A stretch of DNA of 64,000 nucleotides, taken from the NCBI GenBank assembly GCA_036570165.1, contig DATCPI010000116.1, forward strand, positions 28,107 to 92,106. The letters run 5' to 3'. Origin of the DNA: Candidatus Dormiibacterota bacterium (GTDB lineage Bacteria > Chloroflexota > Dormibacteria > Dormibacterales > Dormibacteraceae). The position numbers and the translations under genes are program-made. The notes beneath the pieces were generated by a model, which was not told the DNA's origin, searched no databases, and was given only the letters and a program-made list of their open reading frames with translations. Below are positions 1 to 64,000 of the stretch, piece by piece. How positions within the stretch are numbered: the stretch's first letter is position 1; each line of letters starts with the position of its first letter.

Positions 1-2792
1 TCGATGAATTTGTCTGCGAGTTCGAGATCGCCCAAGACGAGCGCTGCCAACCCGCGGAGTCCGAGCAGCTCGCTGCGATTCCAGCGCTCTCCGCTCGTTT
101 CGCTCAGCTCGAGCGCCTGATCGATCGCTTGTGCGGCTTCAGCAAACCGTCCGGCAGAAATCAACGTGTAGCCCACAAATCGAAGCGCGCCGATGTGCTG
201 CTGGACGGCTCCTGCCTCCCGGGCGGCAGTTTCGTATTGGCGGAAGTAGTTTTCTGCCGCTGCGAGATCGCCTGGGTTCAAGAAGGTGGCGCCACGGTCG
301 CACATCAGACGGGTCGTGATACCTCTGAAGCCGTGTTTGGTGGCAAGGGCGTCGGCATCTACGAGGTGCCTCTCTGCGATGTGGGCGTTTCCCCGCATCG
401 TTTCGACATTCACCAGCCGCTCGGTGATCGCCGCCTCGCGAGCGACGTCTCCAATCGCCCGTGCTTGCTCGATCAATCGCTCGTTGATCTCGACGAACTC
501 GGTCAGGTGGCCGCTCGCATACTGGACGTTGCTCTGGACGTGACGGGCCTCGATCTCGCCGGGCAAGTCACTTGCTCTGCGGCAGGCGTCGACGGCCGCC
601 TCGAAGACTCGACTGAAATCCTCCATCGAGCCTTCGCCGGTCCAGTTGTAGATCCACGCCTCCGCGAGGCGCGCGGTGGCGACCAGCGGCAACAAACCAG
701 CTTCATCGGCCAGCGACGCCGCCTCAGCCGCGGCTTGACCGGCGGCGCCGTAGTCGCCTTTGATCACCAGCAGCTGAGCTTCGAGCAATCGGACTCGAGC
801 CCTGGTTTCGAGGCCGCCGCCATCTGGCAGCACGGCCAGCGCCGATCGAATTACGGTGAGGGCTGAGTCCACAACGCGGACTTCGTGGCGTGTGCGCGCC
901 CGATCGCCCATGGCCAGTGCCCACTCCACCGCTCGCAGCGCACGATTCGAAAGAACATCACCTTGCACACCGACCTCGTTCGACAGGGTGAAAGCTCTTT
1001 CGGCGTGGTGGGCGAGGATCTCGGTGAGCTGCGCTGCGTCACCCGCCTGACGCTCCAGCACGGTGCCGAATCGATCGTGAAGTGCTGCGCGTTCTGATTT
1101 CGGGAGCGAGCCGTAAGCCGCATCGCAGATGAGGAGGTGGCGAAAGGCAAGCTCGTCGTCGCCGCCGTCATCGCCGATCAACAATCCCTTCCGGCGCAGC
1201 GATTCGATTGTGTCATCCAACTCGTTGCCACCGGTCATTTCTTGCAATTGCCCGAGCTGAAATCGCTGTCCAATGATGCTCGCAGCCTGCAGCGCGTTCT
1301 TTTCCGAATCCGGCAGGCCATCGAGTCGAGCCGCAAGGACGGCGTTGATGCTCTGAGGCACGCGGATCTGGTCGATCGCACCGGTCGCGCGCCAGCTCAT
1401 CCCCTCGTGGACCAGATGCCCTTCATCGATGAGCATGTGGATGAACTCTTCGCAGAAAAGCGGTGTGCCAGCAGAGCGTTCGATGATCTGGGCGCGCAAG
1501 TCGGAGGGCAGGGCCTCGATCTCGAGGAGCCGGGAGATGAGAGTTCCTGTGTCATGCGGGCTCAGCGGATCGAGCGTGATGGTGGTGGCGTTTGGTTTGC
1601 CGGAGCTCCAGTCGCGCCGATGCTCGAGAAATTCGGGGCGGGCGATGCAGATGATGAGCATCGGGGCTGCGGCGACGCGCTCGACGAGCTGGTCGATCGT
1701 GGCCAAGACAGGCGGCTCCGCCCACTGAAGGTCGTCCACCACCACGATCAGCGGTGCTGCTTTTGCGAGCGCTTCGAGGTAGCGCCGGATGCCCCAGGCC
1801 AGCTCGCGCTCGACACGTTCGGGAGGAGTGTCGGGCATCACCGACTCGGGAGTCTCGAATCCCAGCATCACCGAAAGGCGCGCCCTGATGGCCGGCCGCT
1901 GCGGGTCGTCGCGCAGCAGCTCGCCGAGCCACCGATCCAGTTTCTGGATGGCCACGTCGCGCTCGTCCGACAGCGTGATTCCGGTGTCCTGGCGAAGGAT
2001 TTCGATGAGCGGCCAGTATGTTATGCCTCGTCCGTAGGGTAGGCATCGGCCCCGCACCACACGTGCACCGGAGTTCGCCAACGCCGAGATTGCCTCGCTG
2101 ACCAGGCGCGACTTTCCGACTCCAGCCGAACCCACCAGCGTGAAGAGGTGCGGCCTTCGATCTTCGGCGGTGCGAGCAAACGTGTCGAGCAGCAGGCGCA
2201 GCTCGCGGTCGCGTCCGACGAGCGCCGAATGCAGGCCGGGCACTCCGCGCGCTTGTTCCGGCACCTGTGTACGTGGCTGCACCGCACGAAATGCCACGAG
2301 CGGCGCCGGCTTGCCTTTTGCGGCGACCGGTTCGTGCGGCTCGTACTCGCTCACCTTGCGAGTGAGCTGCTCTGTCAGTGGGCCGACGATCACCTCACCC
2401 GGCTCAGCGCCCTGCTGAAGCCGGGCGGCGACGTTCACCGCGTCGCCACTGACCATGAACTGGCGGTCTTCCCTAGCCGCGGTCACCGCCTCGCCGGTGT
2501 TGACTCCGACGCGCACAGCGATCTCCGTCGCTCCGTCGCGGATCTCAAGAGCGGCCCGTACCGCCCGCTCCGCGTCGTCGTCATGAACGGTGGGGATGCC
2601 GAACACGACCATGGCCGAGTCACCGGCGAACTTTTCGACAGTGCCTCCGTAGGCTTCCGCCACCTCAGCGATGCGCTGGAAGTAGCGCGCCATCGTCCCG
2701 CGGATGACTTCGGGGTCGCTCTGCTCGGCGAGCGCGGTGGAGCCCACCACGTCGGCGAACAGGATCGTGACGACCTTACGCTGCTCGCGCAC
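1..2792 (-). CDS. Class III adenylate/guanylate cyclase domain fused to a STAND/AAA ATPase and a TPR-like helical C-terminal region (3' end runs off the window)
   Basis: My own reverse-strand translation from GTG (2792-2790; in-frame TAG four codons upstream) stays open to position 1, which is why it is absent from the ORF track. N-terminus VREQRKVVTILFADVVGSTALAE...KFAGDSAMVVFG is cyclase-like. It is followed by LVGRDRELRLL...FTLVGSAGVGKSRL (P-loop), IVVVDDLQWAE (Walker B-like) and then helical repeats. The + strand ORFs 129-866, 1137-2042 and 2148-2825 are antisense shadows. Confidence 0.8.
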   Translation of the reverse strand, partial: MREQRKVVTILFADVVGSTALAEQSDPEVIRGTMARYFQRIAEVAEAYGGTVEKFAGDSAMVVFGIPTVHDDDAERAVRAALEIRDGATEIAVRVGVNTGEAVTAAREDRQFMVSGDAVNVAARLQQGAEPGEVIVGPLTEQLTRKVSEYEPHEPVAAKGKPAPLVAFRAVQPRTQVPEQARGVPGLHSALVGRDRELRLLLDTFARTAEDRRPHLFTLVGSAGVGKSRLVSEAISALANSGARVVRGRCLPYGRGITYWPLIEILRQDTGITLSDERDVAIQKLDRWLGELLRDDPQRPAIRARLSVMLGFETPESVMPDTPPERVERELAWGIRRYLEALAKAAPLIVVVDDLQWAEPPVLATIDQLVERVAAAPMLIICIARPEFLEHRRDWSSGKPNATTITLDPLSPHDTGTLISRLLEIEALPSDLRAQIIERSAGTPLFCEEFIHMLIDEGHLVHEGMSWRATGAIDQIRVPQSINAVLAARLDGLPDSEKNALQAASIIGQRFQLGQLQEMTGGNELDDTIESLRRKGLLIGDDGGDDELAFRHLLICDAAYGSLPKSERAALHDRFGTVLERQAGDAAQLTEILAHHAERAFTLSNEVGVQGDVLSNRALRAVEWALAMGDRARTRHEVRVVDSALTVIRSALAVLPDGGGLETRARVRLLEAQLLVIKGDYGAAGQAAAEAASLADEAGLLPLVATARLAEAWIYNWTGEGSMEDFSRVFEAAVDACRRASDLPGEIEARHVQSNVQYASGHLTEFVEINERLIEQARAIGDVAREAAITERLVNVETMRGNAHIAERHLVDADALATKHGFRGITTRLMCDRGATFLNPGDLAAAENYFRQYETAAREAGAVQQHIGALRFVGYTLISAGRFAEAAQAIDQALELSETSGERWNRSELLGLRGLAALVLGDLELADKFI

Positions 2793-2813
2793 GGTCCGAT
2801 GCTAACCTCGGGA

Positions 2814-3224
2814 TCAAGCTCCTGACCATCCGGTCACGCGATCGAGGTGGAACGCGACGACAGGGCCGGCCGGGCGCTCGCGTCGGTGCTGCTCGTATTT
2901 GTTCGCGAGGAGCCCGATAGCGCGTTCGGCCTCCGCGCTGTCGGTGATCACTCGGGCCGTACCGTCGGCACGAACCCACCAGAGCATGGTCCAGTCGTCC
3001 TCGTAGTGATCCGCGAGAACCGAGACCGCGGGATTGGCCGCGATGTTCTTCAATCGCTTGAGGTTCGTCGTCGTTTTTGGTTTGGCGTCGACTGCGAAGT
3101 AAAGGGTCTCTGCATCGATGGCAAAAACAATCGGCACGATGTGAGGCAGGCCCTCCTTAGTTACCGTCGCCAGGCGAGCTACGGCCGAGCTGGAAAGGCG
3201 CCGCATGGCTTCTGCGGGTTCCAC
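2814..3224 (-). CDS. PPOX-class (pyridoxamine 5'-phosphate oxidase-like), probably F420-dependent oxidoreductase family protein
   Basis: ARLATVTKEGLPHIVPIVFAIDAETLYFAVDAKPKTTTNLKRLKNIAANPAVSVLADHYEDDWTMLWWVRADG matches the split-barrel PPOX/Rv0121-like pattern. The ORF extends to TTG 3275, but that would overlap the divergent gene starting at 3270. I prefer GTG 3224 (alternative ATG 3206). Confidence 0.65.
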   Translation of the reverse strand: MEPAEAMRRLSSSAVARLATVTKEGLPHIVPIVFAIDAETLYFAVDAKPKTTTNLKRLKNIAANPAVSVLADHYEDDWTMLWWVRADGTARVITDSAEAERAIGLLANKYEQHRRERPAGPVVAFHLDRVTGWSGA

Positions 3225-3269
3225 GCTGTCAAGTGTGGACGCTGCCCCATTTCGGATTATCGTTGAGCG

Positions 3270-3674
3270 GTGCAAAGGCTTCGCACGTACACGGTCGAGG
3301 AGGCGAACAACGAGCTGCCTCGCGTACAGAGAATCGTCGCGCAGATCGCGGAGCTTTCGGCTCTATTGCCTGAGCTAGAGGACCAGGCTCGCATCGCGGA
3401 GTACGAATCCAAGCGGCCGGTGGCCGGCACCGACGATCGCGAGCGCTATCAGCAGTCGCGCGATGCGGTCAGCGGCGCAGAGCTCGAGCTGCTCAAAGCG
3501 GTCGCGAGCTTGAACGGCATGGGCATCCAGCTCAAAGGCCCGCTCGAAGGACTGATCGATTTTCCCTCCTACCGCGACGGCGAGCTCGTCGAGCTGTGCT
3601 GGAAGTTGGGCGAGGAGCGAGTCGAGCACTGGCACCACGTCGGCGAAGGCTTCGCCGGCCGAAAAAAGCTTTAG
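3270..3674 (+). CDS. DUF2203 family protein
   Basis: YTVEEANNELPRV... and GIQLKGPLEGLIDFPSYRDGELVELCWKLGEERVEHWHHVGEGFAGRKKL fit the DUF2203 pattern. Confidence 0.65.
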   Translation: MQRLRTYTVEEANNELPRVQRIVAQIAELSALLPELEDQARIAEYESKRPVAGTDDRERYQQSRDAVSGAELELLKAVASLNGMGIQLKGPLEGLIDFPSYRDGELVELCWKLGEERVEHWHHVGEGFAGRKKL

Positions 3675-3855
3675 AGGCGCGGCCTGAAAGCCCTCGACGG
3701 ATCTTCGGCGCCCATGCGGCCCATCTCCGGGTTCAGCTCCTGCGCTGCTCGCTTACGAATACACGATGCGCTCGCTGCGCTGCTCGTCGCTTCACCCGGA
3801 TCTGAGCCACCTGGATCGCCGAATCTCTCGCCGAGGGTTTCGGCCGCGCCTCTAA
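3671..3855. repeat. Intergenic element with ~33-nt imperfect terminal inverted repeats between convergent genes
   Basis: The left arm is TTAGAGGCGCGGCCTGAAAGCCCTCGACGGATCTT (3671-3705). The reverse complement of the right arm (3822-3855) is TTAGAGGCGCGGCCGAAACCCTCGGCGAGAGATT. The outer 14 nt are perfect, and both arms include the stop codons of the flanking genes. Confidence 0.6.
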
Positions 3856-5741
3856 GCCTCCGTCACCTTCTTCCCAACAGATCCCTTCACGGCTTCGAAT
3901 ACCGACTTTGCGACGCCCGCCGCATCCAACCCATGCTCCTTGAGGATGTCCGAAGCTCTGCCCTGTGGCAGGAACTGATCGGGTAGCGCAAGAGTCCGCA
4001 CTCGCCCGGCCAGCCCGTGCGGAGCCAGCGCTTCGAGCACCGCGCCGCCAAAGCCTCCGGTGCCGACGTTGTCCTCGACCGTCATGACCACCCGATGCCT
4101 GCGCGCCCATTCGGTGATGCGAGGGTCGACTGGCTTAACCCATCGGGCATTGACGACGGCGCAGGAGACGCCTTGCATGTCCAGCCGCTCGGCCGCCTCC
4201 TTGGCGACCTCCACCATGCGGCCCACCGCGAAGATGACCGCGTCGTCACCCTTGCGCAGCTCCTCCCAACGGCCGACCGGTAGAGGCTCCACCGGCAAAT
4301 CCGGCGTCGCCGGCACCGGGCCCTTGGGGTAGCGGATCGCGACGGGGCCGTCAAGTGCGAGGGCAGTCTCCAGGAGTGCGCACAGCTCCGTCGCGTCAGC
4401 GGGCGCGGCGATCTTCAAGTTGGGGATGAGCCGCAGGAAGGACAGATCGAAGATTCCATGGTGTGAAGAGCCGTCCGGACCTGTCACGCCGGCGCGGTCG
4501 ATCACGAAAACCACCGGCAGCTTGTGCATCGCGACGTCCATCAGCGTCTGATCGAATGCGCGGGCGAGAAAAGTCGAGTAGATGCAGACCACCGGATGCA
4601 TGCCGGCCATCGCGAGCCCCGCTGCGAATGTGACCGCATGCTGCTCGCAGATGCCGACATCGAAGAACCGATCGGGGAATTCTTTCGCGAAGTTCAGAAG
4701 ACCGGTTGACGAAGCCATCGCCGCGGTGATCGCGCAAACCTCTGGACGTCTCGCCGCTGCAGTCATCAGAGCTTCACCGAAGACGTCCGTGTAGCTGACC
4801 TCGGTCGAGCGCGGACGGCCCGTCAACGGATCGAACGCCGACACGCCGTGCAGCTTGTCGACCTCATCCTCAACGGCAGGACCGTAGCCGTGGCCTTTCT
4901 CGGTGACCACGTGAACGACGACCGGCTCGCGAAGCTTCTTCGCGCGCGACAGCATCACCTCGAGTGCTGCCTCATCGTGGCCATCGACGAGTCCTGCGTA
5001 CTTGATGCCGAGGCTCTCGAAGATCGTCGACGGCTGAAGGAGCTGCTTCAAACCTTCCTTGACGCGATACGCGGCCTGGTCGGCGGTCGAGCCGACGAGC
5101 GGAAGGTCGCGGAGCAATCGCGAGATGTCGTCTTTGATCCGCTCGTAACGCGGGTCGACACGGAGCTGCGACAGGTGCCGCGCAAGGCCGCCGACGGTCG
5201 GCGCATACGAGCGGCCGTTGTCATTGATCACTATCACCAGGTTCGGCGGCTGAAGGTGGGCGATCTGGTTGAGTGCCTCATACGCCATGCCGCCGGTCAG
5301 CGCGCCGTCGCCGATGATCGCGACCACGTGGCCCCCGACGCGCTTGCGCAGCCGAGCCTCGGCGATGCCCAGCGCATAGCTGAGCGACGTCGACGCGTGG
5401 CTGTTCTCCACCAGGTCATGAGCGGACTCCTTGCGCGATGGATAGCCGGACAGGCCGCCGGCCTGCCGCAGCCGCGCAAAGTCCTTCGACCTACCCGTCA
5501 CGATCTTGTGGACATACGCCTGGTGACCGGTGTCCCAGACGATCGCGTCCTTCGGGCTGTCGAACACCCTGTGCAGGGCGAACGTGAGCTCAACCACACC
5601 GAGGTTCGGTGACAGGTGACCGCCGGTCTTCGAGGTCTGCTCGACGAGGAACTCACGAACTTCCTGGGCCAGCTCCGACAGATGCGTCTGGTCGAGCGCG
5701 CGAAGGTCGGCGGGCGAGTTGATGGTCTCGAGGATGCCCAT
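3852..5741 (-). CDS. dxs: 1-deoxy-D-xylulose-5-phosphate synthase
   Basis: Shows the typical Dxs N-terminus MGILETINSPADLRAL and the TPP motif GDGALTGGMAYEALN, with transketolase-like middle and C-terminal domains. I moved the start to ATG 5741 because the longer ORF (5792) would overlap the pepA stop at 5750. Confidence 0.95.
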   Translation of the reverse strand: MGILETINSPADLRALDQTHLSELAQEVREFLVEQTSKTGGHLSPNLGVVELTFALHRVFDSPKDAIVWDTGHQAYVHKIVTGRSKDFARLRQAGGLSGYPSRKESAHDLVENSHASTSLSYALGIAEARLRKRVGGHVVAIIGDGALTGGMAYEALNQIAHLQPPNLVIVINDNGRSYAPTVGGLARHLSQLRVDPRYERIKDDISRLLRDLPLVGSTADQAAYRVKEGLKQLLQPSTIFESLGIKYAGLVDGHDEAALEVMLSRAKKLREPVVVHVVTEKGHGYGPAVEDEVDKLHGVSAFDPLTGRPRSTEVSYTDVFGEALMTAAARRPEVCAITAAMASSTGLLNFAKEFPDRFFDVGICEQHAVTFAAGLAMAGMHPVVCIYSTFLARAFDQTLMDVAMHKLPVVFVIDRAGVTGPDGSSHHGIFDLSFLRLIPNLKIAAPADATELCALLETALALDGPVAIRYPKGPVPATPDLPVEPLPVGRWEELRKGDDAVIFAVGRMVEVAKEAAERLDMQGVSCAVVNARWVKPVDPRITEWARRHRVVMTVEDNVGTGGFGGAVLEALAPHGLAGRVRTLALPDQFLPQGRASDILKEHGLDAAGVAKSVFEAVKGSVGKKVTEA

Positions 5742-5749
5742 CGGGTGCT

Positions 5750-7258
5750 CTAACGCTCCGCGCCTGACATCAGTTCCGCGAGCGCGATGCACAGCCTGGT
5801 CCCGGCTCCACTCGGGCCGCGCAGCACCGTTGTCAGCTCAGTGTTCGTGTTCCAGCTTGACGAGGCGATGTCCAGGTGCGCCCAGGGTTTTCCTCCGGCG
5901 AACTCGCCGATGAACATGCCACCCAGGATGGTTCCGGCCTCGCCGTACTCGGCGTTGCGCAGATCCGCGATCTGGCTGCGAAGAAGGACCCGGTAATCGG
6001 CGTAGATCGGCAGCCGCCACACCCGGTCTCCGGCCTCCGCCGCGGCGCGTTCGACCAGGGCCCAGAAGGTGTCGTCGTTGCTGACCGCCGCCGTCGCGGC
6101 ATGCCCGATCGCGATCTTGGCCGCGCCGGTCAACGTCGCCAGGTCGAGGATGTGGGTCGCGCCGTTGCGCAGCGCGTGGGTCAGCGCGTCGGCGAGAACC
6201 AGCCGCCCTTCGGCATCGGTGTTGACGATCTCGACGGTCTTGCCGTCAGCGCTGACCTGCACGTCTCCGGGCCGCTGTGCCGACGGCCCAGGCATGTTCT
6301 CGGTCGCGGCGATGACCGCCATGACATCCAGCGGTACTTTGCGCGCGGCGATCACGTCGATGGCCGACAGCACCGCCGCGGCACCCGCCATGTCGGACTT
6401 CATCATGCTCATGCTTTCGGCCGGCTTGATCGAGATTCCGCCCGAATCGAACGTGACGCCCTTGCCCACAAGGGCCAGCGCAGGAGCTCCGCCGTCGGCA
6501 TGGCCGCCCGGACGCCCGCCGCGATGGCGCAGGCGGATCAGGCGCGGAGGCTTCGCCGAGCCTGACGCAACACCGAGTAACAGGTTGTAGCCTCCGGTTC
6601 GCAGCTCGGCCGGCCCCAGCACCTCGATCTCGAGCCCGTGCCTCTGCGCGATCCGAGTCGCCTCCTCGGCCAGCGCCTCCGGCGTCAGCTCATTCGGCGG
6701 TGCGTTCTGCCATTCACGCGCGCGGTTGGTGGCCTCGCCGTTCTCCTGCGCGGCGACAACCTCGTGCTCGCGACCGAGCCCGAAGCCGGTCAGGACGAGC
6801 TCCTCGATCTCGCGTCGTTCCGGCTGCGCACCCGTCTGCCGCGAGCGCCGCTCGAAGGTGCCCATGACGCAGCCCTCGACCACTGCTTTCAATGTGTGTA
6901 TGGCCAGCGGGGGGTCGGCGCGGACAAGACCGATGCGCTTGTAGCCGTAGGTGCGTGAAGCGCGAATCAGCTCGTGGTGGGCAGAGCGCAGCCGCTGGCC
7001 GTCGAGGTCGTTTATGGCTCCGACTCCATAGAGGATCACCCGTCGGGGTCCCGCCTTGCTGCCATGTACTGGCACAGGGAGGACCTCATGGATTCGGCCG
7101 CGGAACTCGGCGCTGGCGATCATCTCGGAAAGCACTCCACCGAGCGCCTTGTCCAGCTCGAGGCTGGCGCCCGACAGCCGCTGGCCGGTGGCGACCGCGA
7201 CCGCAAGGGCGTCGACCGGGAGCTCGGCAGGCGGTGTTGCGACGAGGCTGATCTTCAC
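5750..7258 (-). CDS. pepA: Leucyl aminopeptidase (M17 family)
   Basis: Carries VGKGVTFDSGGISIKP and the M17 signature NTDAEGRLVLADAL. Confidence 0.9.
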   Translation of the reverse strand: MKISLVATPPAELPVDALAVAVATGQRLSGASLELDKALGGVLSEMIASAEFRGRIHEVLPVPVHGSKAGPRRVILYGVGAINDLDGQRLRSAHHELIRASRTYGYKRIGLVRADPPLAIHTLKAVVEGCVMGTFERRSRQTGAQPERREIEELVLTGFGLGREHEVVAAQENGEATNRAREWQNAPPNELTPEALAEEATRIAQRHGLEIEVLGPAELRTGGYNLLLGVASGSAKPPRLIRLRHRGGRPGGHADGGAPALALVGKGVTFDSGGISIKPAESMSMMKSDMAGAAAVLSAIDVIAARKVPLDVMAVIAATENMPGPSAQRPGDVQVSADGKTVEIVNTDAEGRLVLADALTHALRNGATHILDLATLTGAAKIAIGHAATAAVSNDDTFWALVERAAAEAGDRVWRLPIYADYRVLLRSQIADLRNAEYGEAGTILGGMFIGEFAGGKPWAHLDIASSSWNTNTELTTVLRGPSGAGTRLCIALAELMSGAER

Positions 7259-7277
7259 GAAACGCTAAGCCTACCGA

Positions 7278-9347
7278 TCAGACCAGGTGCTCCGCGACCA
7301 GCTCCAGCACGTGGGCCACGCGCAGGTCGATGCGGCGCTGGCGCGCCGCCGCCTCTATGTGCATCAGGCAGCCAGGATTGTCCGACGCGACCACCGTGCA
7401 GCCCGTCTTGGCGATGGCGTCCAGCTTCCACTGCGCAAGCCGCCCCGCGACGCGCGGCCATTCGAGGCTGAAGGTGCCGCCGAACCCGCAGCAGTTGGCG
7501 ATATCCGGGATGTCGACCACCTCGTAGCCGGCAAGCTCGAGCAGGCGGCGCGGCTCGCTCTTGAGACCCAGCTGGCGCAGGCTCTGGCACGAGTCGTGGT
7601 AGGCCACCTTCAGGCTCATCCGGTTCCCGTCGACGAGTCCCGGGTTGCGGTCCAGGACGTCGAGGACGAACCGTGTGGAGTCGCGCATCCTGGAGCGCAG
7701 GTCACTCGAGGCCGGAGTGCCCCAGTCGGCGGCGTCGATCGTGAACGCGCCGAAGCACGAAGCGGAAGGCGTGACGATCAACCCCTTGGAATCTCCAAGA
7801 CTCTCGGCCAGGCTCGAGTGAAGGGCGGCTCCACCCTCGAAGTCGCCGGCGTTGGCGGCGATCAGGCCGCAGCACCACTGACCCTTGGGAAAACCAACCT
7901 TGAAGCCAGCCGCCGTGGCGATCCGCTCCAGCGCCACCGCCGCCTGAGGCCGAACCCGGTCGACCATGCAGGAGGCGAAGATCGTGAGCGGCTCGCCGTC
8001 CACCTCGCTCGGAGCGACGGTGTCGCGATAGGGGACGCGAGCGAGCGTGGGCGTGCCCGGCACCAGCCCGCTGAAAGGCGCGCCTGCTCGCAGCACACGG
8101 TCGGCCAGCTCCGGGCGCTTCCACAGGCCAAGCACGGCCTTCTTGCGCAGCGACTTGCGACCTTTCTTGCGGTGCTCGAGGATCTGCCGCGGCAGTGGGA
8201 TGTCGACGGGGCAGATCTCCTGGCAAGCGTTGCACTGGGTGCAGAGGGTGTTGGGCAGGTCGGCCGCCTCGAGCCCGTGGTGGAAGGGCGTGAGGACGAG
8301 CCCGATCGGGCCGTTGTAGATGTGGCCGAACTGATGGCCGCCCACGGCCATGAAGGGAGGACAGGCGTTGGAGCACGCGCCGCAGCGGATGCAGGTCAGC
8401 GCCTCGCGGAACAGGGGGTCGGCGCGCATCTCCTCGCGCCCGTTGTCGAGGATCACGCAGTGCATCTCGCGTGGACCATGGACTCCGATCGTCAGCGACT
8501 GCTCGATGTCGGCTGACCGCGACGGACCGGTGATCCAGTTCACATAGCTGGTCATCACCTGGCCTGTGCCGCTGCGGGGCAGCATTCGAAGCACCGCCAC
8601 CGCGTCGTCGAGCGTGGCCACCACCTTGTCCGCGCCAAAGAGCGCGATGTGCACCGGCGGGAGAGTCGTGGTGAGGTCGGCGTTGCCCTCGTTCGTGACC
8701 AGGACGATGGTCCCCGTCTCGGCGATCGCCATGTTGGCGCCGCTGATGCCGACGGCGGCGTCGATGAACTTCTGGCGCAGCGATTGCCGCGCGTGCTGCT
8801 GGATCGCCTCGACCGTCGGCTCCGTGCCGAATACGTTGGCCGCGTCCTCCTTCGTCAGGTGAATCGCCGGCGCGATCAGGTGCGACGGATGCGTGTGCGT
8901 CAGCTGCACCATTCGCTCGCCCAGGTCGGTCTCGACGACCTCCATGCCCAGCGCTTCCAGGTACGGGTTCAGCTCGATCTCCTCGCCGGCCATGGTCTTG
9001 ACCTTGGTCACCACCATGCGCCCGCCGCCAGAGCGGGAGCTCCCGGCGTTCCAGCAGATCTGGGCGATGATGTCGCGCGCCTCTTTAGCGTCCTTGGCGA
9101 AGTGGACCTTGCCGCCGACCGCCTCCAGCCGTTGCGTGAACTGTTCGACGAGCTCGGGCAATCGCTCGAGGTTGGCCCGTCGCCGCCGTTTCAAATCGGC
9201 GCGGCCCTTGGCGAAGTCGAAGCTCTCGAAGGCCGTATCGCGCCGGGTACGGAGGCCGGTCATGGCGTGGATCAGCGCTCGCTGCAGGTCCGGGTCGTTT
9301 AGAGCCTTGTTGACCCGGCGTGAAAAGTGCCGCCGGGATTCAGGCAC
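7278..9347 (-). CDS. LutB-like (LUD domain + 2x[4Fe-4S]) fused to a LutA/GlcF-like CCG-domain Fe-S oxidoreductase
   Basis: The N-terminus RRVNKALNDPDLQRAL plus a LUD/DUF162-like region is followed by CIRCGACSNACP and CTQCNACQEICP. The C-terminal half carries two CCG motifs (GQWCCGLIAANAG, ANCCGFGGTFS). GTG start. Confidence 0.8.
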   Translation of the reverse strand: MPESRRHFSRRVNKALNDPDLQRALIHAMTGLRTRRDTAFESFDFAKGRADLKRRRRANLERLPELVEQFTQRLEAVGGKVHFAKDAKEARDIIAQICWNAGSSRSGGGRMVVTKVKTMAGEEIELNPYLEALGMEVVETDLGERMVQLTHTHPSHLIAPAIHLTKEDAANVFGTEPTVEAIQQHARQSLRQKFIDAAVGISGANMAIAETGTIVLVTNEGNADLTTTLPPVHIALFGADKVVATLDDAVAVLRMLPRSGTGQVMTSYVNWITGPSRSADIEQSLTIGVHGPREMHCVILDNGREEMRADPLFREALTCIRCGACSNACPPFMAVGGHQFGHIYNGPIGLVLTPFHHGLEAADLPNTLCTQCNACQEICPVDIPLPRQILEHRKKGRKSLRKKAVLGLWKRPELADRVLRAGAPFSGLVPGTPTLARVPYRDTVAPSEVDGEPLTIFASCMVDRVRPQAAVALERIATAAGFKVGFPKGQWCCGLIAANAGDFEGGAALHSSLAESLGDSKGLIVTPSASCFGAFTIDAADWGTPASSDLRSRMRDSTRFVLDVLDRNPGLVDGNRMSLKVAYHDSCQSLRQLGLKSEPRRLLELAGYEVVDIPDIANCCGFGGTFSLEWPRVAGRLAQWKLDAIAKTGCTVVASDNPGCLMHIEAAARQRRIDLRVAHVLELVAEHLV

Positions 9348-11079
9348 GGCTGGTCGAGGCTTCTTTCAACGCTTCGACAACACCTTCCGGAGTCGACACA
9401 GGCGCCAAGCATATGGTCCCGACGCACACGACAGCTTTTTGATCTCCGCTGGGATCGACCACCGCGTACGGATGCGCGAGAACAGCGGCGCGCGCCAGCT
9501 CAGGGTTGCGCGTGGTCACCTTGATCGCATGACGCGTGCGGTCGAGCGCCCGCGCGAAAGCTGCCGCCATCAGGCCGTACTGCCTCGGCAGCGCCGCCAC
9601 CGATTCGAGGGCGCGACGCGCGCGTGCCAGGTGCGGCGCGTTCGGATCGCCTGCCAGCATGTCGAGCTCGACGAGCGCCATCGCCGCGACCGAGTTCTCG
9701 GCCAGCGGCTTGATCGGCTCGGCCAGGCGGCCGAGCGCGCCGGCGGCGGCATGGTCGAAGTAGCCCCCGGCGTGGGCATCGCCGTAACGCTGGTCGAGGT
9801 GCGCGGCCAGATCCAGCGCCGCCGGCATCCACTGGTCGCCCAGTCCAGCCTGATGGGCGCGAAGCGCGGCCCACAGGCTCCAGACGTGGTCGGTCAACTG
9901 AGCGCCGACTCCCTCGGCATGGCTCATGCCCTCACCGCGTCGATAAGCGGCCTGGAAGAGACGCTCGAGAAGTTTTTTCGCCTGTTCACGAAGCGCGGGC
10001 CGATCCAGGCGCCGGGATGCGTCGAGGTAGGCGATCGCGAGGGCGGCGTTCCACGACGTGTAGACGCGCCTGTCGACGTACGGCGGCGGCGTCTGCGACC
10101 GCTCCTCGCCATCCATGGAGTAGTAGTGCTCGTCCGCGTCCTGGCTGCCGGCGTACAGCCCGGTCTTCGGGTCGCGAAGGACTCGGTCGAGGTAACCGGT
10201 GGTGGAGTCGAGCACCGTATCCATTCCGGCCAAGGCAAGCGCGCCCACGAGGCCGGAGTGGTCCTCCACCATCTTCTCGAAATGCGGGACGCTCCAATCC
10301 TGGGTCGTCGAGTAGCGGAAGAAGCCGCCCTCGACGTGGTCGTACGTGCCGCCTCCCGCCATCTTGTTGAGGGTATGGACGGCCATCTGGCGCAGCTCTG
10401 GGTCGGAGCGGAGCTGCGACTGTTCCAGCAGCAGGAGGATGGCGTCGGTTTGAGGGAATTTGGGCGCGCTGCCGAAGCCCCCGTACTCCGGATCGTAGGC
10501 GGCGGTGGCAGCATCGAGGATCGAATCCACCATCCCGTCGTCGAGCGATCCGGCGCTCCGGGCGACGGCTGAACTCGCGCGCCGCCGCGCCTCGAGGACC
10601 CTGGTCGCGATGTCGGTTTGATTGGTCTTGTAGTAGCCGGCCACGCGGCTGAGCGCGTCGGCCATCTGGTCCGGTGGCAGATAGGTGGCGCCCGTGAGGA
10701 TGTCGCCTGAGGAGGTCAGGAAGGCGGTCGATGGCCAGCCGCCCATGTTGTAGCGCTGGTTGATGTCGGGTCGCACGTCGTTGTCCACACGTACCGCCAC
10801 GTACTCGCGGTTGATCAAATCGATGATTCCCGGATGTGAGTACGTCGTTTCGTCCATGACGTGGCACCAGTGGCACCAGACCGCCGAGATGGAGAGCAGG
10901 ATGGGGCGGCCGGTCTGCTTGGCTTCCTCGAAGGCGCCCTCCGACCAGGGGTGCCAGTTGATCTCCGCCGCGCGGTTCGGCCGGGGCGAAAAGTGGAACT
11001 CTCCGCTCACAAGAGGGGCCGCCGCGAACTCAAGGCGAAGCCTCGGAGTTCGTGGGGATGAGCTTCGGCCACACGACAA
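9340..11079 (-). CDS. Thioredoxin-domain protein of the DUF255/YyaL type (thioredoxin fold + alpha/alpha-barrel-like domain)
   Basis: INWHPWSEGAFEEAKQTGRPILLSISAVWCHWCHVMDETTY is the characteristic N-terminus. Start is uncertain (TTG 11079 or GTG 11010). Overlaps the downstream gene by 8 nt. Confidence 0.85.
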   Translation of the reverse strand: MSCGRSSSPRTPRLRLEFAAAPLVSGEFHFSPRPNRAAEINWHPWSEGAFEEAKQTGRPILLSISAVWCHWCHVMDETTYSHPGIIDLINREYVAVRVDNDVRPDINQRYNMGGWPSTAFLTSSGDILTGATYLPPDQMADALSRVAGYYKTNQTDIATRVLEARRRASSAVARSAGSLDDGMVDSILDAATAAYDPEYGGFGSAPKFPQTDAILLLLEQSQLRSDPELRQMAVHTLNKMAGGGTYDHVEGGFFRYSTTQDWSVPHFEKMVEDHSGLVGALALAGMDTVLDSTTGYLDRVLRDPKTGLYAGSQDADEHYYSMDGEERSQTPPPYVDRRVYTSWNAALAIAYLDASRRLDRPALREQAKKLLERLFQAAYRRGEGMSHAEGVGAQLTDHVWSLWAALRAHQAGLGDQWMPAALDLAAHLDQRYGDAHAGGYFDHAAAGALGRLAEPIKPLAENSVAAMALVELDMLAGDPNAPHLARARRALESVAALPRQYGLMAAAFARALDRTRHAIKVTTRNPELARAAVLAHPYAVVDPSGDQKAVVCVGTICLAPVSTPEGVVEALKEASTSRA

Positions 11080-11105
11080 GGTTACGCGGGTGAAACAATG
11101 GCACT

Positions 11106-12464
11106 GTGATCTCGACGAGCGCGGTCGACGCCTACATCGAGAAGAACTCGCAGCGGTTCGTCGACGAGCTCAAAGAGCTCTGCGCTTTCCCGAGCATCTC
11201 GAACCATGGACGGGAGGCGGTCGAGCCGGCCCGCGTGTGGCTTGCCGATCGTCTTTCTCGTTTCACCGACCGGGTCGAGACGCTGGACGCCGGCGGCATG
11301 CCTGCCCTGTACGCGGAGGTGCCGGGGGCGGGACGGCGCAAACTGCTGCTCTACCAGCACTACGACGTGCAGCCCGTCGATCCGATCGACCTCTGGGCCT
11401 CGCCTCCTTTTGAGCCTGTGGAAGAGGATGGGCGGATCACCGCTCGCGGGGTTGCCGACGACAAGTCCGACGTGATGGCCCGAATCCACGCCCTCGAGAC
11501 ATTGAAGGGCCTTGGTCCCCTGCCGGTGACGCTGCGCTTCCTCGTCGAAGGCGAGGAGGAGATCGGATCGAAGACCTTTGAGAAGATCGCGCACGACCAC
11601 TCGAGCAAGCTCTCGGCCGACGGATGCCTATGGGAATCCGGAACCTCGTTTGACGACGCGGGAAGGCCGACGATCCAGTTCGGATGTCGCGGCCTGCTGT
11701 ACGTGCAGCTGCGCGTGAAGACGCTCGACTTCGACCAGCACTCAGGTTTCGCGTCCATCTATCCGTCGGCGGCCATGTACATGGTCGGCGCGCTGGGGAG
11801 CTTGCGCGACCAGGAGATGAACATCCGGATCGACGGCTTTTACGACAAGGTGGTCAAGCCAACCGAAGGCGATCGCCGGATGATGGCGAAGATCGACCCG
11901 GAGGTCGACAAGCGCAAGAAGCTGGTCGGTTTCGAGCGCCTGGTACGCGATCCGAAGCCGGGCGAGGTGATCGAGCAGATGCTGTTCACCCCGACCTGCA
12001 ACATCGCCGGAGTCACGACGGGTTACCAGGGGCCTGGCTCAAAAACGGTGCTGCCCGCCGAAGCGACCGCGAAGCTGGACTTCCGGCTCATCCCCAACCA
12101 GGATCCCGCCGACGTTCTGTCGCAGCTGCGCAATCACCTCGACTCTCACGGTTTCGAAAAGGTGGAGATCGTGTGGAGCGACGGCGAGAAACCGGCCCGC
12201 TCAGACCCGGATTCGGCCATCGGCAAGACGGTGATCGACTGCGTTCGCGAGCTCCATGGCGAGCCGGTGCTTTGGCCGTTCATGCCGGCCACAGGTCCCA
12301 TGCACCCGGTCGTCGCCGACCTGGGCATCCCGACAGTGCTCCCGGTGGGCGTCGGCCGCCCGGACAACCGGATTCACGCGCCCAACGAGAACATCCGAGC
12401 CGCGGACTACGTCAACACTGTGCGTCTGATGTGCCGGGTTTGGGAACGGTTCGGAGCGGGGTAG
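11106..12464 (+). CDS. M20 family metallopeptidase (dipeptidase / ArgE-DapE-like)
   Basis: LYQHYDVQPVDP, ARGVADDKSD and VEGEEEIGS metal-ligand motifs. GTG start. Confidence 0.85.
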   Translation: MISTSAVDAYIEKNSQRFVDELKELCAFPSISNHGREAVEPARVWLADRLSRFTDRVETLDAGGMPALYAEVPGAGRRKLLLYQHYDVQPVDPIDLWASPPFEPVEEDGRITARGVADDKSDVMARIHALETLKGLGPLPVTLRFLVEGEEEIGSKTFEKIAHDHSSKLSADGCLWESGTSFDDAGRPTIQFGCRGLLYVQLRVKTLDFDQHSGFASIYPSAAMYMVGALGSLRDQEMNIRIDGFYDKVVKPTEGDRRMMAKIDPEVDKRKKLVGFERLVRDPKPGEVIEQMLFTPTCNIAGVTTGYQGPGSKTVLPAEATAKLDFRLIPNQDPADVLSQLRNHLDSHGFEKVEIVWSDGEKPARSDPDSAIGKTVIDCVRELHGEPVLWPFMPATGPMHPVVADLGIPTVLPVGVGRPDNRIHAPNENIRAADYVNTVRLMCRVWERFGAG

Positions 12465-12468
12465 GGGT

Positions 12469-12756
12469 TTGGAGAAGCTCACCGACAAGCTCTTCACTGT
12501 CAAGTACAACGAGGACACCGGGCGTCCCCACATCGAGATCGTCGACCAGGCCGTGTGCACCACCAAGTGCATCGGCAAGTACTGCAACCACTTCTGTCCC
12601 GCTGGCGTATACGAGTGGAACGAGGAGCAGAAGAAGAACCTGGTCAGCTCCGGCAACTGCATCGAGTGCGGCGCCTGCTCGATCGGCTGTCCCTTCGACA
12701 ACATCGAGTGCCATACCCCGCGGGGGGGCTTCGGCGCCCAGTTCAAGTACGGGTAG
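12469..12756 (+). CDS. FixX-type ferredoxin-like protein
   Basis: 95 aa with CIGKYCNHFCPAGVY and CIECGACSIGCP clusters and a ...GGFGAQFKYG end. TTG start 5 nt after the M20 stop. No fixABC/ETF genes in the window. Confidence 0.7.
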   Translation: MEKLTDKLFTVKYNEDTGRPHIEIVDQAVCTTKCIGKYCNHFCPAGVYEWNEEQKKNLVSSGNCIECGACSIGCPFDNIECHTPRGGFGAQFKYG

Positions 12757-12801
12757 CGCGGCGGAATACGGACCCCGCCTGCCCCAATTCAACTTAGTGC
12801 A

Positions 12802-13734
12802 GTGAGCGATCACGATGTCGTCATAGTCGGAGGGGGGCCCGCCGGGCTGGCGGCTGCCCTTTATACCGCCAGGATGGACCTGAAGACGGTGGTGGTCGAC
12901 CGGGGTCCGCTCGGCGGGCAGCTCCTGAACACCGAGCTGATCGAGGACTACCCGGGCTTCGAGTCCATCCTGGGCTCAGAGCTCGCCACCAAGATGGGCG
13001 AGCACGCCCGCAAGTTCGGAGTCGAGGTCCGCGAGTTCGAGCCTGTCAAGGAGATCGACGTCCAGGGCAAGACCCGGGTCGTGCGCCTGGAGTCCGGCGA
13101 GGAGCTGCGCGCGCCGGCGCTGATCATGGCCGCGGGCGGGCTGCCGCGCTACCTGGAGGTTCCTGGCGAGAAGGAGTTCTGGGGTCGGGGTGTGAGCTAC
13201 TGCGCGGTGTGTGATGGCGCGTTCTTCAAGGGCGAGGAGCTGGCGGTCATCGGCGGCGGCGACGCCGCCGTGGAAGAGGGTGAATTTCTCACCCGCTACG
13301 CGTCAAAGGTCTACATCGTCCACCGGCGCAGCCAGCTGCGGGCACAGCCGATCCTGATCGATCGGGCAAAGGCGAATCCGAAGATCGAGTTCATCTTCGA
13401 CGCGCAGGTGAAGGAGATCAAGGGCGACAGCAAGGTGCACGTCGTGCGCTACGAGCAGAACGGCACGATCAAGGAGCTTTCCGTCGGTGGTGTGTTCATC
13501 TTCATCGGTTTCGTGCCGAACTCGGGTCTCTTCAAGGTGCACGTGAATCACGACGACGCCGGCTATATCGTCACCGACCGCAACATGCAGACGTCGGTGG
13601 AAGGCGTCTGGGCTGTAGGCGACGTCCGCTCGCAGCTGACCAAGCAGATCGCGACGGCTGTCGGTGACGGCACGACCGCCGCGGTGGCCGCCTCGATGTA
13701 CGTCACCTCGCTGAAGGACGCTGCCCGAACCTGA
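12802..13734 (+). CDS. trxB: Thioredoxin-disulfide reductase (NADPH type)
   Basis: VVIVGGGPAGLAAA (FAD), redox centre CAVCDG, GGGDAAVEEG and HRRSQLRA (NADPH motifs). Confidence 0.9.
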   Translation: MSDHDVVIVGGGPAGLAAALYTARMDLKTVVVDRGPLGGQLLNTELIEDYPGFESILGSELATKMGEHARKFGVEVREFEPVKEIDVQGKTRVVRLESGEELRAPALIMAAGGLPRYLEVPGEKEFWGRGVSYCAVCDGAFFKGEELAVIGGGDAAVEEGEFLTRYASKVYIVHRRSQLRAQPILIDRAKANPKIEFIFDAQVKEIKGDSKVHVVRYEQNGTIKELSVGGVFIFIGFVPNSGLFKVHVNHDDAGYIVTDRNMQTSVEGVWAVGDVRSQLTKQIATAVGDGTTAAVAASMYVTSLKDAART

Positions 13735-13744
13735 GGCGCGGCCT

Positions 13745-15349
13745 CTAGGGGGTAACGTCGATCCAGACCAGGCCGGGCGGCAAGCTCAGCGCCTGGCCGC
13801 CGTCGAGCGTGAACGTAAGCGGTCCGTGCGCGTCGGTCGAGGTCCAGAATCCCGCGTACTGCATGCCCTTGTAGAAGATGTCGACCCGGCCGCTCGAGTC
13901 GAGGTCGTAGTCATGGATGTGCGCTCCATGTCCGTCGCCAACATTCAGAAGCGACTGTTTTGTGTGCAGGATGATTAGCATCTCGATGCGCAGCGGTTTG
14001 CCAAGACTTGCATCGGAGTATGGGTGCGTCTCTTCGGATTTCTGATAGGTGCCCATGACCGGGTCGTACTTGTAGACGGAGTAGTGCTCGTCGACGTTGA
14101 TGGACGCCACTGAATTGCCTGCGGGCAAGACAGGCCTGGCTTTGGGGATCGTGTAGGCGGGAATCCAGGAGAAGAAGTTGTCCTCGGCAGCTTTGACCGC
14201 AGGACCTTTGATCATCAGGTTGTCGGGTGCGTAGCGCGGTGGTCCGGCGCGGTACTGGTAGCCGATGGTGTCGAAGAACTGCGGAGTCGGGTCCTGTGCC
14301 GCCCGGGCCAGTGTCGCCTGCGACTCTCCGGACTGAAACAGGAGCCCTTTGTAGTGGCGGCCGATTTTCAGGGAGATGAAGCGCGCTGAGCGCATCGGGC
14401 CGATGAGGTCGGGAGCGTTGTCGTAGATCGCCGTCAGGCGTGTTATGCCGCCTTCCGCAACGTACTCGAAGATCATGTCCGCCGCCTGCAGACCGTTCTG
14501 GTCGCGCGCGAACTCGTCGTTCGGGATCTGAATCAGCGCCGGGTATTTCAGCGGGGTCACGTGCTCGCGATCGTGGTAGTAGACGCCGGTCTTGAATATG
14601 AACGTGCCGGGGACAGCGTGGCCCGTCTGGTCGCGTCCGCCCGCTGCGAGCTGAACTTGAAGCGGTCCGGATGGGACGGCGGTGGTAGAGAACGTGGCGC
14701 TCTTGTTGTCGGTGGCCCACTTGAGGTCGATGGGCTGCGTTCCTAGGGTGACCTTGATGGTGCTCGGTTCCATCGTGTCATTGAAATTGAGCCTTAGCGT
14801 GGCTCCCGGGTCGATTTCCGCGCCGTCGGCGAGTGGGGGGTCTGTGGATCCGGGTCCGGTGATCGAAACGACTCGCGGCACGATGAGAGTCGTGAAGCTC
14901 CATGTACTGCCCTGAACTTTGTGGTGGCCTACGTCGAGAATCGGCTTCATGGTCACCGTGTAAGTAGTCAGCTCGCTCAGTCGCTTGGTGGGCGCCCACG
15001 CGTACTGCGTCTGGCCGGCAATTGCGGTGATCGCGCCGTCCGTGGCCGGGCTGATCGAAAAGGCCGCCTCCACGGCGGACTGAGCGACGGGACGGTTGAA
15101 GCTGAGGAGAACCCGACCATCCGCCGGCACGTCCTTCTGGCCATCTTTGAAGTTCGTCGCGAATTTCGTCGGCAGCGTGTTGTCGTAGGCGAGAAATGCG
15201 CCGGCGCCGATGAGGACCACGAGGCAGGTAAGGCCTGTGGCGATCCAGCCGCGACGCGAAAAACGAAGCCGACGGCGCGAGCGGCGCCCGTAGGGCGGGG
15301 CCGTCGGAGATTCGGGCTCGACCTGTGGGAACGACGTGGATATTGACAA
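13745..15349 (-). CDS. Membrane-anchored DUF3048 (YerB-like) protein with Ig-like N-terminal region
   Basis: N-terminal basic stretch plus a TM segment (WIATGLTCLVVLIGAGAFLAY), then a beta-rich region. ITRLTAIYDNAPDLIGPMRSARFISLKIGRHYKGLLFQSGES resembles DUF3048. Confidence 0.65.
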   Translation of the reverse strand: MSISTSFPQVEPESPTAPPYGRRSRRRLRFSRRGWIATGLTCLVVLIGAGAFLAYDNTLPTKFATNFKDGQKDVPADGRVLLSFNRPVAQSAVEAAFSISPATDGAITAIAGQTQYAWAPTKRLSELTTYTVTMKPILDVGHHKVQGSTWSFTTLIVPRVVSITGPGSTDPPLADGAEIDPGATLRLNFNDTMEPSTIKVTLGTQPIDLKWATDNKSATFSTTAVPSGPLQVQLAAGGRDQTGHAVPGTFIFKTGVYYHDREHVTPLKYPALIQIPNDEFARDQNGLQAADMIFEYVAEGGITRLTAIYDNAPDLIGPMRSARFISLKIGRHYKGLLFQSGESQATLARAAQDPTPQFFDTIGYQYRAGPPRYAPDNLMIKGPAVKAAEDNFFSWIPAYTIPKARPVLPAGNSVASINVDEHYSVYKYDPVMGTYQKSEETHPYSDASLGKPLRIEMLIILHTKQSLLNVGDGHGAHIHDYDLDSSGRVDIFYKGMQYAGFWTSTDAHGPLTFTLDGGQALSLPPGLVWIDVTP

Positions 15350-15382
15350 CGAACCGCCGGGGATTATCTCAGATGTCGACCG

Positions 15383-15640
15383 TTATGCCCCGAGGCCGCG
15401 CAGGTACGGGAACGTGTAGATGCCCGTCGCGTGCCCGCTTTCGAATGCGATCTGCACCGCGTACTGGCCGACGAGAGTCACATCCTTGATGCGCAGCTCG
15501 TCCGGGCTCAGCGCCTTGACCCTCGCGAGCCGCCCCGGTGCGCCGCCCTCGCCGCGACATTCGGCGCAGGGACAAGCCCATCGCAGCTGCTCACCGGAGT
15601 ACGTGCTTCGCTTTCCGTCCTCCCAGACGATCTCCATCAT
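15383..15640 (-). CDS. DUF971 family protein
   Basis: Only the last 85 aa of the 263-aa ORF look genuine. MMEIVWEDGKRSTYSGEQLRWACPCAECRGE...VQIAFESGHATGIYTFPYL is the DUF971 pattern, and the upstream part overlaps the Mrp gene. It sits immediately downstream of the Mrp gene, which I recall as a common arrangement. Confidence 0.65.
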   Translation of the reverse strand: MMEIVWEDGKRSTYSGEQLRWACPCAECRGEGGAPGRLARVKALSPDELRIKDVTLVGQYAVQIAFESGHATGIYTFPYLRGLGA

Positions 15641-15705
15641 CTGGCGTGCGCGGTCGACGTCGACGTTGACCGGAAACGGATCGGGATCTTGCAGCGGCGT
15701 GGCGC

Positions 15706-16791
15706 CTAGTGGACGTTGATGACCGGCAGCTGGCGAAACGATTGGATCGACGTGCGGGCGGCAACCTGTGAGGCGATGTGCTCGAACGCTTTTGCACCGG
15801 CGGAGTCCGGCCGCGAGATCACCACAGGGATGCCTTTGTCCGCGTCGGCGCGGATGTCGTCTTCGAGAGGAATCGCCCCGAGGAACGGCACGCCTAATCG
15901 CTTGGCTGATGCCTCCGCTCCGCCGTGACCGAAGATCTCGTGCCGGTGTCCGCACTCCGAGCAGATGTACCAGCTCATGTTCTCGATGAGACCGAGCGGT
16001 GGGACGTTCAACTTCCTGAACATTTGTAGCGCCTTGACCGCGATGTCGGTGGCGACGTCCTGCGGTGTGCAGACGATGGCGACGCCTGTCAGCGGAACAG
16101 CCTGAGCCAGCGTCAGCGAAGCGTCGCCGGTGCCGGGAGGTAGGTCGATCACGAGGTAGTCGAGGCGGCCCCAATCGACCTGGACCATCATCGCTTCGAT
16201 TGCCTTGCCGACCATCGGGCCGCGATAGATGGTGGGTTGCTCGCCGGGATAGATGTGGCCGAACGACATCAGCTTCAGCCCATGAGCTTCGATGGGCTGC
16301 AGCCGGCCATTGACCTGCTCGGGCACCGACCTGGAGCCGGTCATCGCCGGGACCGAAGGTCCGTAGATGTCCGCGTCGAGCAGGCCGACCTCCGCACCGC
16401 TCTTGCGCAACGCCGCGGCGACGTTGACCGCGACTGTCGACTTGCCGACGCCGCCTTTGCCCGACGCGACGGCGATCGTCTGCTTCACGCCCGGCAGAAT
16501 CTCGGACGGCTTCGGCCGCATGAACGACTGCCGAACGTTGGCCGTCATGCGCACTTCGACGCCGGTCACGCCGGGGATGTCGCCCACGAGGTCTTGCGCC
16601 TGGGTCTTGAACCGATCGCGAACCGGGCAGGCGGGGGTGGTGAGCTCGAACGTGAAGCTGACCTTGCCGTGCGGGCTGACCTCGAGCTCTTTGATCATGC
16701 CGAGCGTCACCACGTCGCGGCCCAGGTCGGGGTCCTGGATGTGACCCAGCACTTCGAGGACCTGCTGCGAGGAGGGGACGGCCATCGTCAC
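15706..16791 (-). CDS. Mrp/NBP35 (ApbC-type) Fe-S cluster carrier ATPase
   Basis: DUF59-like N-terminus (VLEVLGHIQDPDLGRDVVTLGMI), deviant Walker A ASGKGGVGKST, and CSECGH. Confidence 0.9.
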   Translation of the reverse strand: MTMAVPSSQQVLEVLGHIQDPDLGRDVVTLGMIKELEVSPHGKVSFTFELTTPACPVRDRFKTQAQDLVGDIPGVTGVEVRMTANVRQSFMRPKPSEILPGVKQTIAVASGKGGVGKSTVAVNVAAALRKSGAEVGLLDADIYGPSVPAMTGSRSVPEQVNGRLQPIEAHGLKLMSFGHIYPGEQPTIYRGPMVGKAIEAMMVQVDWGRLDYLVIDLPPGTGDASLTLAQAVPLTGVAIVCTPQDVATDIAVKALQMFRKLNVPPLGLIENMSWYICSECGHRHEIFGHGGAEASAKRLGVPFLGAIPLEDDIRADADKGIPVVISRPDSAGAKAFEHIASQVAARTSIQSFRQLPVINVH

Positions 16792-16887
16792 GGCATGTTA
16801 CCGGGACCCTTACCCGCCCATTTGAGCCGACCCGTCAGACGTGCAGAATTTCGTGCCGGACGACCCTGGCTGCTAATTTCGCAGGAG

Positions 16888-17508
16888 ATGACAGGTCGCG
16901 CCGCGCTGCTCACTCTTCAGGCTTCGTGTCGCGGCTGTCACGTCTGCGTCGACGAGGGCATCATCCCCGAGGCGAACCCAACCTTCGAGGGGCGGTGGGG
17001 CGCGCCGTTCTTTCTTGTCGGCCAGGCTCCGGGTCCTGTCGAGCGGGAATCGCGACGGCCGTTTTCGGGGCGGGCCGGCAAAGAGCTCGATCGATGGATG
17101 GTGCGCGCGGGGTTCCAAAGCGCCGAAGAGTTCCGGCGGCTCACTTACATCGCAGCGCTCATGCGCTGCTTCCCTGGTCGCAATCGTGCCGGAAACGGCG
17201 ACCTCAAGCCGCCGCCGGCGGCGGTCGCCAATTGCGCGCATTGGCTCGAGTCCGAGCTGGGTCTCTTGAAACCAAAGGTGCTGCTCCTTGTCGGACAGCT
17301 GGCAATCAACCGATTCCTCGGACCAGGCCGGCTCGAAGATCGGGTGGGCAAAAAATTTGGCGACCGGCCGGTCATGGTTCCGCTGCCTCATCCCTCGGGT
17401 CAAAGCCGCTGGCTCAACGATCCGGCCAACCGCGAACGGCTTGCTTCTGCTCTCGCGATCGTCGGCGAGCTCCGTTCGACCCTTGCGCCAAAGCGTCCAA
17501 CCAGTTGA
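16888..17508 (+). CDS. Uracil-DNA glycosylase superfamily protein (family 4/5-like)
   Basis: CRGCHVC..., FLVGQAPGPVE...RPFSGRAGKEL (motif A-like) and VPLPHPSGQS (motif B). The upstream part of the 423-aa ORF is antisense to mrp. Confidence 0.75.
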   Translation: MTGRAALLTLQASCRGCHVCVDEGIIPEANPTFEGRWGAPFFLVGQAPGPVERESRRPFSGRAGKELDRWMVRAGFQSAEEFRRLTYIAALMRCFPGRNRAGNGDLKPPPAAVANCAHWLESELGLLKPKVLLLVGQLAINRFLGPGRLEDRVGKKFGDRPVMVPLPHPSGQSRWLNDPANRERLASALAIVGELRSTLAPKRPTS

Positions 17509-17530
17509 AATTAAGCGAAGTCCGAAAACG

Positions 17531-17866
17531 ATGAAAAAGAAATCCGCGATCAAGTACGTGCTCGTTTACTACGGAGGTGGCATGCCCGCGGGAGCTACCG
17601 CGCAGGCCCGCGCTTTGAAGCAGTGGGCAAGCTGGTACGAGAAGCTTGGCGACGCCATCGTCGATGGCGGCCACGCATTTTCTGGGGCGGTCAGCAAGAT
17701 CAAGCCGGGCAACATCGTCGCCAAGGGTCCGATCGGCCAGCGCGCGTCGGGCTACAGCATCGTCGAGGCGCCATCGCTCGAGGCGGCGACGAAGATGGCC
17801 AAGGGTTGCCCAATCCTGAGAAGTGGAGGTCAGGTCGCGGTCTACGAAACCTTCGAAGCGATTTGA
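17531..17866 (+). CDS. YCII-related / dimeric alpha-beta-barrel superfamily protein
   Basis: 111 aa. KYVLVYYGGG...WASWYEKLGDAIVDGGHAF...GYSIVEAPSLEAATKMAKGCPILRSGGQVAVYE fits the YCII-like pattern. ATG at 17531. Confidence 0.5.
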   Translation: MKKKSAIKYVLVYYGGGMPAGATAQARALKQWASWYEKLGDAIVDGGHAFSGAVSKIKPGNIVAKGPIGQRASGYSIVEAPSLEAATKMAKGCPILRSGGQVAVYETFEAI

Positions 17867-17883
17867 TCCTGCTCAAGTAACCG

Positions 17884-18552
17884 TTGCCGGCATTTTTTGC
17901 GCGACGTGAGGGCGATCGGGCGGTAATCGAGGGCGGCGATGCTCGCCACCTCGCGCGCTCCTTGCGCGCCAGGGTGGGCGAGGAGATCGAGGTGATCGAC
18001 CAGGCCGGTTACATGCTCACGGTCCGCCTCGAATCCGTTTCGCTCGAACGCGTCGAGGGTGTCGTCATCTCGGAACGACCCCACCAGCCAGAGCCGGCCG
18101 CCAGGATCACGATCGCGATCGCCAACCTGCCGGCGCCTGCCCTCGAGCTGGTGCTGTCCCGGTGCACGGAGGCCGGCGCCTTCGCCTTCCACGTTTTCCA
18201 GGCCGATCGCAGCGTTGCGCGCGGAGCCAAGGTTGAACGGTGGCAAACCATATGCCGTGAGGCGGCAATGCTGGCGGGCCGGCTGCGTGTGCCGGCGTTA
18301 GGCGCGGCTCTCTCCCTGCAGGAGGTGTTGAAGGTTGTCGAGCACCCGGTGATGCTCGTCCGCGGCGCGCCGCAGGCCCTCGCCGGGATGCCCAGCCCGC
18401 GCGACATCACCCTTCTCGTCGGCCCCGAGGGAGGGTGGACCGACCGAGAGCTCGCCCTTGTCGAAATCAAGGCCGGGCTCGGTCCGCGCAACCTCCGCGC
18501 CGATACCGCCGCTCTCGTGGGACTTGCCGTCGCCCTGGCCGCTCGCGAATAG
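17884..18552 (+). CDS. rsmE: 16S rRNA (uracil1498-N3)-methyltransferase
   Basis: PUA-like N-terminus (FFARREGDRAVIEGGDARHL) and the SPOUT knot motif LLVGPEGGWTDRE. TTG start. Confidence 0.85.
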   Translation: MPAFFARREGDRAVIEGGDARHLARSLRARVGEEIEVIDQAGYMLTVRLESVSLERVEGVVISERPHQPEPAARITIAIANLPAPALELVLSRCTEAGAFAFHVFQADRSVARGAKVERWQTICREAAMLAGRLRVPALGAALSLQEVLKVVEHPVMLVRGAPQALAGMPSPRDITLLVGPEGGWTDRELALVEIKAGLGPRNLRADTAALVGLAVALAARE

Positions 18553-18585
18553 TTCGCTTCCACTGTCGCTTCGGAATGAGATAAG

Positions 18586-19356
18586 ATGAAGCATGGGATG
18601 GCGGAGCGACTGCTGGAAGGCAATTTCGCCGGGGACCGGCTCGCCGAATCGAGCGGGCCTATCTCCATCGACCTCGCCGTCTTCACGCTCGTTGGTCGCG
18701 AGCTGAGCGTGCTGCTGACCGAGCGCACGGACCCTCCATACCCCGGCTTCTGGGCGCTCCCCGGCAGCCTTCGCGGGCCCGGCGTCGCGCTTGACGCGCA
18801 GGCGCGAGCCCTCCAGGCCGCGGTCACCGGGGTCGAGGGCCGCTGGATCGAGCAGCTCAAGACTTTTCACCGGCCGCAGCAGGTCGATGCCAAGGGACAC
18901 GTTGTCGTGCCCGGTCGCGATCCCCGCGGCGATGTGCTCTCCGTCGCGTACATCGCGATAGTGCCAAGCGCGCTCGCCGAGTCGTGCGCCGATCGCAAGG
19001 GCGAGGGGCAGCAGCAGTGGCATCCCGTGCGCCGGCTGCCGGTGGAGATGGCGTTCGACCACCGCGAGATCGTCGACTACGCGGTACGCCGCCTGCGCAG
19101 CAAGGTGGGCTATTCGTCTCTCGGCTTCCAGCTGCTTCCCTCGGAGTTCACGATCACCGAGCTGCAGCAGGTTTACGAGGCCGTGCTCGGCCTCTCGATC
19201 AATCGCGGCAACTTCTGGCGCAGGGTCGTCGACCGCGGCGTCATCGAGCCCACGGGCAAGGAGCGCAGCGTGCGCGGCAAGCGCGCCTATCTTTTCCGCT
19301 TCACCCAGCAGGCATTCGGCTTGCGCGAGGAGCCCGATGGTTTTATCGAAGCCTGA
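18586..19356 (+). CDS. nrtR: NrtR-type regulator (degenerate Nudix domain + C-terminal winged HTH)
   Basis: The Nudix box is degenerate (GSLRGPGVALDAQARALQAAVTGV lacks the REUXEE glutamates). The C-terminus FDHREIVDYAVRRLRSKVGYSSLGFQLLPSEFTITELQQVYEAVLGLSINRGNFWRRV is NrtR-like. The gene sits directly upstream of, and overlaps, nadC. Confidence 0.75.
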   Translation: MKHGMAERLLEGNFAGDRLAESSGPISIDLAVFTLVGRELSVLLTERTDPPYPGFWALPGSLRGPGVALDAQARALQAAVTGVEGRWIEQLKTFHRPQQVDAKGHVVVPGRDPRGDVLSVAYIAIVPSALAESCADRKGEGQQQWHPVRRLPVEMAFDHREIVDYAVRRLRSKVGYSSLGFQLLPSEFTITELQQVYEAVLGLSINRGNFWRRVVDRGVIEPTGKERSVRGKRAYLFRFTQQAFGLREEPDGFIEA

Positions 19357-20191
19357 CCTCGACCTGGTGGTGGGCCTCGCGCTCGAGGAAGACCTCGGTC
19401 AGCATCGCACCGACGTAACCACCGAGGCGGTCGTCGACCCAGAGCTCATGGGCGAGGCGGTTGTGATCGCACGCAAGCCCGGAGTGCTCAGTGGCATGGA
19501 TGCGGCGGCGAAGGTCTTCGAGTTGGTTCGCCCGCCATGCGAGTTTCACGCGCTGCTCGCGGATGGCACGAGGCTGGAGGCCGAAGACCAGCTGGCTCGC
19601 GTCAGCGGACCTCTGGCGTCGATTCTCACCGCGGAGCGCGCCGCGCTCAACTTTCTGCAGCGGTTGTCCGGTATCGCAACCATGACGCGGCGCTACGCCG
19701 ACGCACTTGGAGGCTATCCCGATGTAAGGCTGCTCGACACGCGCAAGACGACGCCGGGATTGCGTTTTCTCGAGCGCGCCGCTGTGCGAGCCGGAGGCGG
19801 ACACAACCACCGCGATGGCCTTTGGGACGCGATCCTCATCAAGGACAACCACGTGGCCGCGGCAGGCAGCGTGACCGAGGCGATCAGTAGGGCGCGACGC
19901 GCGCGAATGCCGATCGAAGTTGAGGTCGACACGCTCGAACAGCTTCGCGAGGCACTCGACGCGGGGGCCGAGATGGTCCTTCTGGACAACATGTCGCCAG
20001 AGCTCATGCGTCGCGCGGTTGAAATGACCGCCGGCCGCGCGAGGTTGGAGGCGTCGGGTGGGATGACGTTGGAAGGTGCGGTGGCCGCGGCGAAAGCCGG
20101 AGTGGATCGAATCTCTGTCGGAGCGCTGACTCACTCGGCGCCGGCCCTGGACCTGAGCCTGGAGGTTACCAAGACATGGCGGTGGAGGTGA
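19337..20191 (+). CDS. nadC: Nicotinate-nucleotide pyrophosphorylase (carboxylating)
   Basis: LLDTRKTTPGLR, HNHRDGLWDAILIKDNH and MVLLDNM motifs. Overlaps nrtR by 20 nt. Confidence 0.9.
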   Translation: MVLSKPDLDLVVGLALEEDLGQHRTDVTTEAVVDPELMGEAVVIARKPGVLSGMDAAAKVFELVRPPCEFHALLADGTRLEAEDQLARVSGPLASILTAERAALNFLQRLSGIATMTRRYADALGGYPDVRLLDTRKTTPGLRFLERAAVRAGGGHNHRDGLWDAILIKDNHVAAAGSVTEAISRARRARMPIEVEVDTLEQLREALDAGAEMVLLDNMSPELMRRAVEMTAGRARLEASGGMTLEGAVAAAKAGVDRISVGALTHSAPALDLSLEVTKTWRWR

Positions 20192-21180
20192 TTTCCCTCG
20201 AGGAGGATGCCGCCGAGTACTCGCGGCGCAGCCTTCCTCGCGACATCGCAAGCATGAGCCGAGAGATCCGCGAGCTGGCGCGCGCCCGCAACGCGGTCAT
20301 CCTCGCGCACAACTATCAGGTCCCGGAGGTCCAGGACGTTGCGGACTACGTAGGCGACTCGCTCGGCCTCTCACGCCAGGCTGCGGCAACCGAAGCGGAC
20401 GTAATCGTGTTCTGCGGGGTCCACTTCATGGCCGAGACCGCGGTGATCCTGAGCCCGAACAAACGCGTGCTCACCCCCGACCTCGAGGCAGGCTGCTCGC
20501 TAGCGGCGACGATCAACGCGACACAGCTCGCGGCCTGGAAAGCCGAGCACCCTGGTGCGGTGGTGGTGTCCTACGTCAACACCACCGCCGAGGTGAAGGC
20601 GCTGAGCGACTACTGCTGCACGTCCGGCAACGCCGAGCGTGTGATCCGGGCGATCCCTGAAGACAAGGAGATCCTGTTCCTGCCGGACATGTTTCTGGGC
20701 ACGTACCTGGAGAAGGTCACGGGCCGCACGATGCACGTTTGGCCGGGAGAGTGTCACGTGCACGCGGGCATCAGGCCGGCCGACATCGATCGCGCGCGGC
20801 GCGAGCACGGGGACGCGGACTTGCTGGTCCACCCCGAATGCGGATGCGCGAGCCAGTGCATGTACTTCAAGGCGAACGGGGACATCGACGCGGACCGCAC
20901 GCACATCCTCAGCACCGAGGGGATGGTGAAGCACGCACAGAAGCACCCCGCTCGCAGCTTCGTCGTCGCGACCGAGCTCGGCATCATGCACCGCCTGTCG
21001 AAGGAGGCGCCGCAAAGTCGCTTCTACGCCGCCAGCGAGCGCGCGATCTGCCGCTACATGAAGAAGATCACCCTCGAGAAGCTGTTGACCTCGCTGCGCG
21101 AGGACGTGTTCGAGGTCACGGTCCCTCAAGACGTCGCGGACAAGGCACGGCTTGCCATTCAGCGGATGGTCGAGCTGTGA
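20176..21180 (+). CDS. nadA: Quinolinate synthase
   Basis: VILAHNYQVPEVQDVADYVGDSL, FCGVHFMAETA and the downstream Cys ligands. Confidence 0.95.
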   Translation: MAVEVISLEEDAAEYSRRSLPRDIASMSREIRELARARNAVILAHNYQVPEVQDVADYVGDSLGLSRQAAATEADVIVFCGVHFMAETAVILSPNKRVLTPDLEAGCSLAATINATQLAAWKAEHPGAVVVSYVNTTAEVKALSDYCCTSGNAERVIRAIPEDKEILFLPDMFLGTYLEKVTGRTMHVWPGECHVHAGIRPADIDRARREHGDADLLVHPECGCASQCMYFKANGDIDADRTHILSTEGMVKHAQKHPARSFVVATELGIMHRLSKEAPQSRFYAASERAICRYMKKITLEKLLTSLREDVFEVTVPQDVADKARLAIQRMVEL

Positions 21181-22550
21181 AAACAGACGTCCTTGTAATC
21201 GGTGATGGGCTGGCCGGTTCAGCGGCGTCGCTGGAGGCGGCCCGCCTTGGAGCGTCGGTGGCCCTCGTCTCGGCAGAACATGGCTCGTCCGACCGTGCCC
21301 AGGGCGGCATCGCGGCCGCGACCCTGCCCGAGGACTCGCCGAGCCTCCACGCGCTCGACACGATCGCGGCCGGAGGCGCGCTGTGCGACCCGAGCGCGGT
21401 GGCGATGCTGACCGCGGCCGGTCCGCCCACCGTGAGCTGGCTCGAGTCGCTCGGCGTTCGCTTCGATGGCGGTTCGGCGCGTGAGGCGGCGCACTCGTTG
21501 CCGCGAGTCCTACACCTCGGTGGCGACCAGAGCGGCAGCACGCTGATGGGCTTCATGCGTGCCGCGATCGAGCACGAGCCGAACATCACGCGATACCGCG
21601 CGCGCCTTCAGTCGCTTATCGTCGACGAGTCGTGTAGCGGCGCGGTCTTCTCTGGCGGTCTTGTCGTGCACGCAGGGGCGACGGTGCTCGCGACCGGCGG
21701 CTATGCCGGTCTCTTCGGGCGGACGACCAACAGCCGGATCAGCAATGGCAAGGGAATTCTCGAAGCGGCTCGGGCCGGCGCCCGCGTCGCCGACCTGGAG
21801 TTCATCCAGTTTCACCCGACGGTCTTCGACGGTGCCCATGCTTTCTTGATCACCGAGGCGCTGCGTGGCGCGGGCGCATACCTGGTCGACGAACATGGCG
21901 AGCGTTTCGTGGATGAGCTTTTGCCGCGCGACCAGGTGGCGCGAGCGGTAGCCGTGCGCCGCCACCGTGCGTTCCTATCGGCGACCCACCTGGACCCCAA
22001 TTTGCTGAGGCGGAACTTTCCGAACTTCATTCGCAACTGCCGCCACGTCGGCATCGACCCGCTCCGGCAGGTCGTGCCGATCACGCCGGCCGCTCACTAC
22101 ACGATGGGTGGCGTTGTCACCGACCTCGACGGCCGGTCGTCGGTGGATGGTCTGTACGCGGCCGGCGAATGTGCGCGCACCGGCGTGCACGGCGCGAACC
22201 GACTCGCCAGCAACTCTCTTCTAGAGGCAGCTGCGTTCGGCCGCCGCGCGGCCGCTGCCGCGGTCAGCGCGCCGCGAATGCAACGGGCCGGTGAGGCCCG
22301 GCCAAACGTGTGGCGACGCGGCGGCCTCACGGTTGCGCAGGTGGGGGAGCTGCTCGACTCGGCCGCCGGAGTTGTGAGAACCGGAGGCGCGCTGAATTAC
22401 GCGCTGAGGCGTCTGCGTTCGGGCGCGGTCTCTCCCGTCGCGGCTGACGCCGCCGAGATGGCCTCGATGATCTGCTCCGCGGCGCTCGCGCGGCCGATCA
22501 GCCTCGGCGCGCATCAAAGGCTGGACGCTCCGATTGCAGTCGCTGTTTAG
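21177..22550 (+). CDS. nadB: L-aspartate oxidase
   Basis: GTG 21177 overlaps the nadA TGA (GTGA). VLVIGDGLAGSAASLEA (FAD), HYTMGGV and RTGVHGANRLASNSLLE. The first ~146 aa of the 603-aa track ORF are an alternative frame of nadA. Confidence 0.9.
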   Translation: MKTDVLVIGDGLAGSAASLEAARLGASVALVSAEHGSSDRAQGGIAAATLPEDSPSLHALDTIAAGGALCDPSAVAMLTAAGPPTVSWLESLGVRFDGGSAREAAHSLPRVLHLGGDQSGSTLMGFMRAAIEHEPNITRYRARLQSLIVDESCSGAVFSGGLVVHAGATVLATGGYAGLFGRTTNSRISNGKGILEAARAGARVADLEFIQFHPTVFDGAHAFLITEALRGAGAYLVDEHGERFVDELLPRDQVARAVAVRRHRAFLSATHLDPNLLRRNFPNFIRNCRHVGIDPLRQVVPITPAAHYTMGGVVTDLDGRSSVDGLYAAGECARTGVHGANRLASNSLLEAAAFGRRAAAAAVSAPRMQRAGEARPNVWRRGGLTVAQVGELLDSAAGVVRTGGALNYALRRLRSGAVSPVAADAAEMASMICSAALARPISLGAHQRLDAPIAVAV

Positions 22551-22560
22551 AGGTGCGGCC

Positions 22561-22629
22561 GCGCCATCGGGGCCCATTTGGTCGTATCTCTGGCGGTGAT
22601 AGCGCCATCGGGGCCCATTTGGTCGTATC
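22561..22629. repeat. Perfect 28-nt direct repeat x2 (GCGCCATCGGGGCCCATTTGGTCGTATC) separated by 13 nt
   Basis: Copies lie at 22561-22588 and 22602-22629, between the nadB stop (22550) and the convergent gene stop (22648). Confidence 0.9.
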
Positions 22630-22647
22630 CCCAGGCTGGCTGCGCAG

Positions 22648-22980
22648 CTAGCGCTTCAGCCCCCGGTAGGTCTCGACCTCGCCGGCGATCGCGATGACAG
22701 ATGCGATGCCGAAAGTCATCGCTCCCAGGACGAGCAGCGCAGCGCCGACCGGAAGGAGTCGAGCAGTCACGGCCAGGCCCACGCACATGATTCCGATCGC
22801 AAGCACCAGCGTCGAGTAAGTCCTGAAGCCCCGGCGGCTGGCCGCGAAACCTGGGGCCAACTCTCCGAGTGATCGTGACGTGACGCGGCGGATGACAAGG
22901 TCGCCCACGCCGAATAGGTTTACGAGCAGGACCAGCCCCGCCACAACGAGCAGCACGCCGATCGCCAGCACCAAGCTCAC
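22648..22980 (-). CDS. Small integral membrane protein (3 predicted TM segments), function unknown
   Basis: Hydrophobic segments SLVLAIGVLLVVAGLVLLV, LVLAIGIMCVGLAVTARLL and AALLVLGAMTFGIASVIAIAG. The remainder of the 428-aa ORF is antisense to lepA. Start is uncertain: GTG 22980 is preferred because ATG 23079 would put a repeat hairpin (23017-23053) inside the CDS and leave 6 nt to lepA. Confidence 0.45.
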   Translation of the reverse strand: MSLVLAIGVLLVVAGLVLLVNLFGVGDLVIRRVTSRSLGELAPGFAASRRGFRTYSTLVLAIGIMCVGLAVTARLLPVGAALLVLGAMTFGIASVIAIAGEVETYRGLKR

Positions 22981-23016
22981 GTCCCCAATTTTCGCCCAGC
23001 GGAGCGCGCCCGGAGT

Positions 23017-23053
23017 CCTCGGCGGATCTTCGGCGCCCAATCTCTCGCCGAGG
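23017..23053. repeat. Palindromic element related to the arms of the 3671-3855 element
   Basis: CCTCGGCG-N21-CGCCGAGG. The 31 nt at 23023-23053 equal 3698-3714 plus 3822-3836 joined. Confidence 0.7.
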
Positions 23054-23085
23054 ATCCGGTCGCCCTCCGCCTCTAGCATTGCAGC

Positions 23086-24888
23086 GTGCCCACCACCCAG
23101 GATCGAGTGCGGAACTTCTGCATCATCGCCCACATCGACCACGGCAAGTCCACGCTTGCGGACCGCCTGCTCGAGTACACGGGGTCGATCAGCAAGCGCG
23201 ACATGCAGGCACAGGTCCTCGATTCGATGGACCTGGAGCGCGAGCGTGGGATCACGATCAAGCTGCAGGCGGTCCGCATGACTTATCCGGCCAAAGACGG
23301 CAAGACCTACGAACTGAACCTCATCGACACGCCCGGGCACGTCGACTTCGCCTACGAGGTATCGAGGTCGCTCGCCGCGTGCGAAGGCGCGCTCCTGGTC
23401 GTCGACGCCGCGCAGGGCATCGAAGCCCAGACGCTCGCCAACCTCTACCAGGCGGTGGAGGCAGGGCTGACGATCATCCCGGTGGTGAACAAGATCGACC
23501 TCGATGCCGCGCAGCCAGAGATGGTGGCAGAGGAGATCTCGGACGTCACCGGCATCCCGCGAGACCAGGTCATCTTCGCCTCCGCCAAGCAGGGCATCGG
23601 CACCCAGGAGATCCTCGAGGCGGTGATCGCCAGAGTGCCACCTCCGCGCGGCGACCCTTCGAAGCCACTGCGCGCGCTCATCTTCGACTCTCACTACGAC
23701 ATCTACCGCGGCGTCATCACCTACGTGCGCGTCGTCGATGGCGAGATCATCCCTGGGACCAAGATCCGCATGATGAACACCGGCTCCGTCCACGAGGCCG
23801 ATGAGGTCGGCTGGTTCGCGCCCGCGCCGCGCCCCGCCGAAAAGCTGACCGCAGGCGAGGTGGGTTACGTAATCGCTGCGATCAAGAACGTCGTCGATGC
23901 GCGAGTGGGCGACACGATCACCACCGCCGAGCACGGCGCGACGGCGCCGCTGCCTGGCTACCGACTCGTCAAGCCGATGGTCTTCGCGGGCCTCTTTCCG
24001 ACCGATTCAGCCAGTTTCTCGGACCTGAAGGAGGCCCTGGAAAAGCTTCAGCTGAACGACGCCGCGCTGTCCTACGAGCCGGAGAACTCGGCAGCGCTCG
24101 GATTCGGCTTTCGCTGCGGGTTCCTCGGTCTGCTGCACCTGGAGATCGTCCAGGAACGCCTCGAGCGGGAGTTCGAGCTCGACCTGATCACCACCGCGCC
24201 GACCGTGGAGTACCAGGTGAAGCTCAGACGCGGTGAGGTGATCGCTGTCGACAACCCGGCAACCCTGCCGGATCCGACCCTGATCGAATCCATCGCCGAA
24301 CCTTACGTGAAGCTCTCCATCATCGTGCCGTCCGCGTACGTCGGTCCGATGATGGAGCTGTGCCAGGACCGCCGTGGTTCGTTCAAGCATCTCGAGCACC
24401 GGCCGGGAGACAGGGTCGTGATCGAGTACGAGATTCCGCTCGGTGAGATCATCCACGACTTCTACGACCAGCTGAAGTCCCGCTCTAAGGGCTACGCGTC
24501 GATGGACTACGAGATGATCGGCTTTCGCGAGGGCGACCTGGTCAAGCTCGACGTGCTCGTGGCGGGCGAACCGGTCGACGCGCTGTCCCTCATCACGCAT
24601 CGAAGCAAGGCTCAGATCCAGGGTCGCAAACTTGTCGAGAAGCTGAAGACGATCATTCCGCGTCAGATGTTCGAGGTCCCGCTGCAGGCGGCGATCGGGG
24701 GCAAGGTGGTCGCCCGCGAAACGATTCCGGCGATGAGAAAGGACGTGCTTGCGAAGTGTTACGGCGGTGACATCACGCGCAAGCGCAAGCTTCTGGAGAA
24801 GCAGAAGGAAGGCAAGCGACGGATGAAGCGGGTCGGTTCGATCGAGATTCCACAAGAGGCGTTCATGGCGGTGCTGAAGCTTGGCTAG
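23086..24888 (+). CDS. lepA: Translation elongation factor 4
   Basis: [33 protein letters not shown] and a LepA-specific C-terminus. GTG start. Confidence 0.95.
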
Positions 24889-25939
24889 CCGAGCCCTGCG
24901 CTTGGTCGCGTTGATCGCCGTGTTAGCCCTGATGGCGAGCGCTTGCACGCGCTCCTCATCGCCCAGCGCGAGCCGGGTGCAGCCCGCGGACCTTTATGGA
25001 GCCAACCCCAGCCTCATCGACGTGCGGTCACTGCTTGGCAGCGGTGACTGGTGGCCAGGGCCGCCATCTTTCGGAGTGCGACCCCTCGACTCGGCGTCGA
25101 TGGCCGCCAAGGAAAAGTTCCAGGTCGTCACGCGTTTTGTGCACATCGGAACCGCGGAAACTTTCGAGATCGGGTACATGGTGTGGGACTCGAGCTCATC
25201 GGCAACCAATTCGATGAACAACGTACAGGCCGCCCTCGGAACCTCCGTCACTGGTCCGAAGGTAGGGGACCGAGTTCTCTATTACGGCGCACAGGGCTCT
25301 GGGGCGGCGCCCTATGGCTATATCACCATCGTCCGCATCGGGCAGATTGTCACCACCATCGCGCTGAACCTGAAAGATCCGTCTGCCAAGGTCGCGCAGC
25401 TGGCGAAGATCGCGACCAAGGTCACGTCCCGGCTCAAGGACGTGCTCGCCGGCAAAGTGCGTGTAAGTCCGCTTCCCACCGCAGATGTGTCCTTGCTGCC
25501 GCCCCCCGGTCCGGAGATGACCCTTCTCGCCTCGGTCAGGCTCCCGATCGAAGCCATCGTGGTCATGCTCGACTCAACCTCCCCTGATGCCATCGCCGGG
25601 AGCTTGCACACCGCGGGCGTCGACAGCATCGTGTTTGGCGACTACGTGCTGGACAACGACACGCACATGGAAGTTCGCGCGAGCGTGTTCAACTTCATGA
25701 ACGCTGAGCAGGCCACCACCTGGCTGGAAGCCCTCCGAGGCGCCCATCGCGTCGACTCTAACGGCATCAGTTTTTTCTATGACGACCCAACTGCGCAGTA
25801 TTTCAGCCTGATCGCGGCGGGCACTAAGAGCGCGGTCCTCGTGTGCCGGTCGACCACGTCAGGCGAAGCGGCTTCACGGTCGTGCGAGGCGCCGCTGTCG
25901 CGGGTCGCGCCGGCGTGGCAGATCAGCCTTACGGGTTGA
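24881..25939 (+). CDS. Secreted protein / putative lipoprotein, function unknown
   Basis: Signal peptide [16 protein letters not shown] with a lipobox-like ASAC followed by a Ser-rich linker. TTG start overlaps the lepA end. No family recognised. Confidence 0.5.
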
Positions 25940-26915
25940 GGCTAGCGGTCGTTTTCTGCCGGCCGCGCTCCGCCTGGAACCACTCCCACTGCTTGGTCAG
26001 GCCTTCGCGCAGAGCCACTCGCGGCTCCCAGCCGAGTCGCTCCCTGGCGAGGTTGATCGAGGCGCCGGTATGTCTCGGATCGCCCGGCGCCGCGAGCAGG
26101 TTTTTCCTTCGCGCCTTCACCCGGCTGATGTCCTCGAGCGTCGCGAGCACTCGGTTGATCGTGACCCGGCTTCCGCCGCCAAGGTTCACGACCTGGCCGA
26201 CGACGTCCGCGGTCGCCGCCTTGATCGTGCCTTCGACTGCGTCAGAAACGTAGGTGAACTCGCGCGTCTGCTCGCCATCGCCGAATACCTCGATCCGCTC
26301 GTCGTCGACCAACGCCTGCATGAAACGGGCAAAAGCCATGTCGGGCCGCTGTCGCGGGCCGTACACGGTGAAGTACCGGACGGACACGACAGGAAGGCCG
26401 AAGTTTTTCGTGTAGAGAAGGGCGAGGTGCTCGGCCGCAAGCTTGGTCACGCCGTAAGGCGAAACCGGGCGGGGAAGAGCTGACTCCTTCGTCGGGAACA
26501 TCTCAGCATCGCCGTAGACCGAGGAGCTTCCCGCGAAGACCAGCCGGTTTACGCGCGTCGTTTTCAGGGACTCGAGAAGGCGCTGGGTCGCGATGATGTT
26601 GTCGCGGACGTAGCTGTCGAACTGCTCGCCCCAGCTCGGACGCACGCCTGGGCGGCCGGCCAGGTGATAGACCACGGTTGCACCACGCAGCACACGCCGG
26701 AGGTCAGCGTCAACGAGGTCGAGCTCTTCGAAAGTGAAGTCCGGATGAGCCCTCGAGGCTTCGAGGTTCTCGTCTTTGCGCGCGCGCTCGTAAAAGTCGG
26801 TGAAGCTGTCGATGCCCGTGACCTTGTGGCCAAGCGCGAGGAGCCGCTCACACAGGTGTGAGCCGATGAATCCGGCGGCGCCGGTAACTACCGCGCGTTG
26901 CGACTGAGATGCCAT
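25929..26915 (-). CDS. SDR-family NAD-dependent sugar-nucleotide epimerase/dehydratase
   Basis: VVTGAAGFIGSHL (Rossmann) and the catalytic YGVTKLAAE (YxxxK). Confidence 0.85.
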   Translation of the reverse strand: MASQSQRAVVTGAAGFIGSHLCERLLALGHKVTGIDSFTDFYERARKDENLEASRAHPDFTFEELDLVDADLRRVLRGATVVYHLAGRPGVRPSWGEQFDSYVRDNIIATQRLLESLKTTRVNRLVFAGSSSVYGDAEMFPTKESALPRPVSPYGVTKLAAEHLALLYTKNFGLPVVSVRYFTVYGPRQRPDMAFARFMQALVDDERIEVFGDGEQTREFTYVSDAVEGTIKAATADVVGQVVNLGGGSRVTINRVLATLEDISRVKARRKNLLAAPGDPRHTGASINLARERLGWEPRVALREGLTKQWEWFQAERGRQKTTASLNP

Positions 26916-26980
26916 CGCTGAGTAGAGTGCGGTTCCGCAGCGCCCGTTTGCAACCGTCGCGCCTCCTATCCTGTCAATCG

Positions 26981-27436
26981 ATGAGGCGATTCGAAGCGTG
27001 GCTCGCAGGACGCGACACTGGCCTTGCCGTGAAGGAGTTTCCCGCCGGCACGCGAACGGCGGTCGACGCCGCCCGTGCGGTCGGCTGCGAGGTGGGGCAG
27101 ATCGTCAAGTCGCTGGTGTTCGTGGCCGCGGGAAAACCGGTGGTGGCCCTGGTCAGCGGCGCGAACAGATTGGACGAAAAACGCCTTGCGGCGGTTGCCG
27201 GCGAGCCGGTGCTCAAGGCTGATGCGGAGACCGCGCGGACGGCGACCGGTTATTCGATCGGCGGTGTCCCGCCGTTCGGCCACGCGACCGAGGTCCCGGT
27301 GTTCATGGACCGGGACCTGCTCGGCTATGAGGTGGTGTGGGCCGCGGCCGGTCGGCCGGACTCGGTATTCGAGATCGCGCCGGATCGCCTACGCGAGCTG
27401 AGCGCGGCTAATGTGACTGACCTGAAACTCACATGA
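26981..27436 (+). CDS. YbaK/EbsC-type aminoacyl-tRNA deacylase domain protein
   Basis: QIVKSLVFVAAGKPVVALVSG.NRLDEKRL and GYSIGGVPPFGH motifs. ATG at 26981 inside the longer ORF. Confidence 0.8.
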   Translation: MRRFEAWLAGRDTGLAVKEFPAGTRTAVDAARAVGCEVGQIVKSLVFVAAGKPVVALVSGANRLDEKRLAAVAGEPVLKADAETARTATGYSIGGVPPFGHATEVPVFMDRDLLGYEVVWAAAGRPDSVFEIAPDRLRELSAANVTDLKLT

Positions 27437-27756
27437 GCAGCATTCTCGTTTTCTGCCGGGACTGCGGCAAGCAGGTCCCGAGCTCGGAAACCCGCGACGG
27501 CCGGTGTCTCGACTGCCAGGTGCGCAAGTCGGTCGCGGACCTGCGGGAGGAGCACGCTCGACTCTGGCGCAAGCGCGAGAGGTACCGCAGCCAGCAGGCC
27601 AACGTCGAGCAGATCGGCCGGCAGATCGCGCGTGTCGAAGACCGCATGGGCCAGCGGATCAAGCAGCTCGTGCCCAACGAGAGGCAAGCCGTCGACTACC
27701 TGCGGCGCGAGCTCGAAGCCGCGCGTGGCCAGCGCTACACGATCAAGGGCGTATGA
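27433..27756 (+). CDS. Small zinc-ribbon + coiled-coil protein, function unknown
   Basis: CRDCGKQ-N12-CLDCQ followed by a heptad-like Arg/Glu-rich helix. ATGA overlaps on both sides (27433-27436 and 27753-27756). Confidence 0.5.
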   Translation: MSSILVFCRDCGKQVPSSETRDGRCLDCQVRKSVADLREEHARLWRKRERYRSQQANVEQIGRQIARVEDRMGQRIKQLVPNERQAVDYLRRELEAARGQRYTIKGV

Positions 27757-28859
27757 AGCCGATCAAGCACCTCTACCTTCACATCCCGTTCTGCAAGCAC
27801 AAGTGCGGGTACTGCGACTTCAACGCGTATGCGGGCATGGACCGGCTGATGCCCGACTACGTCGACGCGCTCGAACGTGAGCTGTCCCTGGCGCGCGATC
27901 TCTACCCGTTCGAGCCCCTGGAGACCGTCTACCTCGGCGGAGGCACGCCGAGCCTGCTGCCCGCTGAGCTCGCGACCCGATTGCTCGGCTACATCCGGGC
28001 CAACTTCGACCTCGCTCCCGACGCCGAGGTCACGCTCGAAGCCAATCCGGCCAGCACCGACGAGGCAAAGTTGACCGCCTGGCAGGAAGGCGGCGTCAAC
28101 CGCCTCAGCCTCGGCGTCCAGGGTTTTGACGGACGCGCGCTCGCGGTGCTGGAGCGAAGGACGGACGCCGCCCAGGCGACCCGCGCCTTCGAGCTCGCCC
28201 GTTCGATGGGGATGCGCAACATCAGCATCGACCTGATCTATGCGGTCCCGTTCCAGGATCTCGAGTCATGGCTGGAGACGCTGCGCCGCGGGCTTGCGCT
28301 CGGTCCCGACCACGTCTCGACGTACTGCCTCACGTTCGAGGAAGGCACCCTTTTGTGGCGCCGTCGCGCTGCGGGTCGGGTACCCGAGGTCGATTCCGAC
28401 CTGCAATGGGACCAGCTCGACGCAGCGTGTGTCGAGATGGAGCGGGCTGGTTTCCGACGCTATGAGGTCTCGAGCTGGGCCCGACCAGGATTCGAATCGG
28501 GACACAACCAGGCGTACTGGCGGTGCCGGCCGGTGTATGGAGCCGGTGCCGGTGCGCACTCGTATGCCACCGACGGCTTGACCGCTCGCCGGTGGTGGAA
28601 CGTCGCCAGGCCTCGTGACTACATTGCCGCGTGCCCCAAGCCAGTGGCGGATGGGGAGGACCTGGCGGCCCGCAAGACGGCGGCCGAGTTTCTGATGTTG
28701 GGCCTACGGACCGCGGAGGGGATCGCGCCCCCGGCGGGGTTCGACTCCGAGCTCGCCCAGCTGGCGACGGGCGGCCTCATCGACTATGTCGACGGCCGGG
28801 CCGTGCCGACCCGGCGCGGCATGGACCTGCACAACCAGATCGCGCTCGCGGTACTTTAG
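27753..28859 (+). CDS. hemW: Radical SAM heme chaperone HemW (HemN-like, oxygen-independent coproporphyrinogen oxidase family)
   Basis: LYLHIPFCKHKCGYCDF (CxxxCxxC), GGGTPS, and a HemN_C-like end. Confidence 0.9.
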   Translation: MKPIKHLYLHIPFCKHKCGYCDFNAYAGMDRLMPDYVDALERELSLARDLYPFEPLETVYLGGGTPSLLPAELATRLLGYIRANFDLAPDAEVTLEANPASTDEAKLTAWQEGGVNRLSLGVQGFDGRALAVLERRTDAAQATRAFELARSMGMRNISIDLIYAVPFQDLESWLETLRRGLALGPDHVSTYCLTFEEGTLLWRRRAAGRVPEVDSDLQWDQLDAACVEMERAGFRRYEVSSWARPGFESGHNQAYWRCRPVYGAGAGAHSYATDGLTARRWWNVARPRDYIAACPKPVADGEDLAARKTAAEFLMLGLRTAEGIAPPAGFDSELAQLATGGLIDYVDGRAVPTRRGMDLHNQIALAVL

Positions 28860-28862
28860 TAC

Positions 28863-28889
28863 CTAGCACTCTGCCTGGCAGAGTGCTGA
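28863..28889 (+). promoter_or_regulatory. CIRCE operator (HrcA binding site)
   Basis: CTAGCACTC-TGCCTGGCA-GAGTGCTGA, compared with the consensus TTAGCACTC-N9-GAGTGCTAA. It lies 6 nt upstream of the hrcA ATG. Confidence 0.85.
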
Positions 28890-28894
28890 AAGCC

Positions 28895-29905
28895 ATGGAA
28901 AACAGGAAACAGGCGATCCTTCGGGCGGTGGTGAAGGAGTTCACCACGAGCGCCGTGCCCGTCGGTTCCCAGGCGCTCCAGAGCCGCTACTTCGTCAATC
29001 TCTCGTCCGCGACGATCCGGAGCGAGCTGGCTGAGCTCGCCGATCTGGGCTACCTGGCCCAGCCGCACACCTCGGCCGGCCGGGTGCCGACCGACTCGGG
29101 TTATCGGTACTTCGTCGACTTTCTAATGGACCTCGAGACGATCCCCGAACAGGTCGGGTCTTTCATCGACCACGAGCTCCGGCAGGCGCCCGCGGACGTC
29201 CAGGGCATGGTCGAGAAGGTGGCGATGACGCTTGCCGCCGTGACCCAGAACGCGTCCGTCGCCAGCGCGCCGCAGGGCTCGCAAGCTCGGATCAAGCACC
29301 TGGACCTGGTTTCCCTCGAGCCAACCGAGGTGCTGCTGATCCTCCTGCTGGAGGGGAACCTCCTCCGCCAGCAGGTGGTCACCGTCACGCAGGAAGCAAC
29401 CCAGGCCGAGCTCACCGCGCTCACCGCGAGGTTCAACTCGACGCTCTCCGGCCAGGGAAGCGAGGACGCACGCCGCCTCTACGACAGCGCCGAGCTTGGG
29501 CTCGAAAAGGAGCTGCTTGGACGGGTCGTGACCGTGCTCGACATCTACGAGCAGGGCTCCGAAAGCCTTGTCGTCCACGATGGCGTCCGCAACCTGCTGC
29601 GACAGCCTGAGTTTGCGGAATCCTCGCGCCTTCACCAGGTGCTGGAGGTGCTGGAGGAGACCCGCTACCTGACCGTGCTGCTCCGCCAACTCATCGGCGA
29701 GTCAGACCTCCAGATCGTAATCGGGTCCGAAAACGCCTCGAGCCAGCTGCAGGGATGTGCCGTGGTGCTGACGACATATGGTCCGTCCAACCGGCTCAAG
29801 GGCGTGCTTGGCGTGATCGGGCCGACGCGCATGGCGTACAGCCAGACGGTCGCCCGTCTCCAGGCGGTCGCCCGCAGCGCGAGCGAGCGCATGGCCGAGC
29901 AGTGA
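28895..29905 (+). CDS. hrcA: Heat-inducible transcription repressor HrcA
   Basis: MENRKQAILRAVVKEFTTSAVPVGSQAL is the winged-helix N-terminus. The upstream part of the 424-aa ORF overlaps hemW in another frame. Confidence 0.9.
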   Translation: MENRKQAILRAVVKEFTTSAVPVGSQALQSRYFVNLSSATIRSELAELADLGYLAQPHTSAGRVPTDSGYRYFVDFLMDLETIPEQVGSFIDHELRQAPADVQGMVEKVAMTLAAVTQNASVASAPQGSQARIKHLDLVSLEPTEVLLILLLEGNLLRQQVVTVTQEATQAELTALTARFNSTLSGQGSEDARRLYDSAELGLEKELLGRVVTVLDIYEQGSESLVVHDGVRNLLRQPEFAESSRLHQVLEVLEETRYLTVLLRQLIGESDLQIVIGSENASSQLQGCAVVLTTYGPSNRLKGVLGVIGPTRMAYSQTVARLQAVARSASERMAEQ

Positions 29906-29952
29906 GGCTCTGAAAGTTTGAAACTGCGCTTTTTCGCGGTATCTAGCAATTA

Positions 29953-30519
29953 ATGACCACGCGCAAGCATCCACACGACCCGCACGAGCCAGAGCTGCGC
30001 AGCGAAACGGTCGATGGGCCGGATTCTCGGGCCGTCGCTTCGATGGAAGCCAAGATCGCCGAGCTGGAATCAGCGCTCGCCGAGACCAAGGACCGCTACC
30101 TGAGACTGGCCGCCGACTTCGACAACTTCAAAAAGCGGACTCGCCAGGGCCAGCTGGACACGATCCAGCACGCGTCTGCAGATCTGATCGCCCGGCTCCT
30201 GCCCGCCCTCGACGACCTGCGCAAGGCGCTCGACCACAGGCCGGATGACGTTGACGAGGCATGGGTCAAGGGCCTCGAGCTAAGCGTCCGCAAGCTCGAG
30301 GAGGCGCTCGGTGCGCACGGCCTGGAGCCGATCCAAGCCGTCGGCGAGAGCTTCGACCCGAAGCTCCACGAGGCGATCGGGTATGAAGAGTCCGCTGAGC
30401 ACCCTGAGGACACGGTGACCTCAGAGCTGCGGCGCGGCTACCGGATCCGCGACCGTGTCGTCAGGCCGGCGCTCGTGAAGCTGGCGCGGCCGCCCGCGCT
30501 TCCAACCTCAGACAGCTAA
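29953..30519 (+). CDS. grpE: Nucleotide exchange factor GrpE
   Basis: YLRLAADFDNFKKRT and FDPKLHEAI motifs. Confidence 0.9.
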   Translation: MTTRKHPHDPHEPELRSETVDGPDSRAVASMEAKIAELESALAETKDRYLRLAADFDNFKKRTRQGQLDTIQHASADLIARLLPALDDLRKALDHRPDDVDEAWVKGLELSVRKLEEALGAHGLEPIQAVGESFDPKLHEAIGYEESAEHPEDTVTSELRRGYRIRDRVVRPALVKLARPPALPTSDS

Positions 30520-30535
30520 CCCCACAGACGATAAT

Positions 30536-31657
30536 TTGGCAGTCAAGCGCGACTACTACGAGGTCCTGGGTGTGGCCCGTCAGTGCTCTCCCGAGGACCT
30601 CAAGCGCGCCTTTCGCAAGATCGCGATGGACTCGCACCCCGACCGCAACCCTGACGACCCCATCGCGTCCGTCCGGTTCAAGGAAGCCAGCGAGGCGTAC
30701 GGCGTGCTCTCCGACCCAGGACGGCGTCGCACGTACGACATGTTCGGCCACGCCGCGGTCGAGTCGGGCGGTGGACCCGGCGTCGACTTTTCCGACATGC
30801 CGTTCGCGGACATTTTCGACACCTTTTTCGGCGGGGGTTTCAGCGGTCGCGCGAGACGCGAAAGGTCCAACCGCGGCGACGATCTCCGGTACGACCTGAC
30901 GATCACCTTCGACGAGGCGTTCACCGGCGTCGAAAAGCAGGTCGACATCGCGAGACTTGCCACCTGCGACCGATGCTCCGGCAGCGGCGCCGAGCCTGGT
31001 ACAGGCGAGGAGACGTGCCCTGGGTGTCGCGGGTCGGGCCAGGTCCGGCGGCAAGCGCAATCGATCTTCGGCCAGGTCGTGACCACGGCCACCTGTCCAA
31101 CCTGCCGTGGTGCGGGCAGGCTGCTCAAGAACCCGTGCCTGGAATGCCGCGGCCAGGGCCGCATCCAAAAGCCGAAACGACTCGCGGTCAAGATTCCGGC
31201 CGGCGTGGACACCGGCTCGCAGATTCGGATCAGCGGGGAGGGGGAGTCCGGGCTCAGGGGCGGCCAGCCAGGAGACCTCTACGTCGTCCTGCGCGTCAAG
31301 GCCCACCCGCATCTCGCCAGGCACGAGCAGGACGTCGTGTACGAGCTCCGCGTCAACATGGTCCAGGCGGCGCTCGGCGACCGGATCGAGATCCCGACGC
31401 TCGAAGGGACGGTCGAGATCGCCATCCCGGGCGGAACTCAGAACGGCCAGTCGTTCCGCCTTGCCGGGCGCGGCATGCCGGACGTCCGGGGCGGACGCCG
31501 CGGCGACCAGTACGTCGTGGTCCAGGTGGTCGTCCCCAAGGACTTGACCCCGGAGCAGAAGGCTCTCCTCCGCAAGGTGGGCGGGCTCACCGGCAAGCCC
31601 GAGAAGGTGGCCAGGGGCTTCTTCGAGAAGCTTCGGGACGCCATCAGCCTGGATTGA
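30536..31657 (+). CDS. dnaJ: Molecular chaperone DnaJ
   Basis: DYYEVLGV...HPDRN J-domain, a G/F region, and four CxxCxG repeats (CDRCSGSG, CPGCRGSG, CPTCRGAG, CLECRGQG). TTG start. Confidence 0.95.
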   Translation: MAVKRDYYEVLGVARQCSPEDLKRAFRKIAMDSHPDRNPDDPIASVRFKEASEAYGVLSDPGRRRTYDMFGHAAVESGGGPGVDFSDMPFADIFDTFFGGGFSGRARRERSNRGDDLRYDLTITFDEAFTGVEKQVDIARLATCDRCSGSGAEPGTGEETCPGCRGSGQVRRQAQSIFGQVVTTATCPTCRGAGRLLKNPCLECRGQGRIQKPKRLAVKIPAGVDTGSQIRISGEGESGLRGGQPGDLYVVLRVKAHPHLARHEQDVVYELRVNMVQAALGDRIEIPTLEGTVEIAIPGGTQNGQSFRLAGRGMPDVRGGRRGDQYVVVQVVVPKDLTPEQKALLRKVGGLTGKPEKVARGFFEKLRDAISLD

Positions 31658-31771
31658 ACCTGGTTCTGAGCAACTTTTAAGGTTTCGGGCTTAAGCTGGC
31701 ATAACTTCTGGGTCGATGGGGTAGTTATTAGATCCGGCAGTAGCTTTGGGCCGTATATAAGAAGGAAGAGA

Positions 31772-32062
31772 GTGGCAAAGACGATCGATCTGGAGTTGAC
31801 GCGGGCCGAAGTGGAGGTCCTGGAGCTGGAAGCCCGGCTGCGGGTGGTTCCCATGAACGACACCCAGCTTTCCGACGCCCTGAAAACCGCCCTGGCAGCC
31901 AAGAAGGACCGTCTGATCAAGCTGCGGACGCTGCACGCCGCCGCCGGCCGGGCTGCCAACTCGGACAAGGACCAGGACAAGGCCAGCGCCCTCCACGCCC
32001 TGCGCCGGCCGCCGCTCAAGCGCACGGTCCCCCAGCGCCCGCAGGCCAAACCCGGCAAGTAA
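31772..32062 (+). CDS. Small hypothetical protein (coiled-coil N-terminus, basic C-terminus)
   Basis: GTG start preceded by GAAGGAAGAG. No family recognised. Coding status is supported only by ORF length and an RBS-like purine run. Confidence 0.35.
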   Translation: MAKTIDLELTRAEVEVLELEARLRVVPMNDTQLSDALKTALAAKKDRLIKLRTLHAAAGRAANSDKDQDKASALHALRRPPLKRTVPQRPQAKPGK

Positions 32063-32151
32063 CCCGCAAGTAACGGGAAGATCCGGCTCGGCCCCGTAAC
32101 CCAGCCGGACAGGCGGCCGAAGCGCACTGAACTGCGGGTTCGACCGTTATC

Positions 32152-35100
32152 GTGATCGAGTTGGCGAGCGATCAAGAGGCGTCCCTGCCTACGTCCACAA
32201 CCTCTTCCGCCCTGGACGCGGTAGCCGAATGGGCCAATGAGGGCCGGCGGCTGCATCGGTGGGCGCGACTCCTTCCCGTCATCACCGGGATCGCCGCCAC
32301 GCTCATCCTGGCTGCGGTCGGCTACCGGCTGTGGAGGGCGGACGTCGGCGCCGGTGAGCTGGTGGCCTGGGGTGGGGCTCTCTTCGTCCTGGCCGGCCTG
32401 GCTTACCTCAGCCAGCGCGTGCTCGACCGCAGCCTGGCGCGGCAGGCCCAACGACAGGCCTCGCTCCTCCAGGCGATCAGCGACATCGGCGAAGGGCTGG
32501 TGATCACGGAGAACGGCCGCTACATTGCCTCCAACGCCGCGTACCAAACCCTGACCGGGTACGACGCCGCCGAGCTCAGGGCCTTTGGATCTCTGATCGA
32601 GCTGGCCCCCGAAGAGGAGCGCCAGGGGCTGACCGACCAGCTTTCCAGCCGTTTGGTCGGCGGCGACGTGCCGCACCGCTACGAATCGGCGCTGATGACG
32701 AAGGATGGGCGCCACATCCAGGTCGAGACCGCCGTCCGCCGCCTGGCCGCCGAAGGCAAGCACCGGCTGCTCGCCCTCGTTCACGACATCAGCGAGCGGC
32801 ACCGCATGGAGGAGGCCGAGCGCGAGAGCGAGACGAGGTTCCGCACCCTGTTCGAGCAGGCTCAGGCGGGCATGGCCTTCGCGGCGCTGGACGGCCACAT
32901 CACCACCGTGAACCCCGCTTTTTGCCAGTTGGTGGGCTTCAGCCACGCCGAGCTTTCAAATCTGTCGCTGATCGACATCACCTACCCCGAAGAGGTCCCC
33001 GCCCTTCAGCAGGCGATGTCCCGCATGCTGGCGGGCCAGGAAGAGGGGACACGCATTGAGATGCGATACACCCGAAAGGACGGCGAGCCGGTTTGGGTAG
33101 ACGTCACGACCCGACTCGTGCGTGGCCCAGACAACAATCCGCTGTACCTCCAAACCGTCGCGGTCGACATTCGCGACCGCAAGCGAGCCGAGGTTCTGCA
33201 AGCGGCCCGTTTCGCGGTCACCCAGGCGCTGGTCACCTCGCCGGGCTGGGAAAAGGCGGCGCCGGGCGTCCTCGAAGGGCTGTGCATGACGCTCGATTGG
33301 GAGCTTGCCGAGTACTGGGAGGTCGATGCGGAACGCGAAGCGATGCACTTTGTGACCTCATGGAAAAGGCCGGGGCGGGACACTTCGAGCTACGAGGCCA
33401 CCGCGTCTCAGACGAGCTACAAGCGCGGCGAGGGATTGGCGGGGCGAGTATGGGAAACGGGTACTCCCGTTTCGATACAGGACGTCGCCTCCGACGATTC
33501 GCCACGCTCGGCCGCCGCCGTCGCCGCGGGCCTAAAGGGAATCGTGGGATTCCCGGTGCGGAGCGGGCGCCGGGTCGTTGGGATGATCGCGCTTCACACG
33601 TGGGCGCCGCGCGACCTCGACGAGGGCTTGCTAGCGGTCATGAACGACGTCGGTTCGCAGATCGGCGAGTTCGTCGAGCGCAAGCGCGCCGAGGTGGCGC
33701 TGCAGGAGAGCGAAAAGCGGATGCGCTCAGTCCTCGACAACGTCTCGGACGGGATCGCCACGATCGAGCAGACAGGCATCATCGAGTCCGCCAACCCGGC
33801 TGTCGTCAAGCTGTTCGGCTATTCAGAGCAGGACCTGGTCGGTCAGCAGGCGGACGTGCTGATCGCGACCACGCATCGCAGCGCGTTCATCAACTACCTG
33901 GAACGGCGGCTCAAGCTCGACATCCCGGTCAGCGGCGCGCACGAGACGATGGGCAAGCGCAAGAACGGAAGCCTTTTTCCTCTCGAGTTCGTCGTCAGCT
34001 CGATGCAGATCGGCTCGCGTCATGTGTTCATCGCCACGCTCCGCGACATCTCGGAGCGCAAGGCGCACACCGATGCGCTCGAGTACCAGGCTCTGCACGA
34101 CGCGCTGACCGGGCTGCCAAATCGCAGCCTTTTCGGCGACCGCCTCCGCCAGGCGCTGTTGGCGGCGCGCCGCAACCAGAAGATGTTCGGCGTTCTGCTG
34201 CTCGACCTCGATCGCTTCAAGGACATCAACGACGCGCTCGGTCACGACCGCGGTGACAGCCTGCTGCAAGAGGTGACCGCGCGCCTGCGCGGCGTCCTGC
34301 GTGCGACCGACACGATTGCCCGGCTCGGCGGTGACGAGTTCGCGGTGCTCACCACCGACGCCAAGCATCCCGATGACGTGGTGTCCACCGCACGCAAAAT
34401 CCTGGCCGCCCTCGAAGGGCCTTTCGCGATCGCCGACCAGATGGTCGAGACAGGCGCCTCGATCGGCATCGCGATGTACCCCGTCCACGGGGACGATCCG
34501 AGCACGCTGCTGCGCCGCGCGGACGTTGCGATGTACGTTGCCAAGCGCTCGGGCGGCGGGTTCGCCGTGTACGCGCCGGAGCAGGAGGCGCAGACGCTGC
34601 GCCGTTCCGGGCTGGCCGGCGAGCTGCGGCGGTCGATCCCCCAGGGTGAGCTCGTCCTGCATTACCAACCTCAGGTCACCCTCGCCACTGGCGCGATTCA
34701 TTCGGTCGAGGCGCTGGTGCGCTGGAACCATCCCCGAGAAGGGCTCATGCCGCCCGACCGCTTCATCCCCATGGCCGAGGAGACCGGCATCATCCATCCG
34801 CTCACCGCGTGGGTCCTGGATTCAGCGCTCGCGCAGCTGGTCAAGTGGCTCGAGGACGGGCTGGACGTTTCCGTATCGCTCAACGTGTCGCCTCGCAACA
34901 TCGAAGACCACTCGTTGGAGGAGATGGTCGCGAGGGCCCTCGGCACGTTCAAAGTCGAGCCGCAGCGGCTCACGCTCGAGATCACAGAGGGTGTGGCGAT
35001 GGCCGCGGCCGCGGCCAAGGCGCTGCACAGGTTGAACGAGATGGGTGTGCGGCTGGCCCTCGACGATTTCGGGACCGGCTACTCCTCGCTGCTGTACCTC

Positions 35101-35382
35101 ATGCGCCTACCGGTTAACGAGATCAAGATCGACCGCTCATTCGTGTCGGCACTCGCCTCCGACCCTGACTCGGGCGCGATAGTGCGCTCGGCCGTCGGGC
35201 TGGGTCATAACCTCGGCCTGCGAGTGGTCGCGGAAGGTCTGCAGGACCGCGCCGCGGAAGCCATCCTGATCGAAGCCGGCTGTGATGCGGCGCAGGGATT
35301 CCTGGTGGGGCGGCCGACCGCCGAGCGCGACATGACGGACCTCCTGCTTGCTCACTCAGGCCTCGCCAAACAGCTGGACTGA
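32152..35382 (+). CDS. Membrane-anchored PAS-PAS-GAF-PAS-GGDEF-EAL c-di-GMP signalling protein
   Basis: Two N-terminal TM segments and repeated PAS-like blocks (VITENGRY..., ...TVNPAFCQLVGFSHAEL, ...ESANPAVVKLFGYSEQDL). I-site RATD sits 5 aa before an intact RLGGDEFAV. Intact EAL (VEALVRW), DDFGTGYSSL and EIKIDRSF. Confidence 0.9.
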   Translation: MIELASDQEASLPTSTTSSALDAVAEWANEGRRLHRWARLLPVITGIAATLILAAVGYRLWRADVGAGELVAWGGALFVLAGLAYLSQRVLDRSLARQAQRQASLLQAISDIGEGLVITENGRYIASNAAYQTLTGYDAAELRAFGSLIELAPEEERQGLTDQLSSRLVGGDVPHRYESALMTKDGRHIQVETAVRRLAAEGKHRLLALVHDISERHRMEEAERESETRFRTLFEQAQAGMAFAALDGHITTVNPAFCQLVGFSHAELSNLSLIDITYPEEVPALQQAMSRMLAGQEEGTRIEMRYTRKDGEPVWVDVTTRLVRGPDNNPLYLQTVAVDIRDRKRAEVLQAARFAVTQALVTSPGWEKAAPGVLEGLCMTLDWELAEYWEVDAEREAMHFVTSWKRPGRDTSSYEATASQTSYKRGEGLAGRVWETGTPVSIQDVASDDSPRSAAAVAAGLKGIVGFPVRSGRRVVGMIALHTWAPRDLDEGLLAVMNDVGSQIGEFVERKRAEVALQESEKRMRSVLDNVSDGIATIEQTGIIESANPAVVKLFGYSEQDLVGQQADVLIATTHRSAFINYLERRLKLDIPVSGAHETMGKRKNGSLFPLEFVVSSMQIGSRHVFIATLRDISERKAHTDALEYQALHDALTGLPNRSLFGDRLRQALLAARRNQKMFGVLLLDLDRFKDINDALGHDRGDSLLQEVTARLRGVLRATDTIARLGGDEFAVLTTDAKHPDDVVSTARKILAALEGPFAIADQMVETGASIGIAMYPVHGDDPSTLLRRADVAMYVAKRSGGGFAVYAPEQEAQTLRRSGLAGELRRSIPQGELVLHYQPQVTLATGAIHSVEALVRWNHPREGLMPPDRFIPMAEETGIIHPLTAWVLDSALAQLVKWLEDGLDVSVSLNVSPRNIEDHSLEEMVARALGTFKVEPQRLTLEITEGVAMAAAAAKALHRLNEMGVRLALDDFGTGYSSLLYLMRLPVNEIKIDRSFVSALASDPDSGAIVRSAVGLGHNLGLRVVAEGLQDRAAEAILIEAGCDAAQGFLVGRPTAERDMTDLLLAHSGLAKQLD

Positions 35383-35544
35383 GGTATGAGGGAAAACCCG
35401 GATGGTTTTCCCTCATCGCGCGTGTGGCTTCGCCGCAGGCGCTGCTCCCATTCCGGTATATCGATGGGACTTGATTAAGAGTCTGAAGCCGGCATCGCAT
35501 GGAGACAAAGAGACAAAGTCGCGACCGGGCGGAGCCCGGTCGCC
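35383..35544 (+). repeat. Hairpin-rich ~160-nt intergenic repeat, copy A (candidate structured RNA; strand tentative)
   Basis: About 92% identical (hand alignment) to 36417-36577. Hairpins: ATGAGGGAAAACC/GGTTTTCCCTCAT (35386-35416), GCGCGTGTGG/CCGCAGGCGC (35418-35442), TCCCAT/ATGGGA, and GCGACCGGG/CCCGGTCGC (35521-35543). Confidence 0.7.
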
Positions 35545-35556
35545 CCGGCCACGCTT

Positions 35557-36393
35557 GTGAAAGCGATTGTGCTCGGGGCCGCAGGGCAGCTTGGGTCGGC
35601 GCTTGCACGGCTGATCGGCGAGGACTCCGGTGTGACGCATGCGGAGGTGTCTGTCACCGATCAGCATGCTCTTGATGCTCTCCTGAACAGCCGGAGTCCG
35701 GAGCTGGTGTTCAACTGCGCCGCATACAACGCGGTGGACCGGGCAGAGGCGGAGCGGGCCCTGGCCTATGCGGTCAACTCGGAAGGCCCGGCCAACGTCG
35801 CCATGTCGTGCGCGCGCCATGGGGTCCGGCTCGTCCATTTCTCGACCAACTTCGTGTTCGACGGTGCCCTCGAGCGCCCTTACGTCGAGACCGACATTCC
35901 GGCGCCGCTCAGCGTCTACGGATCATCCAAGCTCGAGGGGGAGCAGAGGGTGCTGGATCTTCTGCCGGAGGCGCTCGTGATCAGGACCTCCGCAGTCTTT
36001 GGTGACACGGGCTCGGCAGTCAAGGGCGGGAGCTTCCCCGAACGGATCGTGTCGCGTGCCCGGCTCGGTCTGCCGCTGCGAGTTGTGGCCGACCAGAGGG
36101 TCAACCCGACTTACGCGGGCGACCTGGCCCCGGCCGCGATCAAGCTCGCGGAAAGCCGCCTGGAAGGTGTCGTCCATGTCGTCGCCGCGGGTTGCGCGGG
36201 CTGGGACGAATTCGCCCGTGCGGCGCTGTCGGAGCTGGGCGTCACTGCGAAGGTGGAAGCCATTGTGTCCGCCGAGCTGGCCACGCCTGCGGCAAGACCG
36301 CTCAACGGATGCCTTGAGTCCAGTCGGGCGGCCCCGCTGAGGCCCTGGCGGGAGGGGCTCCACGAATGGGCCGTGAGGCGTCGTGGAGCATAA
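35557..36393 (+). CDS. rmlD: dTDP-4-dehydrorhamnose reductase
   Basis: MKAIVLGAAGQLGSAL, FNCAAYNAVDRAE and STNFVFDG...PLSVYGSSKLEGE (YxxxK). GTG start. Confidence 0.8.
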   Translation: MKAIVLGAAGQLGSALARLIGEDSGVTHAEVSVTDQHALDALLNSRSPELVFNCAAYNAVDRAEAERALAYAVNSEGPANVAMSCARHGVRLVHFSTNFVFDGALERPYVETDIPAPLSVYGSSKLEGEQRVLDLLPEALVIRTSAVFGDTGSAVKGGSFPERIVSRARLGLPLRVVADQRVNPTYAGDLAPAAIKLAESRLEGVVHVVAAGCAGWDEFARAALSELGVTAKVEAIVSAELATPAARPLNGCLESSRAAPLRPWREGLHEWAVRRRGA

Positions 36394-36416
36394 AAAAGGC
36401 TCGGGCCGGGCGATTA

Positions 36417-36577
36417 GGTATGAGGGAACACCCGGATGGTTTTCCCTCATCGCGCGTGCGGCTTTGCCGCAGGCGCTGCTCCCATTCCGGTATACGGATG
36501 GGACTTGATAAGAGTCTGAAGCTGGCGTCGCGTGGAGACCAAAAAACAAAGTCGCGACCGGGCGAAGCCCGGTCGCC
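36417..36577 (+). repeat. Hairpin-rich ~160-nt intergenic repeat, copy B
   Basis: Direct-orientation copy of 35383-35544 with 13 differences including a 1-nt indel. It is flanked by a perfect 28-nt duplication (36388-36415 and 36594-36621). Confidence 0.7.
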
Positions 36578-36887
36578 ACGAGCAGGATCCGAGGCATAAA
36601 AAAGGCTCGGGCCGGGCGATTTCTCGACACCGGCTCCGAGCTTGGCTGCGGGGGGTGAGGATCTAACTGATGATGATGACCCCGAATTAACTTTTCCTCT
36701 CTGCTCCCATCCCTTTGACGGTGCGCGCGCGCAGACGCGCACGTTAAAAGTGTAGGAGTGAAGAGGCGCGGAATCCGCGAGCAATTTGTTGGATCTGTGC
36801 ACTTTTTCAACGACGAAACGACTACGTCAGTCGGGGATTACCAAGCCTGAGCAGTTGTGCAGGCGACCGCCAGATGCTTAGGATGCG

Positions 36888-37268
36888 TTGGTTTCAGCAA
36901 ACGAATTGCACACTTTGATCACATCGAACGATTTAGCAACTCGCCTTGGCGTGAGCCGGGCCACCGTTCTTCGCGCCGTGGCGAGGGGGCTCCTCAAGCC
37001 CGCCTCTGTCACCCCGGGAGGCCACCGCCGATTCCTGCCTGAGGACATCGAGGACCTAGCCGGCCGGCTTGAGGCGCGGCCCGCGGAGCTGGTCAGCTCG
37101 AAAGAGGCGGCGCGGCTCCTCGGGGTCAGCCAGCAGACGGTGAACCGGGCCGCCCGGGAAGGGCGGCTGCATCCAGCCTCGGTCACGCCGGGCGGGCATC
37201 GACGCTTTTCCCGCTCGGCGATCTATGACTCGCTGCGCGAAGTCGATCACAACGGGACGAGAGCCTGA
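36888..37268 (+). CDS. Tandem-duplicated BldC/excisionase-type (MerR-like HTH_17) DNA-binding protein
   Basis: There are two homologous halves: LATRLGVSRATVLRAVARGLLKPASVTPGGHRRFLPEDIEDL and AARLLGVSQQTVNRAAREGRLHPASVTPGGHRRFSRSAIYDSL. Start is uncertain (in-frame TTG at 36888, 36906 and 36915). Confidence 0.7.
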   Translation: MVSANELHTLITSNDLATRLGVSRATVLRAVARGLLKPASVTPGGHRRFLPEDIEDLAGRLEARPAELVSSKEAARLLGVSQQTVNRAAREGRLHPASVTPGGHRRFSRSAIYDSLREVDHNGTRA

Positions 37269-39694
37269 TGGCGGGGGACGAATCGGGTTCGCATTCGGAG
37301 CCGCGGGCTGACCGCGGTCAGCTCGTCTGGAGCATCCTTCTGAACCTCATCCTGATCGCCGCGGTCGTCCTTGGGGTGATACCCATCGTCGCCATCGCTC
37401 GTGGCTTTGTCGAGCTGGTGACCGAGTCGAAGACTCGCAGCGGGGCGGACTGGGTCGGATACGGGTTCGCGTTCACCGGCCTGTTTCTCGGTGCGGTCTT
37501 CTTCGCATATGCGATCAAGTACTACCTCAGCACGGCCATCGTGCTGCTGACGACGCTGGCGTTCGGGGGTCCTCGCAACGGCAACGGCAACGGCAACGGT
37601 CACGGCTCGCCGAACCTCACCGGCCACAGCCGCATCAACGCCAATGGCAACGGCAACGGCTACCACATCGATCTCGGCTATCACCCGTTCGTCTCAATCC
37701 ACGTCGCCGCATACAACGAAAAGCGCGTCATCGAGCGCCTTCTCCAAGCACTCGACCAGCTCGAGTACCCCGAGTACGAGGTCGTCGTGGTCGATGACTC
37801 GAACGATGAGTCGGTGCAGATACTGCAGGCATGGCGGAACAGGCCACGCTTCAAGATCCTCCACCGCGCCACCCGCAAGGGGTACAAGGGGGGCGCGCTC
37901 CAGGAGGCGCTGAAGGTCACCGACCCCAGGGCCGAATACATCGTCGTCTTCGACGCCGACTCGGTCCCATTCCCGGACTCGATCGATCGTCTTCTGCCTC
38001 ATTTCTATCGAGTCAGCGAGGGCACGGCCAACCGGATGCTGGAGTCGAACTTCGGTCGCGCTGAGCCTCCGTCGGAACCTGGGCAGATCAAGCGCAGGAC
38101 AGAGGTCGCGGCCGTGCAGAGCTACCAGTGGCACGTCCTCAACAAGTCGGAGAGCTGGCTGACCGAAGCCGTGAGGGCCGAATACTCCGGCAGCTACATG
38201 GTCGAGCGCCCATTCCAGGACGCCGTCGGCGCTCTGAAGATGATCGCGGGCACCGCCTACATGATTCGCGCGGACGTCCTGCGCCAGGTCGGCTGGGGCA
38301 CGAGCATCACGGAGGACTGGGAGCTCACGCTCAAGCTCTACGCGCGCGGCTACAAGGTCGCCTACACGCCCTGGGCTGAGACGCCCGCCGAATGCGTCAG
38401 CACGTTCGCTCGGCTCGCCCGTCAGCGAATGCGGTGGGCCGAAGGCCACACCTACAACGTGCGCAAGTGGTTCCTGCCGATCATGCGGTCACCCTTTTTG
38501 ACCCCGCTGGAGAAGGGAGAGTTCCTCTTCGACTCCACCTATTACCTGCAGGCCGGGCTCTTCGTGGTCGGGACAGTGAGCTGGCTCATGTCGGAGACCG
38601 TGTTTCACACCCACGTGCCCGGCTGGACAGCGGTGCTCGGATGGTCGCTGCTCTTCTCCAACATCTTCGCGCTGCCGCTGATGAACCTGGGAGGGCTGAT
38701 CCTGGAAGAAGCCCCGAGGCGCGACATGCAGGGAGTATTTGGCGCGTTGGTGCTGTCCTTTGCGCTGGTTCCATTTCAGGGCTGGGCGGCTTTCAAGGGC
38801 CTCGTCAGCAAGGACGAAGGGCCGTGGTTCCGAACCCCAAAGACGGGTCGCGTCACAGACGAGGTCCACCACCTTCGCCGGCTCCAGCTCTTGCGGCGGT
38901 GGCTGTTGGGCCGGCGGGCTCGGCGACTGGAACTGACACCGATTGCCCGCACGGCGACGCCGGCGGTGGCACGCACCGTAATTCGGTCGCGGAATCGGTG
39001 GATCGGCTGGGGAGTCGCCCTCGCCATGCTCGCGTCCTTCGGCGGTTTGGCCTGGCTGGCTTCGCGTGCCCCTGTCGTCAGCGCCGCAGGCAACCCCCTG
39101 TACCTGCACGGCGGCGGCGTGGCGCCATGCACCGCCAGCACGCTCGACCAGGCGATCGGGATCCGGCCATTGGCGTCTGCGTGCTCGATCGGTGTGGGGA
39201 TCACGACGACCTGGGGATTCACGAACCTGCCTGCGCAGACCGTGGCCGCGGGGATCTGGAGCTTCACCATGTACTGGAGCGGGGGAACCGGGAACGCCAG
39301 CAACACGGTGGCGGTCAGCGCCGGCGTGTCCCTGACCGCCAGCTGCGCGACGTTCGTCGCGACGATCCCGAATCCGGGCACCACGTGGACGACGGACTTT
39401 GGATCTCTAGCCACGAACACCTCGAGCCCGTTCACCGTGAGCACAAGCGCGAGCCAGCTGCCGCTGGTGATTCCGCCAGGTGGGTCCCTTTGTCTGTCCG
39501 TCACTCTGACGCACAACACCGGCGGACCCGTGTTGATGCTCTATGACGGGGCGGCCGGCGTCGCGGACACGCGGGCGGTCCCGCCGAGCATCATCGTGCC
39601 CGAGTCAGTCCTGGGCCTGGTGGGGTTTGCCCTCCTGATACCTCTATTCACACGCCGCAAGCGCGTCCTCGAGCTCTTTAGGTTTCGGACATGA
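37268..39694 (+). CDS. Processive-type family 2 glycosyltransferase (synthase) with an extra C-terminal TM anchor, a ~190-aa extracytoplasmic domain and a PEP-CTERM-like tail
   Basis: The GT2 core has VSIHVAAYNE, VVVVDDSNDES, VVFDADSVP, ITEDWELT and the QxxRW motif RQRMRWAEG, plus multiple TM segments. The module at 38999-39694 is described in the findings. The ATG overlaps the upstream TGA (TGATG). Confidence 0.85.
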   Translation: MAGDESGSHSEPRADRGQLVWSILLNLILIAAVVLGVIPIVAIARGFVELVTESKTRSGADWVGYGFAFTGLFLGAVFFAYAIKYYLSTAIVLLTTLAFGGPRNGNGNGNGHGSPNLTGHSRINANGNGNGYHIDLGYHPFVSIHVAAYNEKRVIERLLQALDQLEYPEYEVVVVDDSNDESVQILQAWRNRPRFKILHRATRKGYKGGALQEALKVTDPRAEYIVVFDADSVPFPDSIDRLLPHFYRVSEGTANRMLESNFGRAEPPSEPGQIKRRTEVAAVQSYQWHVLNKSESWLTEAVRAEYSGSYMVERPFQDAVGALKMIAGTAYMIRADVLRQVGWGTSITEDWELTLKLYARGYKVAYTPWAETPAECVSTFARLARQRMRWAEGHTYNVRKWFLPIMRSPFLTPLEKGEFLFDSTYYLQAGLFVVGTVSWLMSETVFHTHVPGWTAVLGWSLLFSNIFALPLMNLGGLILEEAPRRDMQGVFGALVLSFALVPFQGWAAFKGLVSKDEGPWFRTPKTGRVTDEVHHLRRLQLLRRWLLGRRARRLELTPIARTATPAVARTVIRSRNRWIGWGVALAMLASFGGLAWLASRAPVVSAAGNPLYLHGGGVAPCTASTLDQAIGIRPLASACSIGVGITTTWGFTNLPAQTVAAGIWSFTMYWSGGTGNASNTVAVSAGVSLTASCATFVATIPNPGTTWTTDFGSLATNTSSPFTVSTSASQLPLVIPPGGSLCLSVTLTHNTGGPVLMLYDGAAGVADTRAVPPSIIVPESVLGLVGFALLIPLFTRRKRVLELFRFRT

Positions 39695-40275
39695 GAACTC
39701 GAGACCGCGACAACCTCAACCTGACGCTGCTTGCGCTGCTGTGTGCGCTGCTCATGCTGCTGCCGTTGGTGACGACTTTCGACGACCTCCTCACTGCGTG
39801 GGCGATGGGGCTCGGTGCGAACAACCCATTGCAAACGATCGTCCCGGTCGAGGCGCGGATGGTGGTGGGTCTCCTCGGCCTGGCGGGAATACATGCGGCG
39901 GCGTCCGGAAGTCACCTCGTGGTCTGGGATGGGAGCGGCGCGATGCACACTCTGTACATCTCGTGGAACTGCATCGGTTGGCAGAGCCTGATCCTGCTTG
40001 GTGTAAGTTTGCTGTCCGGCCTGCGCGGGCGACATCCACTCGAAGCTCGCGTCCAGGTCATCGTCATCGGCGTTGCCGGCACGATGCTGCTCAACCTCTT
40101 GCGCGTCGCTGCGGTCGCGGGCATCGCCGCTACGGTCGGCGTCACGCCCGCCGTCCTCTTTCACGATTACGGAGGCACGATCCTTCTCATCTCATTCCTC
40201 TTTGTGTTCTGGATGTTCGTTCAACGGTGGATTCTCGGTTCGGTGCCGTCAGACGAGCTTGAGGTGGCCGCGTGA
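39691..40275 (+). CDS. Minimal exosortase/archaeosortase-family protein (194 aa)
   Basis: Polytopic protein with ordered motifs: ISWNCIGWQSL (Cys94), LLNLLRVAAV (Arg138) and VLFHDYGGTIL (His158). The spacing resembles the Cys/Arg/His core of exosortases. ATGA overlap with the GT2 gene. Confidence 0.7.
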   Translation: MRTRDRDNLNLTLLALLCALLMLLPLVTTFDDLLTAWAMGLGANNPLQTIVPVEARMVVGLLGLAGIHAAASGSHLVVWDGSGAMHTLYISWNCIGWQSLILLGVSLLSGLRGRHPLEARVQVIVIGVAGTMLLNLLRVAAVAGIAATVGVTPAVLFHDYGGTILLISFLFVFWMFVQRWILGSVPSDELEVAA

Positions 40276-42500
40276 ACCGATGGCTTCGACTCGTCCTTCA
40301 GACAGCCCTTGGCCTGGTGCTGCTGTGGTTGTGGCTGCGCACCGTTTCGCTCACCGAGGTGATGAGCCATGCGCGAGTCCACAGCTGGGCCCCGGTGCTC
40401 CTGATGATCGCCCTCTTCCTACTGACGAGCCTCATCAGGGCCCGCCGCTGGCTGATTCTGCTGCGCCCGCTCGCCCCGGTCGGGATGGTCAGGGCGTTTG
40501 CCATGAACGCGGCCGGCGGACTCCTCAACTACGTGCTGCCGATTCGCTCGGGAGACGCCGCGCGCGCGTGGTGGCTGTGGCGGCGCCATCGCGTGCCGGC
40601 GGGATCGGCCCTGGCCACCATCGTGGTCGACAAGGCCTGCGACCTCGCCGCGGTGGCATTCGTCCTGGCGCTGCTCGAGGTGATCGCCTTGACCGGGATC
40701 GTGAGCGCTCCGCGCGGGCTCCTGGGCGCTGCCGCCCTGGCGGTCGCGCTGCTTGTCGCCGTGCTGGGAACGGCGCTGCTCGGCCCGCGGCTGGCGCGGT
40801 CATGGCTGGCCAAAAGGTTGCTGCCATCACGATTTGCGACGGCGATCGCGGGTCAAGCCTTTGCGTTCCGGGCCGGGGCTCGAGGTTTGTGGACTCCGGC
40901 GCTGGCAAGCCGGCTTGCCCTCCTGACGGTGCTGGCGTTGGTGATCGACGCCTTCAACTTCACGCTGCTGTTCGCCGCGGTGGGGATCTCGGTTCCGCCG
41001 CTGAAGGCGATGGCCGCGTATCCAGCGCTGCTGCTGAGCTTCGCCGTTCCGGCCGGGCCTGGATACGTCGGCAACCTGGAGGTGGCGGGGTCGCTGGTCC
41101 TGGGTGGCGGCCTGGGGTTGGCCCCGGCGGTTGCCGCCGGCGCCATCGTCCTGTACCACGCGCTCACAGCGGGATACGCCCTCGTCCTTGGACTCCTGGG
41201 CTTCCTTCTCGTCGGGGGCCGGCGCGCTGTTCGCGCCGGGGGGCCGCGCCGCGTAGCGGTCTTCCATTGCGGATTCACGTATTCGGGCGGCGGCGAGCGG
41301 ATCGTCATCGAAGAGGTGTTGGGACTACGAAGACGTGGTTACGACGTGGAGTGCTACGCGCCGACCGTCGATGAGTCGCGGTGCTACCCGGATTTGATTG
41401 GCGAGGCGCGCGTCCGAACTTTTCTGCCGCAGCTGCCGCGCTGGTTCCCGTTGCGGGAGGCAGTTCAGATGGCGGCTACTTCTTTGCTGATGCCTCTTTA
41501 TGCGTGGCGCTTTCGCGGAGTCGACGCCATCGTCGGGTGCAACCAGCCGAGCGCATGGATCGCCTGGTGGGCGGCGAGGTTGATGGACGTGCCCTACGTG
41601 GTCTATCTGAACCAGCCGAATCGCCTGGTGTATCCGCGCAACATCGACCGCGAGACGGGATGGGTGGCCAACGCCGACTACAGGCTGCTGGCGGCGATCG
41701 TGCTGCGCGCGACGCGATTCGTTGCGTGGGCCGACCGGCGCTCCGTGCAGGAGGCGGACCAGCTGCTCGTCAACGGCGATTACATCGGCGACATCATCCG
41801 GCGCACTTATCGTCGCGAAGCGGCTGATTGCCCGGCGGGTTGCCATGTTGCCGCGTCGGGCTTTCCGCTGCCCGTCGATGCGCGCTTTGCAGGTGGTTTG
41901 ACCATCAACGGTTATCCGATCCGGCGGCCGTACGTGCTGCTGACCAATCGTCACTACCCGCAGAAGCGATTCGACCTCGCGATCAGGGCGATCGCCGAGG
42001 TGCGCAAGCTCCACCCGCGAGTACAGCTCGTGATACCGGGTCCCTTCACTACACACACGGAGTCGCTCCAGGCACTGGTCGCGGAGCTGGGGCTGGCGGA
42101 GGCAGTGCTCTTCCTCGGCCCGATTGCAGAAGACGAGCTGCAGAAGCTGTACGAGGGAGCCGCCGTCTACGTATATCCGGCACCTGAGGAAGATTTCGGC
42201 ATGGGGGTCATCGAGTCGATGGCCAAGGGCGTGCCGGTGGTGGCGTGGAACCAGGCGGGGCCGACGGTCACTGTCGGGCCTGGCACGGGGCACCTTGCGG
42301 AGCCGCTCGTGGTGAGCGATTACGCGGCGGGCATCTCGCGGCTGCTTGACGATCCGTCGGAGAACCAGGCGACGGGAACACGTGCGTTCGAATGGGCGCG
42401 GCGGTTTGACTGGGAACGACACATCGACACGATGGAAAAGGTCGTCCTCGAGGTGGCACGCTCCCACGAACGATTCGCGGCGGAGGCTGCCACCGCTTGA
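40272..42500 (+). CDS. Flippase-like (LPG-synthase-TM / UPF0104) membrane domain fused to a GT4 (GT-B) glycosyltransferase
   Basis: The N-terminal ~320 aa are polytopic and carry LIRARRWLILLRPL...AGGLLNYVLPIRSGDAARAWWL. The C-terminus has a GT4 E-x7-E region (EEDFGMGVIESMAKGVPVVA). GTGA overlap. Confidence 0.8.
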   Translation: MNRWLRLVLQTALGLVLLWLWLRTVSLTEVMSHARVHSWAPVLLMIALFLLTSLIRARRWLILLRPLAPVGMVRAFAMNAAGGLLNYVLPIRSGDAARAWWLWRRHRVPAGSALATIVVDKACDLAAVAFVLALLEVIALTGIVSAPRGLLGAAALAVALLVAVLGTALLGPRLARSWLAKRLLPSRFATAIAGQAFAFRAGARGLWTPALASRLALLTVLALVIDAFNFTLLFAAVGISVPPLKAMAAYPALLLSFAVPAGPGYVGNLEVAGSLVLGGGLGLAPAVAAGAIVLYHALTAGYALVLGLLGFLLVGGRRAVRAGGPRRVAVFHCGFTYSGGGERIVIEEVLGLRRRGYDVECYAPTVDESRCYPDLIGEARVRTFLPQLPRWFPLREAVQMAATSLLMPLYAWRFRGVDAIVGCNQPSAWIAWWAARLMDVPYVVYLNQPNRLVYPRNIDRETGWVANADYRLLAAIVLRATRFVAWADRRSVQEADQLLVNGDYIGDIIRRTYRREAADCPAGCHVAASGFPLPVDARFAGGLTINGYPIRRPYVLLTNRHYPQKRFDLAIRAIAEVRKLHPRVQLVIPGPFTTHTESLQALVAELGLAEAVLFLGPIAEDELQKLYEGAAVYVYPAPEEDFGMGVIESMAKGVPVVAWNQAGPTVTVGPGTGHLAEPLVVSDYAAGISRLLDDPSENQATGTRAFEWARRFDWERHIDTMEKVVLEVARSHERFAAEAATA

Positions 42501-44125
42501 GGCTGCTGCCCAGGATCCTTCCCACCGAAGAGGAAGAGGAGCAGCGACTCGAGCAGCCAGATCCCGAGCCCCTGGGAGACACGAACGGTCCGTCGCTTCA
42601 TTGGGGCGGGCCGGCAATCGTGGCGGCGGGCGCCGCGATCCCGCGTCTCATTTATCTGTTCGCGTTCACGGATCCACAGAACGCAGGCCACGGGTTCACG
42701 GATGCCTATCACCACTGGCAAATTGCCTACTTGACCAAAGAGATCGGGCTCACCCACGGGCTACGCCTTTGGGACTTGCGGGGATGGGAGTACTACTGGG
42801 GGCTGCTGCACCCGGCTCTCACGGACCTTCTCTTTTTCGCCACCGGGTCACCGGACATCGTGCTGGCCCGGCTCCTGAGTCTTGTCTTCGGCTCCCTCAC
42901 CGTGGTGCTGATTTTTCTTCTCTGCCATCGCTACTGGGGCACAACCGTTGCGGTGGCCGCCAGCGCGTTTGCCGCGCTGGCACCGGCGAGCGTCTTCAAC
43001 GATGTCGCCGGCATGGCCGAACCGATTGGAGTCGCCCTGGTTCTCTTTGGAATCTGGTTGACGCCGAGGCATGGTTTCTGGGCAGGCGTGTCCTGGGCGT
43101 GCGCGGCGATGGCGAGGGTAGAGGCGTGGCTCTTCGGAGCGGGTCTGATCGTTGCCTGGCTGTTGGGAAGACGTCGGGGTCAGCCGCGGTGGTCGTTGGC
43201 GGCCGGCTGGGTGCTTGTGCTGGCTCTCTATGCGAAGTTTCTTTACGACCGGACCGGAAATCCCATCTATCCCGTCTACTGGAGCTTCCAGTTCGTCGCA
43301 TTTGGAGGGTTCGACTCGGGAGCGGTGGTTCCATCGGGCCAGGAGATGCTGGGGTTGCCGCTGGCTGGAGCCGTTGCGGTCTCGGCTGCCGGACTCGCTT
43401 GGTCCTTGTGGAAGCGACCACCTTCGTATTTGCTTCTCGTCTACGGATTCGGTTATTCGGCGTACAGCTTCGCCACGTTCCTGAAGGTCGATGACTGGAA
43501 AGAACGCCGCTTTGAGTTTCCAATGGACTTTGCCGCCATCCTCGTCGCAGTTCTGCTGTTCAAAGTCCTTCCGGAGCGGCGTCGGGGACTCGAGCCTCTA
43601 GGGTGGGCGATCGCGATTGCGGGTCTCCTGGTCGTCCAGATCTTTTGGATCCCGATCCAGAGTGCGTATTCCGCCACCGAACCTGGGTTCCGGGATCAGG
43701 TGCGCCTGGGACGTGCGATCGGGGTGGTCTACAACCGTCCGGAGTACAAGGGCGGGGGACTGACCGTGCCGGGCGACGATCCAACTCTGGTCTACGTATT
43801 GGTGCGTAACGAAAAGGTTCCGGGCGCTCGAATCTCGAGTGAGTTCTACGATCCTTTCTATTACCTGCCAGCCGGCTACCGGTATGCCGACCATAAGGAG
43901 AGCGTCGGAGCGTTGCTGAAATGCTGGCTGGCAAGCACGCAAACCCGGCTGCTCTTGGTGACGCCGCCCAGCGCGTTCAATCACTCGGTGGCGGATTACA
44001 ACGCCTTCATCGCCGACCATTCCCAGTGGTTTGTAGATACCGGGGCTCAATTGGACCCAGGGTGGTCACTCGTGGCTGTTCAGGTGCCAGCCCCTGGCCC
44101 GCACGAGTGCCCAGGGTCAGGGTAG
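42497..44125 (+). CDS. Polytopic membrane protein, GT-C (ArnT/PMT-like) putative glycosyltransferase
   Basis: About 11 hydrophobic segments, an acidic/aromatic first loop (FTDAYHHWQIAY) and a soluble C-terminal domain. Family assignment is by architecture only. TTGA overlap. Confidence 0.5.
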   Translation: MRLLPRILPTEEEEEQRLEQPDPEPLGDTNGPSLHWGGPAIVAAGAAIPRLIYLFAFTDPQNAGHGFTDAYHHWQIAYLTKEIGLTHGLRLWDLRGWEYYWGLLHPALTDLLFFATGSPDIVLARLLSLVFGSLTVVLIFLLCHRYWGTTVAVAASAFAALAPASVFNDVAGMAEPIGVALVLFGIWLTPRHGFWAGVSWACAAMARVEAWLFGAGLIVAWLLGRRRGQPRWSLAAGWVLVLALYAKFLYDRTGNPIYPVYWSFQFVAFGGFDSGAVVPSGQEMLGLPLAGAVAVSAAGLAWSLWKRPPSYLLLVYGFGYSAYSFATFLKVDDWKERRFEFPMDFAAILVAVLLFKVLPERRRGLEPLGWAIAIAGLLVVQIFWIPIQSAYSATEPGFRDQVRLGRAIGVVYNRPEYKGGGLTVPGDDPTLVYVLVRNEKVPGARISSEFYDPFYYLPAGYRYADHKESVGALLKCWLASTQTRLLLVTPPSAFNHSVADYNAFIADHSQWFVDTGAQLDPGWSLVAVQVPAPGPHECPGSG

Positions 44126-44140
44126 TGCGCACGGCGACTT

Positions 44141-45199
44141 CTAGTTGACTGTCGCCGCCCAGGCGATGAGGTCATTGAGCCCTCGATCGAAAGAGACCTG
44201 TGGCTCCCAGTCCAGGACCGCCTTCGCCTTGGTGATGTCGCTTACGTAATAGGTCTGGTCGCCCTCGCGCCAGTCGGTGAACGTGTACTGCGGCTTGCGG
44301 TTCGTCAGCTCGCCGATCTGGGCGATGACCTCGAGGAGGTTTCGCTGGTTCTCCGGGCCACCGCCGACGTTGAAGATCTCGCCACGCGTCTCGTCGATCT
44401 TCTCGATGACGGTGGCGTACAGCGCGCATAGATCCCGCGCATCGAGCAGGTCACGCACCTGGGTGCCATCGCCATAGATCGTGAGCGGCCGGTCATTGAG
44501 GATCGAATGGGCGAAATGCGCGACCCACCCCTGGTCCTCGGTCCCGTACTGGTGCGTGCCGTAGATGCAGCTCTGCCGGAGGACGACCGTGTTCATATGA
44601 AAGCAGCGGGCGTAGTCCCTCACGTACTGGTCCGCCGCGCCCTTGCTGCAGCCGTACGGACTGTGGAAGTCGATGGGCTGCGTTTCTTTACAGGCAACGT
44701 TGTTCTTGTCGAGCTTTCCGTACACCTTGTTCGTCGATGCGAAGAGAAACGGAGCTTCGGGGTTGTGCAGCCGCACCGCCTCCAGCAGATTCAGGGTGCC
44801 TCTCGCGTTGACGTCGAAGTCCGTGACAGGATCGACCAGCGAGGTCGTTACCGCGACCTGGCCGGCCAGGTGCAGGATCGCGTCCTGGTTTTTGACGTGC
44901 TCGGCCACGGCGCCGGCGGTCCTCACGTCTTCTTTGATGAAAGTCGTCCGAGTTGGATGCTCGGTGATCAACCACTTGAGGTTTCGCTCTGTCCCCGGCC
45001 GGCTGAGATTGTCGAGCAGGGTCACGTGCCATCCGTCGGCGATCAGATGCAGCGCAGCGTTGACCCCGAGAAAGCCCGCTCCGCCGGTGATCAGGATGCG
45101 GCGGCCGGCGTTTCGTGCGGAGGCGCGAGCGGTGCGTACTGCAACGCGGGGGAGCGTTCTTGGCTCTGCCATCAGCGCACTCGGATCCATCAGGGGCAC
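44141..45199 (-). CDS. SDR-family NAD-dependent epimerase (CDP-paratose/tyvelose 2-epimerase-like)
   Basis: ILITGGAGFLGVN, YGCSKGAADQY and TEDQGWVAHF...YGDGTQVRDLLDARDL. The start may be internal. Confidence 0.8.
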   Translation of the reverse strand: MPLMDPSALMAEPRTLPRVAVRTARASARNAGRRILITGGAGFLGVNAALHLIADGWHVTLLDNLSRPGTERNLKWLITEHPTRTTFIKEDVRTAGAVAEHVKNQDAILHLAGQVAVTTSLVDPVTDFDVNARGTLNLLEAVRLHNPEAPFLFASTNKVYGKLDKNNVACKETQPIDFHSPYGCSKGAADQYVRDYARCFHMNTVVLRQSCIYGTHQYGTEDQGWVAHFAHSILNDRPLTIYGDGTQVRDLLDARDLCALYATVIEKIDETRGEIFNVGGGPENQRNLLEVIAQIGELTNRKPQYTFTDWREGDQTYYVSDITKAKAVLDWEPQVSFDRGLNDLIAWAATVN

Positions 45200-45314
45200 C
45201 TACGTTAAGACAATCACCCGCACGCGGCCGCGCCGGCGGGGGTGCCGGCTGCGCTTCGCGGTGTCGCCCACGACCCGTCCCTACGATAGACGCGTGCGCC
45301 CACCCGAGCCGTCG

Positions 45315-46472
45315 ATGTCTGCCACCGACACACGGTCGGTCCGCTTCAACTGGGAGAGCGAGGCTCGCATGGCCGATGTCTATGAAGCGCTTGCCGGCGT
45401 CACCTCGGATGTCCGCCTCAAACACCGCTTGATGGCGCTTGCCGAGACCGAACAACGACATGCCGATGCGTGGGCGGCGCTCCTGGACTCCGATGGCGGC
45501 AAATCCCAGCGACATAAACCTCAGCTTGCCGCCCGCTTGCTCGCCGGGCTAGCGCGCGTGGCCGGTATCGGCCCAGCGCTAGCACTGGCCGGCGCCGCCG
45601 AAGGGCACGCCCTGCGCTCCTATCTTCGCCAGGTTTCGAGCGTCGCCGACGACCGGGCGCAGGGAGTGCTGCGCCAGGTGCTGCCCGAAGAACTCGATCA
45701 CCAAACCGCCGAGGACGTGGCCGGGGAATCCGGTTCCACCGCGGAGCACGAGATTCCGCTCGACTCGGCCGAGGAGTGGCATGGCGGCGGAACCGAAAGC
45801 ATCCGGAACGTGATCTACGGAGTCAACGACGGCTTGACCGCAACCCTGGGCGTGCTTTCTGGCGTTGGTGGTGCGAGCGTCGACCCCAAGGTCGTGCTGA
45901 TCGGAGGGCTCTCGGCCATGGTCGCTTCCGGCGTATCGATGGCAGGTGGGGCGTACCTTGCCAGCAAGTCGCAGCGGGAGGTGTACGAAGGACAGCTGGC
46001 CCGCGAGGCGGCTGAGATCGAGGTGATGCCGGACCTCGAGCGTGCTGAGCTGGTCCGGATCTACCGCTCCAAAGGTCTGACTCCCGCGGAAGCCGAGACC
46101 ATCGTCGGGCGAATCACCGCCGACAAGAAGGTCTGGCTGGAAACGCAGGCTCGCGAGGAGCTTGGATTGGACGCGACTCAGTTCGAGAACCCTGCGCGCG
46201 AGGGGCTCGTGGCTGGAATCTCCACGCTGATCGGCGGAGCCATCCCGGTGGCCGGCTACCTGGTCGGCCGGCAGCTGCTCGGGTCCTTCGTCAATGGGTT
46301 CGGGGCGCTGGTGATCGCATTTGTCGTGAGCGCCGGCTTCCTGTTCGGAATCGGGGCGGCGCGCTCGTTCTTTACCGGGAAAGGCGCCGTCCGGTCGGGG
46401 CTCGAAATGCTGGCGGTCGGATCTGTCGTCGCGGCCCTGACCTATGGAGTGGGCCTGCTTTTCCGTGGCTAG
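45315..46472 (+). CDS. Ferritin-like (erythrin) domain fused to a VIT1/CCC1 iron-transporter domain (MbfA-like)
   Basis: E..ARMADVYEALA...LAETEQRHADAW is ferritin-like. IRNVIYGVNDGLTATLGVLSGV and the C-terminal TM bundle are VIT1-like. ATG 45315 (alternative GTG 45294). Confidence 0.8.
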   Translation: MSATDTRSVRFNWESEARMADVYEALAGVTSDVRLKHRLMALAETEQRHADAWAALLDSDGGKSQRHKPQLAARLLAGLARVAGIGPALALAGAAEGHALRSYLRQVSSVADDRAQGVLRQVLPEELDHQTAEDVAGESGSTAEHEIPLDSAEEWHGGGTESIRNVIYGVNDGLTATLGVLSGVGGASVDPKVVLIGGLSAMVASGVSMAGGAYLASKSQREVYEGQLAREAAEIEVMPDLERAELVRIYRSKGLTPAEAETIVGRITADKKVWLETQAREELGLDATQFENPAREGLVAGISTLIGGAIPVAGYLVGRQLLGSFVNGFGALVIAFVVSAGFLFGIGAARSFFTGKGAVRSGLEMLAVGSVVAALTYGVGLLFRG

Positions 46473-46474
46473 CG

Positions 46475-46849
46475 TCAGCCGGTGGCGATGCCCCGAAAGA
46501 AGGCGATGCCAACCACCCAACAGGCGCCGGCCAGGATCACAGCCTCTCGCCGGCGATTTCCGCCGTGGGCCCAGAAATATGCGCCGGGAAGGAACAGGAC
46601 TGCAAACGCTCCATACACGAGATGGAGGAGAGTTTTCGGATGGCCTCCAGTGGCAAACGCCGCGAGGCCCAGAAGGCCTTGAAGCGCGGTCACGCCGGCC
46701 ATGATCAGGTAGCTCGAGCGAAAGCCTGCGGAGATGGCGGCCTTGCGAAAGTATTGAAAGGTGCCCCAAATCGCGAGCGCCACTGCGAACAAGAGCAGGA
46801 CTCGCGCGCCGAGGGTGTGAAGGAAGGCCAGTGGGTTGACGAGATTCAC
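46475..46849 (-). CDS. Small 4-TM membrane protein, function unknown
   Basis: 124 aa and strongly hydrophobic. Its start overlaps the stop of the upstream epimerase gene by 4 nt. Confidence 0.5.
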   Translation of the reverse strand: MNLVNPLAFLHTLGARVLLLFAVALAIWGTFQYFRKAAISAGFRSSYLIMAGVTALQGLLGLAAFATGGHPKTLLHLVYGAFAVLFLPGAYFWAHGGNRRREAVILAGACWVVGIAFFRGIATG

Positions 46850-47784
46850 GGAAGGGCTTTCACCTGTTCACGGAAATAGTCGACGGTGAGGCTCAGGCCC
46901 TTTTCGAGATTCACCCGAGGTTCCCAATCGAGGTCGTCTCGCGCTTTCTGGTTGTCCAGCGCGATGCGGAACACGTCACCTTTACGCGGGGGACCGAAGT
47001 TGGGCTCGAGACGGTAATCGGTGAGCAGGGCCAGCTTTCTGAAGAGGTCGTTGACGCTGACCGCGATCCCCGTGCTGATGTGGAAAGTGCCGCCTGATCC
47101 CTTCTCGAGCGCAGCGAGATTCGCCGTCGCGACGTCGCCGACGTGAAGCATGTCGCGCGACTGCTCGCCAGTCCCATCGATGGTGACGGGTTGGTCCATG
47201 AGCATCCGGCTGGCGAAGATGGCGACCACGCGACCTTCCGCGGCGTAGAAATCCTGCCGCGCGCCATAGATGTTCGCGTAACGCAGCACCGTGTAGTCCA
47301 GCCCGAACGTGCGGCGGAAGGTACCCAGGTACTGCTCGAACGACAGCTTGCTCGTGCCGTAGGGCGAGAGAGGCCGAATCGGATGGTCTTCGGCGGCGGG
47401 CACCACGTCCGGCTCACCGTAAAGCGCACCGCCCGTCGAGCTGAAGATCACCTTGCGCACCTTGTGATCCACGCAAGCTCGGAGAAGATTGAGGCCGCCG
47501 ATGATGTTCACCTGTGCGTCGTACGTCGGGTCGGCGACAGACTTCGGCACCTCCGACTGCGCGGCATGGTGGTTCACAAGCTCAGGCCGGAATGCCGCGA
47601 CCGCTTCTTCCACCCGTGGTTGATCGCGCAGATCGACACGGTGCACAGTCGCTGCCGCGTTGACGTTGTCCTCACGCCCGGTGCTGAAGTCGTCGAGCAC
47701 GGCGACCTCATGGCCGGCGGCGACATACGCATCGACGACGTGGGAGCCGATGAACCCGGCTCCACCAGTGACCAGAATTCGCAC
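46846..47784 (-). CDS. UDP-glucose 4-epimerase family (GalE-like) SDR
   Basis: VRILVTGGAGFIGSH from GTG 47784. STGGALYG...YGTSKLSFEQY (YxxxK). The first 114 aa of the track ORF are discarded. Confidence 0.85.
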   Translation of the reverse strand: MRILVTGGAGFIGSHVVDAYVAAGHEVAVLDDFSTGREDNVNAAATVHRVDLRDQPRVEEAVAAFRPELVNHHAAQSEVPKSVADPTYDAQVNIIGGLNLLRACVDHKVRKVIFSSTGGALYGEPDVVPAAEDHPIRPLSPYGTSKLSFEQYLGTFRRTFGLDYTVLRYANIYGARQDFYAAEGRVVAIFASRMLMDQPVTIDGTGEQSRDMLHVGDVATANLAALEKGSGGTFHISTGIAVSVNDLFRKLALLTDYRLEPNFGPPRKGDVFRIALDNQKARDDLDWEPRVNLEKGLSLTVDYFREQVKALP

Positions 47785-47808
47785 GGCGACTGACTCTAAC
47801 GGGTTTAC

Positions 47809-48282
47809 TTGCTGACAGTGGCTGAGCGCGCGAGGCTTGAAATCGAGGTTGTCAAAGCGGTGCGGGTGCCGGTTCCACCGGCGTTCTTGCGCAGTGTTCT
47901 GCAGCGAGCGGCTTCCATACCCGAACTCGAAGCGCGCCTTCCGGCGGGGACGGCGACGGTCGCCGTCAGGCTGACCACTGATGACGAGCTGCGACTTTTG
48001 AACCGCGACTACGCAGGCCATGATTCTGCGACCGACGTCTTGTCGTTCGAAGGTTCCAGCCAGCACGTCGGAGATCTCGCCATTTCGTGGCCGACGGTCG
48101 TCCGCCAGGCGCGTGAGCACGGACATTCAGAGCAGACGGAACTGTGTCTGTTGGCCGTTCACGGCTTGCTGCACCTGTTGGGCTGGGATCACGTGTCGGC
48201 CGCCCAGCGAAAGGAGATGTCGCGTCTCACGATCGCAGCGCTGGCGCTGTCCGGACTGCGGCCGGCGCCAGGACGCCTCTAG
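47809..48282 (+). CDS. ybeY: rRNA maturation endoribonuclease YbeY
   Basis: TDVLSF and the zinc motif HGLLHLLGWDH. Confidence 0.85.
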   Translation: MLTVAERARLEIEVVKAVRVPVPPAFLRSVLQRAASIPELEARLPAGTATVAVRLTTDDELRLLNRDYAGHDSATDVLSFEGSSQHVGDLAISWPTVVRQAREHGHSEQTELCLLAVHGLLHLLGWDHVSAAQRKEMSRLTIAALALSGLRPAPGRL

Positions 48283-48357
48283 CTCCGCGTAAACTCACTC
48301 CCAGCAGAGGGTCTGCGGCACTCGCCGCGGGCCTAATTGCGTCTATTTGGATTTTGG

Positions 48358-48987
48358 ATGGAAGAAAACAGACATAAAGAAGACGAGGCAGGCCTCAAGC
48401 GGTTGATCGTCGGCCTGGGCAACCCTGACGAGGAGTATGCCGACACGCGCCACAACCTCGGCTTTGCCTGCGTGCATGAGCTCGCGAAGAGGTTGGGCGT
48501 GCGGATCGACCGCAAGCGATGGCAGTCGCTCGTCGGTCATTCGGAAGCGCGCGGCGTCTGGCTGATGATGCCGCAGACCTACATGAACCTTTCCGGACAG
48601 GCGGTGGCCAAGGCGTTGAAGGACATTCATGTGCCGCCGCAGAAGGTCTGGGTCGTCTACGACGAGCTTGACCTACCCCTGTGCCGGATCCGCATCAAGC
48701 GCGGAGGCTCCGCCGCCGGACACAACGGCGTCAAATCTCTGATCAGCTGTTTGGGCACCGACGATTTCGTGCGTTTCCGGGTCGGCATCGGCAAGCCGGC
48801 GCGAAAGGGCTCTCACTCGGGACGTCAGCACGTGCTCGGGCGTTTCACCAAGGCCGAGGCTGCGCGCCTTCCGACCGTCATCGACGGGGTCGCGAGCGCC
48901 CTGGAGCTGGCGCTCGAGGCGGGCGTCGAGCGCGCCATGGACGTTTACAACCGCCCCAACGCGCTCGGTTGTGAGGAGCTGGCATGA
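48358..48987 (+). CDS. pth: Peptidyl-tRNA hydrolase
   Basis: LIVGLGNPDEEYADTRHNLGF and GHNGVKS motifs. Confidence 0.9.
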   Translation: MEENRHKEDEAGLKRLIVGLGNPDEEYADTRHNLGFACVHELAKRLGVRIDRKRWQSLVGHSEARGVWLMMPQTYMNLSGQAVAKALKDIHVPPQKVWVVYDELDLPLCRIRIKRGGSAAGHNGVKSLISCLGTDDFVRFRVGIGKPARKGSHSGRQHVLGRFTKAEAARLPTVIDGVASALELALEAGVERAMDVYNRPNALGCEELA

Positions 48988-51900
48988 GCCCGCTCTGGAA
49001 GAGCGCGATCGAAGCCGCACCGGCGCTGGAAGGCTGGATCGGAGGCTCGTCGACAGAGCTCGAGGTCGGCCGCCTGCCCCGGCCTGCGTGGCCGATCGTC
49101 GCTGGAGCCATTGCCAGGGCCTGCGCCGCGCGACGACGGCCGATCCTGGTCCTCGTTCCGGCACCCGAGCGCTTCGCCGACGAGCTGCGTCCGTGGCTTG
49201 CGGGGTATCCGCCCGTGCGCGTCTTCGCCGAGGTCGGCATTTCGTTCCTCGATCGCCCGCCGGCCTTTGACGAGGCGGTCAACAAGCGCCTGGATGCGCT
49301 TGCGACATTGGCGACTGACGAGCCGGCCGTCATCGTCTCGTCGCGGCGCGCCATCACGCGGCAGACCATTTCCCGTGCGGACCTCGCCGAAGGGTCAGTG
49401 TTGCTTGCCCCTGGACGAGGACCGGATCCCGTCGCGGTGGCCACGCGCCTTGTCGAGCTCGGCTATTCGCGAGAGGCGCTGGTTGAGGGTCGCGGCCAGT
49501 TTTCGCTGCGCGGCGGCATCCTCGACGTGTTTCCTACCGCCGCTGACGCGCCGGTGCGAGCCGAGTGGGCCGGCGACGTGATCGAAACGCTTCGCCTGTT
49601 CGATCCGGAGAACCAGAGATCCGTCATGGCGGTTCGCGAGGCCTCGATCAAGACAGGCCGGGAGCTGCTGCTTGGCCCGGAACGCGGCGCGGCGGCAGTC
49701 GCGCGTCTGCGCAAGTCGGTTTCGCTGCTGGCCCTTCGCGCGGACGTCCTTTCGGATTGGGAGGACGAGCTGGCAAGGCTCGAGTCCGGTGCCGCATTTC
49801 CCGGTGTCGAGTACTACGCCGCCTATCTCGATCCCTCACGGCCTTCGCTGCTCGACCATCTTCCGGCTGGGGCGGCGGTGCTGGATTTCGAGCCGGAGCG
49901 TCAGCTGGCGGACGCTCGGTCCCTCATCGAAGAAGCCAAGATGCTCGCCGCGGCAGAGGCAGGAGGTGGGGAGCTGCCAGGCGGTTTCACGCTTCCGATG
50001 GTGGATCTTGACCGCCTCGACGATTTCGCCGGGCGGACTCGACTCCGTCTCAAGGCCGGTGAGGCGGGCTCGGACTCGATCGACCTTGGCTGGGTCGGCT
50101 TGGAACCACTTGTCGGGCGGCCTCGGGCGGTCGCCGACCTTGCCGCCATGGGGGAGAGTGCGACCGTCATCTTCGCAACGGAACAGGACGAGCGGCTGAG
50201 AGCGCTGCTCGACGAGAACGGGGTCAAAGCGGATGTTCCCGAGGTTGATCTGGACCTCGATCTGGATCTCGAACCGGCACTGCGGTGCGCGGACATCGAC
50301 ATCACTGCCGGGACTGCGCAGCCGGAAATCGGCTTTCACCTCGCCACCGACGCCGAGCTTTTCGGCCGGCTGCGGCGACCCTCCCGGGCCGGCCGCAGTG
50401 GCAAGACACGAGGCAAGACGCGAGCCCAGGACCTGACCAAGGAATTCACTCTCGATTTCTCCCCGGACGAGCTGGTCGTTCACGTCGACCATGGCATCGC
50501 CAGGTTCAAAGGCATGCGGCTCATCGAGTCGGAGGGCGCTCACCGCGAGTACCTGGAGCTCGAATACGCCGAGGGTGACCGGCTCTTTGTCCCAGTGGAG
50601 AACCTCGATCGGGTCCAGAAGTATCTCGGAGGTGAGGCGCAGCCCGGGCTCCACCGGCTGGGTGGTGGCGACTGGTCGCGAGCTCGCGGGCGGGCGAAAA
50701 AAGTCGTCCAGGACGTGGCCGACGAGCTGCTCAAGATCTACTCGCTCCGAGAGGCCAGGCCCGGAATCGCATTCGCCCCGGACACACCCTGGCAGCAGGA
50801 GCTCGAGGCTTCCTTTCCTTATGAAGAGACACCCGACCAGGTGGTGGCACTGGCGGAGATCAAGGCGGACATGGAGTCCGACAAGCCGATGGACCGGCTC
50901 CTGTGCGGCGACGTCGGTTTCGGCAAGACGGAGCTTGCGCTCCGCGCGGCCTTCAAGGCGGCGATGAGCGGAAAGCAAGTCGCGGTGCTTGCCCCGACGA
51001 CAGTGCTCGCACAGCAGCACTTCCACGTCTTCAGCGAACGGCTGGCGAAGTTCCCGGTCGTCGTCCAGATGCTTTCGCGATTCGTCGACGACGAGACACA
51101 GGCCCAGACCATCGAGGGCATCAAGGCCGGACAGGTGGACATCGTCGTCGGCACCCACCGGCTCCTTCAAAAGGACGTGCGCTTCAAGAGGCTGGGCTTG
51201 CTGATCATTGATGAGGAGCACCGCTTCGGCGTCATGCAGAAGGAGCGGTTGAAGAAGCTGCGCACGCAGCTTGATGTGCTATCACTGTCCGCGACGCCGA
51301 TTCCGCGAACGCTGCACATGGCCGTGGGAGGGATCCGCGACATGAGCGTGATCCAGACGCCGCCCGAAGAACGCCAGCCGATCAAGACTTATGTCACCGC
51401 GGATGAGGACACCCTCGTCCGTGAAGCCATCACCCGAGAGCTGCAGCGTGGCGGTCAGGTTTACTACGTCCACAACCGCGTGCGCACCATCCAGAAAGCC
51501 GCCGACCGCATCCGAGAGCTGGTGCCGGAAGCTCGCCTCGCGATCGGGCACGGACAGATGGGCGAAGACGAGCTGGCGCGCGTGATGGTCGAGTTCGAAT
51601 CGGCGAAGCATGACGTGCTCGTGTGTACGACGATCATCGAGTCGGGGCTCGACATCCCCAACGTCAACACGATCATCATCGAGCGCGCCGACCGCTTCGG
51701 ACTGGCCCAGCTCTATCAGCTGCGCGGCCGTGTGGGACGGTCGGGAAGGCGTGCTTACGCGTACTTCCTCTACGACCCACGTCGCTCGCTGACCGAGCAA
51801 GCAGACAAGCGGCTGGACGTCATCTCCGGACTGCACGAGCTGGGGCAGGGGTTCAAGATCGCGCTTCGCGACCTCGAGATCCGCGGCGCCGGCAACTTGC

Positions 51901-52487
51901 TTGGCACCGAGCAGCACGGCGCGATCGCGGCAGTGGGATTCGAGATGTACCTGCAGATGCTCCAGGGCGCGGTCTCGAAGATGCGCTCGGGTGACGAGGA
52001 ATCCGCCTTGGGCGATGTGCTCTCGACCGTGGAGATGAATCTGGACCTGCCGCTCGACCACTTCATCCCGCGTTCGTACATTCGCGACGAGAAGCTTCGT
52101 CTGGGTGCGTACCGCCAGCTGGCCGGGACCGAAGACGAGCAGGAGCTGGATGGAGTGCTGCGCTCACTCGAGGATCGCTACGGCCCCGGCCCGAAGCAGC
52201 TCGACAACCTTGCGTACTCGCTGCGAGTCAAGCTACGCGGACAGCGGATCGGCCTGCGTGGCGTGGTGGCCGACGGCCACGACATCGTGATTCGGGTCGA
52301 CCCGGAGCGCTTCCTCGACGTTGACGAGCTTTCGAGACGAATGGCCGGGCGGATCGCCATCGCGCCGAACCGCTTGAAAATGCGAAGGCAGGGAGAAGGT
52401 TGGCAGGCGGATCTGCTGCAGCTGCTCGATGAGATGGCCGCCCTTTACGAGTCAGGCCGCGCCGTCGTCGCAGTACCTGGGCGCTAG
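48984..52487 (+). CDS. mfd: Transcription-repair coupling factor
   Basis: 1167 aa. UvrB-homology N-terminus, CarD-like region ([11 protein letters not shown]), and SF2 helicase motifs ([27 protein letters not shown]). ATGA overlap with pth. Confidence 0.95.
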
Positions 52488-53294
52488 TTGATGCCAGAAT
52501 CAGGACAGATGCCTGAATCGAACGAGAAGCCGTACTCGCCTGGAGTTCAGGCGATCTTCGAGGTGGTCGCTCGGCTGCGGGCGCCCGACGGCTGCCCGTG
52601 GGATCGCGAGCAGACGCACGAGTCGCTGCGTCCGTACCTGCTCGAAGAGACCTACGAGCTGCTGGAAGCGATCGACTCAGCTGACGACACAAAGATTGAG
52701 GAAGAGCTGGGAGACCTTCTGCTCCAGGTCGCCATGCACGCCGAGATCGCCGCGCAGGAAGGACGGTTTAACGCGGCGGAGGTGTCGGAGGGGGTCGCGG
52801 CCAAGATGGTCAAGCGCCATCCACACGTGTTCGGTACCACGTCCGTCGCCAACGCGGACGAGGTGCTGCGCAACTGGGAGCACCAGAAGGCGCACGAGGC
52901 GCGCAAGGAAGGGAAGGACCAATCGGTCGTGGACCGGGTCCCCAAAACTCTGCCGGCGCTCGCCTGGACGCTTGGACTTCAAAAGCGCGCCGCGCGGGTG
53001 GGCTTTGATTTCACGTCACCTAAGGAGGCGGCCGAATCGGTCGCTGAGGAAGCGCGTGAGCTGGCAAATGCAAGCGATCCGCAACAGACCTTCGAGGAGA
53101 TGGGGGACCTGCTGTTCGCAATCGTCTCCCTGGCTCGCCGGCTGAAGGTCAATCCCGAGGATGCGCTGCGAGTCGCCGGTGAGCGGTTCCGCAGTCGCTT
53201 CGCCAAAGCCGAGGCTTCGCTGCGCGAAGAGGGCCGCACGTTCCGCGACCTGGATGCCGCAGAGCTGGAATCGCGCTGGGAGGAGACGTCTTAG
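52488..53294 (+). CDS. mazG: Nucleoside triphosphate pyrophosphohydrolase MazG
   Basis: CPWDREQTHESLRPYLLEETYE and EELGDLLLQV, with a second MazG repeat EEMGDLLFAIV. Confidence 0.85.
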   Translation: MMPESGQMPESNEKPYSPGVQAIFEVVARLRAPDGCPWDREQTHESLRPYLLEETYELLEAIDSADDTKIEEELGDLLLQVAMHAEIAAQEGRFNAAEVSEGVAAKMVKRHPHVFGTTSVANADEVLRNWEHQKAHEARKEGKDQSVVDRVPKTLPALAWTLGLQKRAARVGFDFTSPKEAAESVAEEARELANASDPQQTFEEMGDLLFAIVSLARRLKVNPEDALRVAGERFRSRFAKAEASLREEGRTFRDLDAAELESRWEETS

Positions 53295-53345
53295 GGGGCG
53301 TTTGTTATAGTCGGCTCCCCTTCGGGTTTCACCTAACGACGCAGC

Positions 53346-53714
53346 ATGAGATACAGCAAAGTCATCGTCGCCAACGGCACCGTGCGCACGAACACGCTCG
53401 GGTTGCGTCACGCCGTCGTCATCGCAGTGGTTGCTGTTGGCGTCATCTGGGCAGGCGTCGCGTTTGCCCAGGAGGGATACATCGGGCACAAGCTGACTCA
53501 ACAGGTGACCGATCTGCACAAGCAGAATGCGGTCCTCGCCGCCCAGAACCAGGGCTACCGCAAAGACGTGCAGGCGATCACCTCAGGCTCCGCCGACGAG
53601 GAGGAGGCCAGGCTCAACGGGTACGCCCGACCAAGCGAGCGCCTCTACCTGGTCACCGCCGTGCCGACCCCGTCGCCGACGCCATCGGCTTCGCCCTCAC
53701 CCCGCACCCATTAG
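53346..53714 (+). CDS. FtsB/DivIC-type septum formation initiator-like protein
   Basis: Single TM segment, then a coiled coil (LTQQVTDLHKQNAVLAAQNQGYRKDVQ), ...EEEARLNGYARPSE, and a Pro/Ser tail. Confidence 0.55.
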   Translation: MRYSKVIVANGTVRTNTLGLRHAVVIAVVAVGVIWAGVAFAQEGYIGHKLTQQVTDLHKQNAVLAAQNQGYRKDVQAITSGSADEEEARLNGYARPSERLYLVTAVPTPSPTPSASPSPRTH

Positions 53715-53743
53715 GCCCCGCGGGCCAGTGGCGAGCCCGGCGG

Positions 53744-53749
53744 TATACT
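53744..53749 (+). promoter_or_regulatory. -10-like hexamer TATACT, 5 nt upstream of the tRNA 5' end
   Basis: Sequence inspection only. No convincing -35 hexamer. Confidence 0.35.
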
Positions 53750-53754
53750 TTGAG

Positions 53755-53829
53755 AGCGGAGTGGAGCAGCGGCAGCTCGTCGGGCTCATAACCCGAAGGT
53801 CGTTGGTTCGAATCCAACCTCCGCAACCA
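53755..53829 (+). tRNA. tRNA-Met(CAT), initiator type
   Basis: Hand-folded cloverleaf: acceptor AGCGGAG/CTCCGCA with a 1:72 A.A mismatch, D arm GAGC/GCTC, and anticodon arm TCGGG-CTCATAA-CCCGA (three G:C pairs next to the loop). T arm GTTGG-TTCGAAT-CCAAC. CCA is encoded. Confidence 0.85.
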
Positions 53830-53845
53830 TCCTGCACCCAACCAC

Positions 53846-53879
53846 GGAGCCATACATGCTTGGCTCCGCCTCATTTTTC
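53846..53879 (+). terminator. Possible weak intrinsic terminator after the tRNA
   Basis: GGAGCC-N10-GGCTCC followed by GCCTCATTTTTCT. Confidence 0.3.
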
Positions 53880-53889
53880 TGGAGAAGGC

Positions 53890-53973
53890 TTGAACAAGAG
53901 AAAGCGAGTGGCGCTGGCCAAGCGACGGGTGAAGAAGCGAAAGCTGAAGGCGCGCGCGCAAACCGCAAGATAG
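53890..53973 (+). CDS. Candidate 27-aa highly basic micro-protein (bS22-like composition)
   Basis: TTG start 5 nt after GGAGAAGG. Peptide (M)NKRKRVALAKRRVKKRKLKARAQTAR has 14 of 27 residues K/R. Not called as a separate ORF in the track. Confidence 0.3.
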   Translation: MNKRKRVALAKRRVKKRKLKARAQTAR

Positions 53974-54028
53974 GATCTTCTCTTCTATCTTCTCCTTTTG
54001 GGGCGCCCGGCTTGCGCCCGGCTTGCGA

Positions 54029-54104
54029 GGTGCCGTAGCTCAGGTGGTAGAGCGCGCGACTCATAATCGCGTTGTCGCTGGTTCGAGTCCAGCCGGCACC
54101 ACCA
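54029..54104 (+). tRNA. tRNA with CAT anticodon, probably tRNA-Ile2 (lysidine-modified) rather than elongator tRNA-Met
   Basis: Acceptor GGTGCCG/CGGCACC, D arm GCTC-AGGTGGTA-GAGC, anticodon arm CGCGA-CTCATAA-TCGCG, T arm GCTGG-TTCGAGT-CCAGC, ACCA end. The anticodon and T arms resemble E. coli ileX as I remember it. It is directly fused to tilS. Confidence 0.8.
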
Positions 54105-55441
54105 TGCTTCGAACAGATTCCTCATTACCAGTGCCGGAAGGCATCCGCCAGTCCGGTCTCATCAAACCAGGGGAGCGCGTGCTGGTGGCCGTGTCCGGAG
54201 GCCCGGATTCCACCGCCCTGGTTGTCGCCCTCAACGAGCTTGGGTGCAACGTGACGGCAGCGCATTTCGACCATGCGCTCCGCGACGGTTCGGAGCAAGT
54301 CGCGGAGCTGGTCGGCGCCATGTGCGTGAGGCTTGGCGTGGGACTGCTGAGCGAGCGTCGCCAGTCACCCATGCCGCGTGGCTCAGTACAGGCAGGCGCG
54401 CGCGTCCTTCGCTACGAGTTCCTGGAGCGTGCCCGCGTGGAGGCAGGCGCGGATGTCGTTGCGCTGGCTCACACCGCGGACGACCTGGTGGAGGGCGCCG
54501 TGCTGCACCTCATGCGTGGATGTGGATTCGCGGGCCTGCGTGGCATGCCGGCGAGCCGCGGCGCGTACGTACGGCCGATGCTGGCGGTCTGGAGAAAAGC
54601 GGTCATCGAATTCCTCGGCCAGCGTGGAGTCAGCGCCTACGAGGATCCGGCGAACGCGGACCTGAAGTACGCGCGCGCGCGCGTGCGACACCAGATCCTC
54701 CCCGCCCTCGAGCGAGACAGGCCCGGCATCGGCAGGCGGTTCTACGCGGCAGCGCGGCAGGCTTCCGCCATGCAGGAGGCGATCGAGAGCGCGGCCCGGC
54801 TTGTGCTCGGCGCCGGCATGCCCACGCCAGCCGAGGTGGCCGACCTGCCGGAACCAGTTGCTATTGAGCTGATGCGTTTTCTGTACTCGAACTCAGGCGG
54901 ATCGCAGCCGGGCCTGTCGCGATCACACCTGAGCTCGATGCTGCGTCTGGTCCGGGGCGGACCGGGTGGGCGAGGCGTCGACCTTCCTGACGGCCGGCGT
55001 TTTCGTATCGTGGGTCACCACATGGAAGTCGTCGCGCCGCCAAGCTCTCGTGCGCGAGGCAGCTCTGAGCCTCAGCTTGTGGTCAGACGCTGCAATGGCT
55101 GCGCCGATCCAAACGCGGCGCACCTGCGATCGGACCTTTCGCTGCATTTGGGATTCCGGCGGCCGGGATTGCGGATGCGGCCGGCCGGCGGCCGAGGTTC
55201 GCGCAAGCTGCAGGACATCCTGGTCGACGCCCGTGTTCCGCGTGAGGATCGCGACTCGTGGCCGCTGGTTTTCGCCGGAGAGAGACTTGCGTGGGTGCCC
55301 GGGATCGCAGTGGACGCCGACCTCGTCAGCGTTTCAGGCGTGGCATCCCAGCACGTCGCGATCTCGCCAATGCCGGACCGCTGGCAGCCAAAAATTGCTA
55401 GGCTAGGAACGCCCATCAGCCCTCGAGGAGAGTCGAGTTGA
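54104..55441 (+). CDS. tilS: tRNA(Ile)-lysidine synthase
   Basis: PP-loop [14 protein letters not shown], with ...[17 protein letters not shown] and a C-terminal substrate-binding region. The ATG at 54104 shares its A with the tRNA CCA end. The track ORF start (54023) runs through the tRNA. Confidence 0.85.
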
Positions 55442-57285
55442 GTCGTTTCCCCCGCTCCAGCCTGTTTTATTTCGCACTGGTCGTCGTGCTCGGCCTCGTG
55501 TTCTACTTCACCTGGCAGTCGCTCCAGAGCGGCCAGAATGCCAACGACTGGCACTTCTCGACTCTGATGAGCAACGCGCAAAGCGGCGGAGTCAAATCGC
55601 TCGAGATCAACGGCACCGATGGAATTGCGACCGACACCTCGGGCAAAAAGCACAACGTCGTCCTGCCCGACCCGAACGGCAGCGCCCCGTGGCTCACCGA
55701 GCTTCAGAACCAGGACCACGTGGACGTCTGGTTGGACAAGAACAACAGCGGCAGCTATCTGGTCAGCGTGCTGCTCCCGAACATCATCCTCGTGATCTTG
55801 ATCGCCGCCTTCATGTGGTGGGTTCTCCGCCAGACGCAAAGCGGCAACAACCAGGCGATCTCCTTCGGACGCTCGCGCGCGCGTCTCATCGCGGGCGACA
55901 AGCCCGCCATCACATTCGCCGACGTCGCAGGCGTGGAGGAGGCGAAGCAGGAGTTGTCGGAGATCGTCGAGTTCCTGAAGTACCCCGAGAAGTTCGTCGC
56001 CCTCGGGGCGCGGATTCCGAAGGGAGTGCTCCTCGTTGGACCGCCCGGCACTGGTAAGACACTCCTGAGCAAGGCAGTGGCAGGCGAAGCGGGAGTGCCC
56101 TTCTTCTCGATCTCCGGTTCGGAGTTCGTCGAGATGTTCGTCGGTGTCGGCGCGAGCCGTGTCCGCGACCTGTTCGACCAGGCCAAGAAGAATTCGCCCT
56201 GCATCGTTTTCGTCGATGAGATCGACGCCGTCGGACGCCAGCGCGGCGCCGGCCTGGGCGGCGGCCACGATGAGCGCGAGCAGACCCTCAACCAGCTGCT
56301 CGTCGAGATGGATGGATTCGACACGAACACCCACGTGATCGTGATCGCGGCAACGAACCGGCCGGACGTGCTCGACCCGGCTCTCCTACGACCGGGTCGT
56401 TTTGACCGCCACGTCACCCTCGACCGGCCGGACATCAAGGGGCGCCGCGCGATTCTGGACGTGCACGCACGCAACAAGCCGCTGGATTCGACGGTCGACC
56501 TCGATGTGCTCGCGCGCCAGACGCCCGGCTTCAGCGGCGCCGACCTGGCCAACCTGATCAACGAGGCGGCCATTCTTGCCGCGCGCGCCAACCAGAAGGT
56601 GATCGGGATGATCCAGCTCGAGGAGGCGATCGCGAGGGTGATCGCAGGCCCCGAGCGCAAGAGCCGGCGCATCTCAGACCGCGAAAAAGAAATCATCGCC
56701 TACCACGAGGTCGGCCACGCGCTGGTCATGAAGGCCCTTCCTCACACCGACCCGGTGCACAAGATTTCGATCATCTCGAGAGGCATGGCGCTGGGCTGGA
56801 CGCTGAGCCTGCCTGAGGAGGACAAGTACCTCATCTCGCGGGACGAGCTGATGGACCAGATCGCCGGGATCATGGGCGGCAGGGTGGCGGAGGAGATCGT
56901 CTTCGGCGACATCACGTCCGGGGCCGAGAACGACATTCAGAAGGCAACGCAGATGGCCCGGAGGATGGTGACCCAGTGGGGCATGTCGGACAAGCTGGGC
57001 AACGTTTCGATGGGTCACCACGAAGAGCTCGTCTTCCTCGGTCGTGACCTCGGCGAGCAGAGGAACTACTCCGAAGAGGTGGCGGCCATCATCGACGAAG
57101 AGATCCGCAGCATCGTCAACCATGGCTACCAGACAGCGAAGGCGATCCTCACGCAGCAGCGCCACAAGATGGACGTGGTGGTCGAAAAGCTGAAGGTGGT
57201 CGAGACGCTCGACGGCAAGGAGCTGGACGAGCTCCTGGCCCGCGAGGCTCCCGAAGCGCCCGCCGCCAGCTCAACCGCCTCCTAG
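55438..57285 (+). CDS. ftsH: ATP-dependent zinc metalloprotease FtsH
   Basis: Two TM segments, [22 protein letters not shown] region [20 protein letters not shown], and zinc site HEVGHAL. TTG start overlaps the tilS stop. Confidence 0.95.
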
Positions 57286-57304
57286 CACGCCAGCGCCTCA
57301 GCCG

Positions 57305-58177
57305 CTGTTCGTCGCCGGCCGCGGCAACCTGGGCCGCACGCTGGCAACGGCGTTCAATTCCGCCGGGCATCCGGCTCTGCTCACGCCCGCTCGGAGAGGC
57401 CTCCCGGGTCTGATCCGCAGCCTGGAATCGCTTCCCAACGCGATAGTTTTCCTGGCCGTTCCTGACGACGCGCTATTGACCGTCGCCGGCCGTTTGGCTG
57501 GGACGGGCGGGCGGATCCCGGGGACGGTCGCGTTCGTGCACCTCAGCGGCGCCCAGCAGCTGAACGCCCTCGATCCCCTAGGAGTGAGTCACCCCGTCGG
57601 CTCGTTCCATCCCCTGCAGTCCTTCCCGGAACCGCGCCCGCCGGCCTCGCTGCACGGCGTCGTGGTCGGAGTCGACGCGAGCACCGCAGCGCTGCTGCGT
57701 CGCCTCGCCAGCCTGGCTCGCGCCCTGGGCGCCCGGCCCAAGCAGGTGAGCGACAGCCAGCGGGCGCTGTACCACGCGGCGGCGGTGTTTGCTTCGAACT
57801 ACGTCGACGTCTTGCTGGGCACCGCGGTCAGGCTGCTCCAGCTTGCTGGTTGGAGTGAGAAGGAGGCGGTCTCCGGACTGCTTCCCCTGACAGAAGGTGT
57901 GCTTACGACATTGCACAGGCGCGGCCCGGTCCAGGCGCTGACTGGACCGGTTCGGCGAGGTGACGTCCACACTGTCGAGCGCCACCTGGCCGCGCTCAGC
58001 AAGCTCGCCGGCTCGGCCAGGTCGCGTTCCGCGCCGCCGGTCGCCGACCAATACCGTATGCTCGGATTGATCGCGCTCGAGATCGCAGTGGAGGCGGGCC
58101 TTGAGCCTGCGGCGGCGGAGCGGATGCAAAGGGCGTTGACCCAAGCGGCAGCGACCCGAAGGAGACTCCGGCCATGA
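57305..58177 (+). CDS. Rossmann-like + DUF2520 domain protein (putative oxidoreductase of the pantothenate cluster); non-canonical start
   Basis: LFVAGRGNLGRTLATAFNSAGH (GxGxxG) is in frame upstream of the track ORF, but no ATG/GTG/TTG exists between TGA 57191 and TTG 57476. CTG 57305 is taken provisionally. The DUF2520-like C-terminus is ...SQRALYHAAAVFASNYVDVLL...TGPVRRGD. Confidence 0.6.
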   Translation: MFVAGRGNLGRTLATAFNSAGHPALLTPARRGLPGLIRSLESLPNAIVFLAVPDDALLTVAGRLAGTGGRIPGTVAFVHLSGAQQLNALDPLGVSHPVGSFHPLQSFPEPRPPASLHGVVVGVDASTAALLRRLASLARALGARPKQVSDSQRALYHAAAVFASNYVDVLLGTAVRLLQLAGWSEKEAVSGLLPLTEGVLTTLHRRGPVQALTGPVRRGDVHTVERHLAALSKLAGSARSRSAPPVADQYRMLGLIALEIAVEAGLEPAAAERMQRALTQAAATRRRLRP

Positions 58178-59031
58178 CGACGGTTCTGGACGTTCAGCGA
58201 TTCAAGGACGAGCATCGTCGCTTCCCGATGATCACGGCGTATGACTATCTGAGCGCACGGATCCTCGACGAGGCGGGCATTCCGATCCTGCTTGTCGGGG
58301 ACAGTTTGGCGATGGTCATGCTCGGCTACTCGACCACGTTGCCCGTGACTCTCGACGAGATGATCCACCACGCCAAGGCGGTGGCTCGGGGTTCCCGCCA
58401 GGCGCTGCTGGTGGGCGACCTGCCGTTCATGTCCTACCACGTTTCGATCGAGCAGGCGATCGCCAGCGCCGGACGTTTTCTCCAGGAAGGCGGCATGCAC
58501 GCCGTCAAGCTGGAAGGCGGCGGACCCAGCGTCGAGATCACCCGCCGCCTGACCGAGCTCGGCATTCCGGTCATCGGTCACCTTGGCCTCACACCCCAGT
58601 TCATCCATCAGATGGGTGGATTCAAAGTCCAGGGCAAGAGCCAGGCCCAGGCCGCTCGCATCCTCGCCGACGCCAAAGAGCTCGAGCAGGCCGGCGCGTT
58701 CAGCATCGTGCTGGAGGGAATGCCCGGCGAGCTTGCGAGCCGCGTCACGCAGGCGCTACGAATTCCCACGATCGGCATCGGCGCGGGTGCCGGAACCGAC
58801 GGCCAGGTGCTGGTCTACCACGACCTGCTCGGGCTGACGACAGGCAAGGCGCCGAAGTTCGTCAAGCGATACGCCAACCTCGCCGAGGACATCGGGAACG
58901 CCGTCCAGCGTTACGCTCGCGAAGTGGCGAGCGGCGAGTTTCCGGGACCCGAACACGTTTACTCGGCCAATGGCGCGGCGCCGGCGACGAGCACTGGAGA
59001 CAGAGAAGAGGTCAAGTACGGCGCCGGATAG
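58174..59031 (+). CDS. panB: 3-methyl-2-oxobutanoate hydroxymethyltransferase
   Basis: MITAYDY, LLVGDSLAMV, VKLEGG and GHLGLTPQ motifs. ATGA overlap upstream. Confidence 0.95.
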   Translation: MTTVLDVQRFKDEHRRFPMITAYDYLSARILDEAGIPILLVGDSLAMVMLGYSTTLPVTLDEMIHHAKAVARGSRQALLVGDLPFMSYHVSIEQAIASAGRFLQEGGMHAVKLEGGGPSVEITRRLTELGIPVIGHLGLTPQFIHQMGGFKVQGKSQAQAARILADAKELEQAGAFSIVLEGMPGELASRVTQALRIPTIGIGAGAGTDGQVLVYHDLLGLTTGKAPKFVKRYANLAEDIGNAVQRYAREVASGEFPGPEHVYSANGAAPATSTGDREEVKYGAG

Positions 59032-59062
59032 CCATCTCGCCGTCTTCGACAATCCCGGCACG

Positions 59063-59878
59063 ATGCTCGAGGTGTCGCGGCTGTGGCACCGCGACGGCCT
59101 CGACATCGGGCTAGTGCCCACGATGGGGGCGCTCCACGCCGGACATCTCAGCCTGGTGCGCGAAGCCCGTCGCAAGAACGGGATCGTTATCGTCAGCATC
59201 TTCGTGAACCCGATCCAGTTCGGGCCGGGTGAGGATTTCTCGCGCTACCCGAGGGATGTGGATCGTGACCTAGACCTCCTGCGGCGGGCAGGGATCGACG
59301 CCATCTACCGGCCGTCTGTGGACGTGATGTATCCGCCCGGATCGAGCACTCGGATTCACGTCTCCGGCGTGTCGGAGCCACTCGAGGGCGCGGCCCGCCC
59401 TGGGCACTTCGAAGGCGTTGCCACCGTGGTCACCAAGCTCTTTGCCGCCGTCGAGCCCGACCAGGCGTATTTCGGCCAGAAGGACGCCCAGCAGGTGGCT
59501 GTCGTGAAACGGATGACGCACGACCTGGATTCGCCGGTGCAGATCTGGGTGTGCCCGACGGTTCGGGAACCAGACGGTCTGGCCCTCAGCTCGCGGAACG
59601 CCTACCTGAGCACCCAGGAGCGCGAGGCGGCTGTCTGCCTGAGCTCGGCCCTGCGGCTTGCCGCCGAGGCATATTCGAAGGGCGAACGCCAGCCGGAACA
59701 GCTTCGGAAGGTGCTTTGGGCCAGGCTCGAAACCGAACCGCTGGCGAAGGTCGACTATGCCGAGCTAGTCGATCCCGAGACGTTCAGGAGCCCGGGAACG
59801 CTCGCCGTGCTTGCCGTCCGGATCGGAGGCACCCGGTTGATCGACAACCATGATCTCTCGAATCGTCTTCCGGGTTAG
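59063..59878 (+). CDS. panC: Pantoate--beta-alanine ligase
   Basis: LVPTMGALHAGHLSLV, SIFVNPIQFG and FGQKDAQQ motifs. Start is uncertain: ATG 59063, or ATG 58970 with a 62-nt overlap of panB. Confidence 0.9.
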   Translation: MLEVSRLWHRDGLDIGLVPTMGALHAGHLSLVREARRKNGIVIVSIFVNPIQFGPGEDFSRYPRDVDRDLDLLRRAGIDAIYRPSVDVMYPPGSSTRIHVSGVSEPLEGAARPGHFEGVATVVTKLFAAVEPDQAYFGQKDAQQVAVVKRMTHDLDSPVQIWVCPTVREPDGLALSSRNAYLSTQEREAAVCLSSALRLAAEAYSKGERQPEQLRKVLWARLETEPLAKVDYAELVDPETFRSPGTLAVLAVRIGGTRLIDNHDLSNRLPG

Positions 59879-59970
59879 CCTGAAGGTTCTGCGTTACACT
59901 GTGAGTTCGTATTGGCGGAGGCCGTTATGACGACCAACACCACATCAATAACTCTTAGGGGGTACGTCCG

Positions 59971-61164
59971 TTGTCCAATGAGTCTGGTGTTGTCCTGACC
60001 GAACCGAAGGAGGGGACCGAAGACTCAGCTTACGCGATGACCATGGAGGACTACCTCCACTACGAGGCGGAGGCCTTCAAGACCCCCAACCACGGGGACA
60101 TCGTGGATGGGATCGTGGTCCGCGTCGACGCGGACGAGGTCCTGGTCGACATCGGGGCCAAGGCCGAGGGTGTCATTTCGAGCAAAGAGCTGGGCCTGCG
60201 CGGCGACCTGGATTCGATCGGGCTTGTGGCCGGCGACCAGATCAAGGTCTACGTCCTCCAGCCGGAGAACGACGAGGGCAACGTGGTCCTCAGCCTGCGC
60301 CGGGCGCGAGCGGAGACCACGTGGATCGTCGCCGCGGAGAAGCAGGCCGACGGCTCGGTCATCGACGCGGACGTACGCGAGCAGAACAAGGGCGGCCTGA
60401 TCGTCAACATCCTTGGACTTCGAGGGTTTTTGCCTTCAAGCCAGGTGGCGCGGGCGTACGCGGGCAGCCTGGAGTCGCTGGTCAGCCAGCGGATCCCGGT
60501 GAAGATCCTCGAGGTCAACCGGAAGCGCAACCGGCTGATCGTCAGCCAGAAGGCTGCCGAAGATGAGGATCGCGCGCGCAAGCGCGAAGAGCTCTTCAGC
60601 CGGCTCCAGACGGGGACCACGGTCAAGGGCACTGTGTCCGGAATCACCAGCTACGGAGCGTTCGTGGACATCGGTGGCGCGGACGGGCTGATTCACATCT
60701 CCGAGCTGTCGTGGGACCGGGTCTCCAAGGTCACGGATGTCCTGCAACTGGGCGATGAGGTCACCGTGAAGGTGATCAAGCTCGACCCGGAGCAGACGCG
60801 CATCTCACTTTCCCTGCGGCAGCTGCAGCAGGACCCGTGGGAGAGGCTCGTGCAGTCGATGCCGATCGGCTCGATCGTGGAAGGCCAGGTCACGAAGACC
60901 AAGAAGTACGGGGCCTTCCTCCAGATCATGCCCGGGATCGAGGGCCTTCTCCACATCTCGGAGCTCTCGTGGGCCCACGTGGAGCGGACAGAGGACGTGC
61001 TCAAGGTAGGGGAGACGCTGCAGGTGAAGGTGATCGGAATCGACACCGCGCGCCGCCGCATCTCGCTCAGCCTGAAGCAGCTCTCGGCTCCGCCGGCCAC
61101 CCTCGCCAACGGGCACTCCGAGCGGCGGCCGAACGAGTACGACGAGACAGAGGACGAGACCTAG
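59971..61164 (+). CDS. rpsA: 30S ribosomal protein S1 (four S1 domains)
   Basis: Repeated S1 motifs (GDIVDGIVVRV..., GLIVNILGLRGFLPSSQ, GTVSGITSYGAFVDIGGADGLIHISEL, GQVTKTKKYGAFLQIMPGIEGLLHISEL). TTG start 8 nt after AGGGGG. Confidence 0.9.
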   Translation: MSNESGVVLTEPKEGTEDSAYAMTMEDYLHYEAEAFKTPNHGDIVDGIVVRVDADEVLVDIGAKAEGVISSKELGLRGDLDSIGLVAGDQIKVYVLQPENDEGNVVLSLRRARAETTWIVAAEKQADGSVIDADVREQNKGGLIVNILGLRGFLPSSQVARAYAGSLESLVSQRIPVKILEVNRKRNRLIVSQKAAEDEDRARKREELFSRLQTGTTVKGTVSGITSYGAFVDIGGADGLIHISELSWDRVSKVTDVLQLGDEVTVKVIKLDPEQTRISLSLRQLQQDPWERLVQSMPIGSIVEGQVTKTKKYGAFLQIMPGIEGLLHISELSWAHVERTEDVLKVGETLQVKVIGIDTARRRISLSLKQLSAPPATLANGHSERRPNEYDETEDET

Positions 61165-61230
61165 CTCTATCCCGGTAGCTTCGTCTTTACAGCCAGGCTT
61201 GTTTTTTGTTCGCCCGCCTGCTTGAGTTGA

Positions 61231-61289
61231 AAGCGGCAGGTGTTGGTCGGCTCGGGGGAGGGGAGGGCCCGACGGGCCAGCTGCCGCTT
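61231..61289. terminator. Long GC-rich hairpin between convergent rpsA and the O-antigen-ligase-like gene
   Basis: AAGCGGCAG (61231-61239) pairs with CTGCCGCTT (61281-61289), with inner GTCGG/CCGAC pairing. It lacks a clean U-tract, so its function as a terminator is inferred only. Confidence 0.35.
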
Positions 61290-62875
61290 CAGCTTCCCAG
61301 GGCCGCGAGGCGCTGCTTCGCCGGAGCGTAATAAGGATCGATCTCGAGGGCCCTTTGATAGTGCCGGCGCGCGTCGGCCGTTCGGCCCAGCTCCGCCTCG
61401 CGGTCGCCAAGCTCGACGTAAAGGCTGGGATCGGTCTCGCCGAGGTCGGCCGCGCGCCTCATCTCGTCCACCCCTCGCTCTACCGAGCCTTGGGCTACGA
61501 GGCCCTGCCCGAGCGCCCAGTGATAGCGCGACTGAAGCGGATCCACGACCACCGACAGATCGACCCTCCCCTGCCGGTACCACACGTCGGCCAGCAGCGG
61601 AAACGCTGCAAGCCCAATCGCAAGTAGGGCCAGACCAATCGCCACGCCAGTGCGCCAGAACGCCGGACCGGGCGTCGCCGGAGCAGCCGCAACAGAATTG
61701 CTGCCTGCATCGGATTCGGCAGCTCGGACCGCCGACCATGCTGTGCCGGCCAGGAGCCAGAAGACCCCGGTGGCCGGAGCCCAGTCGAAGTTGAAGACAA
61801 CCCATACGGTGTAGCCGATGCAGGCTGCGGTCAGCGCTCCGACGTCGCCGGCGAAGCGCCAGCGCCATGTGCCGCGGAACAGGATCACCAGGACCAAGCC
61901 GATCGTCGCCAGGCCGAGGATGCCCTGCGTGGCCGCGGTTTCGAGTATCCCGGAGTGGGTTCGGTCGTAGATGATTCCAGGCGCCCAATCAGCGCTGACG
62001 AAGCGCCCAAACGCCAGGCCGGTCGCATCCTCGCCCCAGCCGGTCACGGGTCGTGTAGCGATCATGCGAAGCGCGTCGGGCCACAGCTGGAGCCGGCTTC
62101 GTGCCGGATCGTTGTTGAGGAGGCTGAGCGGGCCGAGCACGATCAGCCATAAGCCCGCCAACAGCAACCCGCTGGACACAATGGCCGACGTGGCCACCCA
62201 GAGCCGGCGTCGAAACGCAAAAACAGCCAGGGCCAGGCAGCCCGCAAGCGCACCCAATCCACCGCTGCGGGAGGTTGACACCACGAGTCCGCCCGCCATC
62301 ACTGCCGCGCCCAGCCACCACGCCACGACGAAACGGTCACCCCGAAAACCACGTGCGACCGCGAGTGGGAATCCCACGGCGATCAATGCGCCGAGAAGGT
62401 TGGCGTTCCCGGTGTTCCCGTCAGGCCGAAAGCTGACCCCGGCGGCAGACTGCATCAGCGCTTCAAGGCTGACGACAGTGGTACCGAAAACGAAGGCCGG
62501 AACCACCCAGTTTCGCGGCCGCGAATCCCGCAAGAGCCACACCGGAACCGCAAGCAGTCCGAGATAGCCGAGACGAACCGGAAGCGACTCGTAGCGCGAA
62601 TACGAGCCGGCGAAGCTTAAAGGCCAGGAGATCGAGAAAACGAAGGCCAGGATTGCCGCCCCAGCTGCTGCGAAAAGCGGCCACCGGAGCCTTCCCAATC
62701 CAGGGCCGCCGGGCGCCAATAGAGCCACACCGGCGCCGAGGCAGGCGCCCACGATCACGATCGAGGCACGAGGCAGGATGAATTCATCCACCAGGTTGGG
62801 TATAAAGACGATCGGAAGGGCCAGGGCGATGGCCGCGGGGAGATAACCACCGAGGCGTCCGAGAAGGGGCCTCAT
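61289..62875 (-). CDS. O-antigen ligase/polymerase-like (Wzy_C-type) polytopic membrane protein with C-terminal TPR repeats
   Basis: About 11 TM segments with a central periplasmic loop (…SRLQLWPDALRMIATRPVTGWGEDA…). C-terminal TPR-like ...DARRHYQRALEIDPYYAPA. ATG 62875 is preceded by GGAGG. Confidence 0.7.
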   Translation of the reverse strand: MRPLLGRLGGYLPAAIALALPIVFIPNLVDEFILPRASIVIVGACLGAGVALLAPGGPGLGRLRWPLFAAAGAAILAFVFSISWPLSFAGSYSRYESLPVRLGYLGLLAVPVWLLRDSRPRNWVVPAFVFGTTVVSLEALMQSAAGVSFRPDGNTGNANLLGALIAVGFPLAVARGFRGDRFVVAWWLGAAVMAGGLVVSTSRSGGLGALAGCLALAVFAFRRRLWVATSAIVSSGLLLAGLWLIVLGPLSLLNNDPARSRLQLWPDALRMIATRPVTGWGEDATGLAFGRFVSADWAPGIIYDRTHSGILETAATQGILGLATIGLVLVILFRGTWRWRFAGDVGALTAACIGYTVWVVFNFDWAPATGVFWLLAGTAWSAVRAAESDAGSNSVAAAPATPGPAFWRTGVAIGLALLAIGLAAFPLLADVWYRQGRVDLSVVVDPLQSRYHWALGQGLVAQGSVERGVDEMRRAADLGETDPSLYVELGDREAELGRTADARRHYQRALEIDPYYAPAKQRLAALGS

Positions 62876-63012
62876 CGCGCCTCCAGCTAAAGGAAAGCTA
62901 CCGGTCGACTTGGACGTTATATTAGGTGTGGAGGTACCGGCGGGTACCAAAGCAAACGTTGGAGGAGGTGCTGGCCCCACCCTAGACGTAGGAATCCCAG
63001 GAGGAAAGAACC

Positions 63013-64000
63013 TTGTATCCGTTTGAGAGATTTACTGAGCGAGCCAAGAAGGTTTTGACTCTCGCTCAAGAAGAAGCAGAACGATCGCACCACAGCTACA
63101 TAGGCACCGAACACTTGCTCCTGGGCTTGCTCCGTGAGGGTGAAGGCCTGGCTGCCAAGGTTCTCAACAACCTTGGCGTGGAAATCGGGAAGGTCCGCCA
63201 GACCATCGAATCTGTTCTAGGTCGCAACGAGCGGATCATCATCCAGCAGATCATCCCAACGTCGCGTGTGAAGAAGGTGATCGAGATCTCCTTCGAAGAA
63301 GCGCGCCGGATGGGTCACAACTACGTCGGCACCGAGCACCTCTTGCTGGGGCTTTTGATCGAGGGCGAAGGCATCGCCGCTCATGTTCTCGAGGACCTGG
63401 GCGCCACGCTCGAAAAGGTCCGGTCCGAGATCGAGCGTCTGCTCCACGACTCGAGCGCGGAGACAGAGGCCGAGCCCGCTCCGAAGAAGCCATCGAAGAC
63501 GCCTCTGCTCGACCAGTTCGGTCGCGACCTCACTGAGCTCGCCCGCCGGAATCAGCTCGATCCGGTCATCGGGCGCGAGACTGAGATCGAGCGCGTCATC
63601 CAGATCCTGAGCCGCCGAACCAAGAACAACCCGGCCCTCATCGGCGAGCCTGGCGTGGGCAAGACCGCGATCGCCGAGGGTCTGGCGCAGCAGATCATCC
63701 AGGGCAACGTCCCTGAGTCGCTGCAGCACAAGCGCGTGCTGACTCTCGACATGGGCGCCCTGGTCGCAGGCACCAAGTACCGCGGCGAGTTCGAGGAGCG
63801 GCTCAAGAAGATCCTCGACGAGATCCGGTCGAGCCGTGAGGTGGTGCTCTTCATCGACGAGCTTCACACTCTCGTCGGTGCCGGCGCGGCCGAAGGCGCA
63901 ATCGACGCCGCCAACATCCTCAAGCCGGCTCTGGCTCGTGGAGAGATCCAGTGCATCGGCGCGACGACCCTGAACGAATACCGCAAGTACATCGAGAAGG
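63013..64000 (+). CDS. clpC: ATP-dependent Clp protease ATP-binding subunit ClpC (3' end runs off the window)
   Basis: Own translation from TTG 63013 (GGAGGAAAG upstream): [40 protein letters not shown], a second Clp_N repeat, then [10 protein letters not shown] (Walker A) and LFIDELH. Not in the track because it is edge-truncated. Confidence 0.9.

Follow-up and report, generated by a model that had tools for sequence, protein, structure and literature searches.

A family of multi-hairpin interspersed repeats at gene 3' ends in Dormibacterota, with two members flanking rmlD

Introduction

REP sequences affect mRNA stability, Rho-dependent attenuation and the stalling of ribosomes close to stop codons. 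In mycobacteria, the MIRU that Supply et al. are said to have described in 1997 are reportedly intercistronic operon repeats of 46-101 nt that take the orientation of their flanking genes, and they are thought to carry small ORFs bridging stop and start codons. In pneumococci, BOX and SPRITE are interspersed, non-coding and strongly folding repeats, and BOX has a modular A-B(n)-C organization in which modules may be missing or multiplied (Croucher et al., 2011, PMC3049150). The repeats mirror the coding strand and are enriched 3' of coding sequences without any bias towards particular gene classes, and SPRITE, which lies near 3' termini, may act as a terminator (Croucher et al., 2011, PMC3049150).

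We analyzed a stretch of 64,000 nucleotides, hereafter the window, from a member of the Dormibacterota, an uncultured phylum that is abundant in soil. An initial annotation of this DNA had noticed two copies of a structured element on either side of rmlD, ahead of a set of glycan genes. We find these copies, A and B, to be members of an uncatalogued family of interspersed repeats, modular and built from five to six hairpins, which recurs at the 3' ends of genes such as rplL, frr and glnB-like genes. It is probably a mobile or repetitive non-autonomous element that settles at gene 3' ends, analogous to REP, BOX or SPRITE.

Two copies flank rmlD

A repeat search and blastn place copy A at 35382-35547 and copy B at 36416-36580, on the same strand; their alignment of 166 columns shows 91.6% identity and a single 1-nt indel. 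This bears out the repeat proposed in the initial annotation (same orientation, ~92% identity, a 1-nt indel), and the DNA there reads as it had been described; the two copies stand, but their ends had been drawn too short, as the family alignment extends the unit from 35382 to ~35558. The features around rmlD are as follows:

35382..35558, + strand: copy A, full-length element (covariance model 35385-35559, 163.1 bits; nhmmer model positions 1-175)
36416..36593, + strand: copy B, full-length element with an aberrant tail (CACGAGCAGGATCCGAG) (covariance model 36419-36592, 155.8 bits)
36388..36415, no strand: left copy of a 28-nt target duplication, GCATAAAAAAGGCTCGGGCCGGGCGATT, including the rmlD stop TAA at 36391-36393
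36594..36621, no strand: right copy of the 28-nt target duplication, which together with 36622-36645 restores an intact conserved hairpin

The first base of copy A is also the last one of a GGDEF-EAL stop codon (TGA 35380-35382), this A thus belonging to the AGG lead-in as well, and because the unit with its conserved 15-nt tail reaches ~35558, it overlaps the rmlD GTG at 35557. Orthologues of copy A lie behind the GGDEF-EAL gene in five other loci (L029, L059, L067, L081 and L155). Copy A is the resident copy, kept orthologously between the GGDEF-EAL gene and rmlD. Copy B is a separate, younger insertion in a conserved hairpin 3' of rmlD: its insertion point is the loop of that hairpin, it is surrounded by a perfect (28/28) 28-nt direct repeat of host sequence that the initial annotation had not recorded, and its site is empty in L029 and L059, which have the same operon. 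Copy A is 92.6-94.3% identical to its orthologues and only 91.6% to copy B, which indicates that B is not a recent copy of A.

Copy B could instead be the by-product of a tandem duplication of copy A plus rmlD followed by deletion of the second rmlD, with no repeat family at work in the window. The period of 1034 nt, the presence of the rmlD stop within the 28-nt repeat and a vague resemblance of the 13 nt before the second repeat to the 3' end of rmlD would agree with such an origin. However, this remnant is only ~63% similar to the present rmlD end in a hand alignment, copy A is nearer to its orthologues than to B even though the flanks of B are still identical at 28 of 28 positions, and the family occurs independently in at least 159 contigs, so that we consider this origin highly improbable. 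The window holds exactly two copies (163 and 156 bits with the covariance model, filters off). The third-best score in the window, 25 bits, corresponds to hairpin H1 read on the opposite strand, and neither blastn, nhmmer nor the covariance model with filters off revealed further copies or remnants there.

Size and distribution of the family

An nhmmer search returned 204 matches in 159 loci (147 full length, 132 distinct). The element is present in at least 159 public contigs, nearly all of them from soil Dormibacterota, and matches to two different 19-mers come from 59 loci in genomes and from more than 120 contigs in metagenomes. Extra arrays occur about once per 96 kb of flanking DNA, and the family is abundant in Dormibacterota, with tens of arrays per genome; the single MAGs VBFH01 and DASPXA01 hold at least 7-9 copies. 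Unit length is 160-180 nt in 133 copies (~175 nt being typical) and 200-219 nt in 13 copies, and subfamily units of ~205-212 nt carry one additional hairpin. Units occur singly or in tandem, head-to-tail, with 18 tandem arrays of 2-4 units, and 3'-truncated copies are found (L045, L083, L129, L156/157) whose truncation points cluster after H3. Many dispersed copies with a stable fold, and differences in presence or copy number at orthologous sites, are the marks of the broad class of structured interspersed intergenic repeats of the BOX, ERIC and SPRITE type, and both are observed here.

No Rfam family was detected by cmscan, at gathering or permissive thresholds, in the window and six other element loci; two tRNAs alone pass in the window, and the best match between 35000 and 37000 reaches 11.6-15.8 bits with E of at least 3. 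Nor is the element specific to this locus, as the search for copies extended it to at least 159 contigs and ~44 gene contexts. A blastn of the element against plasmid and phage collections gave no match. One 19-mer match on a viral contig (L062) was set aside as due to chance, being devoid of H1 or H2 and missed by nhmmer. Literature searches returned nothing specific on a Dormibacterota repeat or on a stop-codon-anchored bacterial repeat, which is not proof of absence.

Hairpin anatomy and covariation

In copy A, the modules are arranged in the order AGG lead-in, H1, H2, H3, AU-rich linker, H4 region, A-rich linker, H5 and tail:

35386..35416, + strand: H1 (arms 35386-35398 / 35404-35416), a perfect 13-bp stem, ATGAGGGAAAACC / GGTTTTCCCTCAT, with loop CGGAT
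35418..35442, + strand: H2 (arms 35418-35428 / 35432-35442), 4 bp, a G·G mismatch, 6 bp and a TTC loop
35446..35469, + strand: H3 (arms 35446-35451 / 35464-35469), TCCCAT ... ATGGGA, whose inner CCG/CGG part is imperfect in copy A
35470..35520, + strand: AU-rich linker (CTTGATTAAGAG), variable H4 region with a GCnnCGCnTGG box, and A-rich linker (ACAAAG), from the family alignment
35521..35543, + strand: H5, the terminal hairpin (arms 35521-35529 / 35535-35543), 9 bp, GC-rich, GCGACCGGG / CCCGGTCGC
35544..35558, + strand: tail, CCCGGCCACGCTTGT; family consensus CCnnGCnACGCTGGT

The serial hairpins drawn in the initial annotation (H1, H2, H3 and the terminal hairpin) were all recovered, as were two differences that it had singled out in copy B, a C·T mismatch in H1 and the change of T35425·G35435 of H2 to C:G. 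H4 was rejected as a conserved helix, being paired in 61-66% of cells and not formed in the window copies.

The structure is under selection: among copies that were not used to build the model, 292 cells show double changes, versus 90 +/- 8 for shuffles and 71 or fewer for slid controls. H1 is paired in 96-97.5% of cells across the family, with compensatory variants such as GAGAGGGAACC / GGTTCCCTCTC, and H2 in 98%, with double changes at 8 of its 10 pairs; at H2 pair 53-124, we counted 53 GC, 32 CG, 8 AU and 2 UA, and no one-sided changes. The G·G mismatch of H2 is itself retained in 87 of 102 distinct copies. H5 shows double changes at 7 of 9 pairs and is paired in 94% of cells, and H3 is paired in 79-85% with few double changes. 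Strong conservation of sequence in H1 and H3, together with the G·G mismatch of H2, would point to a dedicated protein reader, either a mobilising enzyme or a host factor.

Concerning the strand, copies A and B fold well in both directions, with -80.5 and -83.5 kcal/mol on the + strand (z -4.9 and -5.4 against shuffles) and -72.1 and -79.7 kcal/mol on the - strand (z -4.1 and -6.8), and no strand can be called from folding energy. Nor do wobble pairs provide a signal: across the 132 distinct copies, H1, H2 and H5 comprise 4001 Watson-Crick pairs, 16 G·U and 37 A·C, A·C being at least as frequent as G·U, and the G·U pairs of H3 rest on an ambiguous alignment. Against these counts, the single change from U:G to C:G that had been read as favouring a + strand RNA loses its force, and the caution about orientation expressed alongside it was justified. 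With G·U nearly absent, it may be as DNA, and not as + strand RNA, that the hairpins are important.

An intrinsic terminator is not apparent on the + strand, where the GC-rich H5 is followed by CCnnGCnACGCTGG without a U-run. On the - strand, only a short ACTTTGT follows H5, the T6 of copy B being atypical for the family, and H5 in this direction is the sole terminator-like site returned by a terminator scan. In L046 and L126, canonical terminator hairpins that are separate from the element lie downstream of it.

The ATG of TATGAGG, kept in 117 of the 132 distinct copies, might start a small protein, and in 43 of these copies the resulting ORF spans 30-31 codons and stops within the linker. 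However, ORF length ranges from 15 to 69 codons, the 117 copies encode 112 distinct peptides and change frame with H2 variants, variation is compensatory in stems rather than synonymous, and Shine-Dalgarno spacing is absent, so that we give a coding function practically no credence. A MIRU-like ORF bridging neighbouring genes was also rejected, as neither length nor frame is conserved.

Position relative to genes

The first bases of the element are AGR-TATGAGGG, and the stop codon of a co-oriented gene lies directly before them. In 96 of 114 arrays (84%), TATGAGG is preceded at a distance of 1-6 nt by the end of an ORF on the same strand, and in 7 more such an ORF terminates at the element's own TGA. 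Since positions -3 to -1 of the element are A/G/R, the modal arrangement is a stop codon followed at once by the element, with an overlap between stop codon and AGR start of 0, 1 or 2 nt (TAA|ACG, TG[A]GG, T[AG]G). Copy B and several others lie at 9-28 nt from the stop. In L035, the element is found 3 nt past the stop, yet ~45 nt of native spacer are retained 3' of it. The precision of the junction exceeds what selection against gene disruption alone explains.

The genes upstream belong to ~44 unrelated families (rplL, frr, glnB-like, hisD, dnaJ and others), with Pfam domains such as L7/L12, RRF, P-II, HisD, SLT, ABC ATPase, DnaJ and GGDEF-EAL. By type of gene pair, we counted 46 convergent, 44 tandem sense, at most 11 tandem antisense and 6 divergent cases: the element is common between convergent genes and, in sense, within operons, and is rare in divergent regions, that is, those holding promoters.

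A cis-regulatory leader, either a riboswitch or an EAR-like processive antiterminator, acting on rmlD and the glycosyltransferase genes downstream, would account for the end of copy A at the rmlD start, for the location of copy B ahead of HTH/GT2/GT4 genes and for the conserved structure. However, downstream genes are unrelated to each other and about half are convergent (46, as against 44 co-directional and 17 other), unlike what a leader would show, and the element stands behind genes such as rplL, frr, glnB-like, hisD and dnaJ. What stays constant is the placement of the element relative to the stop of the gene before it, and not relative to any gene after it; moreover, L029 and L059 have the same operon without copy B, copy number at the junction differs between species, and Rfam gave no match, EAR included. 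Because the element occurs behind the stop codons of many unrelated genes, it is no dedicated switch for sugar genes, and we regard a leader function as very improbable. Of the cis-regulatory structured RNA put forward in the initial annotation, the fold is thus real, with compensatory change in H1, H2 and the terminal hairpin, and the link to glycan genes is contradicted by the distribution. The same annotation had reserved the label of MITE- or REP-type repeat for scattered copies with target duplications and no covariation. Scattered copies and some target duplications exist but covariation is present, and the element is therefore a structured interspersed repeat corresponding to neither of the two options.

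Stop usage next to the element is shifted, with TAA at 36% versus 14% in the background and TGA at 23% versus 46%, although these counts include orthologous sites that are not independent. Different species keep the element behind the same housekeeping genes. Its 5' half is 75-89% conserved, compared with 78-87% overall and 57-70% at third codon positions in the flanking CDS, a comparison that is inflated because every copy had to contain an exact 19-mer. Retention and conservation of the 5' half fit a function selected by the host as well as a selfish one.

These data may therefore also be read as evidence for a host-selected 3'-UTR RNA module working with the terminating ribosome, which overlaps the explanation that we prefer. 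As H1 starts within the footprint of a ribosome at the stop codon, termination would open H1 and refold the element; the module would thus link upstream translation to mRNA decay, Rho access or read-through, and copies would survive only directly after a stop. The sense junction at 1-6 nt from the stop in 84% of arrays, the retention behind housekeeping genes, the stronger conservation of the 5' half relative to synonymous sites in the flanking gene, the shift towards TAA, and the conserved G·G mismatch and covarying stems are all consistent with this possibility. Yet no + strand wobble signature accompanies it (16 G·U versus 37 A·C in H1, H2 and H5), flips, losses, arrays and target duplications are dynamics of a selfish type, copy B and several others are separated from the stop by 9-28 nt, some orthologues lack the element, and the stop-usage counts suffer from the non-independence mentioned above. 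We view such a module as a possible, though not a likely, alternative.

Turnover and target duplications

Between related species, the element has been gained and lost, flipped and tandemly amplified. Between the GGDEF-EAL gene and rmlD, the window, L029 and L059 differ in holding 1, 2 or 3 copies; some orthologous sites are truly empty, and opposite orientations occur within the same convergent intergenic region (L138 versus L089, L042 versus L102, L095 versus L144, L139 versus L080). Direct repeats of at least 10 nt flank 9 arrays, versus ~0.6 expected. Target duplications of 8-36 nt are found in about one tenth of insertions, ~90% of copies having no long duplication; among 10 clear cases, the duplication ends at the stop codon in L017, L070, L173, L152, L123 and L036, and begins at it in copy B of the window, L024, L040 and L068. 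These repeats indicate that a minority of insertions keep variable-length target duplications anchored at the stop codon.

The ends of the element, AGRTATGAGGG... and ...GCnACGCTGGT, are not those of a MITE: terminal inverted repeats are absent, with no end complementarity in 44 + 113 aligned copies, and there is no short target duplication of fixed length, flanking repeats being absent in most copies. No mobilising gene was found in the ~8-14 kb around each copy that the analysis covered. A candidate autonomous parent between inverted copies in L052, L113 and L181 was rejected, as the 2.5 kb between these copies hold one and the same host gene at each of the three loci, which denotes synteny and not a transposon.

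The hairpins might instead act in single-stranded DNA, moved either by an HUH/Y1 transposase of the IS200/IS605 or REP-RAYT type, or by an integron-type recombinase on attC-like sites. Such a mover would be in keeping with many Watson-Crick switches and almost no G·U intermediates, with a conserved mismatch inside a covarying stem, with the lack of terminal inverted repeats and with the cassette-like layout of gene, element and gene at rmlD. However, IS200/IS605 and REP systems leave no target duplications, whereas these measure 8-36 nt here, the flanking genes are syntenic housekeeping genes rather than cassettes, and orientation does not follow the replication strand, the mean element-oriented GC skew of the flanks being ~0 (p = 0.3-0.7). 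An unsystematic look noticed no such enzyme in the element loci. The element is not attC-like either, for its ends are not joined by a closing stem and R''/L''-L'/R' symmetry is missing. We find a mechanism based on single-stranded DNA doubtful.

SINE-like retroposition or template switching would have the RNA of the element, or a nascent strand, copied by microhomology into a nick or fork at a stop-like TRR, so that the first junction would be tied to the stop codon, and the position of the second would vary and set the length of the duplication. Target duplications of variable length with one end at the stop codon, the overlap of 0, 1 or 2 nt between stop codon and AGR, the 3-4-fold enrichment of TRR triplets at the 3' boundary (33 of 101, at offsets -1 and 0), stop-like triplets before about half of the internal copies of arrays, and the existence of 3'-truncated copies would all agree with such copying. 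Against it, neither a reverse transcriptase nor an endonuclease has been linked with the element, and retroposition of the non-LTR type is, to our knowledge, not described in bacteria; truncation points cluster after H3 instead of being spread, long duplications are a minority, and the stop-like TRR triplets at the 5' and 3' ends are of the same type in only 11 of 42 copies. Retroposition of this kind seems to us unlikely. A more general scheme of stop-codon-anchored integration, in which one junction would fall 0-2 nt from the stop of the target gene and the other would vary, generating 8-36-nt duplications that begin or end with the stop, possibly by microhomology-primed copying of RNA or of a single strand (SINE-like or template-switch), can be proposed only speculatively. 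We know of no class of bacterial transposon with a stop-codon target logic.

Possible role and implications

Under the preferred explanation of a mobile or repetitive element settling at gene 3' ends, each copy would be transcribed as the 3' UTR or as an intercistronic part of the mRNA of the upstream gene, and any effect would for this reason be generic. The folded 3' end may function as a barrier to exonucleases, as an attenuator or as a shield against Rho, and perhaps influences termination at the adjoining stop codon. Control of glycan genes that is specific to a ligand or pathway would not be part of this proposal.

A tempting but wrong regulatory annotation is hereby removed from the window, in which a conserved non-coding block just downstream, at 36594-36850, represents a better candidate for glycan-gene control. 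The element also breaks short-read assemblies, with rmlD found only on ~1-kb contigs, and the family could serve as a lineage marker. For RNA discovery, it illustrates strong covariation and a conserved mismatch without a riboswitch. Anchoring at stop codons, sense orientation, the lack of inverted ends and long variable duplications fit no standard scheme of bacterial transposition; if the anchoring is mechanistic rather than selective, it would imply either a novel route of insertion or a role linked to the termination of translation.

Comparison with known systems

Within the window alone, the element resembles an EAR or a riboswitch, being a structured non-coding sequence beside polysaccharide genes. 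It differs from them in the lack of an Rfam match and in a distribution that is unrelated to polysaccharide genes and is set by the upstream stop rather than by a downstream gene.

With integron attC sites, it shares a structured site right after the stop of the preceding ORF, a structure that in part prevails over sequence, and a cassette-like bracketing of rmlD. However, serial hairpins with unpaired 5' and 3' ends replace the single imperfect hairpin closed by R''/R' (RYYYAAC/GTTRRRY) and L''/L' boxes, and GTTRRRY-like strings at the 3' boundary are inconsistent; there is no integrase, the flanks are syntenic housekeeping genes, and the head-to-tail arrays have no ORFs between units.

Like the MITEs Correia/NEMIS, RUP and ERIC, the element is small, non-autonomous, multi-copy, intergenic and probably co-transcribed with its neighbours (Delihas, 2008, PMC2229807), and its presence is polymorphic between relatives. 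MITEs are nevertheless defined by terminal inverted repeats and a short fixed duplication (e.g. TA), neither of which it has. Like MIRU, it is intercistronic and co-oriented, abuts the upstream stop codon and varies in tandem copy number, but it has no conserved ORF, half of its sites are convergent, and its unit is made of several hairpins.

The likeness to BOX and SPRITE extends to being interspersed, non-coding, strongly folding, modular, downstream of coding sequences and free of any tie to a gene class. The sequences are unrelated, however, and the host phylum of those repeats is Firmicutes; BOX has terminal inverted repeats matched to IS, and neither anchoring at 0-3 nt from the stop nor 8-36-nt duplications have been reported for BOX or SPRITE, whereas the Dormibacterota element strings together five or six independent hairpins and keeps a G·G mismatch.

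REP are single palindromes of 20-40 nt in alternating orientation that leave no target duplication, whereas the element measures 175 nt and forms head-to-tail arrays, shows neither the 20-40-nt imperfect palindrome nor the inverted pairs of REP and REPIN, and has no known RAYT gene. Still, like REP/BIME and REPIN with RAYT, it is an extragenic and probably transcribed hairpin repeat at gene 3' ends and within operons (Nunvar et al., 2010, PMC2817692). As in REP/BIME, copies are often clustered, stems are kept by compensatory change, and the effects would be generic ones on mRNA 3' ends rather than specific to a pathway.

Two copies of a structured repeat beside rmlD

The element found on either side of rmlD belongs to an interspersed repeat family of Dormibacterota that is modular, constrained in structure and present in many copies; it occupies the first nucleotides past stop codons in sense orientation and turns over between species. 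In the initial annotation its two same-strand copies had been aligned by hand at ~92% identity, and repeat search and blastn recover them with 91.6% identity over 166 columns and one 1-nt indel. A covariance model run with filters off finds only these two in the whole window, at 163 (copy A) and 156 bits (copy B). The four serial hairpins described for each copy are all present, which supports the structural part of that reading, as are two features of copy B, namely C:G in H2 where copy A has T35425·G, and a C·T mismatch in H1. Both strands fold far better than shuffles: copy A at -80.5 kcal/mol on the + strand (z -4.9) and -72.1 kcal/mol on the - strand (z -4.1), copy B at -83.5 kcal/mol (z -5.4) and -79.7 kcal/mol (z -6.8), respectively. 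No promoter-like site was found in the region of the copies, and the sole terminator-like call there falls on the - strand, at H5, where the T-run is weak.

Across the family, the unit opens with AGR ahead of TATGAGG, and past its terminal hairpin it closes with a 15-nt tail that is conserved. It is thus longer than first drawn, and copy A reaches into rmlD. The features of the window are:

35382-35558: copy A at family length (35382-35547 in the repeat search), overlapping the rmlD GTG
36388-36415: left half of a perfect 28-nt direct repeat of host sequence bracketing copy B, including the rmlD stop codon
36416-36580: copy B, same strand as copy A
36594-36621: right half of the 28-nt repeat
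36594-36850: conserved non-coding block downstream of rmlD
36888-37268: gene for a 126-aa protein with two HTH_17/MerR/excisionase-like helix-turn-helix matches
37575-37679: imperfect (GCAACG)n hexanucleotide repeat in the 5' part of an 808-aa GT2 glycosyltransferase gene
40001-44000 and 60001-64000: 4-kb bins of unusually strong AT skew (-0.20 and +0.19; elsewhere at most |0.07|)
53755-53826 and 54029-54101, + strand: tRNA genes (Rfam 63.3 and 70.8 bits)

The 28-nt repeat had been missed initially. Copy B is no nearer to copy A (91.6%) than to copies from other species, and copy A is 92.6-94.3% identical to its orthologues. Since A is closer to its orthologues than to B, and the 28-nt duplication is perfect, copy B did not arise locally from A but is a separate insertion, probably the younger of the two.

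The non-coding block (2850-3100 in L029 and 3950-4216 in L059, two Dormibacterota contigs syntenic with the window) is far more conserved than the surrounding genes, with 61 consecutive bases identical in the three species and further identical blocks GCGCGGAAnCCGCGAGCAA and TTTTCGACGACGAAACGACT. Read on the - strand, the block closes with a hairpin and a T6 run, which form a canonical terminator directed at rmlD; copy B sits in the loop of this hairpin, which the 28-nt duplication restores. The block may encode a small RNA on the - strand or be what actually controls the HTH/GT2/GT4 genes. The HTH gene immediately precedes the GT2 gene, whose start it overlaps, an arrangement shared by L059.

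Family size and distribution

No Rfam family matches the element, in the window or at six other loci, even at E = 10, and blastn against plasmid and phage collections returned zero matches. A 19-mer from H1/H2 matches 59 loci in species-representative genomes, about 50 of which are true copies, nearly all in Candidatus Dormibacterota MAGs, among them the grassland bins named "Chloroflexi bacterium CF_nn". A second 19-mer, taken from H3, matches more than 120 metagenome contigs among the matches listed; one match in a viral contig was rejected on inspection as chance. With nhmmer we obtained 204 hits at 159 loci, 147 of them full length and 132 distinct, so that the pair noted at rmlD belongs to a large scattered family and is not a local feature. 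Most copies stand alone (153), and 18 sites hold 2-4 units arranged head to tail. Not counting the copy through which a locus was retrieved, we found one further array (here a single element or head-to-tail group at one site) per ~96 kb of flank, which implies tens of arrays per genome; exact 19-mer matches alone give at least 7-9 copies in single MAGs.

Most copies (133) are 160-180 nt long, and 13 measure 200-219 nt owing to one additional hairpin between H2 and H3. This subfamily (contigs L024, L026, L033, L039, L047, L048 and L059, plus ~13 metagenome copies) carries ~55 nt (GACCCGGCCCT...AGGGCCGGCGC) in place of CTG, and the extra stem covaries too (CCGGCCCT/AGGGCCGG versus CCAGCCCT/AGGGCTGG). 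Truncated forms also occur: between frr and uppS, L045 (6271-6385) has the 5' half alone (H1-H3, model positions 1-115), directly followed by the uppS ATG (MDGNGRWA...), and similar 3'-truncated copies are present in L083, L129, L156/L157 and L127/L174. Short-read assemblies break at the element; L001 and L002 (~1.0 kb), the only public contigs encoding exactly this RmlD, both have their two ends inside the repeat.

Some contigs bear labels of other phyla, namely L008, L024, L026 and L048 (Verrucomicrobiia SMAG_U11555), L014 and L023 (Sulfotelmatobacter SMAG_U11483), and L053, L034 and L011. Their copies lie behind the same orthologous genes as in Dormibacterota, a DSHCT helicase context being common to L007 and L008, which may point to mislabelled or mis-binned MAGs rather than cross-phylum spread.

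Covariation and strand

RNAalifold recovered H1, H2 and the terminal hairpin H5. Among 44 genome copies, 85.9% of cells are paired and 26 pairs show double changes, against 12.4 +/- 2 in shuffles (0/500 reach this value) and at most 14 pairs in slid controls. For 102 distinct metagenome copies, which were not used in model building and whose alignment was fitted to the model, the figures are 89.4% of cells paired and 292 cells with double changes, against 90 +/- 8 in shuffles (0/500) and at most 71 cells in slid controls. Double changes far above shuffles in both alignments bear out a conserved structure, and we conclude from these alignments that it is under selection. H2 is the most variable stem, with one pair being GC in 53 copies, CG in 32, AU in 8 and UA in 2 with zero one-sided changes; even so, 87 of 102 copies have a G·G mismatch at one fixed position of this stem. 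Both of the independently selected sets show sequence conservation in H1 and in the 5' arm of the imperfect hairpin H3. H4 pairs in only 61-66% of cells and is formed by neither window copy.

The U:G to C:G change in H2 had been noted as fitting + strand RNA, with the orientation left unsettled. Over the whole family, H1, H2 and H5 hold 4001 Watson-Crick pairs, 16 G·U and 37 A·C, so this single change is not a strand signal; hairpins in DNA or in both strands would fit the scarcity of wobbles at least as well as + strand RNA.

Position behind stop codons

We considered upstream ORFs on the same strand with at least 80 codons and GC3 >0.7 (114 arrays). In 96 the ORF ends 1-6 nt before TATGAGG, and in 7 more at the element's own TGA. 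The three bases preceding TATGAGG are A (71%), G (58%) and R (85%), giving a modal layout of a stop codon followed directly by AGR-TATGAGG; gaps of 1 and 2 nt look like stop codons overlapping AGR. Adjoining stops are TAA (36%), TAG (40%) and TGA (23%), against a same-contig background of 14%, 40% and 46%, the sites being non-independent. The element's TGA serves as stop codon for seven genes besides the GGDEF-EAL ORF of L029, where a tandem duplication covers the element's first 23 nt (4361-4400, minus strand) and the ORF, having lost its own TGA, now stops inside the TATGAGG of the partial copy.

The upstream genes belong to ~44 unrelated families; those confirmed by Pfam are L7/L12, RRF, P-II, HisD, an SLT transglycosylase, an ABC ATPase, an acyltransferase, a VWA protein, a DSHCT helicase, DnaJ and the window's PAS-GAF-GGDEF-EAL protein. 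We found no link to glycan genes, and a cis-regulatory role for sugar/glycan genes, initially suggested by analogy, is not supported. Gene pairs at the element are convergent (46), tandem sense (44), tandem antisense (at most 11) or divergent (6), which makes it a 3'-end feature with a sense-orientation bias and not a leader of downstream genes. Where comparable (L046, L126), canonical terminator hairpins lie downstream, placing the element between stop codon and terminator. GC skew showed no relation to its orientation.

The element is probably co-transcribed with the upstream gene, and any effect would be the generic one of a folded 3' end, which could block exonucleases, attenuate transcription inside operons, shield against Rho or modify termination at the adjoining stop codon. 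The conserved H1/H3 sequence and G·G mismatch suggest a specific protein reader, for which we found no candidate.

Turnover and spread

The GGDEF-EAL/rmlD junction holds one copy in the window, two plus the 23-nt partial duplication in L029, and three in L059, one with the extra hairpin. The copy B site is empty in L029 and L059, where the hairpin after the rmlD stop codon is intact and 100% conserved among the three species. Other orthologous genes differ likewise: dnaJ (L038) and a ferredoxin-like gene (L035) carry the element but their window counterparts do not, and a glnB-like gene carries it in L046 and not in L126. This last 'empty' site (L126 8363-8400) reads TAG CCGGCCCCGGACTCGG..., resembling the H5 3' arm and tail, and may be a deletion remnant rather than never occupied. 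In L035, the element lies 3 nt past the stop codon with ~45 nt of native spacer kept downstream; lack of space thus does not explain its position. Four pairs of related species (L138/L089, L042/L102, L095/L144, L139/L080) carry it in opposite orientations in the same convergent intergenic region, which it fills, the TATGAGG end always being 2-9 nt from the stop codon of the co-oriented gene. At orthologous sites the first 92 nt are 75-89% identical, a figure biased upward by the exact 19-mer required in every copy, and the coding sequence alongside shows 78-87% identity overall, with 57-70% at third positions.

Host direct repeats flank nine arrays (10-28 nt exact, up to ~36 nt with mismatches), with ~0.6 expected by chance. 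Such repeats end with the stop codon in six clear cases (L017, L070, L173, L152, L123, L036) and begin at it in four (copy B, L024, L040, L068). The 3' boundary shows a 3-4-fold enrichment of stop-like TRR triplets. In many arrays the spacer is repeated along with the unit (L024, L029, L051, L066), the expected product of unequal exchange between flanking repeats. Having neither inverted ends nor a fixed duplication, the element is unlike a DDE-type MITE, and the target duplications count against an IS200/REP-type mechanism. An autonomous transposon between inverted copies was rejected, the intervening segments being host genes, as was an element-encoded small protein, the ATG-initiated ORF not being conserved. 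As a minority hypothesis, spread via microhomology-primed copying (retroposition or template switching) would fit the stop-codon-anchored duplications of variable length and the junction overlaps.

Comparison with known repeats

The element fails the defining tests of a MITE, REP/REPIN, attC, intrinsic terminator and riboswitch leader, and we therefore file it under a known kind, the structured interspersed intergenic repeat; the family itself is undescribed in the literature searched. The class is familiar; its phylum-wide conservation and conserved mismatch are less so, and least familiar is the anchoring at stop codons together with long duplications of variable length. REP/BIME elements are similar to it, and so, in their intercistronic, stop-abutting habit, are mycobacterial MIRUs. 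In behaviour it is closest to the pneumococcal BOX and SPRITE, repeats of modular or terminator-like type that follow the coding strand and are enriched downstream of genes without being tied to gene function (PMC3049150).

What the first reader, a model, noticed from the sequence alone, without database searches (positions are those of the whole stretch)
36888..44125. Five-gene translationally coupled envelope-glycan operon built around a mini-exosortase whose apparent substrate is the synthase itself
Five + strand ORFs are chained by start/stop overlaps: TGATG at 37266-37270, ATGA at 39691-39694, GTGA at 40272-40275 and TTGA at 42497-42500.

The genes in order are:
1. a tandem BldC-type HTH protein
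2. an 808-aa processive-type GT2 (QxxRW = RQRMRWAEG)
3. a 194-aa exosortase/archaeosortase-core protein
4. a flippase-like (UPF0104) + GT4 fusion
5. a GT-C-like polytopic protein

The flanks carry rmlD, three SDR sugar epimerases and a GGDEF-EAL protein.

Exosortase homologues next to GT2 genes are known (the XrtG type of Firmicutes). As far as I recall, no sorting-signal substrate is recognised for those. Here the only PEP-CTERM-like tail in the window sits on the GT2 synthase. I do not recognise this combination (regulator, self-tagged synthase, minimal sortase, flippase/GT4, GT-C) as a described system.
Basis: partly seen in the sequence, partly recalled or inferred. Interest (0 to 1): 0.85.

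Follow-up and report, generated by a model that had tools for sequence, protein, structure and literature searches.

The report
Glycan synthase tagged for its own sortase
A soil bacterium's sugar-polymer synthase ends in a protein-sorting signal, the next gene encodes a miniature sortase-like protease that most likely cuts it, and this synthase–sortase pair, found in both bacteria and archaea and sometimes fused into one protein, is not described in the databases and papers I could search.

Summary
Five + strand genes (36888-44125) are chained by start/stop overlaps, and those overlaps are conserved in relatives (GT2/sortase: 4-nt overlap in 36 of 37 loci). The window comes from Candidatus Dormibacterota.

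The 194-aa protein passes the generic exosortase/archaeosortase signature (33 bits, cutoff 23). It falls far below every named subtype (XrtG, XrtX, XrtY, ArtC and others). It keeps an invariant Cys94/Arg138/His158.

The 808-aa BcsA/PgaC-like GT2 carries an extra TM helix, an extracytoplasmic beta-domain and a tripartite tail (PxI-V-V-P-E, TM helix, RRKR). That tail is present on the adjacent GT2 in every locus where the GT2 C-terminus could be read.

Evidence that the synthase is the sortase's substrate:
- Natural single-chain fusions exist: GT2-domain-tail-sortase.
- Bathyarchaeota carry sortase-domain-tail fusions next to a tagged GT2.
- The same tail sits on unrelated cargo next to distant homologues (5 of 5 sampled).
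- The two-gene core stands alone in one subgroup.

Cleavage itself is not shown, and a structure-based docking test was inconclusive.

Verdict: a new, unnamed variant of dedicated exosortase systems, spanning both domains. Interest is moderate to high.

The parts
36888..37268 (+). Gene 1: 126-aa regulator with two tandem HTH_17 (excisionase/MerR-like) domains. BldC family is the best NCBIfam hit but scores below cutoff.
   Evidence: HTH_17 83 bits in 2 stretches; HTH_BldC 67.6 against a cutoff of 77. Found upstream of the GT2 in about 21 loci.
37268..39694 (+). Gene 2: 808-aa membrane-integrated processive-type GT2 synthase with a C-terminal add-on (TM helix, extracytoplasmic beta-domain, sorting signal).
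   Evidence: Glyco_tranf_2_3 / Glycos_transf_2 / Glyco_trans_2_3; best NCBIfam hits are PgaC and CelA, both below cutoff. Invariant DDS176-178, DAD229-231, TED348-350, QRMRW386-390 and WFRTPKTG520-527. Foldseek top hits are BcsA and hyaluronan synthase.
37685..38587 (+). GT2 catalytic domain (residues about 140-440).
   Evidence: Pfam stretches 140-393 and 278-440.
39002..39058 (+). Extra TM helix (residues 579-597) that places the following domain outside the membrane. It follows a strongly basic cytoplasmic loop (18 K/R in residues 509-578).
   Evidence: hydropathy and positive-inside counts; helix 577-600.
39059..39589 (+). Extracytoplasmic all-beta Ser/Thr/Gly-rich domain (residues 598-774) with four invariant Cys. 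This is the presumed cargo domain.
   Evidence: strands 611-771, pLDDT 65-91. C621, C639, C693 and C742 invariant; only 3 K/R in the domain.
39584..39691 (+). Tripartite C-terminal sorting signal. P773-x-x-I-V777-P778-E779 (nt 39596-39604 encode VPE), hydrophobic helix 780-793, basic end 794-808 (TRRKRVLELFRFRT).
   Evidence: conserved in all GT2s adjacent to the sortase. P773, V777, P778 and E779 are invariant in A1. The P of VPE is one of only two invariant module columns among 27 diverse sequences.
39691..40275 (+). Gene 3: 194-aa minimal exosortase/archaeosortase-family protein. Putative catalytic Cys94 (nt 39970-39972), Arg138 (40102-40104), His158 (40162-40164).
   Evidence: TIGR04178 33 bits, cutoff 23. 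WNC94xGWQS, N135xxR138 and FH158DYG invariant in 45 sequences; confident helical-bundle model of a homologue.
40272..42500 (+). Gene 4: 742-aa fusion of a flippase-like LPG_synthase_TM/UPF0104 domain (residues 8-306) and a GT4 glycosyltransferase (residues about 339-707).
   Evidence: 81-92% identical in relatives.
42497..44125 (+). Gene 5: 542-aa polytopic membrane protein with a C-terminal soluble domain of about 155 aa. Tentatively GT-C-like.
   Evidence: PMT_2 17.8 against 26.1 and STT3 17.4 against 24.5, both below cutoff; about 9-10 TM helices; no PDB homologue; bimodal identity among relatives.
35557..36393 (+). rmlD (dTDP-4-dehydrorhamnose reductase), an upstream flank conserved in most relatives.
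   Evidence: TIGR01214 242 bits, cutoff 224.
32152..35382 (+). PAS-GAF-GGDEF-EAL c-di-GMP turnover protein, a conserved upstream neighbour.
   Evidence: 70-99% identical in about 17 loci.
44141..45199 (-). Convergent SDR NDP-sugar dehydratase/epimerase-family gene, a conserved downstream neighbour.

Best explanation
The locus encodes a synthase-dependent envelope or exopolysaccharide pathway of a Candidatus Dormibacterota bacterium.

Its processive GT2 synthase (BcsA/PgaC/HAS-like) has a C-terminal extension: one extra TM helix, an extracytoplasmic disulfide-containing beta-domain, and a tripartite sorting signal. The signal is P-x-I-V-V-P-E abutting a hydrophobic helix, followed by an Arg/Lys cluster on the cytoplasmic side.

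The translationally coupled next gene encodes a minimal, deeply membrane-embedded exosortase/archaeosortase-family cysteine protease or transpeptidase (Cys94, Arg138, His158). It is dedicated one-to-one to this signal.

Inferred mechanism: the sortase recognises the VPE motif at the outer membrane face, cleaves off the terminal helix through a thioacyl intermediate, and resolves that intermediate onto a nucleophile. By analogy with archaeosortase A the nucleophile would be a membrane lipid. Alternatively it could be water or the glycan. The synthase stays in the membrane through its other helices, but its outer domain becomes re-anchored or freed at its C-terminus.

The Flip/GT4 fusion and the polytopic gene 5 are accessories of this subgroup. 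Most plausibly they form a lipid-linked-sugar pathway in three steps: cytoplasmic GT4, then a flippase-like domain, then an extracytoplasmic transferase. This pathway would decorate the polymer or the Ser/Thr-rich domain.

Shown here: gene content, conservation, the signal's architecture and topology, catalytic-residue conservation, fusions, and cross-domain distribution.

Inferred, not shown: cleavage, the fate of the new C-terminus, the sugar polymer made, and the roles of genes 1, 4 and 5.
For: Enzyme:
- TIGR04178 is above cutoff.
- Cys/Arg/His motifs are invariant over 45 sequences down to 39% identity. This is the triad proposed for the superfamily (bioRxiv 10.1101/2023.06.07.544157), and Cys/Arg are essential in ArtA (PMC9263693).

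Signal:
- It meets the published criteria of position, at least 3 invariant motif residues abutting a TM helix, and a basic cluster.
- The positive-inside rule puts the domain outside and the tail end inside.
- The P of VPE is one of only two invariant module columns across 27 diverse sequences.

Linkage:
- A tagged GT2 is adjacent to the sortase in all loci where both ends are readable, with a 4-nt overlap in 36 of 37.
- The pair stands alone between unrelated genes in L033.
- Single-chain GT2-domain-tail-sortase fusions P0407 and P0431 exist, the latter on two independent contigs.
- Bathyarchaeota locus L053 has a tagged GT2, two sortase-domain-tail fusions and a free mini-sortase.
- Distant mini-sortases in L045, L054, L055, L056 and L057 each neighbour a protein ending in [VI][VIP]PE + TM + basic. 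One of these is another GT2.

Synthase: D,D,D,Q(R)xRW and FxVTxK-like motifs are invariant, and the fold matches BcsA and HAS.
Against: - There is no direct evidence of cleavage or attachment.
- A polytopic synthase does not need a sorting signal to reach the membrane, so the biological purpose is unclear.
- AlphaFold2 on a natural fusion modelled the sortase domain confidently but left the tail at pLDDT below 50, so no docking of VPE to Cys could be seen.
- The beta-domain bodies of the bacterial and archaeal versions are not detectably homologous (hhalign E 0.043, probability 1%). What is shared is limited to the terminal strands and the signal.
- In some archaeal fusions the Pro of the motif is Ser or Asp.
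- There is no classical N-terminal signal peptide (Haft criterion 6). Export of the domain relies on a preceding TM helix.
- Whole genomes could not be scanned for further tagged proteins.
Confidence: 0.72

Rival explanations
1. The C-terminal helix is a permanent structural anchor, like the C-terminal TM anchor of BcsB that packs against BcsA. On this view the sortase homologue is a non-proteolytic partner or assembly factor of the synthase complex, and nothing is cleaved.
For: - The GT2 resembles BcsA, and BcsA-BcsB-type arrangements with an outer domain plus a C-terminal anchor are established for cellulose synthases (general knowledge).
- The synthase is already membrane-integrated.
- The AF2 docking test was inconclusive.
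Against: - The Cys/Arg/His residues are invariant across bacteria and archaea, which is hard to explain for a scaffold.
- The conserved residues of the tail are the extramembrane VPE motif, not the helix face.
- The same motif + TM + basic tail occurs on non-GT2 cargo next to homologous mini-sortases.
Confidence: 0.15
2. The mini-sortase serves other substrates encoded elsewhere in the genome (one-to-many, as for XrtA/PEP-CTERM). On this view the GT2 tail is an unrelated membrane anchor that merely resembles a sorting signal.
For: - Only a 64-kb window and roughly 0.6 Mb of related loci could be scanned.
- Classical exosortases have many substrates (criterion 2).
Against: - Adjacency holds in about 45 loci, with a conserved 4-nt overlap.
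- Enzyme-substrate fusions exist in two orientations.
- No other tailed ORF was found in the window or loci.
- The published definition of dedicated systems fits this case.
Confidence: 0.06
3. This is simply a divergent member of an already named system (XrtG/Firmicu-CTERM, XrtX, XrtY, XrtP or ArtC/PEF-CTERM).
For: - Weak hits to ArtC (30 bits), XrtX (26) and XrtG (17), and of the GT2 to XrtP- and XrtG-associated GT2 models.
- The theme of a mini-exosortase with glycosyltransferases is already curated in NCBIfam.
Against: - All subtype scores are 3- to 10-fold below curated cutoffs, for every clade member tested.
- The tail hits no sorting-domain model even at E <= 10.
- In the XrtG system the substrate is a separate Firmicu-CTERM protein, not the GT2.
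Confidence: 0.05

Closest known systems
XrtG system of Firmicutes (TIGR03110 XrtG + Firmicu-CTERM protein + TIGR03111 GT2 + second GT)
   Same: - A roughly 190-aa minimal exosortase-family protein sits in an operon with a GT2 and another glycosyltransferase.
- It is a dedicated, locally encoded substrate system.
   Different: - The window's protein scores 17 bits against a cutoff of 102.75, and its GT2 scores 31 against 364.
- The XrtG substrate is a separate small protein. Here the signal is on the GT2 synthase itself.
- The signal motif is different and matches no model.
- The clade studied here also occurs in Archaea.
Archaeosortase A / PGF-CTERM (Haloferax volcanii)
   Same: - Same superfamily (TIGR04178).
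- Tripartite signal (motif abutting a TM helix, then basic residues).
- Cys and Arg essential in ArtA. It is the only member with experimentally shown cleavage plus lipid attachment.
   Different: - ArtA is a larger multi-TM enzyme with many substrates, including the S-layer glycoprotein.
- Its motif is PGF, not VPE.
- No link to a glycan synthase as substrate.
Exosortase A/B with PEP-CTERM in EPS loci
   Same: - The Pro-Glu-containing motif abuts a TM helix followed by an Arg cluster.
- The genes lie in polysaccharide biosynthesis loci.
   Different: - One-to-many relationship with secreted, signal-peptide-bearing proteins.
- Full-length 8-TM enzyme.
- XrtA model score 20 against 208 for a clade member.
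BcsA-BcsB cellulose synthase (including natural BcsAB fusions)
   Same: A processive GT2 with a channel-forming TM domain, coupled to an outer domain that ends in a single C-terminal TM anchor (fold match; architecture from general knowledge).
   Different: - No PilZ domain.
- The outer domain is a single small beta-domain with no detectable homology to BcsB.
- The anchor carries a conserved sortase-type motif, and a sortase gene is coupled to it.
Three-component lipid-linked glycosylation systems (GtrA/GtrB/Gtr-type; CsbB/GtcA/YfhO)
   Same: - Genes 4 and 5 combine a cytoplasmic GT, a flippase-like membrane domain and a polytopic outer transferase.
- The last gene is the variable one among close relatives, as in Gtr systems (general knowledge).
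   Different: - The GT is GT4 rather than GT2 and is fused to an MprF-type flippase-like domain rather than a GtrA-type one.
- GT-C membership of gene 5 is not established.

Membership tests
Exosortase/archaeosortase superfamily (TIGR04178) | Score above the curated cutoff of the signature model | tested here: met
   33.0 bits against a cutoff of 23. Relatives score 28-44 bits.
Exosortase/archaeosortase superfamily (TIGR04178) | Conserved Cys, Arg and His (proposed catalytic triad) in polytopic membrane context | tested here: met
   C94, R138 and H158 invariant in 45 sequences. Triad as stated in bioRxiv 10.1101/2023.06.07.544157. Helical membrane model with pLDDT 82-97.
Exosortase/archaeosortase superfamily (TIGR04178) | Endoproteolytic removal of the C-terminal signal of its substrate | not testable with these tools
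   Needs biochemistry. The AF2 docking attempt was inconclusive.
XrtG (TIGR03110) system | Score above the XrtG cutoff, and associated TIGR03111 GT2 above its cutoff | tested here: not met
   17.0 against 102.75, and 31.2 against 363.95.
XrtG (TIGR03110) system | Separate Firmicu-CTERM substrate protein encoded next to XrtG | tested here: not met
   No such gene is present. The tail-bearing protein is the GT2. The tail hits no NCBIfam model. System composition from PMC12854382.
Other named subtypes (ArtC, thaumarchaeosortase, XrtX, XrtY, XrtA, CrtC, ArtE/F, XrtH/V/W) | Score above the subtype cutoff | tested here: not met
   The best score is ArtC at 30.4 against 100. All others are lower relative to their cutoffs.
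Tripartite C-terminal sorting signal (Haft criteria) | 1) Located at the extreme C-terminus | tested here: met
   The motif lies at residues 773-779 of 808.
Tripartite C-terminal sorting signal (Haft criteria) | [quoted passage not shown] | tested here: met
   P773, V777, P778 and E779 invariant. Conserved across clades.
Tripartite C-terminal sorting signal (Haft criteria) | 4) Hydrophobic TM segment and 5) basic cluster at the end | tested here: met
   Hydrophobic helix at residues 780-793, with the hydropathy peak window at 775-793; 6 K/R in the last 15 residues. The same is seen in all relatives.
Tripartite C-terminal sorting signal (Haft criteria) | 6) N-terminal signal peptide on the carrier protein | tested here: not met
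   The carrier is a polytopic synthase. The outer domain is exported by an internal TM helix (579-597), not by a signal peptide.
Tripartite C-terminal sorting signal (Haft criteria) | [quoted passage not shown] | tested here: met
   The two genes are adjacent in about 45 loci, with a 4-nt overlap in 36 of 37. Fusions also exist. Criteria text.
Processive membrane-integrated GT2 synthases (BcsA/PgaC/NodC/HAS type) | D, D, D, Q(Q/R)xRW motifs and TM helices after the catalytic domain | tested here: met
   DDS176-178, DAD229-231, TED348-350 and QRMRW386-390 invariant. Helices 413-513. Foldseek matches to BcsA and HAS at E 1e-8 to 1e-6, though TM-scores are low because the model is poor.
Processive membrane-integrated GT2 synthases (BcsA/PgaC/NodC/HAS type) | Membership of a specific equivalog (PgaC, CelA, NodC) | tested here: not met
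   PgaC 91.6 against 422, CelA 58.8 against 699, NodC 38 against 550. The polymer made is unknown.
BldC family regulators (NF033787) | Score above the subfamily cutoff | tested here: not met
   67.6 against 77. The protein passes the generic HTH_17 and excisionase-domain models.
GT-C glycosyltransferases (PMT_2 / STT3 and similar) | Score above a Pfam GT-C family cutoff, or homology to a solved GT-C | tested here: not met
   PMT_2 17.8 against 26.1 and STT3 17.4 against 24.5. The profile search found no PDB hit. Only the polytopic topology is compatible.

The most novel reading that the evidence does not exclude
A previously unnamed, cross-domain clade of miniature sortases works in strict one-to-one pairs with a VPE-type signal. 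In one branch the cargo is the glycan synthase itself. On this reading the sortase resolves its thioacyl intermediate onto the nascent polysaccharide or its lipid primer, so that polymer and synthase domain become covalently joined. That would be a protein-anchored or protein-primed exopolysaccharide and a new way of tethering a glycan to the cell. The natural enzyme-substrate fusions would then be self-processing single-turnover machines.
Probability: 0.15. Interest if true: 0.9.

Novelty: new variant of a known kind. Interest (0 to 1): 0.64.

Why it matters
What exosortases and archaeosortases attach their substrates to, and whether they act as one-step transpeptidases, is still open. Classical systems are one-to-many and hard to dissect.

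This clade offers minimal, self-contained pairs: a single defined substrate next to, or fused to, a sortase domain of about 190 aa. Such pairs are well suited to heterologous expression, mass spectrometry of the processed C-terminus, and structure determination. No solved structure of this fold was found.

It would also be the first case I can find where a polysaccharide synthase, an enzyme rather than a surface structural protein, is the sortase cargo. That links polymer synthesis and covalent surface anchoring in one complex.

The system is widespread in Dormibacterota, an abundant uncultured soil phylum, so it is relevant to their envelope and desiccation or biofilm biology. It also suggests annotation models that could be added: a new Xrt/Art subtype, its CTERM signal, and the tagged GT2.

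Tried and rejected
1. Stand-alone versions of the C-terminal module (P0142, P0233, P0239) looked like split genes but are assembly artefacts: an N-gap and frameshifted long-read contigs.
2. Homology of the beta-domain body between the Dormibacterota and archaeal or fusion versions is not significant by hhalign. I do not claim a conserved cargo domain.
4. As a substitute I modelled the natural fusion P0417. It gave a confident sortase domain but a disordered tail, so docking is inconclusive.
5. The whole-GT2 model is poor (mean pLDDT 57) because the MSA is shallow. Only the beta-domain and parts of the GT2 core are usable.
6. Foldseek and phmmer against the PDB found nothing for the sortase and nothing for gene 5.
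7. Rfam found nothing across 30-50 kb, and the sigma-70 promoter scan found nothing.
8. The Haft 2012 paper (PMC3256604) is not held.
9. L047, a distant mini-sortase, is flanked by YfhO/PMT-like GT-C genes. I saw no VPE-type tail there, so not every clade member has an identified cargo.
Full report
**1. The observation**

The five + strand ORFs exist exactly as described: 36888-37268, 37268-39694, 39691-40275, 40272-42500 and 42497-44125. The junction strings TGATG, ATGA, GTGA and TTGA are at the stated coordinates. Because the ORF list uses the longest possible start, I tested whether the overlaps are real by looking at relatives. Across related loci the overlap geometry recurs:

| Junction | Loci with the conserved overlap |
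|---|---|
| GT2 / sortase | 4-nt overlap in 36 of 37 |
| sortase / Flip-GT4 | 4-nt overlap in 23 of 27 |
| Flip-GT4 / gene 5 | 4-nt overlap in 17 of 18 |
| HTH / GT2 | 1- or 4-nt overlap in 18 of 21 |

This is far more regular than chance and is the classical geometry of translational coupling. Transcription as one unit is inferred, not shown. The simple promoter and terminator scan gave nothing useful.

**2. What the genes are**

Profile searches gave the following.
- Gene 1 has two HTH_17/excisionase-type domains. BldC is the best NCBIfam hit but scores below its cutoff (67.6 against 77).
- Gene 2 is a GT2 whose best matches are PgaC/IcaA, CelA and NodC, all far below equivalog cutoffs.
  - The D,D,D,Q(R)xRW set and an FxVTxK-like WFRTPKTG are invariant in 47 orthologues.
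  - A low-confidence AlphaFold2 model matches BcsA and hyaluronan synthase best.
- Gene 3 (194 aa) passes the exosortase/archaeosortase signature TIGR04178 (33 bits, cutoff 23). It is 3- to 10-fold below the cutoff of every named subtype: ArtC 30/100, thaumarchaeosortase 27/250, XrtX 26/170, XrtG 17/103.
- Gene 4 is an LPG_synthase_TM (UPF0104, flippase-like) domain fused to a GT4.
- Gene 5 is a polytopic protein with only sub-threshold PMT_2/STT3 hits. A profile of its orthologues finds no PDB homologue. 'GT-C-like' therefore remains a guess based on topology.
- Flanks: a bona fide rmlD, two generic SDR NDP-sugar enzymes and a PAS-GAF-GGDEF-EAL protein.

**3. Origin and conservation**

Homologues of the 194-aa protein are annotated only as 'exosortase/archaeosortase family protein', and they come overwhelmingly from Candidatus Dormibacterota metagenome bins.

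Among 48 genome loci, about 25 keep the order GGDEF-EAL, rmlD, HTH, GT2, sortase, Flip/GT4, gene 5, SDR. A second subgroup (L026-L039; GT2 about 48% and sortase about 58% identical) keeps only GT2 and sortase. In L033 that pair lies between F420/molybdopterin genes and DNA-repair-type genes. The conserved core is therefore two genes. The regulator, Flip/GT4 and gene 5 are accessories of the window's subgroup.

**4. The tail**

The GT2 ends ...AVPPSIIVPE-SVLGLVGFALLIPLF-TRRKRVLELFRFRT.
- In every locus where the C-terminus of the adjacent GT2 can be read, the same tripartite structure is present. This includes the divergent subgroups, with VVPEH in subgroup 2 and FIPER in L043/L044.
- P773, V777, P778 and E779 are invariant among 47 orthologues.
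- In an alignment of 27 diverse sequences that includes fusions at 28% identity, the Pro of VPE is one of only two invariant columns in the whole 239-residue module.
- Hydropathy and charge counts place the 509-578 loop (18 K/R) inside. They place TM 579-597 and then a 177-residue domain with 3 K/R and four invariant Cys outside. The tail helix follows, and its basic end is inside. This is the geometry of PEP-CTERM/PGF-CTERM signals.
- The motif abuts the helix without a spacer, as described for signals cut by deeply membrane-embedded enzymes.
- The tail hits no NCBIfam or Pfam sorting-domain model even at E <= 10.
- It is the only such tail in the window, and across about 0.6 Mb of related loci the only other regex match is one spurious hit in L043.

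**5. Is the synthase the substrate?**

Five independent lines say yes.
- (a) Adjacency with coupled translation holds in about 45 loci. This is the criterion Haft gives for 'dedicated' one-to-one systems.
- (b) The enzyme looks active. WNC94xGWQS, N135xxR138 and FH158DYG are invariant in 45 sequences down to 39% identity. They match the proposed Cys/Arg/His triad and the Cys/Arg residues essential in ArtA.
- (c) Rosetta-stone fusions exist. An exhaustive search of 1.84 billion representatives found only 266 relatives.
  - P0407 (946 aa) and P0431 (1227 aa, full-length on two independent contigs) are single chains: GT2, TM helix, outer domain, FPIEVPEN + TM + basic linker, mini-sortase. Fragments P0417 and P0391 show the same junction.
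  - P0403, P0438, P0443, P0455, P0459 and P0491 have the reverse order: sortase, TM helix, beta-domain, LPG[IM]VV[P/S/D]E + TM + basic. Where the source names an organism (the P0443 and P0491 clusters) it is Bathyarchaeota, and several clusters have multiple members.
- (d) An archaeal counterpart exists. Bathyarchaeota locus L053 encodes a 752-aa GT2 ending IEFPGIMVPEN + TM + KMREKK. Two sortase-domain-tail fusions and a free 197-aa mini-sortase follow it directly.
- (e) The signal travels with the enzyme, not with the GT2. In L045 (Microgenomates), L054, L056 and L057, distant mini-sortases neighbour large proteins with no recognisable Pfam domain. These end in IITPEG, VVVVPEF, LPIPEM and IVIPEN, each followed by a TM helix and basic residues. 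In L055 the neighbour is another GT2 ending VSVPEY + TM + RKKLRRR.

**6. What was not shown**

- Cleavage is inferred.
- My structural test failed to inform. A model of the natural fusion P0417 gave a confident sortase bundle (pLDDT 82-97) but a tail at pLDDT below 50.
- No solved structure resembles the sortase.
- The outer domains of the bacterial and archaeal versions are not significantly similar apart from the last strands (...YD[SG]...) and the signal.
- The carrier has no N-terminal signal peptide (one Haft criterion is not met), because it is a polytopic enzyme.
- One distant member (L047) has no identified cargo.

**7. Mechanism proposed**

The GT2 polymerises and translocates a beta-glycan of unknown composition. 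Its appended outer domain is held at both ends, by TM 579-597 and by the tail helix. The mini-sortase attacks at or next to VPE with Cys94, removes the tail helix, and passes the new C-terminus to an acceptor. The acceptor could be a lipid (as for ArtA substrates), water or the glycan itself. I rate 'the GT2 tail is the sortase substrate' at about 0.7. The nature of the acceptor is open.

Genes 4 and 5 plausibly form a Gtr-like three-part route: cytoplasmic GT4, flippase-like domain, outer transferase. Consistent with that analogy, gene 5 is the variable member. It is 41-48% identical in many loci whose Flip/GT4 is 81-92% identical. L015, for example, has GGDEF-EAL 99%, sortase 91%, Flip/GT4 92% and gene 5 46%. 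The conserved GGDEF-EAL neighbour hints at c-di-GMP control, but the GT2 has no recognisable PilZ domain. This link is speculation.

**8. Comparison with what is known**

- The closest curated system is XrtG.
- NCBIfam also curates XrtP-, XrtY- and XrtG-associated glycosyltransferases, so 'small exosortase in a glycosyltransferase operon' is a known theme.
- Three things are not described in NCBIfam release 20, in Pfam, or in the searchable literature. These are the signal sitting on the synthase itself, the enzyme-substrate fusions, and the spread of this particular clade over Dormibacterota, CPR bacteria and Bathyarchaeota.

I therefore class it as a new variant of a known kind (a dedicated exosortase/archaeosortase system), not as categorically new.

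**9. Verdict**

Interest is 0.64. A specialist would find a sortase-tagged glycan synthase and self-contained sortase-substrate fusions surprising, and useful for the open question of what these enzymes attach proteins to. Against that, the organisms are uncultured and no biochemical step has been shown.

Noticed in passing
window 35382-35547 and 36416-36580 (also 36388-36415 / 36594-36621): A direct repeat of about 166 nt (92% identical) brackets rmlD just upstream of the operon, together with an exact 28-nt repeat. It is strongly structured on both strands (z = -5.0 and -5.6). It contains minus-strand terminator-like hairpins (35543-35521 and 36576-36554) although the flanking genes are on the + strand. 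It has no Rfam match. It occurs only in the closest relatives (L001, L002 twice, part of L006), always in the intergenic space between GGDEF-EAL, rmlD and HTH. Its nature is not resolved; it could be a small mobile or REP-like element, an antisense sRNA, or a recombination scar.
   Followed up: partly
L004 6572-6878, compared with window 35382-36888: The closest relative (GGDEF-EAL 95%, gene 5 80% identical) has no rmlD between GGDEF-EAL and the HTH gene, whereas the window and most other loci do. With the flanking direct repeats in the window, this suggests gain or loss of rmlD by recombination.
   Followed up: no
window 42497-44125 and the equivalent gene in L002-L050: Gene 5 (GT-C-like) falls into two identity classes against the window, 41-48% and 62-80%. 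The neighbouring Flip/GT4 meanwhile stays at 81-92% and the 4-nt overlap is kept. L015, for example, has GGDEF-EAL 99%, sortase 91%, Flip/GT4 92% and gene 5 46%. This looks like cassette-type replacement, reminiscent of serotype-specific Gtr transferases.
   Followed up: partly
L004, L005, L009, L015, L027, L028, L035, L040 (record titles): Contigs carrying this operon at 80-99% protein identity to Dormibacterota loci are labelled Nitrosotalea, Nitrosopolaris, Eisenbacteria, Acidoferrum or Verrucomicrobiia in their MAG records. This is probably mis-binning rather than horizontal transfer.
   Followed up: no
window 37574-37663 (GT2 residues about 103-132); also P0407, P0431 and the L055 GT2 N-terminus: An Asn-Gly repeat linker (NGNGNGNG...) sits between the N-terminal TM helices and the GT2 catalytic domain. 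It recurs in distantly related tagged GT2s from other lineages. Its function is unknown.
   Followed up: no
L053 4704-7858: One Bathyarchaeota locus encodes three mini-sortase domains in a row: two fused to their own beta-domain + tail, and one free. They follow a tagged GT2, giving three signals and three enzymes. In one fusion the motif Pro is replaced by Asp (VVDE).
   Followed up: partly
L047 9902-18694: A distant mini-sortase (39% identical) is flanked by three large YfhO/PMT-like polytopic proteins, and I saw no VPE-type tail in the neighbourhood. It is a possible exception to the one-to-one cargo rule.
   Followed up: no

What the first reader, a model, noticed from the sequence alone, without database searches (positions are those of the whole stretch)
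38999..39694. GT2 synthase carries a C-terminal TM anchor, extracytoplasmic domain and PEP-CTERM-like sorting tail
A strongly basic, positive-inside stretch follows the last GT2-associated TM helices (RRLQLLRRWLLGRRARRLEL...RSRNR). The same reading frame then continues through four elements:
- a signal-anchor-like helix WIGWGVALAMLASFGGLAWLAS (38999-39064)
- RAPVVSAAG
- a ~190-aa Thr/Ser/Gly-rich, 4-Cys domain beginning NPLYLHGGG
- the tail IIVPES-VLGLVGFALLIPLFT-RRKR-VLELFRFRT (39596-39691)

Motif, TM helix and basic cluster in that order is the PEP-CTERM layout, here with PES instead of PEP. The topology is self-consistent: the domain lies outside and both basic clusters lie inside.

It looks as if a complete exosortase substrate (signal peptide + domain + tail) has been fused in frame to the synthase. 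Speculatively, cleavage or transpeptidation could tether or release the outer domain, or link it to the nascent glycan.
Basis: partly seen in the sequence, partly recalled or inferred. Interest (0 to 1): 0.8.

Follow-up and report, generated by a model that had tools for sequence, protein, structure and literature searches.

The report
Sugar-polymer synthase fused to sortase target
A membrane sugar-polymer synthase of soil Dormibacterota carries, fused to its end, a complete exported protein (export signal, sugar-binding-like outer domain, cleavable sorting tail), and the next gene encodes the small exosortase-type enzyme predicted to cut that tail, which makes the long-suspected link between exosortases and polysaccharide synthesis testable with two genes.

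Summary
ORF 37268-39694 (808 aa) is one uninterrupted gene. It reads: processive-type GT2 synthase, variable basic linker, signal-peptide-like helix (578-599) ending in a conserved A-x-A, a ~165-aa four-Cys jelly-roll domain, then IIVPES, a TM helix and RRKR.

The next gene (39691-40275, 4-nt overlap) is a 194-aa exosortase/archaeosortase-family protein with invariant Cys, Arg and His.

The fusion is not an assembly artefact:
- More than 120 protein clusters of 782-886 aa carry it.
- In 42/42 genome loci and 75/75 metagenome loci with upstream DNA, the ORF ending at the sortase gene carries the tail.
- (I/V)VPE is the most conserved part of the module.

Related Chloroflexota-like loci keep the pairing. 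One has three tandem modules after the GT2. One 2-kb contig has the module as a separate ORF beside the sortase.

No curated model recognises the tail, including PEP-CTERM, and the enzyme reaches no named Xrt/Art subfamily cut-off.

Best reading: a dedicated, unnamed exosortase-type system whose single substrate is fused to an exopolysaccharide synthase. Cleavage, transfer and release by signal peptidase are inferred, not shown.

Novelty: new variant of a known kind.

The parts
32152..35382 (+). PAS-GAF-GGDEF-EAL protein (c-di-GMP turnover). It is a conserved upstream neighbour of the locus.
   Evidence: Pfam EAL, GGDEF, PAS and GAF domains. Found in the same position in group-1 loci at 72-99% amino-acid identity.
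35557..36393 (+). RmlD-like NAD-dependent sugar-nucleotide reductase.
   Evidence: Pfam RmlD_sub_bind, E 1e-73. Conserved upstream in group-1 loci.
36888..37268 (+). Small protein with two helix-turn-helix domains (126 aa). Its stop codon shares one base with the GT2 start codon (TGATG).
   Evidence: Pfam HTH_17 and MerR, two stretches. Junction sequence. Conserved in group-1 loci.
37268..39694 (+). The whole fusion ORF (808 aa): GT2 synthase plus the exported module.
   Evidence: ORF list and translation. GC3 is continuous in frame. More than 120 homologous clusters of 782-886 aa.
37676..38497 (+). GT2 catalytic region (residues 137-410). It carries DDS (176), DAD (229), TED (348) and QRMRW (386, at 38423-38437), the motif set of processive beta-glycan synthases.
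   Evidence: Pfam PF13641, PF00535 and PF13632. Motif positions. phmmer aligns residues 326-394 to BcsA residues 318-388. Foldseek of the full model hits PcManGT, BcsA and hyaluronan synthase.
38498..38848 (+). C-terminal membrane helices of the synthase, followed by the invariant GPWFRTPKTG motif (38825-38848). The motif resembles the gating loop of cellulose synthase.
   Evidence: Hydropathy segments 461-480 and 490-510. Invariant columns 517-527. Majority-residue fraction 0.90-0.93. The gating-loop analogy to FxVTxK of BcsA rests on my own knowledge.
38867..38998 (+). Basic helix (HHLRRLQLLRRWLL), then a hypervariable linker ending in the basic n-region RSRNR. Predicted to be cytoplasmic.
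   Evidence: The linker 549-572 has a majority-residue fraction of 0.50 and no invariant column. Its length and composition vary between lineages.
38999..39064 (+). Signal-peptide-like or signal-anchor helix WIGWGVALAMLASFGGLAWLAS (residues 578-599).
   Evidence: Kyte-Doolittle segment 579-598. Conserved only in hydrophobicity (0.68, against 0.90 for the synthase helices).
39065..39091 (+). c-region RAPVVSAAG (residues 600-608). It has a conserved Pro and an A/V-x-A, a candidate signal peptidase I site (VSA|AG).
   Evidence: P602 and A607 are invariant; A601, V603, V604 and A606 are at 90% or more. The same Pro...A-x-A pattern precedes the domain in distant relatives. The region is conserved (0.89) yet modelled at low confidence (pLDDT 59). 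Cleavage itself is inferred.
39092..39589 (+). Extracytoplasmic jelly-roll beta-sandwich domain (residues 609-774). It has four Cys and is rich in Thr, Ser and Gly.
   Evidence: AlphaFold2 on alignment A2: pLDDT 89.4, pTM 0.80, all-beta. Foldseek against the PDB: C-terminal jelly-roll of CocE/NonD hydrolases (E 3e-6, TM-score 0.59); CBM16, Cry toxin domains and TNF-like folds rank lower. No Pfam or NCBIfam match. Only 63 relatives among 1.84 billion representatives.
39590..39607 (+). Sorting motif IIVPES (residues 775-780). The conserved core is (I/V)VPE and it abuts the TM helix with no spacer.
   Evidence: V777 and P778 are invariant and E779 is present in 77/78. Majority-residue fraction 0.94, the highest of the module. 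Variants are VVPES/G/A/N, VVPEH, FIPER, VPEG and VTEK.
39608..39652 (+). Tail transmembrane helix VLGLVGFALLIPLFT (residues 781-795), with an invariant Pro at 792.
   Evidence: Hydropathy maximum 2.18. P792 invariant.
39653..39694 (+). Basic cluster RRKR (residues 796-799), then VLELFRFRT and the stop codon. Predicted to be cytoplasmic.
   Evidence: Translation. R797 in 76/78 and R799 in 66/78.
39691..40275 (+). Small exosortase/archaeosortase-family protein (194 aa), the predicted processing enzyme. Its start codon overlaps the fusion ORF's stop codon (ATGA). Candidate catalytic residues: C94 (39970-39972), R138 (40102-40104) and H158 (40162-40164).
   Evidence: TIGR04178, 33 bits against a cut-off of 23; far below the cut-offs of ArtC, XrtX, XrtG, XrtR, CrtC and thaumarchaeosortase. 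WNC.GWQS, N..R and HDY are invariant from 38% to 100% identity. Homologues in Dormibacterota are 84-91% identical.
40272..42500 (+). Fusion of a flippase-like membrane domain (LPG_synthase_TM) with a GT4 glycosyltransferase (742 aa). 4-nt overlap with the sortase gene.
   Evidence: Pfam PF03706, PF00534 and PF13692. Conserved downstream at 81-92% identity in nearly all group-1 loci and present in group 3.
42497..44125 (+). Polytopic membrane protein (542 aa) with weak resemblance to GT-C transferases (PMT_2, STT3). 4-nt overlap with the preceding gene.
   Evidence: Only weak matches: Pfam PMT_2 at E 0.004 and STT3 at E 0.003; NCBIfam archaeo_STT3 at E 0.006. All are below cut-off. Conserved in position.

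Best explanation
The locus encodes a dedicated exosortase-type protein-sorting system. Its only substrate is built into the C-terminus of an exopolysaccharide synthase.

**Synthase.** The 808-aa protein is made as one chain. Residues 1 to about 548 form a membrane-embedded, processive-type GT2 synthase. Its last conserved element (GPWFRTPKTG plus a basic helix) faces the cytoplasm.

**Module.** A floppy basic linker leads into an internal export signal: a basic n-region, a 22-residue hydrophobic helix and A-P-V-V-x-A|A. This signal threads the following ~165-aa jelly-roll domain, which looks like a carbohydrate-binding module, to the outside. The chain returns through a final helix whose outer end carries (I/V)VPE. 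The RRKR cluster stays inside.

**Processing (inferred).** The overlapping downstream gene encodes a 194-aa member of the exosortase/archaeosortase family. By analogy with ArtA/PGF-CTERM and XrtA/PEP-CTERM, it recognises VPE at the membrane surface. Its Cys94, supported by Arg138 and His158, cuts the chain there and removes the helix and basic tail. It probably passes the new C-terminus to an acceptor, either a membrane lipid or the glycan made by the synthase.

**Possible release (less certain).** Signal peptidase I may also cut at the conserved A-x-A. The fusion would then be a polyprotein that delivers one partner domain per synthase, or three in the relative P0398.

**Role.** The domain would then sit on or in the polymer next to the channel that extrudes it. 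The operon partners may supply or attach further sugars, possibly to the Thr/Ser-rich domain: the flippase-like+GT4 protein, the GT-C-like protein and the RmlD-like enzyme. The conserved GGDEF/EAL neighbour suggests control by c-di-GMP.

**Shown:** the architecture, its conservation, the gene pairing, the family of the enzyme and its invariant residues, and the fold of the domain.

**Inferred:** cleavage, transfer, the acceptor, the signal-peptidase step and the nature of the polymer.
For: - **One continuous ORF.** GC3 is uniform and all the parts are present.
- **Enzyme family.** The adjacent gene passes the exosortase/archaeosortase signature model. Cys, Arg and His are invariant in relatives down to 38% identity. 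This is the triad named for the family in Haft's preprint 10.1101/2023.06.07.544157.
- **Pairing.**
  - 42/42 genome loci and 75/75 metagenome loci with upstream DNA have the tail-bearing ORF ending at the sortase gene.
  - BLAST confirms the GT2 part in all 42 genome-locus ORFs. Of 49 metagenome loci with the ORF's upstream end in view, 44 have an intact reading frame of 800 aa or more. Five have frameshifts or stops at scattered positions.
  - More than 120 clusters of 782-886 aa carry the fusion.
- **The motif outlives the domain.** Three Dormibacterota groups keep (V/I)(V/I)PE, a TM helix and a basic cluster. Meanwhile the outer domain falls to 33-38% identity or below BLAST detection.
- **The pairing crosses lineages.**
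  - L055 has GGDEF, then REC-GT2-module, then a sortase with a 4-nt overlap.
  - In L054 the sortase is directly upstream of a REC-GT2-module gene.
  - In L050 a REC-MshEN-GT2 protein with three modules is followed by a sortase.
  - A member of one of these clusters is labelled Chloroflexi.
- **The module is an independent unit.**
  - In L051 a sortase gene is followed 2 nt later by a 262-aa protein with an N-terminal signal peptide, the same domain and an MVTEK-TM-basic tail. hhalign gives 95% probability over 203 columns.
  - Tandem modules occur in P0398, P0392, P0411 and P0413.
- **Conservation profile.** The linker scores 0.50 and the signal-like helix 0.68, against 0.90 for the synthase helices. 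The A-x-A region scores 0.89 and the tail motif 0.94. This is the pattern of a signal peptide and a sorting signal, not of packed structural helices.
- **No spacer.** The motif abuts the helix directly, as described for signals cut by membrane-embedded enzymes.
- **Dedicated system.** In 500 kb of window plus loci, six frames, only the GT2 fusions match the tail pattern.
- **Fold.** The domain is a confident jelly-roll related to carbohydrate-binding-like domains.
Against: - Nothing here shows cleavage. Whether exosortase-family enzymes act as one-step transpeptidases, and for bacterial exosortases what the acceptor is, remains unknown.
- No curated sorting-signal model matches the tail above threshold.
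- There is only one candidate substrate per locus and no whole genome was available. The usual argument from many unrelated proteins sharing one tail therefore cannot be made.
- The hydrophobic helix 578-599 has 22 residues. That is long for a cleaved signal peptide and typical of an uncleaved anchor. No signal-peptide predictor was available.
- The full-length AlphaFold model is poor (pLDDT 60.6, pTM 0.41). It cannot say whether the two module helices pack against the synthase.
- The Foldseek matches of the domain are moderate (TM-score 0.5-0.6), and most are to a non-catalytic domain of hydrolases, not to proven sugar binders.
Confidence: 0.65

Rival explanations
1. The two helices flanking the domain are permanent membrane helices of the synthase. 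They would correspond to the helix pair that follows the gating loop in cellulose synthase BcsA. The jelly-roll would be a loop insertion that guides the polymer, like the periplasmic BcsB. On this view nothing is cut, and the sortase homologue is a non-proteolytic subunit or acts on something else.
For: - The GPWFRTPKTG motif lies where BcsA has its gating loop, and BcsA has two more helices after that loop (own knowledge of the BcsA structure; Foldseek and phmmer relate the GT2 to BcsA).
- The helix 578-599 is long enough to be a stable anchor.
- The tail matches no sorting-signal model above threshold.
- The fusion is universal in Dormibacterota, as expected of an integral part of the enzyme.
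Against: - The module helices evolve much faster (0.68 and 0.75) than the synthase helices (0.90), and they are joined by a hypervariable linker.
- The only strongly conserved spots are the A-x-A region and VPE at the membrane edges.
- The module exists as a separate signal-peptide protein next to a sortase. It also exists as tandem copies, which an integral helix pair would not explain.
- The sortase keeps its Cys, Arg and His invariant and is 84-91% identical within the phylum, which points to an active enzyme.
Confidence: 0.15
2. The tail is a true sortase signal, but its purpose is regulation. Removing the last helix, or the whole module, switches the synthase on or off or marks it for turnover. 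It does not attach the domain to a lipid or glycan.
For: - The system is one-to-one and in cis.
- The locus sits beside c-di-GMP enzymes. Relatives carry receiver and MshEN domains on the same protein, so the synthase is heavily regulated.
- ArtA has been shown to act as a protease on a fused substrate, as cited in PMC6098224.
Against: - A confident, conserved, disulfide-capable outer domain with a carbohydrate-binding-like fold is more than a switch would need.
- The same applies to three tandem copies of the module.
- Stand-alone modules next to a sortase have no synthase to regulate in cis.
Confidence: 0.12
3. The fusion is an artefact: two genes joined by an assembly or sequencing error between the GT2 and the module.
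For: - A few database entries look like separate module genes, for example P0019 (253 aa).
- Five of 49 metagenome loci have a short upstream ORF.
Against: - The window shows continuous GC3 and no stop codon.
- More than 120 independent clusters of 782-886 aa carry the fusion.
- P0019 is created by a run of 169 N, with the GT2 part in the same frame on the other side.
- The five short cases have frameshifts or stops at five different positions, three of them in the WN-series assemblies.
Confidence: 0.01

Closest known systems
PEP-CTERM / exosortase (XrtA, EpsH) systems of Gram-negative bacteria (Haft 2006, PMC1569441)
   Same: - The tail has the same three parts: a short motif containing Pro-Glu directly against a TM helix, then an Arg-rich cluster.
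- The enzyme is a membrane-embedded member of the same superfamily with conserved Cys, Arg and His.
- The genes are linked to polysaccharide synthesis.
- The substrate is rich in Thr and Ser.
   Different: - The PEP-CTERM model does not match the tail. The third motif residue is variable rather than Pro.
- The enzyme has 194 aa, not the 8-TM form of roughly 240-500 aa, and it falls below every named subfamily cut-off.
- There is one substrate instead of many.
- The substrate is fused to the synthase.
- The hosts are Dormibacterota and Chloroflexota, not Proteobacteria-type diderms.
PGF-CTERM / archaeosortase A of Haloferax volcanii (reviewed in PMC6098224)
   Same: - This is the only member of the superfamily with experimental proof: ArtA-dependent removal of the C-terminal helix and lipid attachment.
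- The active-site residues were confirmed by mutagenesis.
- A natural gene fusion that places the tripartite signal inside a longer protein is still processed. That is a precedent for a sorting signal in a fused protein.
   Different: - The motif differs (PGF).
- The host is archaeal and the anchor is an archaeal lipid.
- The substrates are S-layer and other surface proteins, not a glycosyltransferase.
- The window's enzyme scores only 30 bits against the related ArtC model, whose cut-off is 100.
Small exosortases named for their glycosyltransferase neighbours: XrtG with TIGR03111, XrtP with NF053846, XrtY with XYAG1 (NCBIfam model names)
   Same: - They are small exosortase-family proteins of about 160-190 aa encoded next to GT2 or GT4 enzymes.
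- The window's GT2 gives weak hits to the XrtP-associated and XrtG-associated GT models. The window's GT4 protein (40272-42500) gives a weak hit to XrtY-associated XYAG1.
   Different: - All scores are far below cut-off: sortase against XrtG 17 vs 102.75; GT2 against TIGR03111 31 vs 364 and against NF053846 45 vs 520.
- As far as I recall, no target has been assigned in the XrtG system (from memory, not tested here).
- Here the target is visible and sits on the GT2 itself.
Cellulose synthase BcsA-BcsB
   Same: - A processive GT2 with the D, DxD, TED and QxxRW motifs and a gating-loop-like motif.
- It works with an extracytoplasmic beta-rich, carbohydrate-binding partner held at the channel exit by a single C-terminal TM helix (own knowledge of the published structure; fold and sequence relation).
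- It is controlled by c-di-GMP.
   Different: - BcsB is a separate, much larger protein that is not related in sequence, and it is not processed by a sortase-type enzyme.
- The window's protein has no PilZ domain.
NfrB-type c-di-GMP-controlled GT2 synthases with an MshEN domain (PMC8669469, found)
   Same: The relative P0398 combines a GT2 synthase with an MshEN domain. Such domains bind c-di-GMP (own knowledge). GGDEF genes flank several loci.
   Different: - As far as I know, NfrB has neither an exported module nor a sortase partner.
- The window's own protein lacks MshEN.

Membership tests
Tripartite C-terminal sorting signal (attributes listed by Haft, 10.1101/2023.06.07.544157, section 5) | [quoted passage not shown] | tested here: met
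   The motif is at residues 775-780 of 808, and the TM helix and basic cluster end at 799.
Tripartite C-terminal sorting signal (attributes listed by Haft, 10.1101/2023.06.07.544157, section 5) | [quoted passage not shown] | tested here: met
   V777 and P778 are in 78/78 sequences and E779 in 77/78. P773 is invariant just upstream. VPE or IPE is kept in all three Dormibacterota groups, with one VVPDS exception, and in most distant relatives.
Tripartite C-terminal sorting signal (attributes listed by Haft, 10.1101/2023.06.07.544157, section 5) | A strongly hydrophobic TM segment followed by a cluster of 2-5 basic residues | tested here: met
   VLGLVGFALLIPLFT has a hydropathy maximum of 2.18, followed by RRKR. 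The layout is conserved in all loci.
Tripartite C-terminal sorting signal (attributes listed by Haft, 10.1101/2023.06.07.544157, section 5) | [quoted passage not shown] | tested here: inconclusive
   The signal-like segment is internal here: RSRNR, a 22-residue helix, then APVVSA|A. The stand-alone relative P0414 has one at its N-terminus. No signal-peptide predictor was available.
Tripartite C-terminal sorting signal (attributes listed by Haft, 10.1101/2023.06.07.544157, section 5) | Many occurrences per genome on otherwise unrelated proteins; or, for dedicated systems, regular adjacency of enzyme and target | tested here: met
   The 'many' form is not seen: only the GT2 fusions match in 500 kb. 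The dedicated form is met: 42/42 and 75/75 loci, plus L050, L051, L054 and L055. The whole genome was not available.
PEP-CTERM domain (TIGR02595) | A match to the curated model | tested here: not met
   No NCBIfam hit for the tail at E <= 10, apart from Synerg-CTERM at E 0.14, which is below its cut-off. Pfam gave none.
PEP-CTERM domain (TIGR02595) | The Pro-Glu-Pro signature | tested here: not met
   The residue after Glu is S, G, A or N in group 1, H in group 2 and R in group 3. It is never Pro.
Exosortase/archaeosortase superfamily (TIGR04178 signature) | A score above the curated cut-off | tested here: met
   33 bits against a cut-off of 23 for the window's protein. Relatives in other lineages score 35-40 bits.
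Exosortase/archaeosortase superfamily (TIGR04178 signature) | Conserved Cys, Arg and His (the putative catalytic triad) | tested here: met
   C94, R138 and H158 lie in WNC.GWQS, N..R and HDY. They are invariant in 21 sequences down to 38% identity. The triad is as stated.
Named exosortase/archaeosortase subfamilies (XrtG, XrtX, XrtR, XrtH, XrtY, ArtC, CrtC, thaumarchaeosortase) | A score above the subfamily cut-off | tested here: not met
   The best scores are 13.6-40 bits against cut-offs of 86-250, for the window and for seven relatives.
Processive membrane GT2 synthases (BcsA, PgaC, NodC, hyaluronan synthase type) | A GT2 fold with the D, DxD, TED and QxxRW motifs | tested here: met
   The Pfam GT2 models match. 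DDS176, DAD229, TED348 and QRMRW386 are present. The region aligns to the TED...QxxRW segment of BcsA.
Processive membrane GT2 synthases (BcsA, PgaC, NodC, hyaluronan synthase type) | A membrane channel formed by the flanking helices; the identity of the polymer | not testable with these tools
   The full-length model is poor (pLDDT 60.6). The equivalog cut-offs for PgaC, CelA and NodC are not reached, so the product is unknown.

The most novel reading that the evidence does not exclude
The synthase gene is a membrane polyprotein. Signal peptidase I (at A-x-A) and the dedicated mini-exosortase (at VPE) would excise one or several copies of a carbohydrate-binding-like domain. The exosortase would then join the freed C-terminal Glu covalently to the nascent polysaccharide emerging from the same synthase, or to its lipid primer. 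This would be the first case in which the exosortase substrate and the exopolysaccharide machine are one gene product. It would also give the acceptor chemistry of bacterial exosortases in a minimal two-gene system.
Probability: 0.2. Interest if true: 0.9.

Novelty: new variant of a known kind. Interest (0 to 1): 0.68.

Why it matters
Exosortases were predicted in 2006 from their co-occurrence with PEP-CTERM proteins and with exopolysaccharide loci. What they attach their substrates to, and how that relates to the polymer, is still unknown for bacteria.

Here enzyme, substrate and synthase are reduced to two overlapping genes. The substrate is tethered to the synthase itself. That gives a one-to-one system suited to heterologous expression, mutagenesis of VPE and of Cys94, and mass spectrometry of the product.

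The finding has further consequences:
- It defines an unnamed exosortase subfamily and an unrecognised sorting motif and domain family. These are currently annotated only as 'glycosyltransferase family 2 protein' and 'exosortase/archaeosortase family protein'.
- It extends such systems to Dormibacterota and Chloroflexota. The first is an abundant but poorly understood soil phylum.
- The tandem-module relatives suggest a way of making exported proteins as membrane polyproteins.

Tried and rejected
- **Curated sorting-signal and domain models.** Tail and domain were scanned against NCBIfam and Pfam at E <= 10. Nothing useful came back.
- **P0019 as a stand-alone module in Dormibacterota.** Rejected. 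A 169-N scaffold gap splits the gene, and both halves are in the same frame.
- **Five short upstream ORFs among 49 metagenome loci.** Rejected as separate genes. Frameshifts or stops lie at five different positions.
- **L052 as a case of separate GT2 and module genes.** Rejected. The GT2 ORF runs into the 1685-aa polyprotein through a single in-frame TGA at a Trp position. The small 180-aa module upstream of the sortase lacks a start with a signal peptide and may be frameshifted.
- **Short database proteins with the tail on an unrelated N-terminus (P0386, P0371, P0375, P0384).** Judged to be chimeric calls on short contigs, not extra substrates.
- **Full-length AlphaFold model.** Too poor (pLDDT 60.6) to judge helix packing. 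Its Foldseek search returned only generic GT2 hits.
- **PDB sequence search with the sortase.** No relative found.
- **Haft et al. 2012 (PMC3256604).** Not held in the library. Literature searches for Dormibacterota plus exosortase, or for an exosortase-synthase fusion, found nothing relevant.
- **Metagenome scan with a diverse sortase alignment.** Returned only close group-1 loci. It added numbers but no new diversity.

Full report
**1. What is in the window**

ORF 37268-39694 (+) encodes 808 aa without interruption. Third-position GC is 0.78-0.91 in this frame from start to stop, so the window shows no hint of a frameshift.

Residues 137-440 match the Pfam GT2 models PF13641, PF00535 and PF13632. 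They contain DDS176, DAD229, TED348 and QRMRW386. From established knowledge, this motif set marks processive beta-glycan synthases. phmmer aligns residues 326-394 to the TED...QxxRW segment of BcsA. A Foldseek search with the poor full-length model returns PcManGT, BcsA and hyaluronan synthases. No equivalog cut-off (PgaC, CelA, NodC) is reached, so the polymer is unknown.

After the last synthase helices (461-510) come, in order:
- the invariant GPWFRTPKTG motif
- a basic helix and a linker
- the helix WIGWGVALAMLASFGGLAWLAS (578-599, at 38999-39064 as reported)
- RAPVVSAAG
- a domain of about 165 aa with four Cys
- IIVPES (775-780; it starts at 39590, not 39596)
- VLGLVGFALLIPLFT
- RRKR and nine more residues

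The domain is 49% T+S+G+A and 4% charged. The only corrections concern the size of the domain and a 6-nt offset.

**2. The neighbour**

The next ORF (39691-40275) overlaps the stop codon by 4 nt (ATGA). It encodes 194 aa and passes the NCBIfam signature model for exosortase/archaeosortase-family proteins (TIGR04178, 33 bits against a cut-off of 23). It stays far below the cut-offs of ArtC, thaumarchaeosortase, XrtX, CrtC, XrtG and XrtR.

I aligned 21 relatives at 38-100% identity. The invariant positions include W-N-C-x-G-W-Q-S, N-x-x-R and H-D-Y, which give C94, R138 and H158. Cys, Arg and His are the residues proposed as the catalytic triad of this family (Haft, 10.1101/2023.06.07.544157). 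In ArtA the predicted active-site residues were confirmed by mutagenesis (review PMC6098224).

The operon has this order:
- double-HTH protein (36888-37268), sharing 1 nt with the GT2 start codon
- the GT2 fusion
- the sortase
- flippase-like + GT4 protein (40272-42500)
- polytopic protein with weak GT-C resemblance (42497-44125)

An RmlD-like enzyme and a PAS-GAF-GGDEF-EAL protein lie just upstream.

**3. Not an artefact, and conserved**

A search with the full protein found more than 120 clusters of 782-886 aa at 72-87% identity. Where a source names them, they are annotated as GT2 or synthase-like glycosyltransferases. Source names place the family in Candidatus Dormibacterota.

A genome scan with the sortase gave 48 loci. 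In all 42 with enough upstream DNA, the sortase gene is preceded by an ORF ending in motif, TM helix and basic cluster. Where the ORF is not cut by the locus start it is 780-1005 aa (stop to stop). The spacing is a 4-nt overlap in most close relatives (−1 to +5 nt in the rest) and a 32-68 nt gap in the two more distant groups. BLAST confirms the GT2 part in all 42 and the domain in groups 1 and 2.

| Group | Sortase identity | Tail |
|---|---|---|
| 1 | 71-91% | PPSIVVPES-LLGF.GLALLIPLFT-GRRR |
| 2 | 55-61% | PSIVVPEHGSPLIGLAILLPLL...R.R |
| 3 (includes Candidatus Nephthysia) | 49-52% | VIFIPERLLTLLGLAVVAFPVLRRLRRW |

The outer domain is 33-38% identical between groups 1 and 2. It is not detectable by BLAST in group 3.

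A metagenome scan added 80 loci. In 75 of 75 with upstream DNA the tail is present: 64 with (V/I)VPES, and 11 with G, A or N in place of Ser. Of 49 loci with the ORF's upstream end in view, 44 have an intact reading frame of 800 aa or more. The five short cases have frameshifts or stops at five different places. The one database 'stand-alone' module from this phylum (P0019) is produced by a 169-N scaffold gap.

**4. The module behaves like a signal peptide plus a sorting signal**

Majority-residue fractions among 69 full-length orthologues:

| Region | Fraction |
|---|---|
| GT2 catalytic region | 0.91 |
| Synthase helices | 0.90 |
| Linker 549-572 | 0.50 (no invariant column) |
| Helix 578-599 | 0.68 |
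| c-region 600-608 | 0.89 |
| Domain | 0.78 |
| Tail motif 771-780 | 0.94 |
| Tail helix | 0.75 |

P773, V777, P778 and P792 are invariant, and E779 is present in 77/78.

The c-region has Pro at about -5 and A/V-x-A just before the domain. This recurs in distant relatives (VLRA|SPD, AIA|APD, AEA|APD, VGA|DG). The segment is conserved yet modelled at low confidence (pLDDT 59). That fits a recognition site better than a folded element. A signal peptidase I site is the obvious candidate. The 22-residue helix is long for a cleaved signal, however, and I had no predictor, so I treat this step as possible rather than likely.

**5. The domain**

On an alignment of 44 module sequences, AlphaFold2 gives pLDDT 89.4 and pTM 0.80 for an all-beta fold. 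Foldseek against the PDB finds the C-terminal jelly-roll of CocE/NonD-type hydrolases first (E 3e-6, TM-score 0.59). Lower in the list are a family-16 carbohydrate-binding module, Cry toxin domains and TNF-like jelly-rolls. No Pfam or NCBIfam model matches.

A profile search of 1.84 billion representatives found only 63 relatives.

**6. What the distant relatives add**

- **The pairing crosses lineages.**
  - L055 has GGDEF, then REC-GT2-module, then a 210-aa sortase (46% identity, 4-nt overlap). Its cluster includes an NCBI protein labelled Chloroflexi.
  - L054 has a 209-aa sortase directly upstream of a REC-GT2-module gene.
  - L050 has a REC-MshEN-GT2 protein followed by a 218-aa sortase (38% identity).
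- **The module is repeatable.** P0398 (in L050) carries three tandem units after the GT2. Each unit has a helix ending in A-x-A, the domain, V-x-VPEG, a helix and RRPR. The basic cluster of one unit serves as the n-region of the next. P0392, P0411 and P0413 also have two units.
- **The module can stand alone.** In L051 a sortase gene is followed 2 nt later by P0414 (262 aa). P0414 has an N-terminal signal peptide, the same domain and an MVTEK-helix-basic tail. hhalign gives 95% probability over 203 columns, from the signal helix to the tail.
- **The domain can occur without the tail.** P0409 is a secreted protein with two copies and no tail.
- **A related sortase in a Microgenomates (CPR) genome has no GT2 beside it.** In L045 an 868-aa ORF about 2.4 kb away ends in ITPEG-helix-KR...KKKR.

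All these sortases pass only the generic signature model.

**7. Interpretation**

The locus meets the published attributes of a tripartite sorting signal in its 'dedicated system' form. The motif has at least three near-invariant residues and lies directly against a helix. A basic cluster follows, close to the C-terminus. Enzyme and target are regularly adjacent.

It fails the tests for PEP-CTERM itself: no model hit, and no third Pro. It also fails the tests for every named exosortase subfamily.

I therefore read it as an unnamed exosortase-type system whose single substrate is fused to an exopolysaccharide synthase.

- **Shown:** the architecture, its conservation, the gene pairing, the enzyme family and its invariant residues, the domain fold, and the modularity.
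- **Inferred by analogy with ArtA and XrtA:** cleavage at VPE by Cys94, loss of the tail helix, and transfer to an acceptor.
- **More speculative:** release from the synthase by signal peptidase, attachment to the nascent glycan, and glycosylation of the Thr/Ser-rich domain by the operon's other transferases.

**8. Rivals**

- **Permanent helix pair with a loop-insert domain (BcsB-like role).** This stays possible at about 0.15. It is weakened by the fast-evolving helices, the hypervariable linker, the stand-alone and tandem modules, and the strictly conserved catalytic residues of the sortase.
- **Purely regulatory cleavage.** This is compatible with most of the data, at about 0.12.
- **Assembly artefact.** Excluded.

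**9. Novelty and value**

I found no description of this arrangement in the searchable literature or in NCBIfam release 20 or Pfam. The kind of system is known. What is new is the motif, the enzyme subfamily, the substrate domain, its fusion to a GT2 synthase, and the tandem 'polyprotein' forms. Hence 'new variant of a known kind'.

The value lies in offering a minimal, in-cis system to test what bacterial exosortases actually do and how they connect to polysaccharide synthesis.

Noticed in passing
L050:1093-5793 (protein P0398): A 1566-aa protein combines a receiver domain, an MshEN domain, the GT2 and three tandem copies of the whole module (signal-like helix, domain, VPEG tail). A sortase homologue follows it. 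It looks like a membrane polyprotein of exported units.
   Followed up: partly
L052:3805-11058 (also L053): The GT2 ORF runs into a 1685-aa protein of at least three larger modules. These contain DUF2341 and carry ITVLD in place of VPE. The two ORFs are joined through a single in-frame TGA at a position where the repeats have Trp. The same 1685-aa product is called in two separate assemblies. Sequencing error, pseudogene or read-through was not resolved.
   Followed up: partly
window 32152-35382: The PAS-GAF-GGDEF-EAL protein upstream is often the best-conserved gene of the neighbourhood. It is 86-99% identical in most group-1 loci (72-75% in two), against 63-82% for the GT2 fusion. This suggests tight c-di-GMP control of the operon.
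   Followed up: no
window 37565-37675 (residues 100-136 of the fusion protein): An Asn/Gly low-complexity loop (NGNGNGNGHG...NANGNGNGY) lies between the N-terminal helices and the catalytic domain. Similar N/G runs occur at the same place in distant relatives (P0402, P0400, the L052 GT2). They also occur in the linker of group 3.
   Followed up: no
L045:8923-11529 (minus strand) and L045:5926-6483: In a Microgenomates (CPR) genome a 185-aa sortase of the same clade (45% identity) has no GT2 beside it. A nearby 868-aa ORF ends in ITPEG, a TM helix and a Lys/Arg-rich tail. It is a possible conventional substrate.
   Followed up: partly
L054:10165-11884, L052:2129-2899, L051:1367-1861: A ParA/MipZ-like ATPase recurs near the sortase in the Chloroflexota-like loci L054 and L052. 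A protein with a shared C-terminal motif (...QV/IVD.G.G.LR.(F/Y)IS) recurs in L054 and L051. These may be further components of that version of the system.
   Followed up: no
window 40272-44125; L047:7414-9837; L055:6270-8264: Large polytopic proteins follow the sortase in several lineages. They are weakly GT-C-like here, YfhO-like in L047 and without a Pfam match in L055. Together with the flippase-like+GT4 fusion, this hints at extracytoplasmic glycosylation as part of the system.
   Followed up: partly
window 28631-31657: An hrcA-grpE-dnaJ heat-shock gene cluster lies immediately upstream of the c-di-GMP gene. It is unrelated to the finding.
   Followed up: no
L049, L058, L076, L082 (WN-series records): Several public assemblies of this series carry N-gaps or frameshifts inside the GT2 fusion gene. 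These create spurious short 'hypothetical proteins' in the databases.
   Followed up: yes
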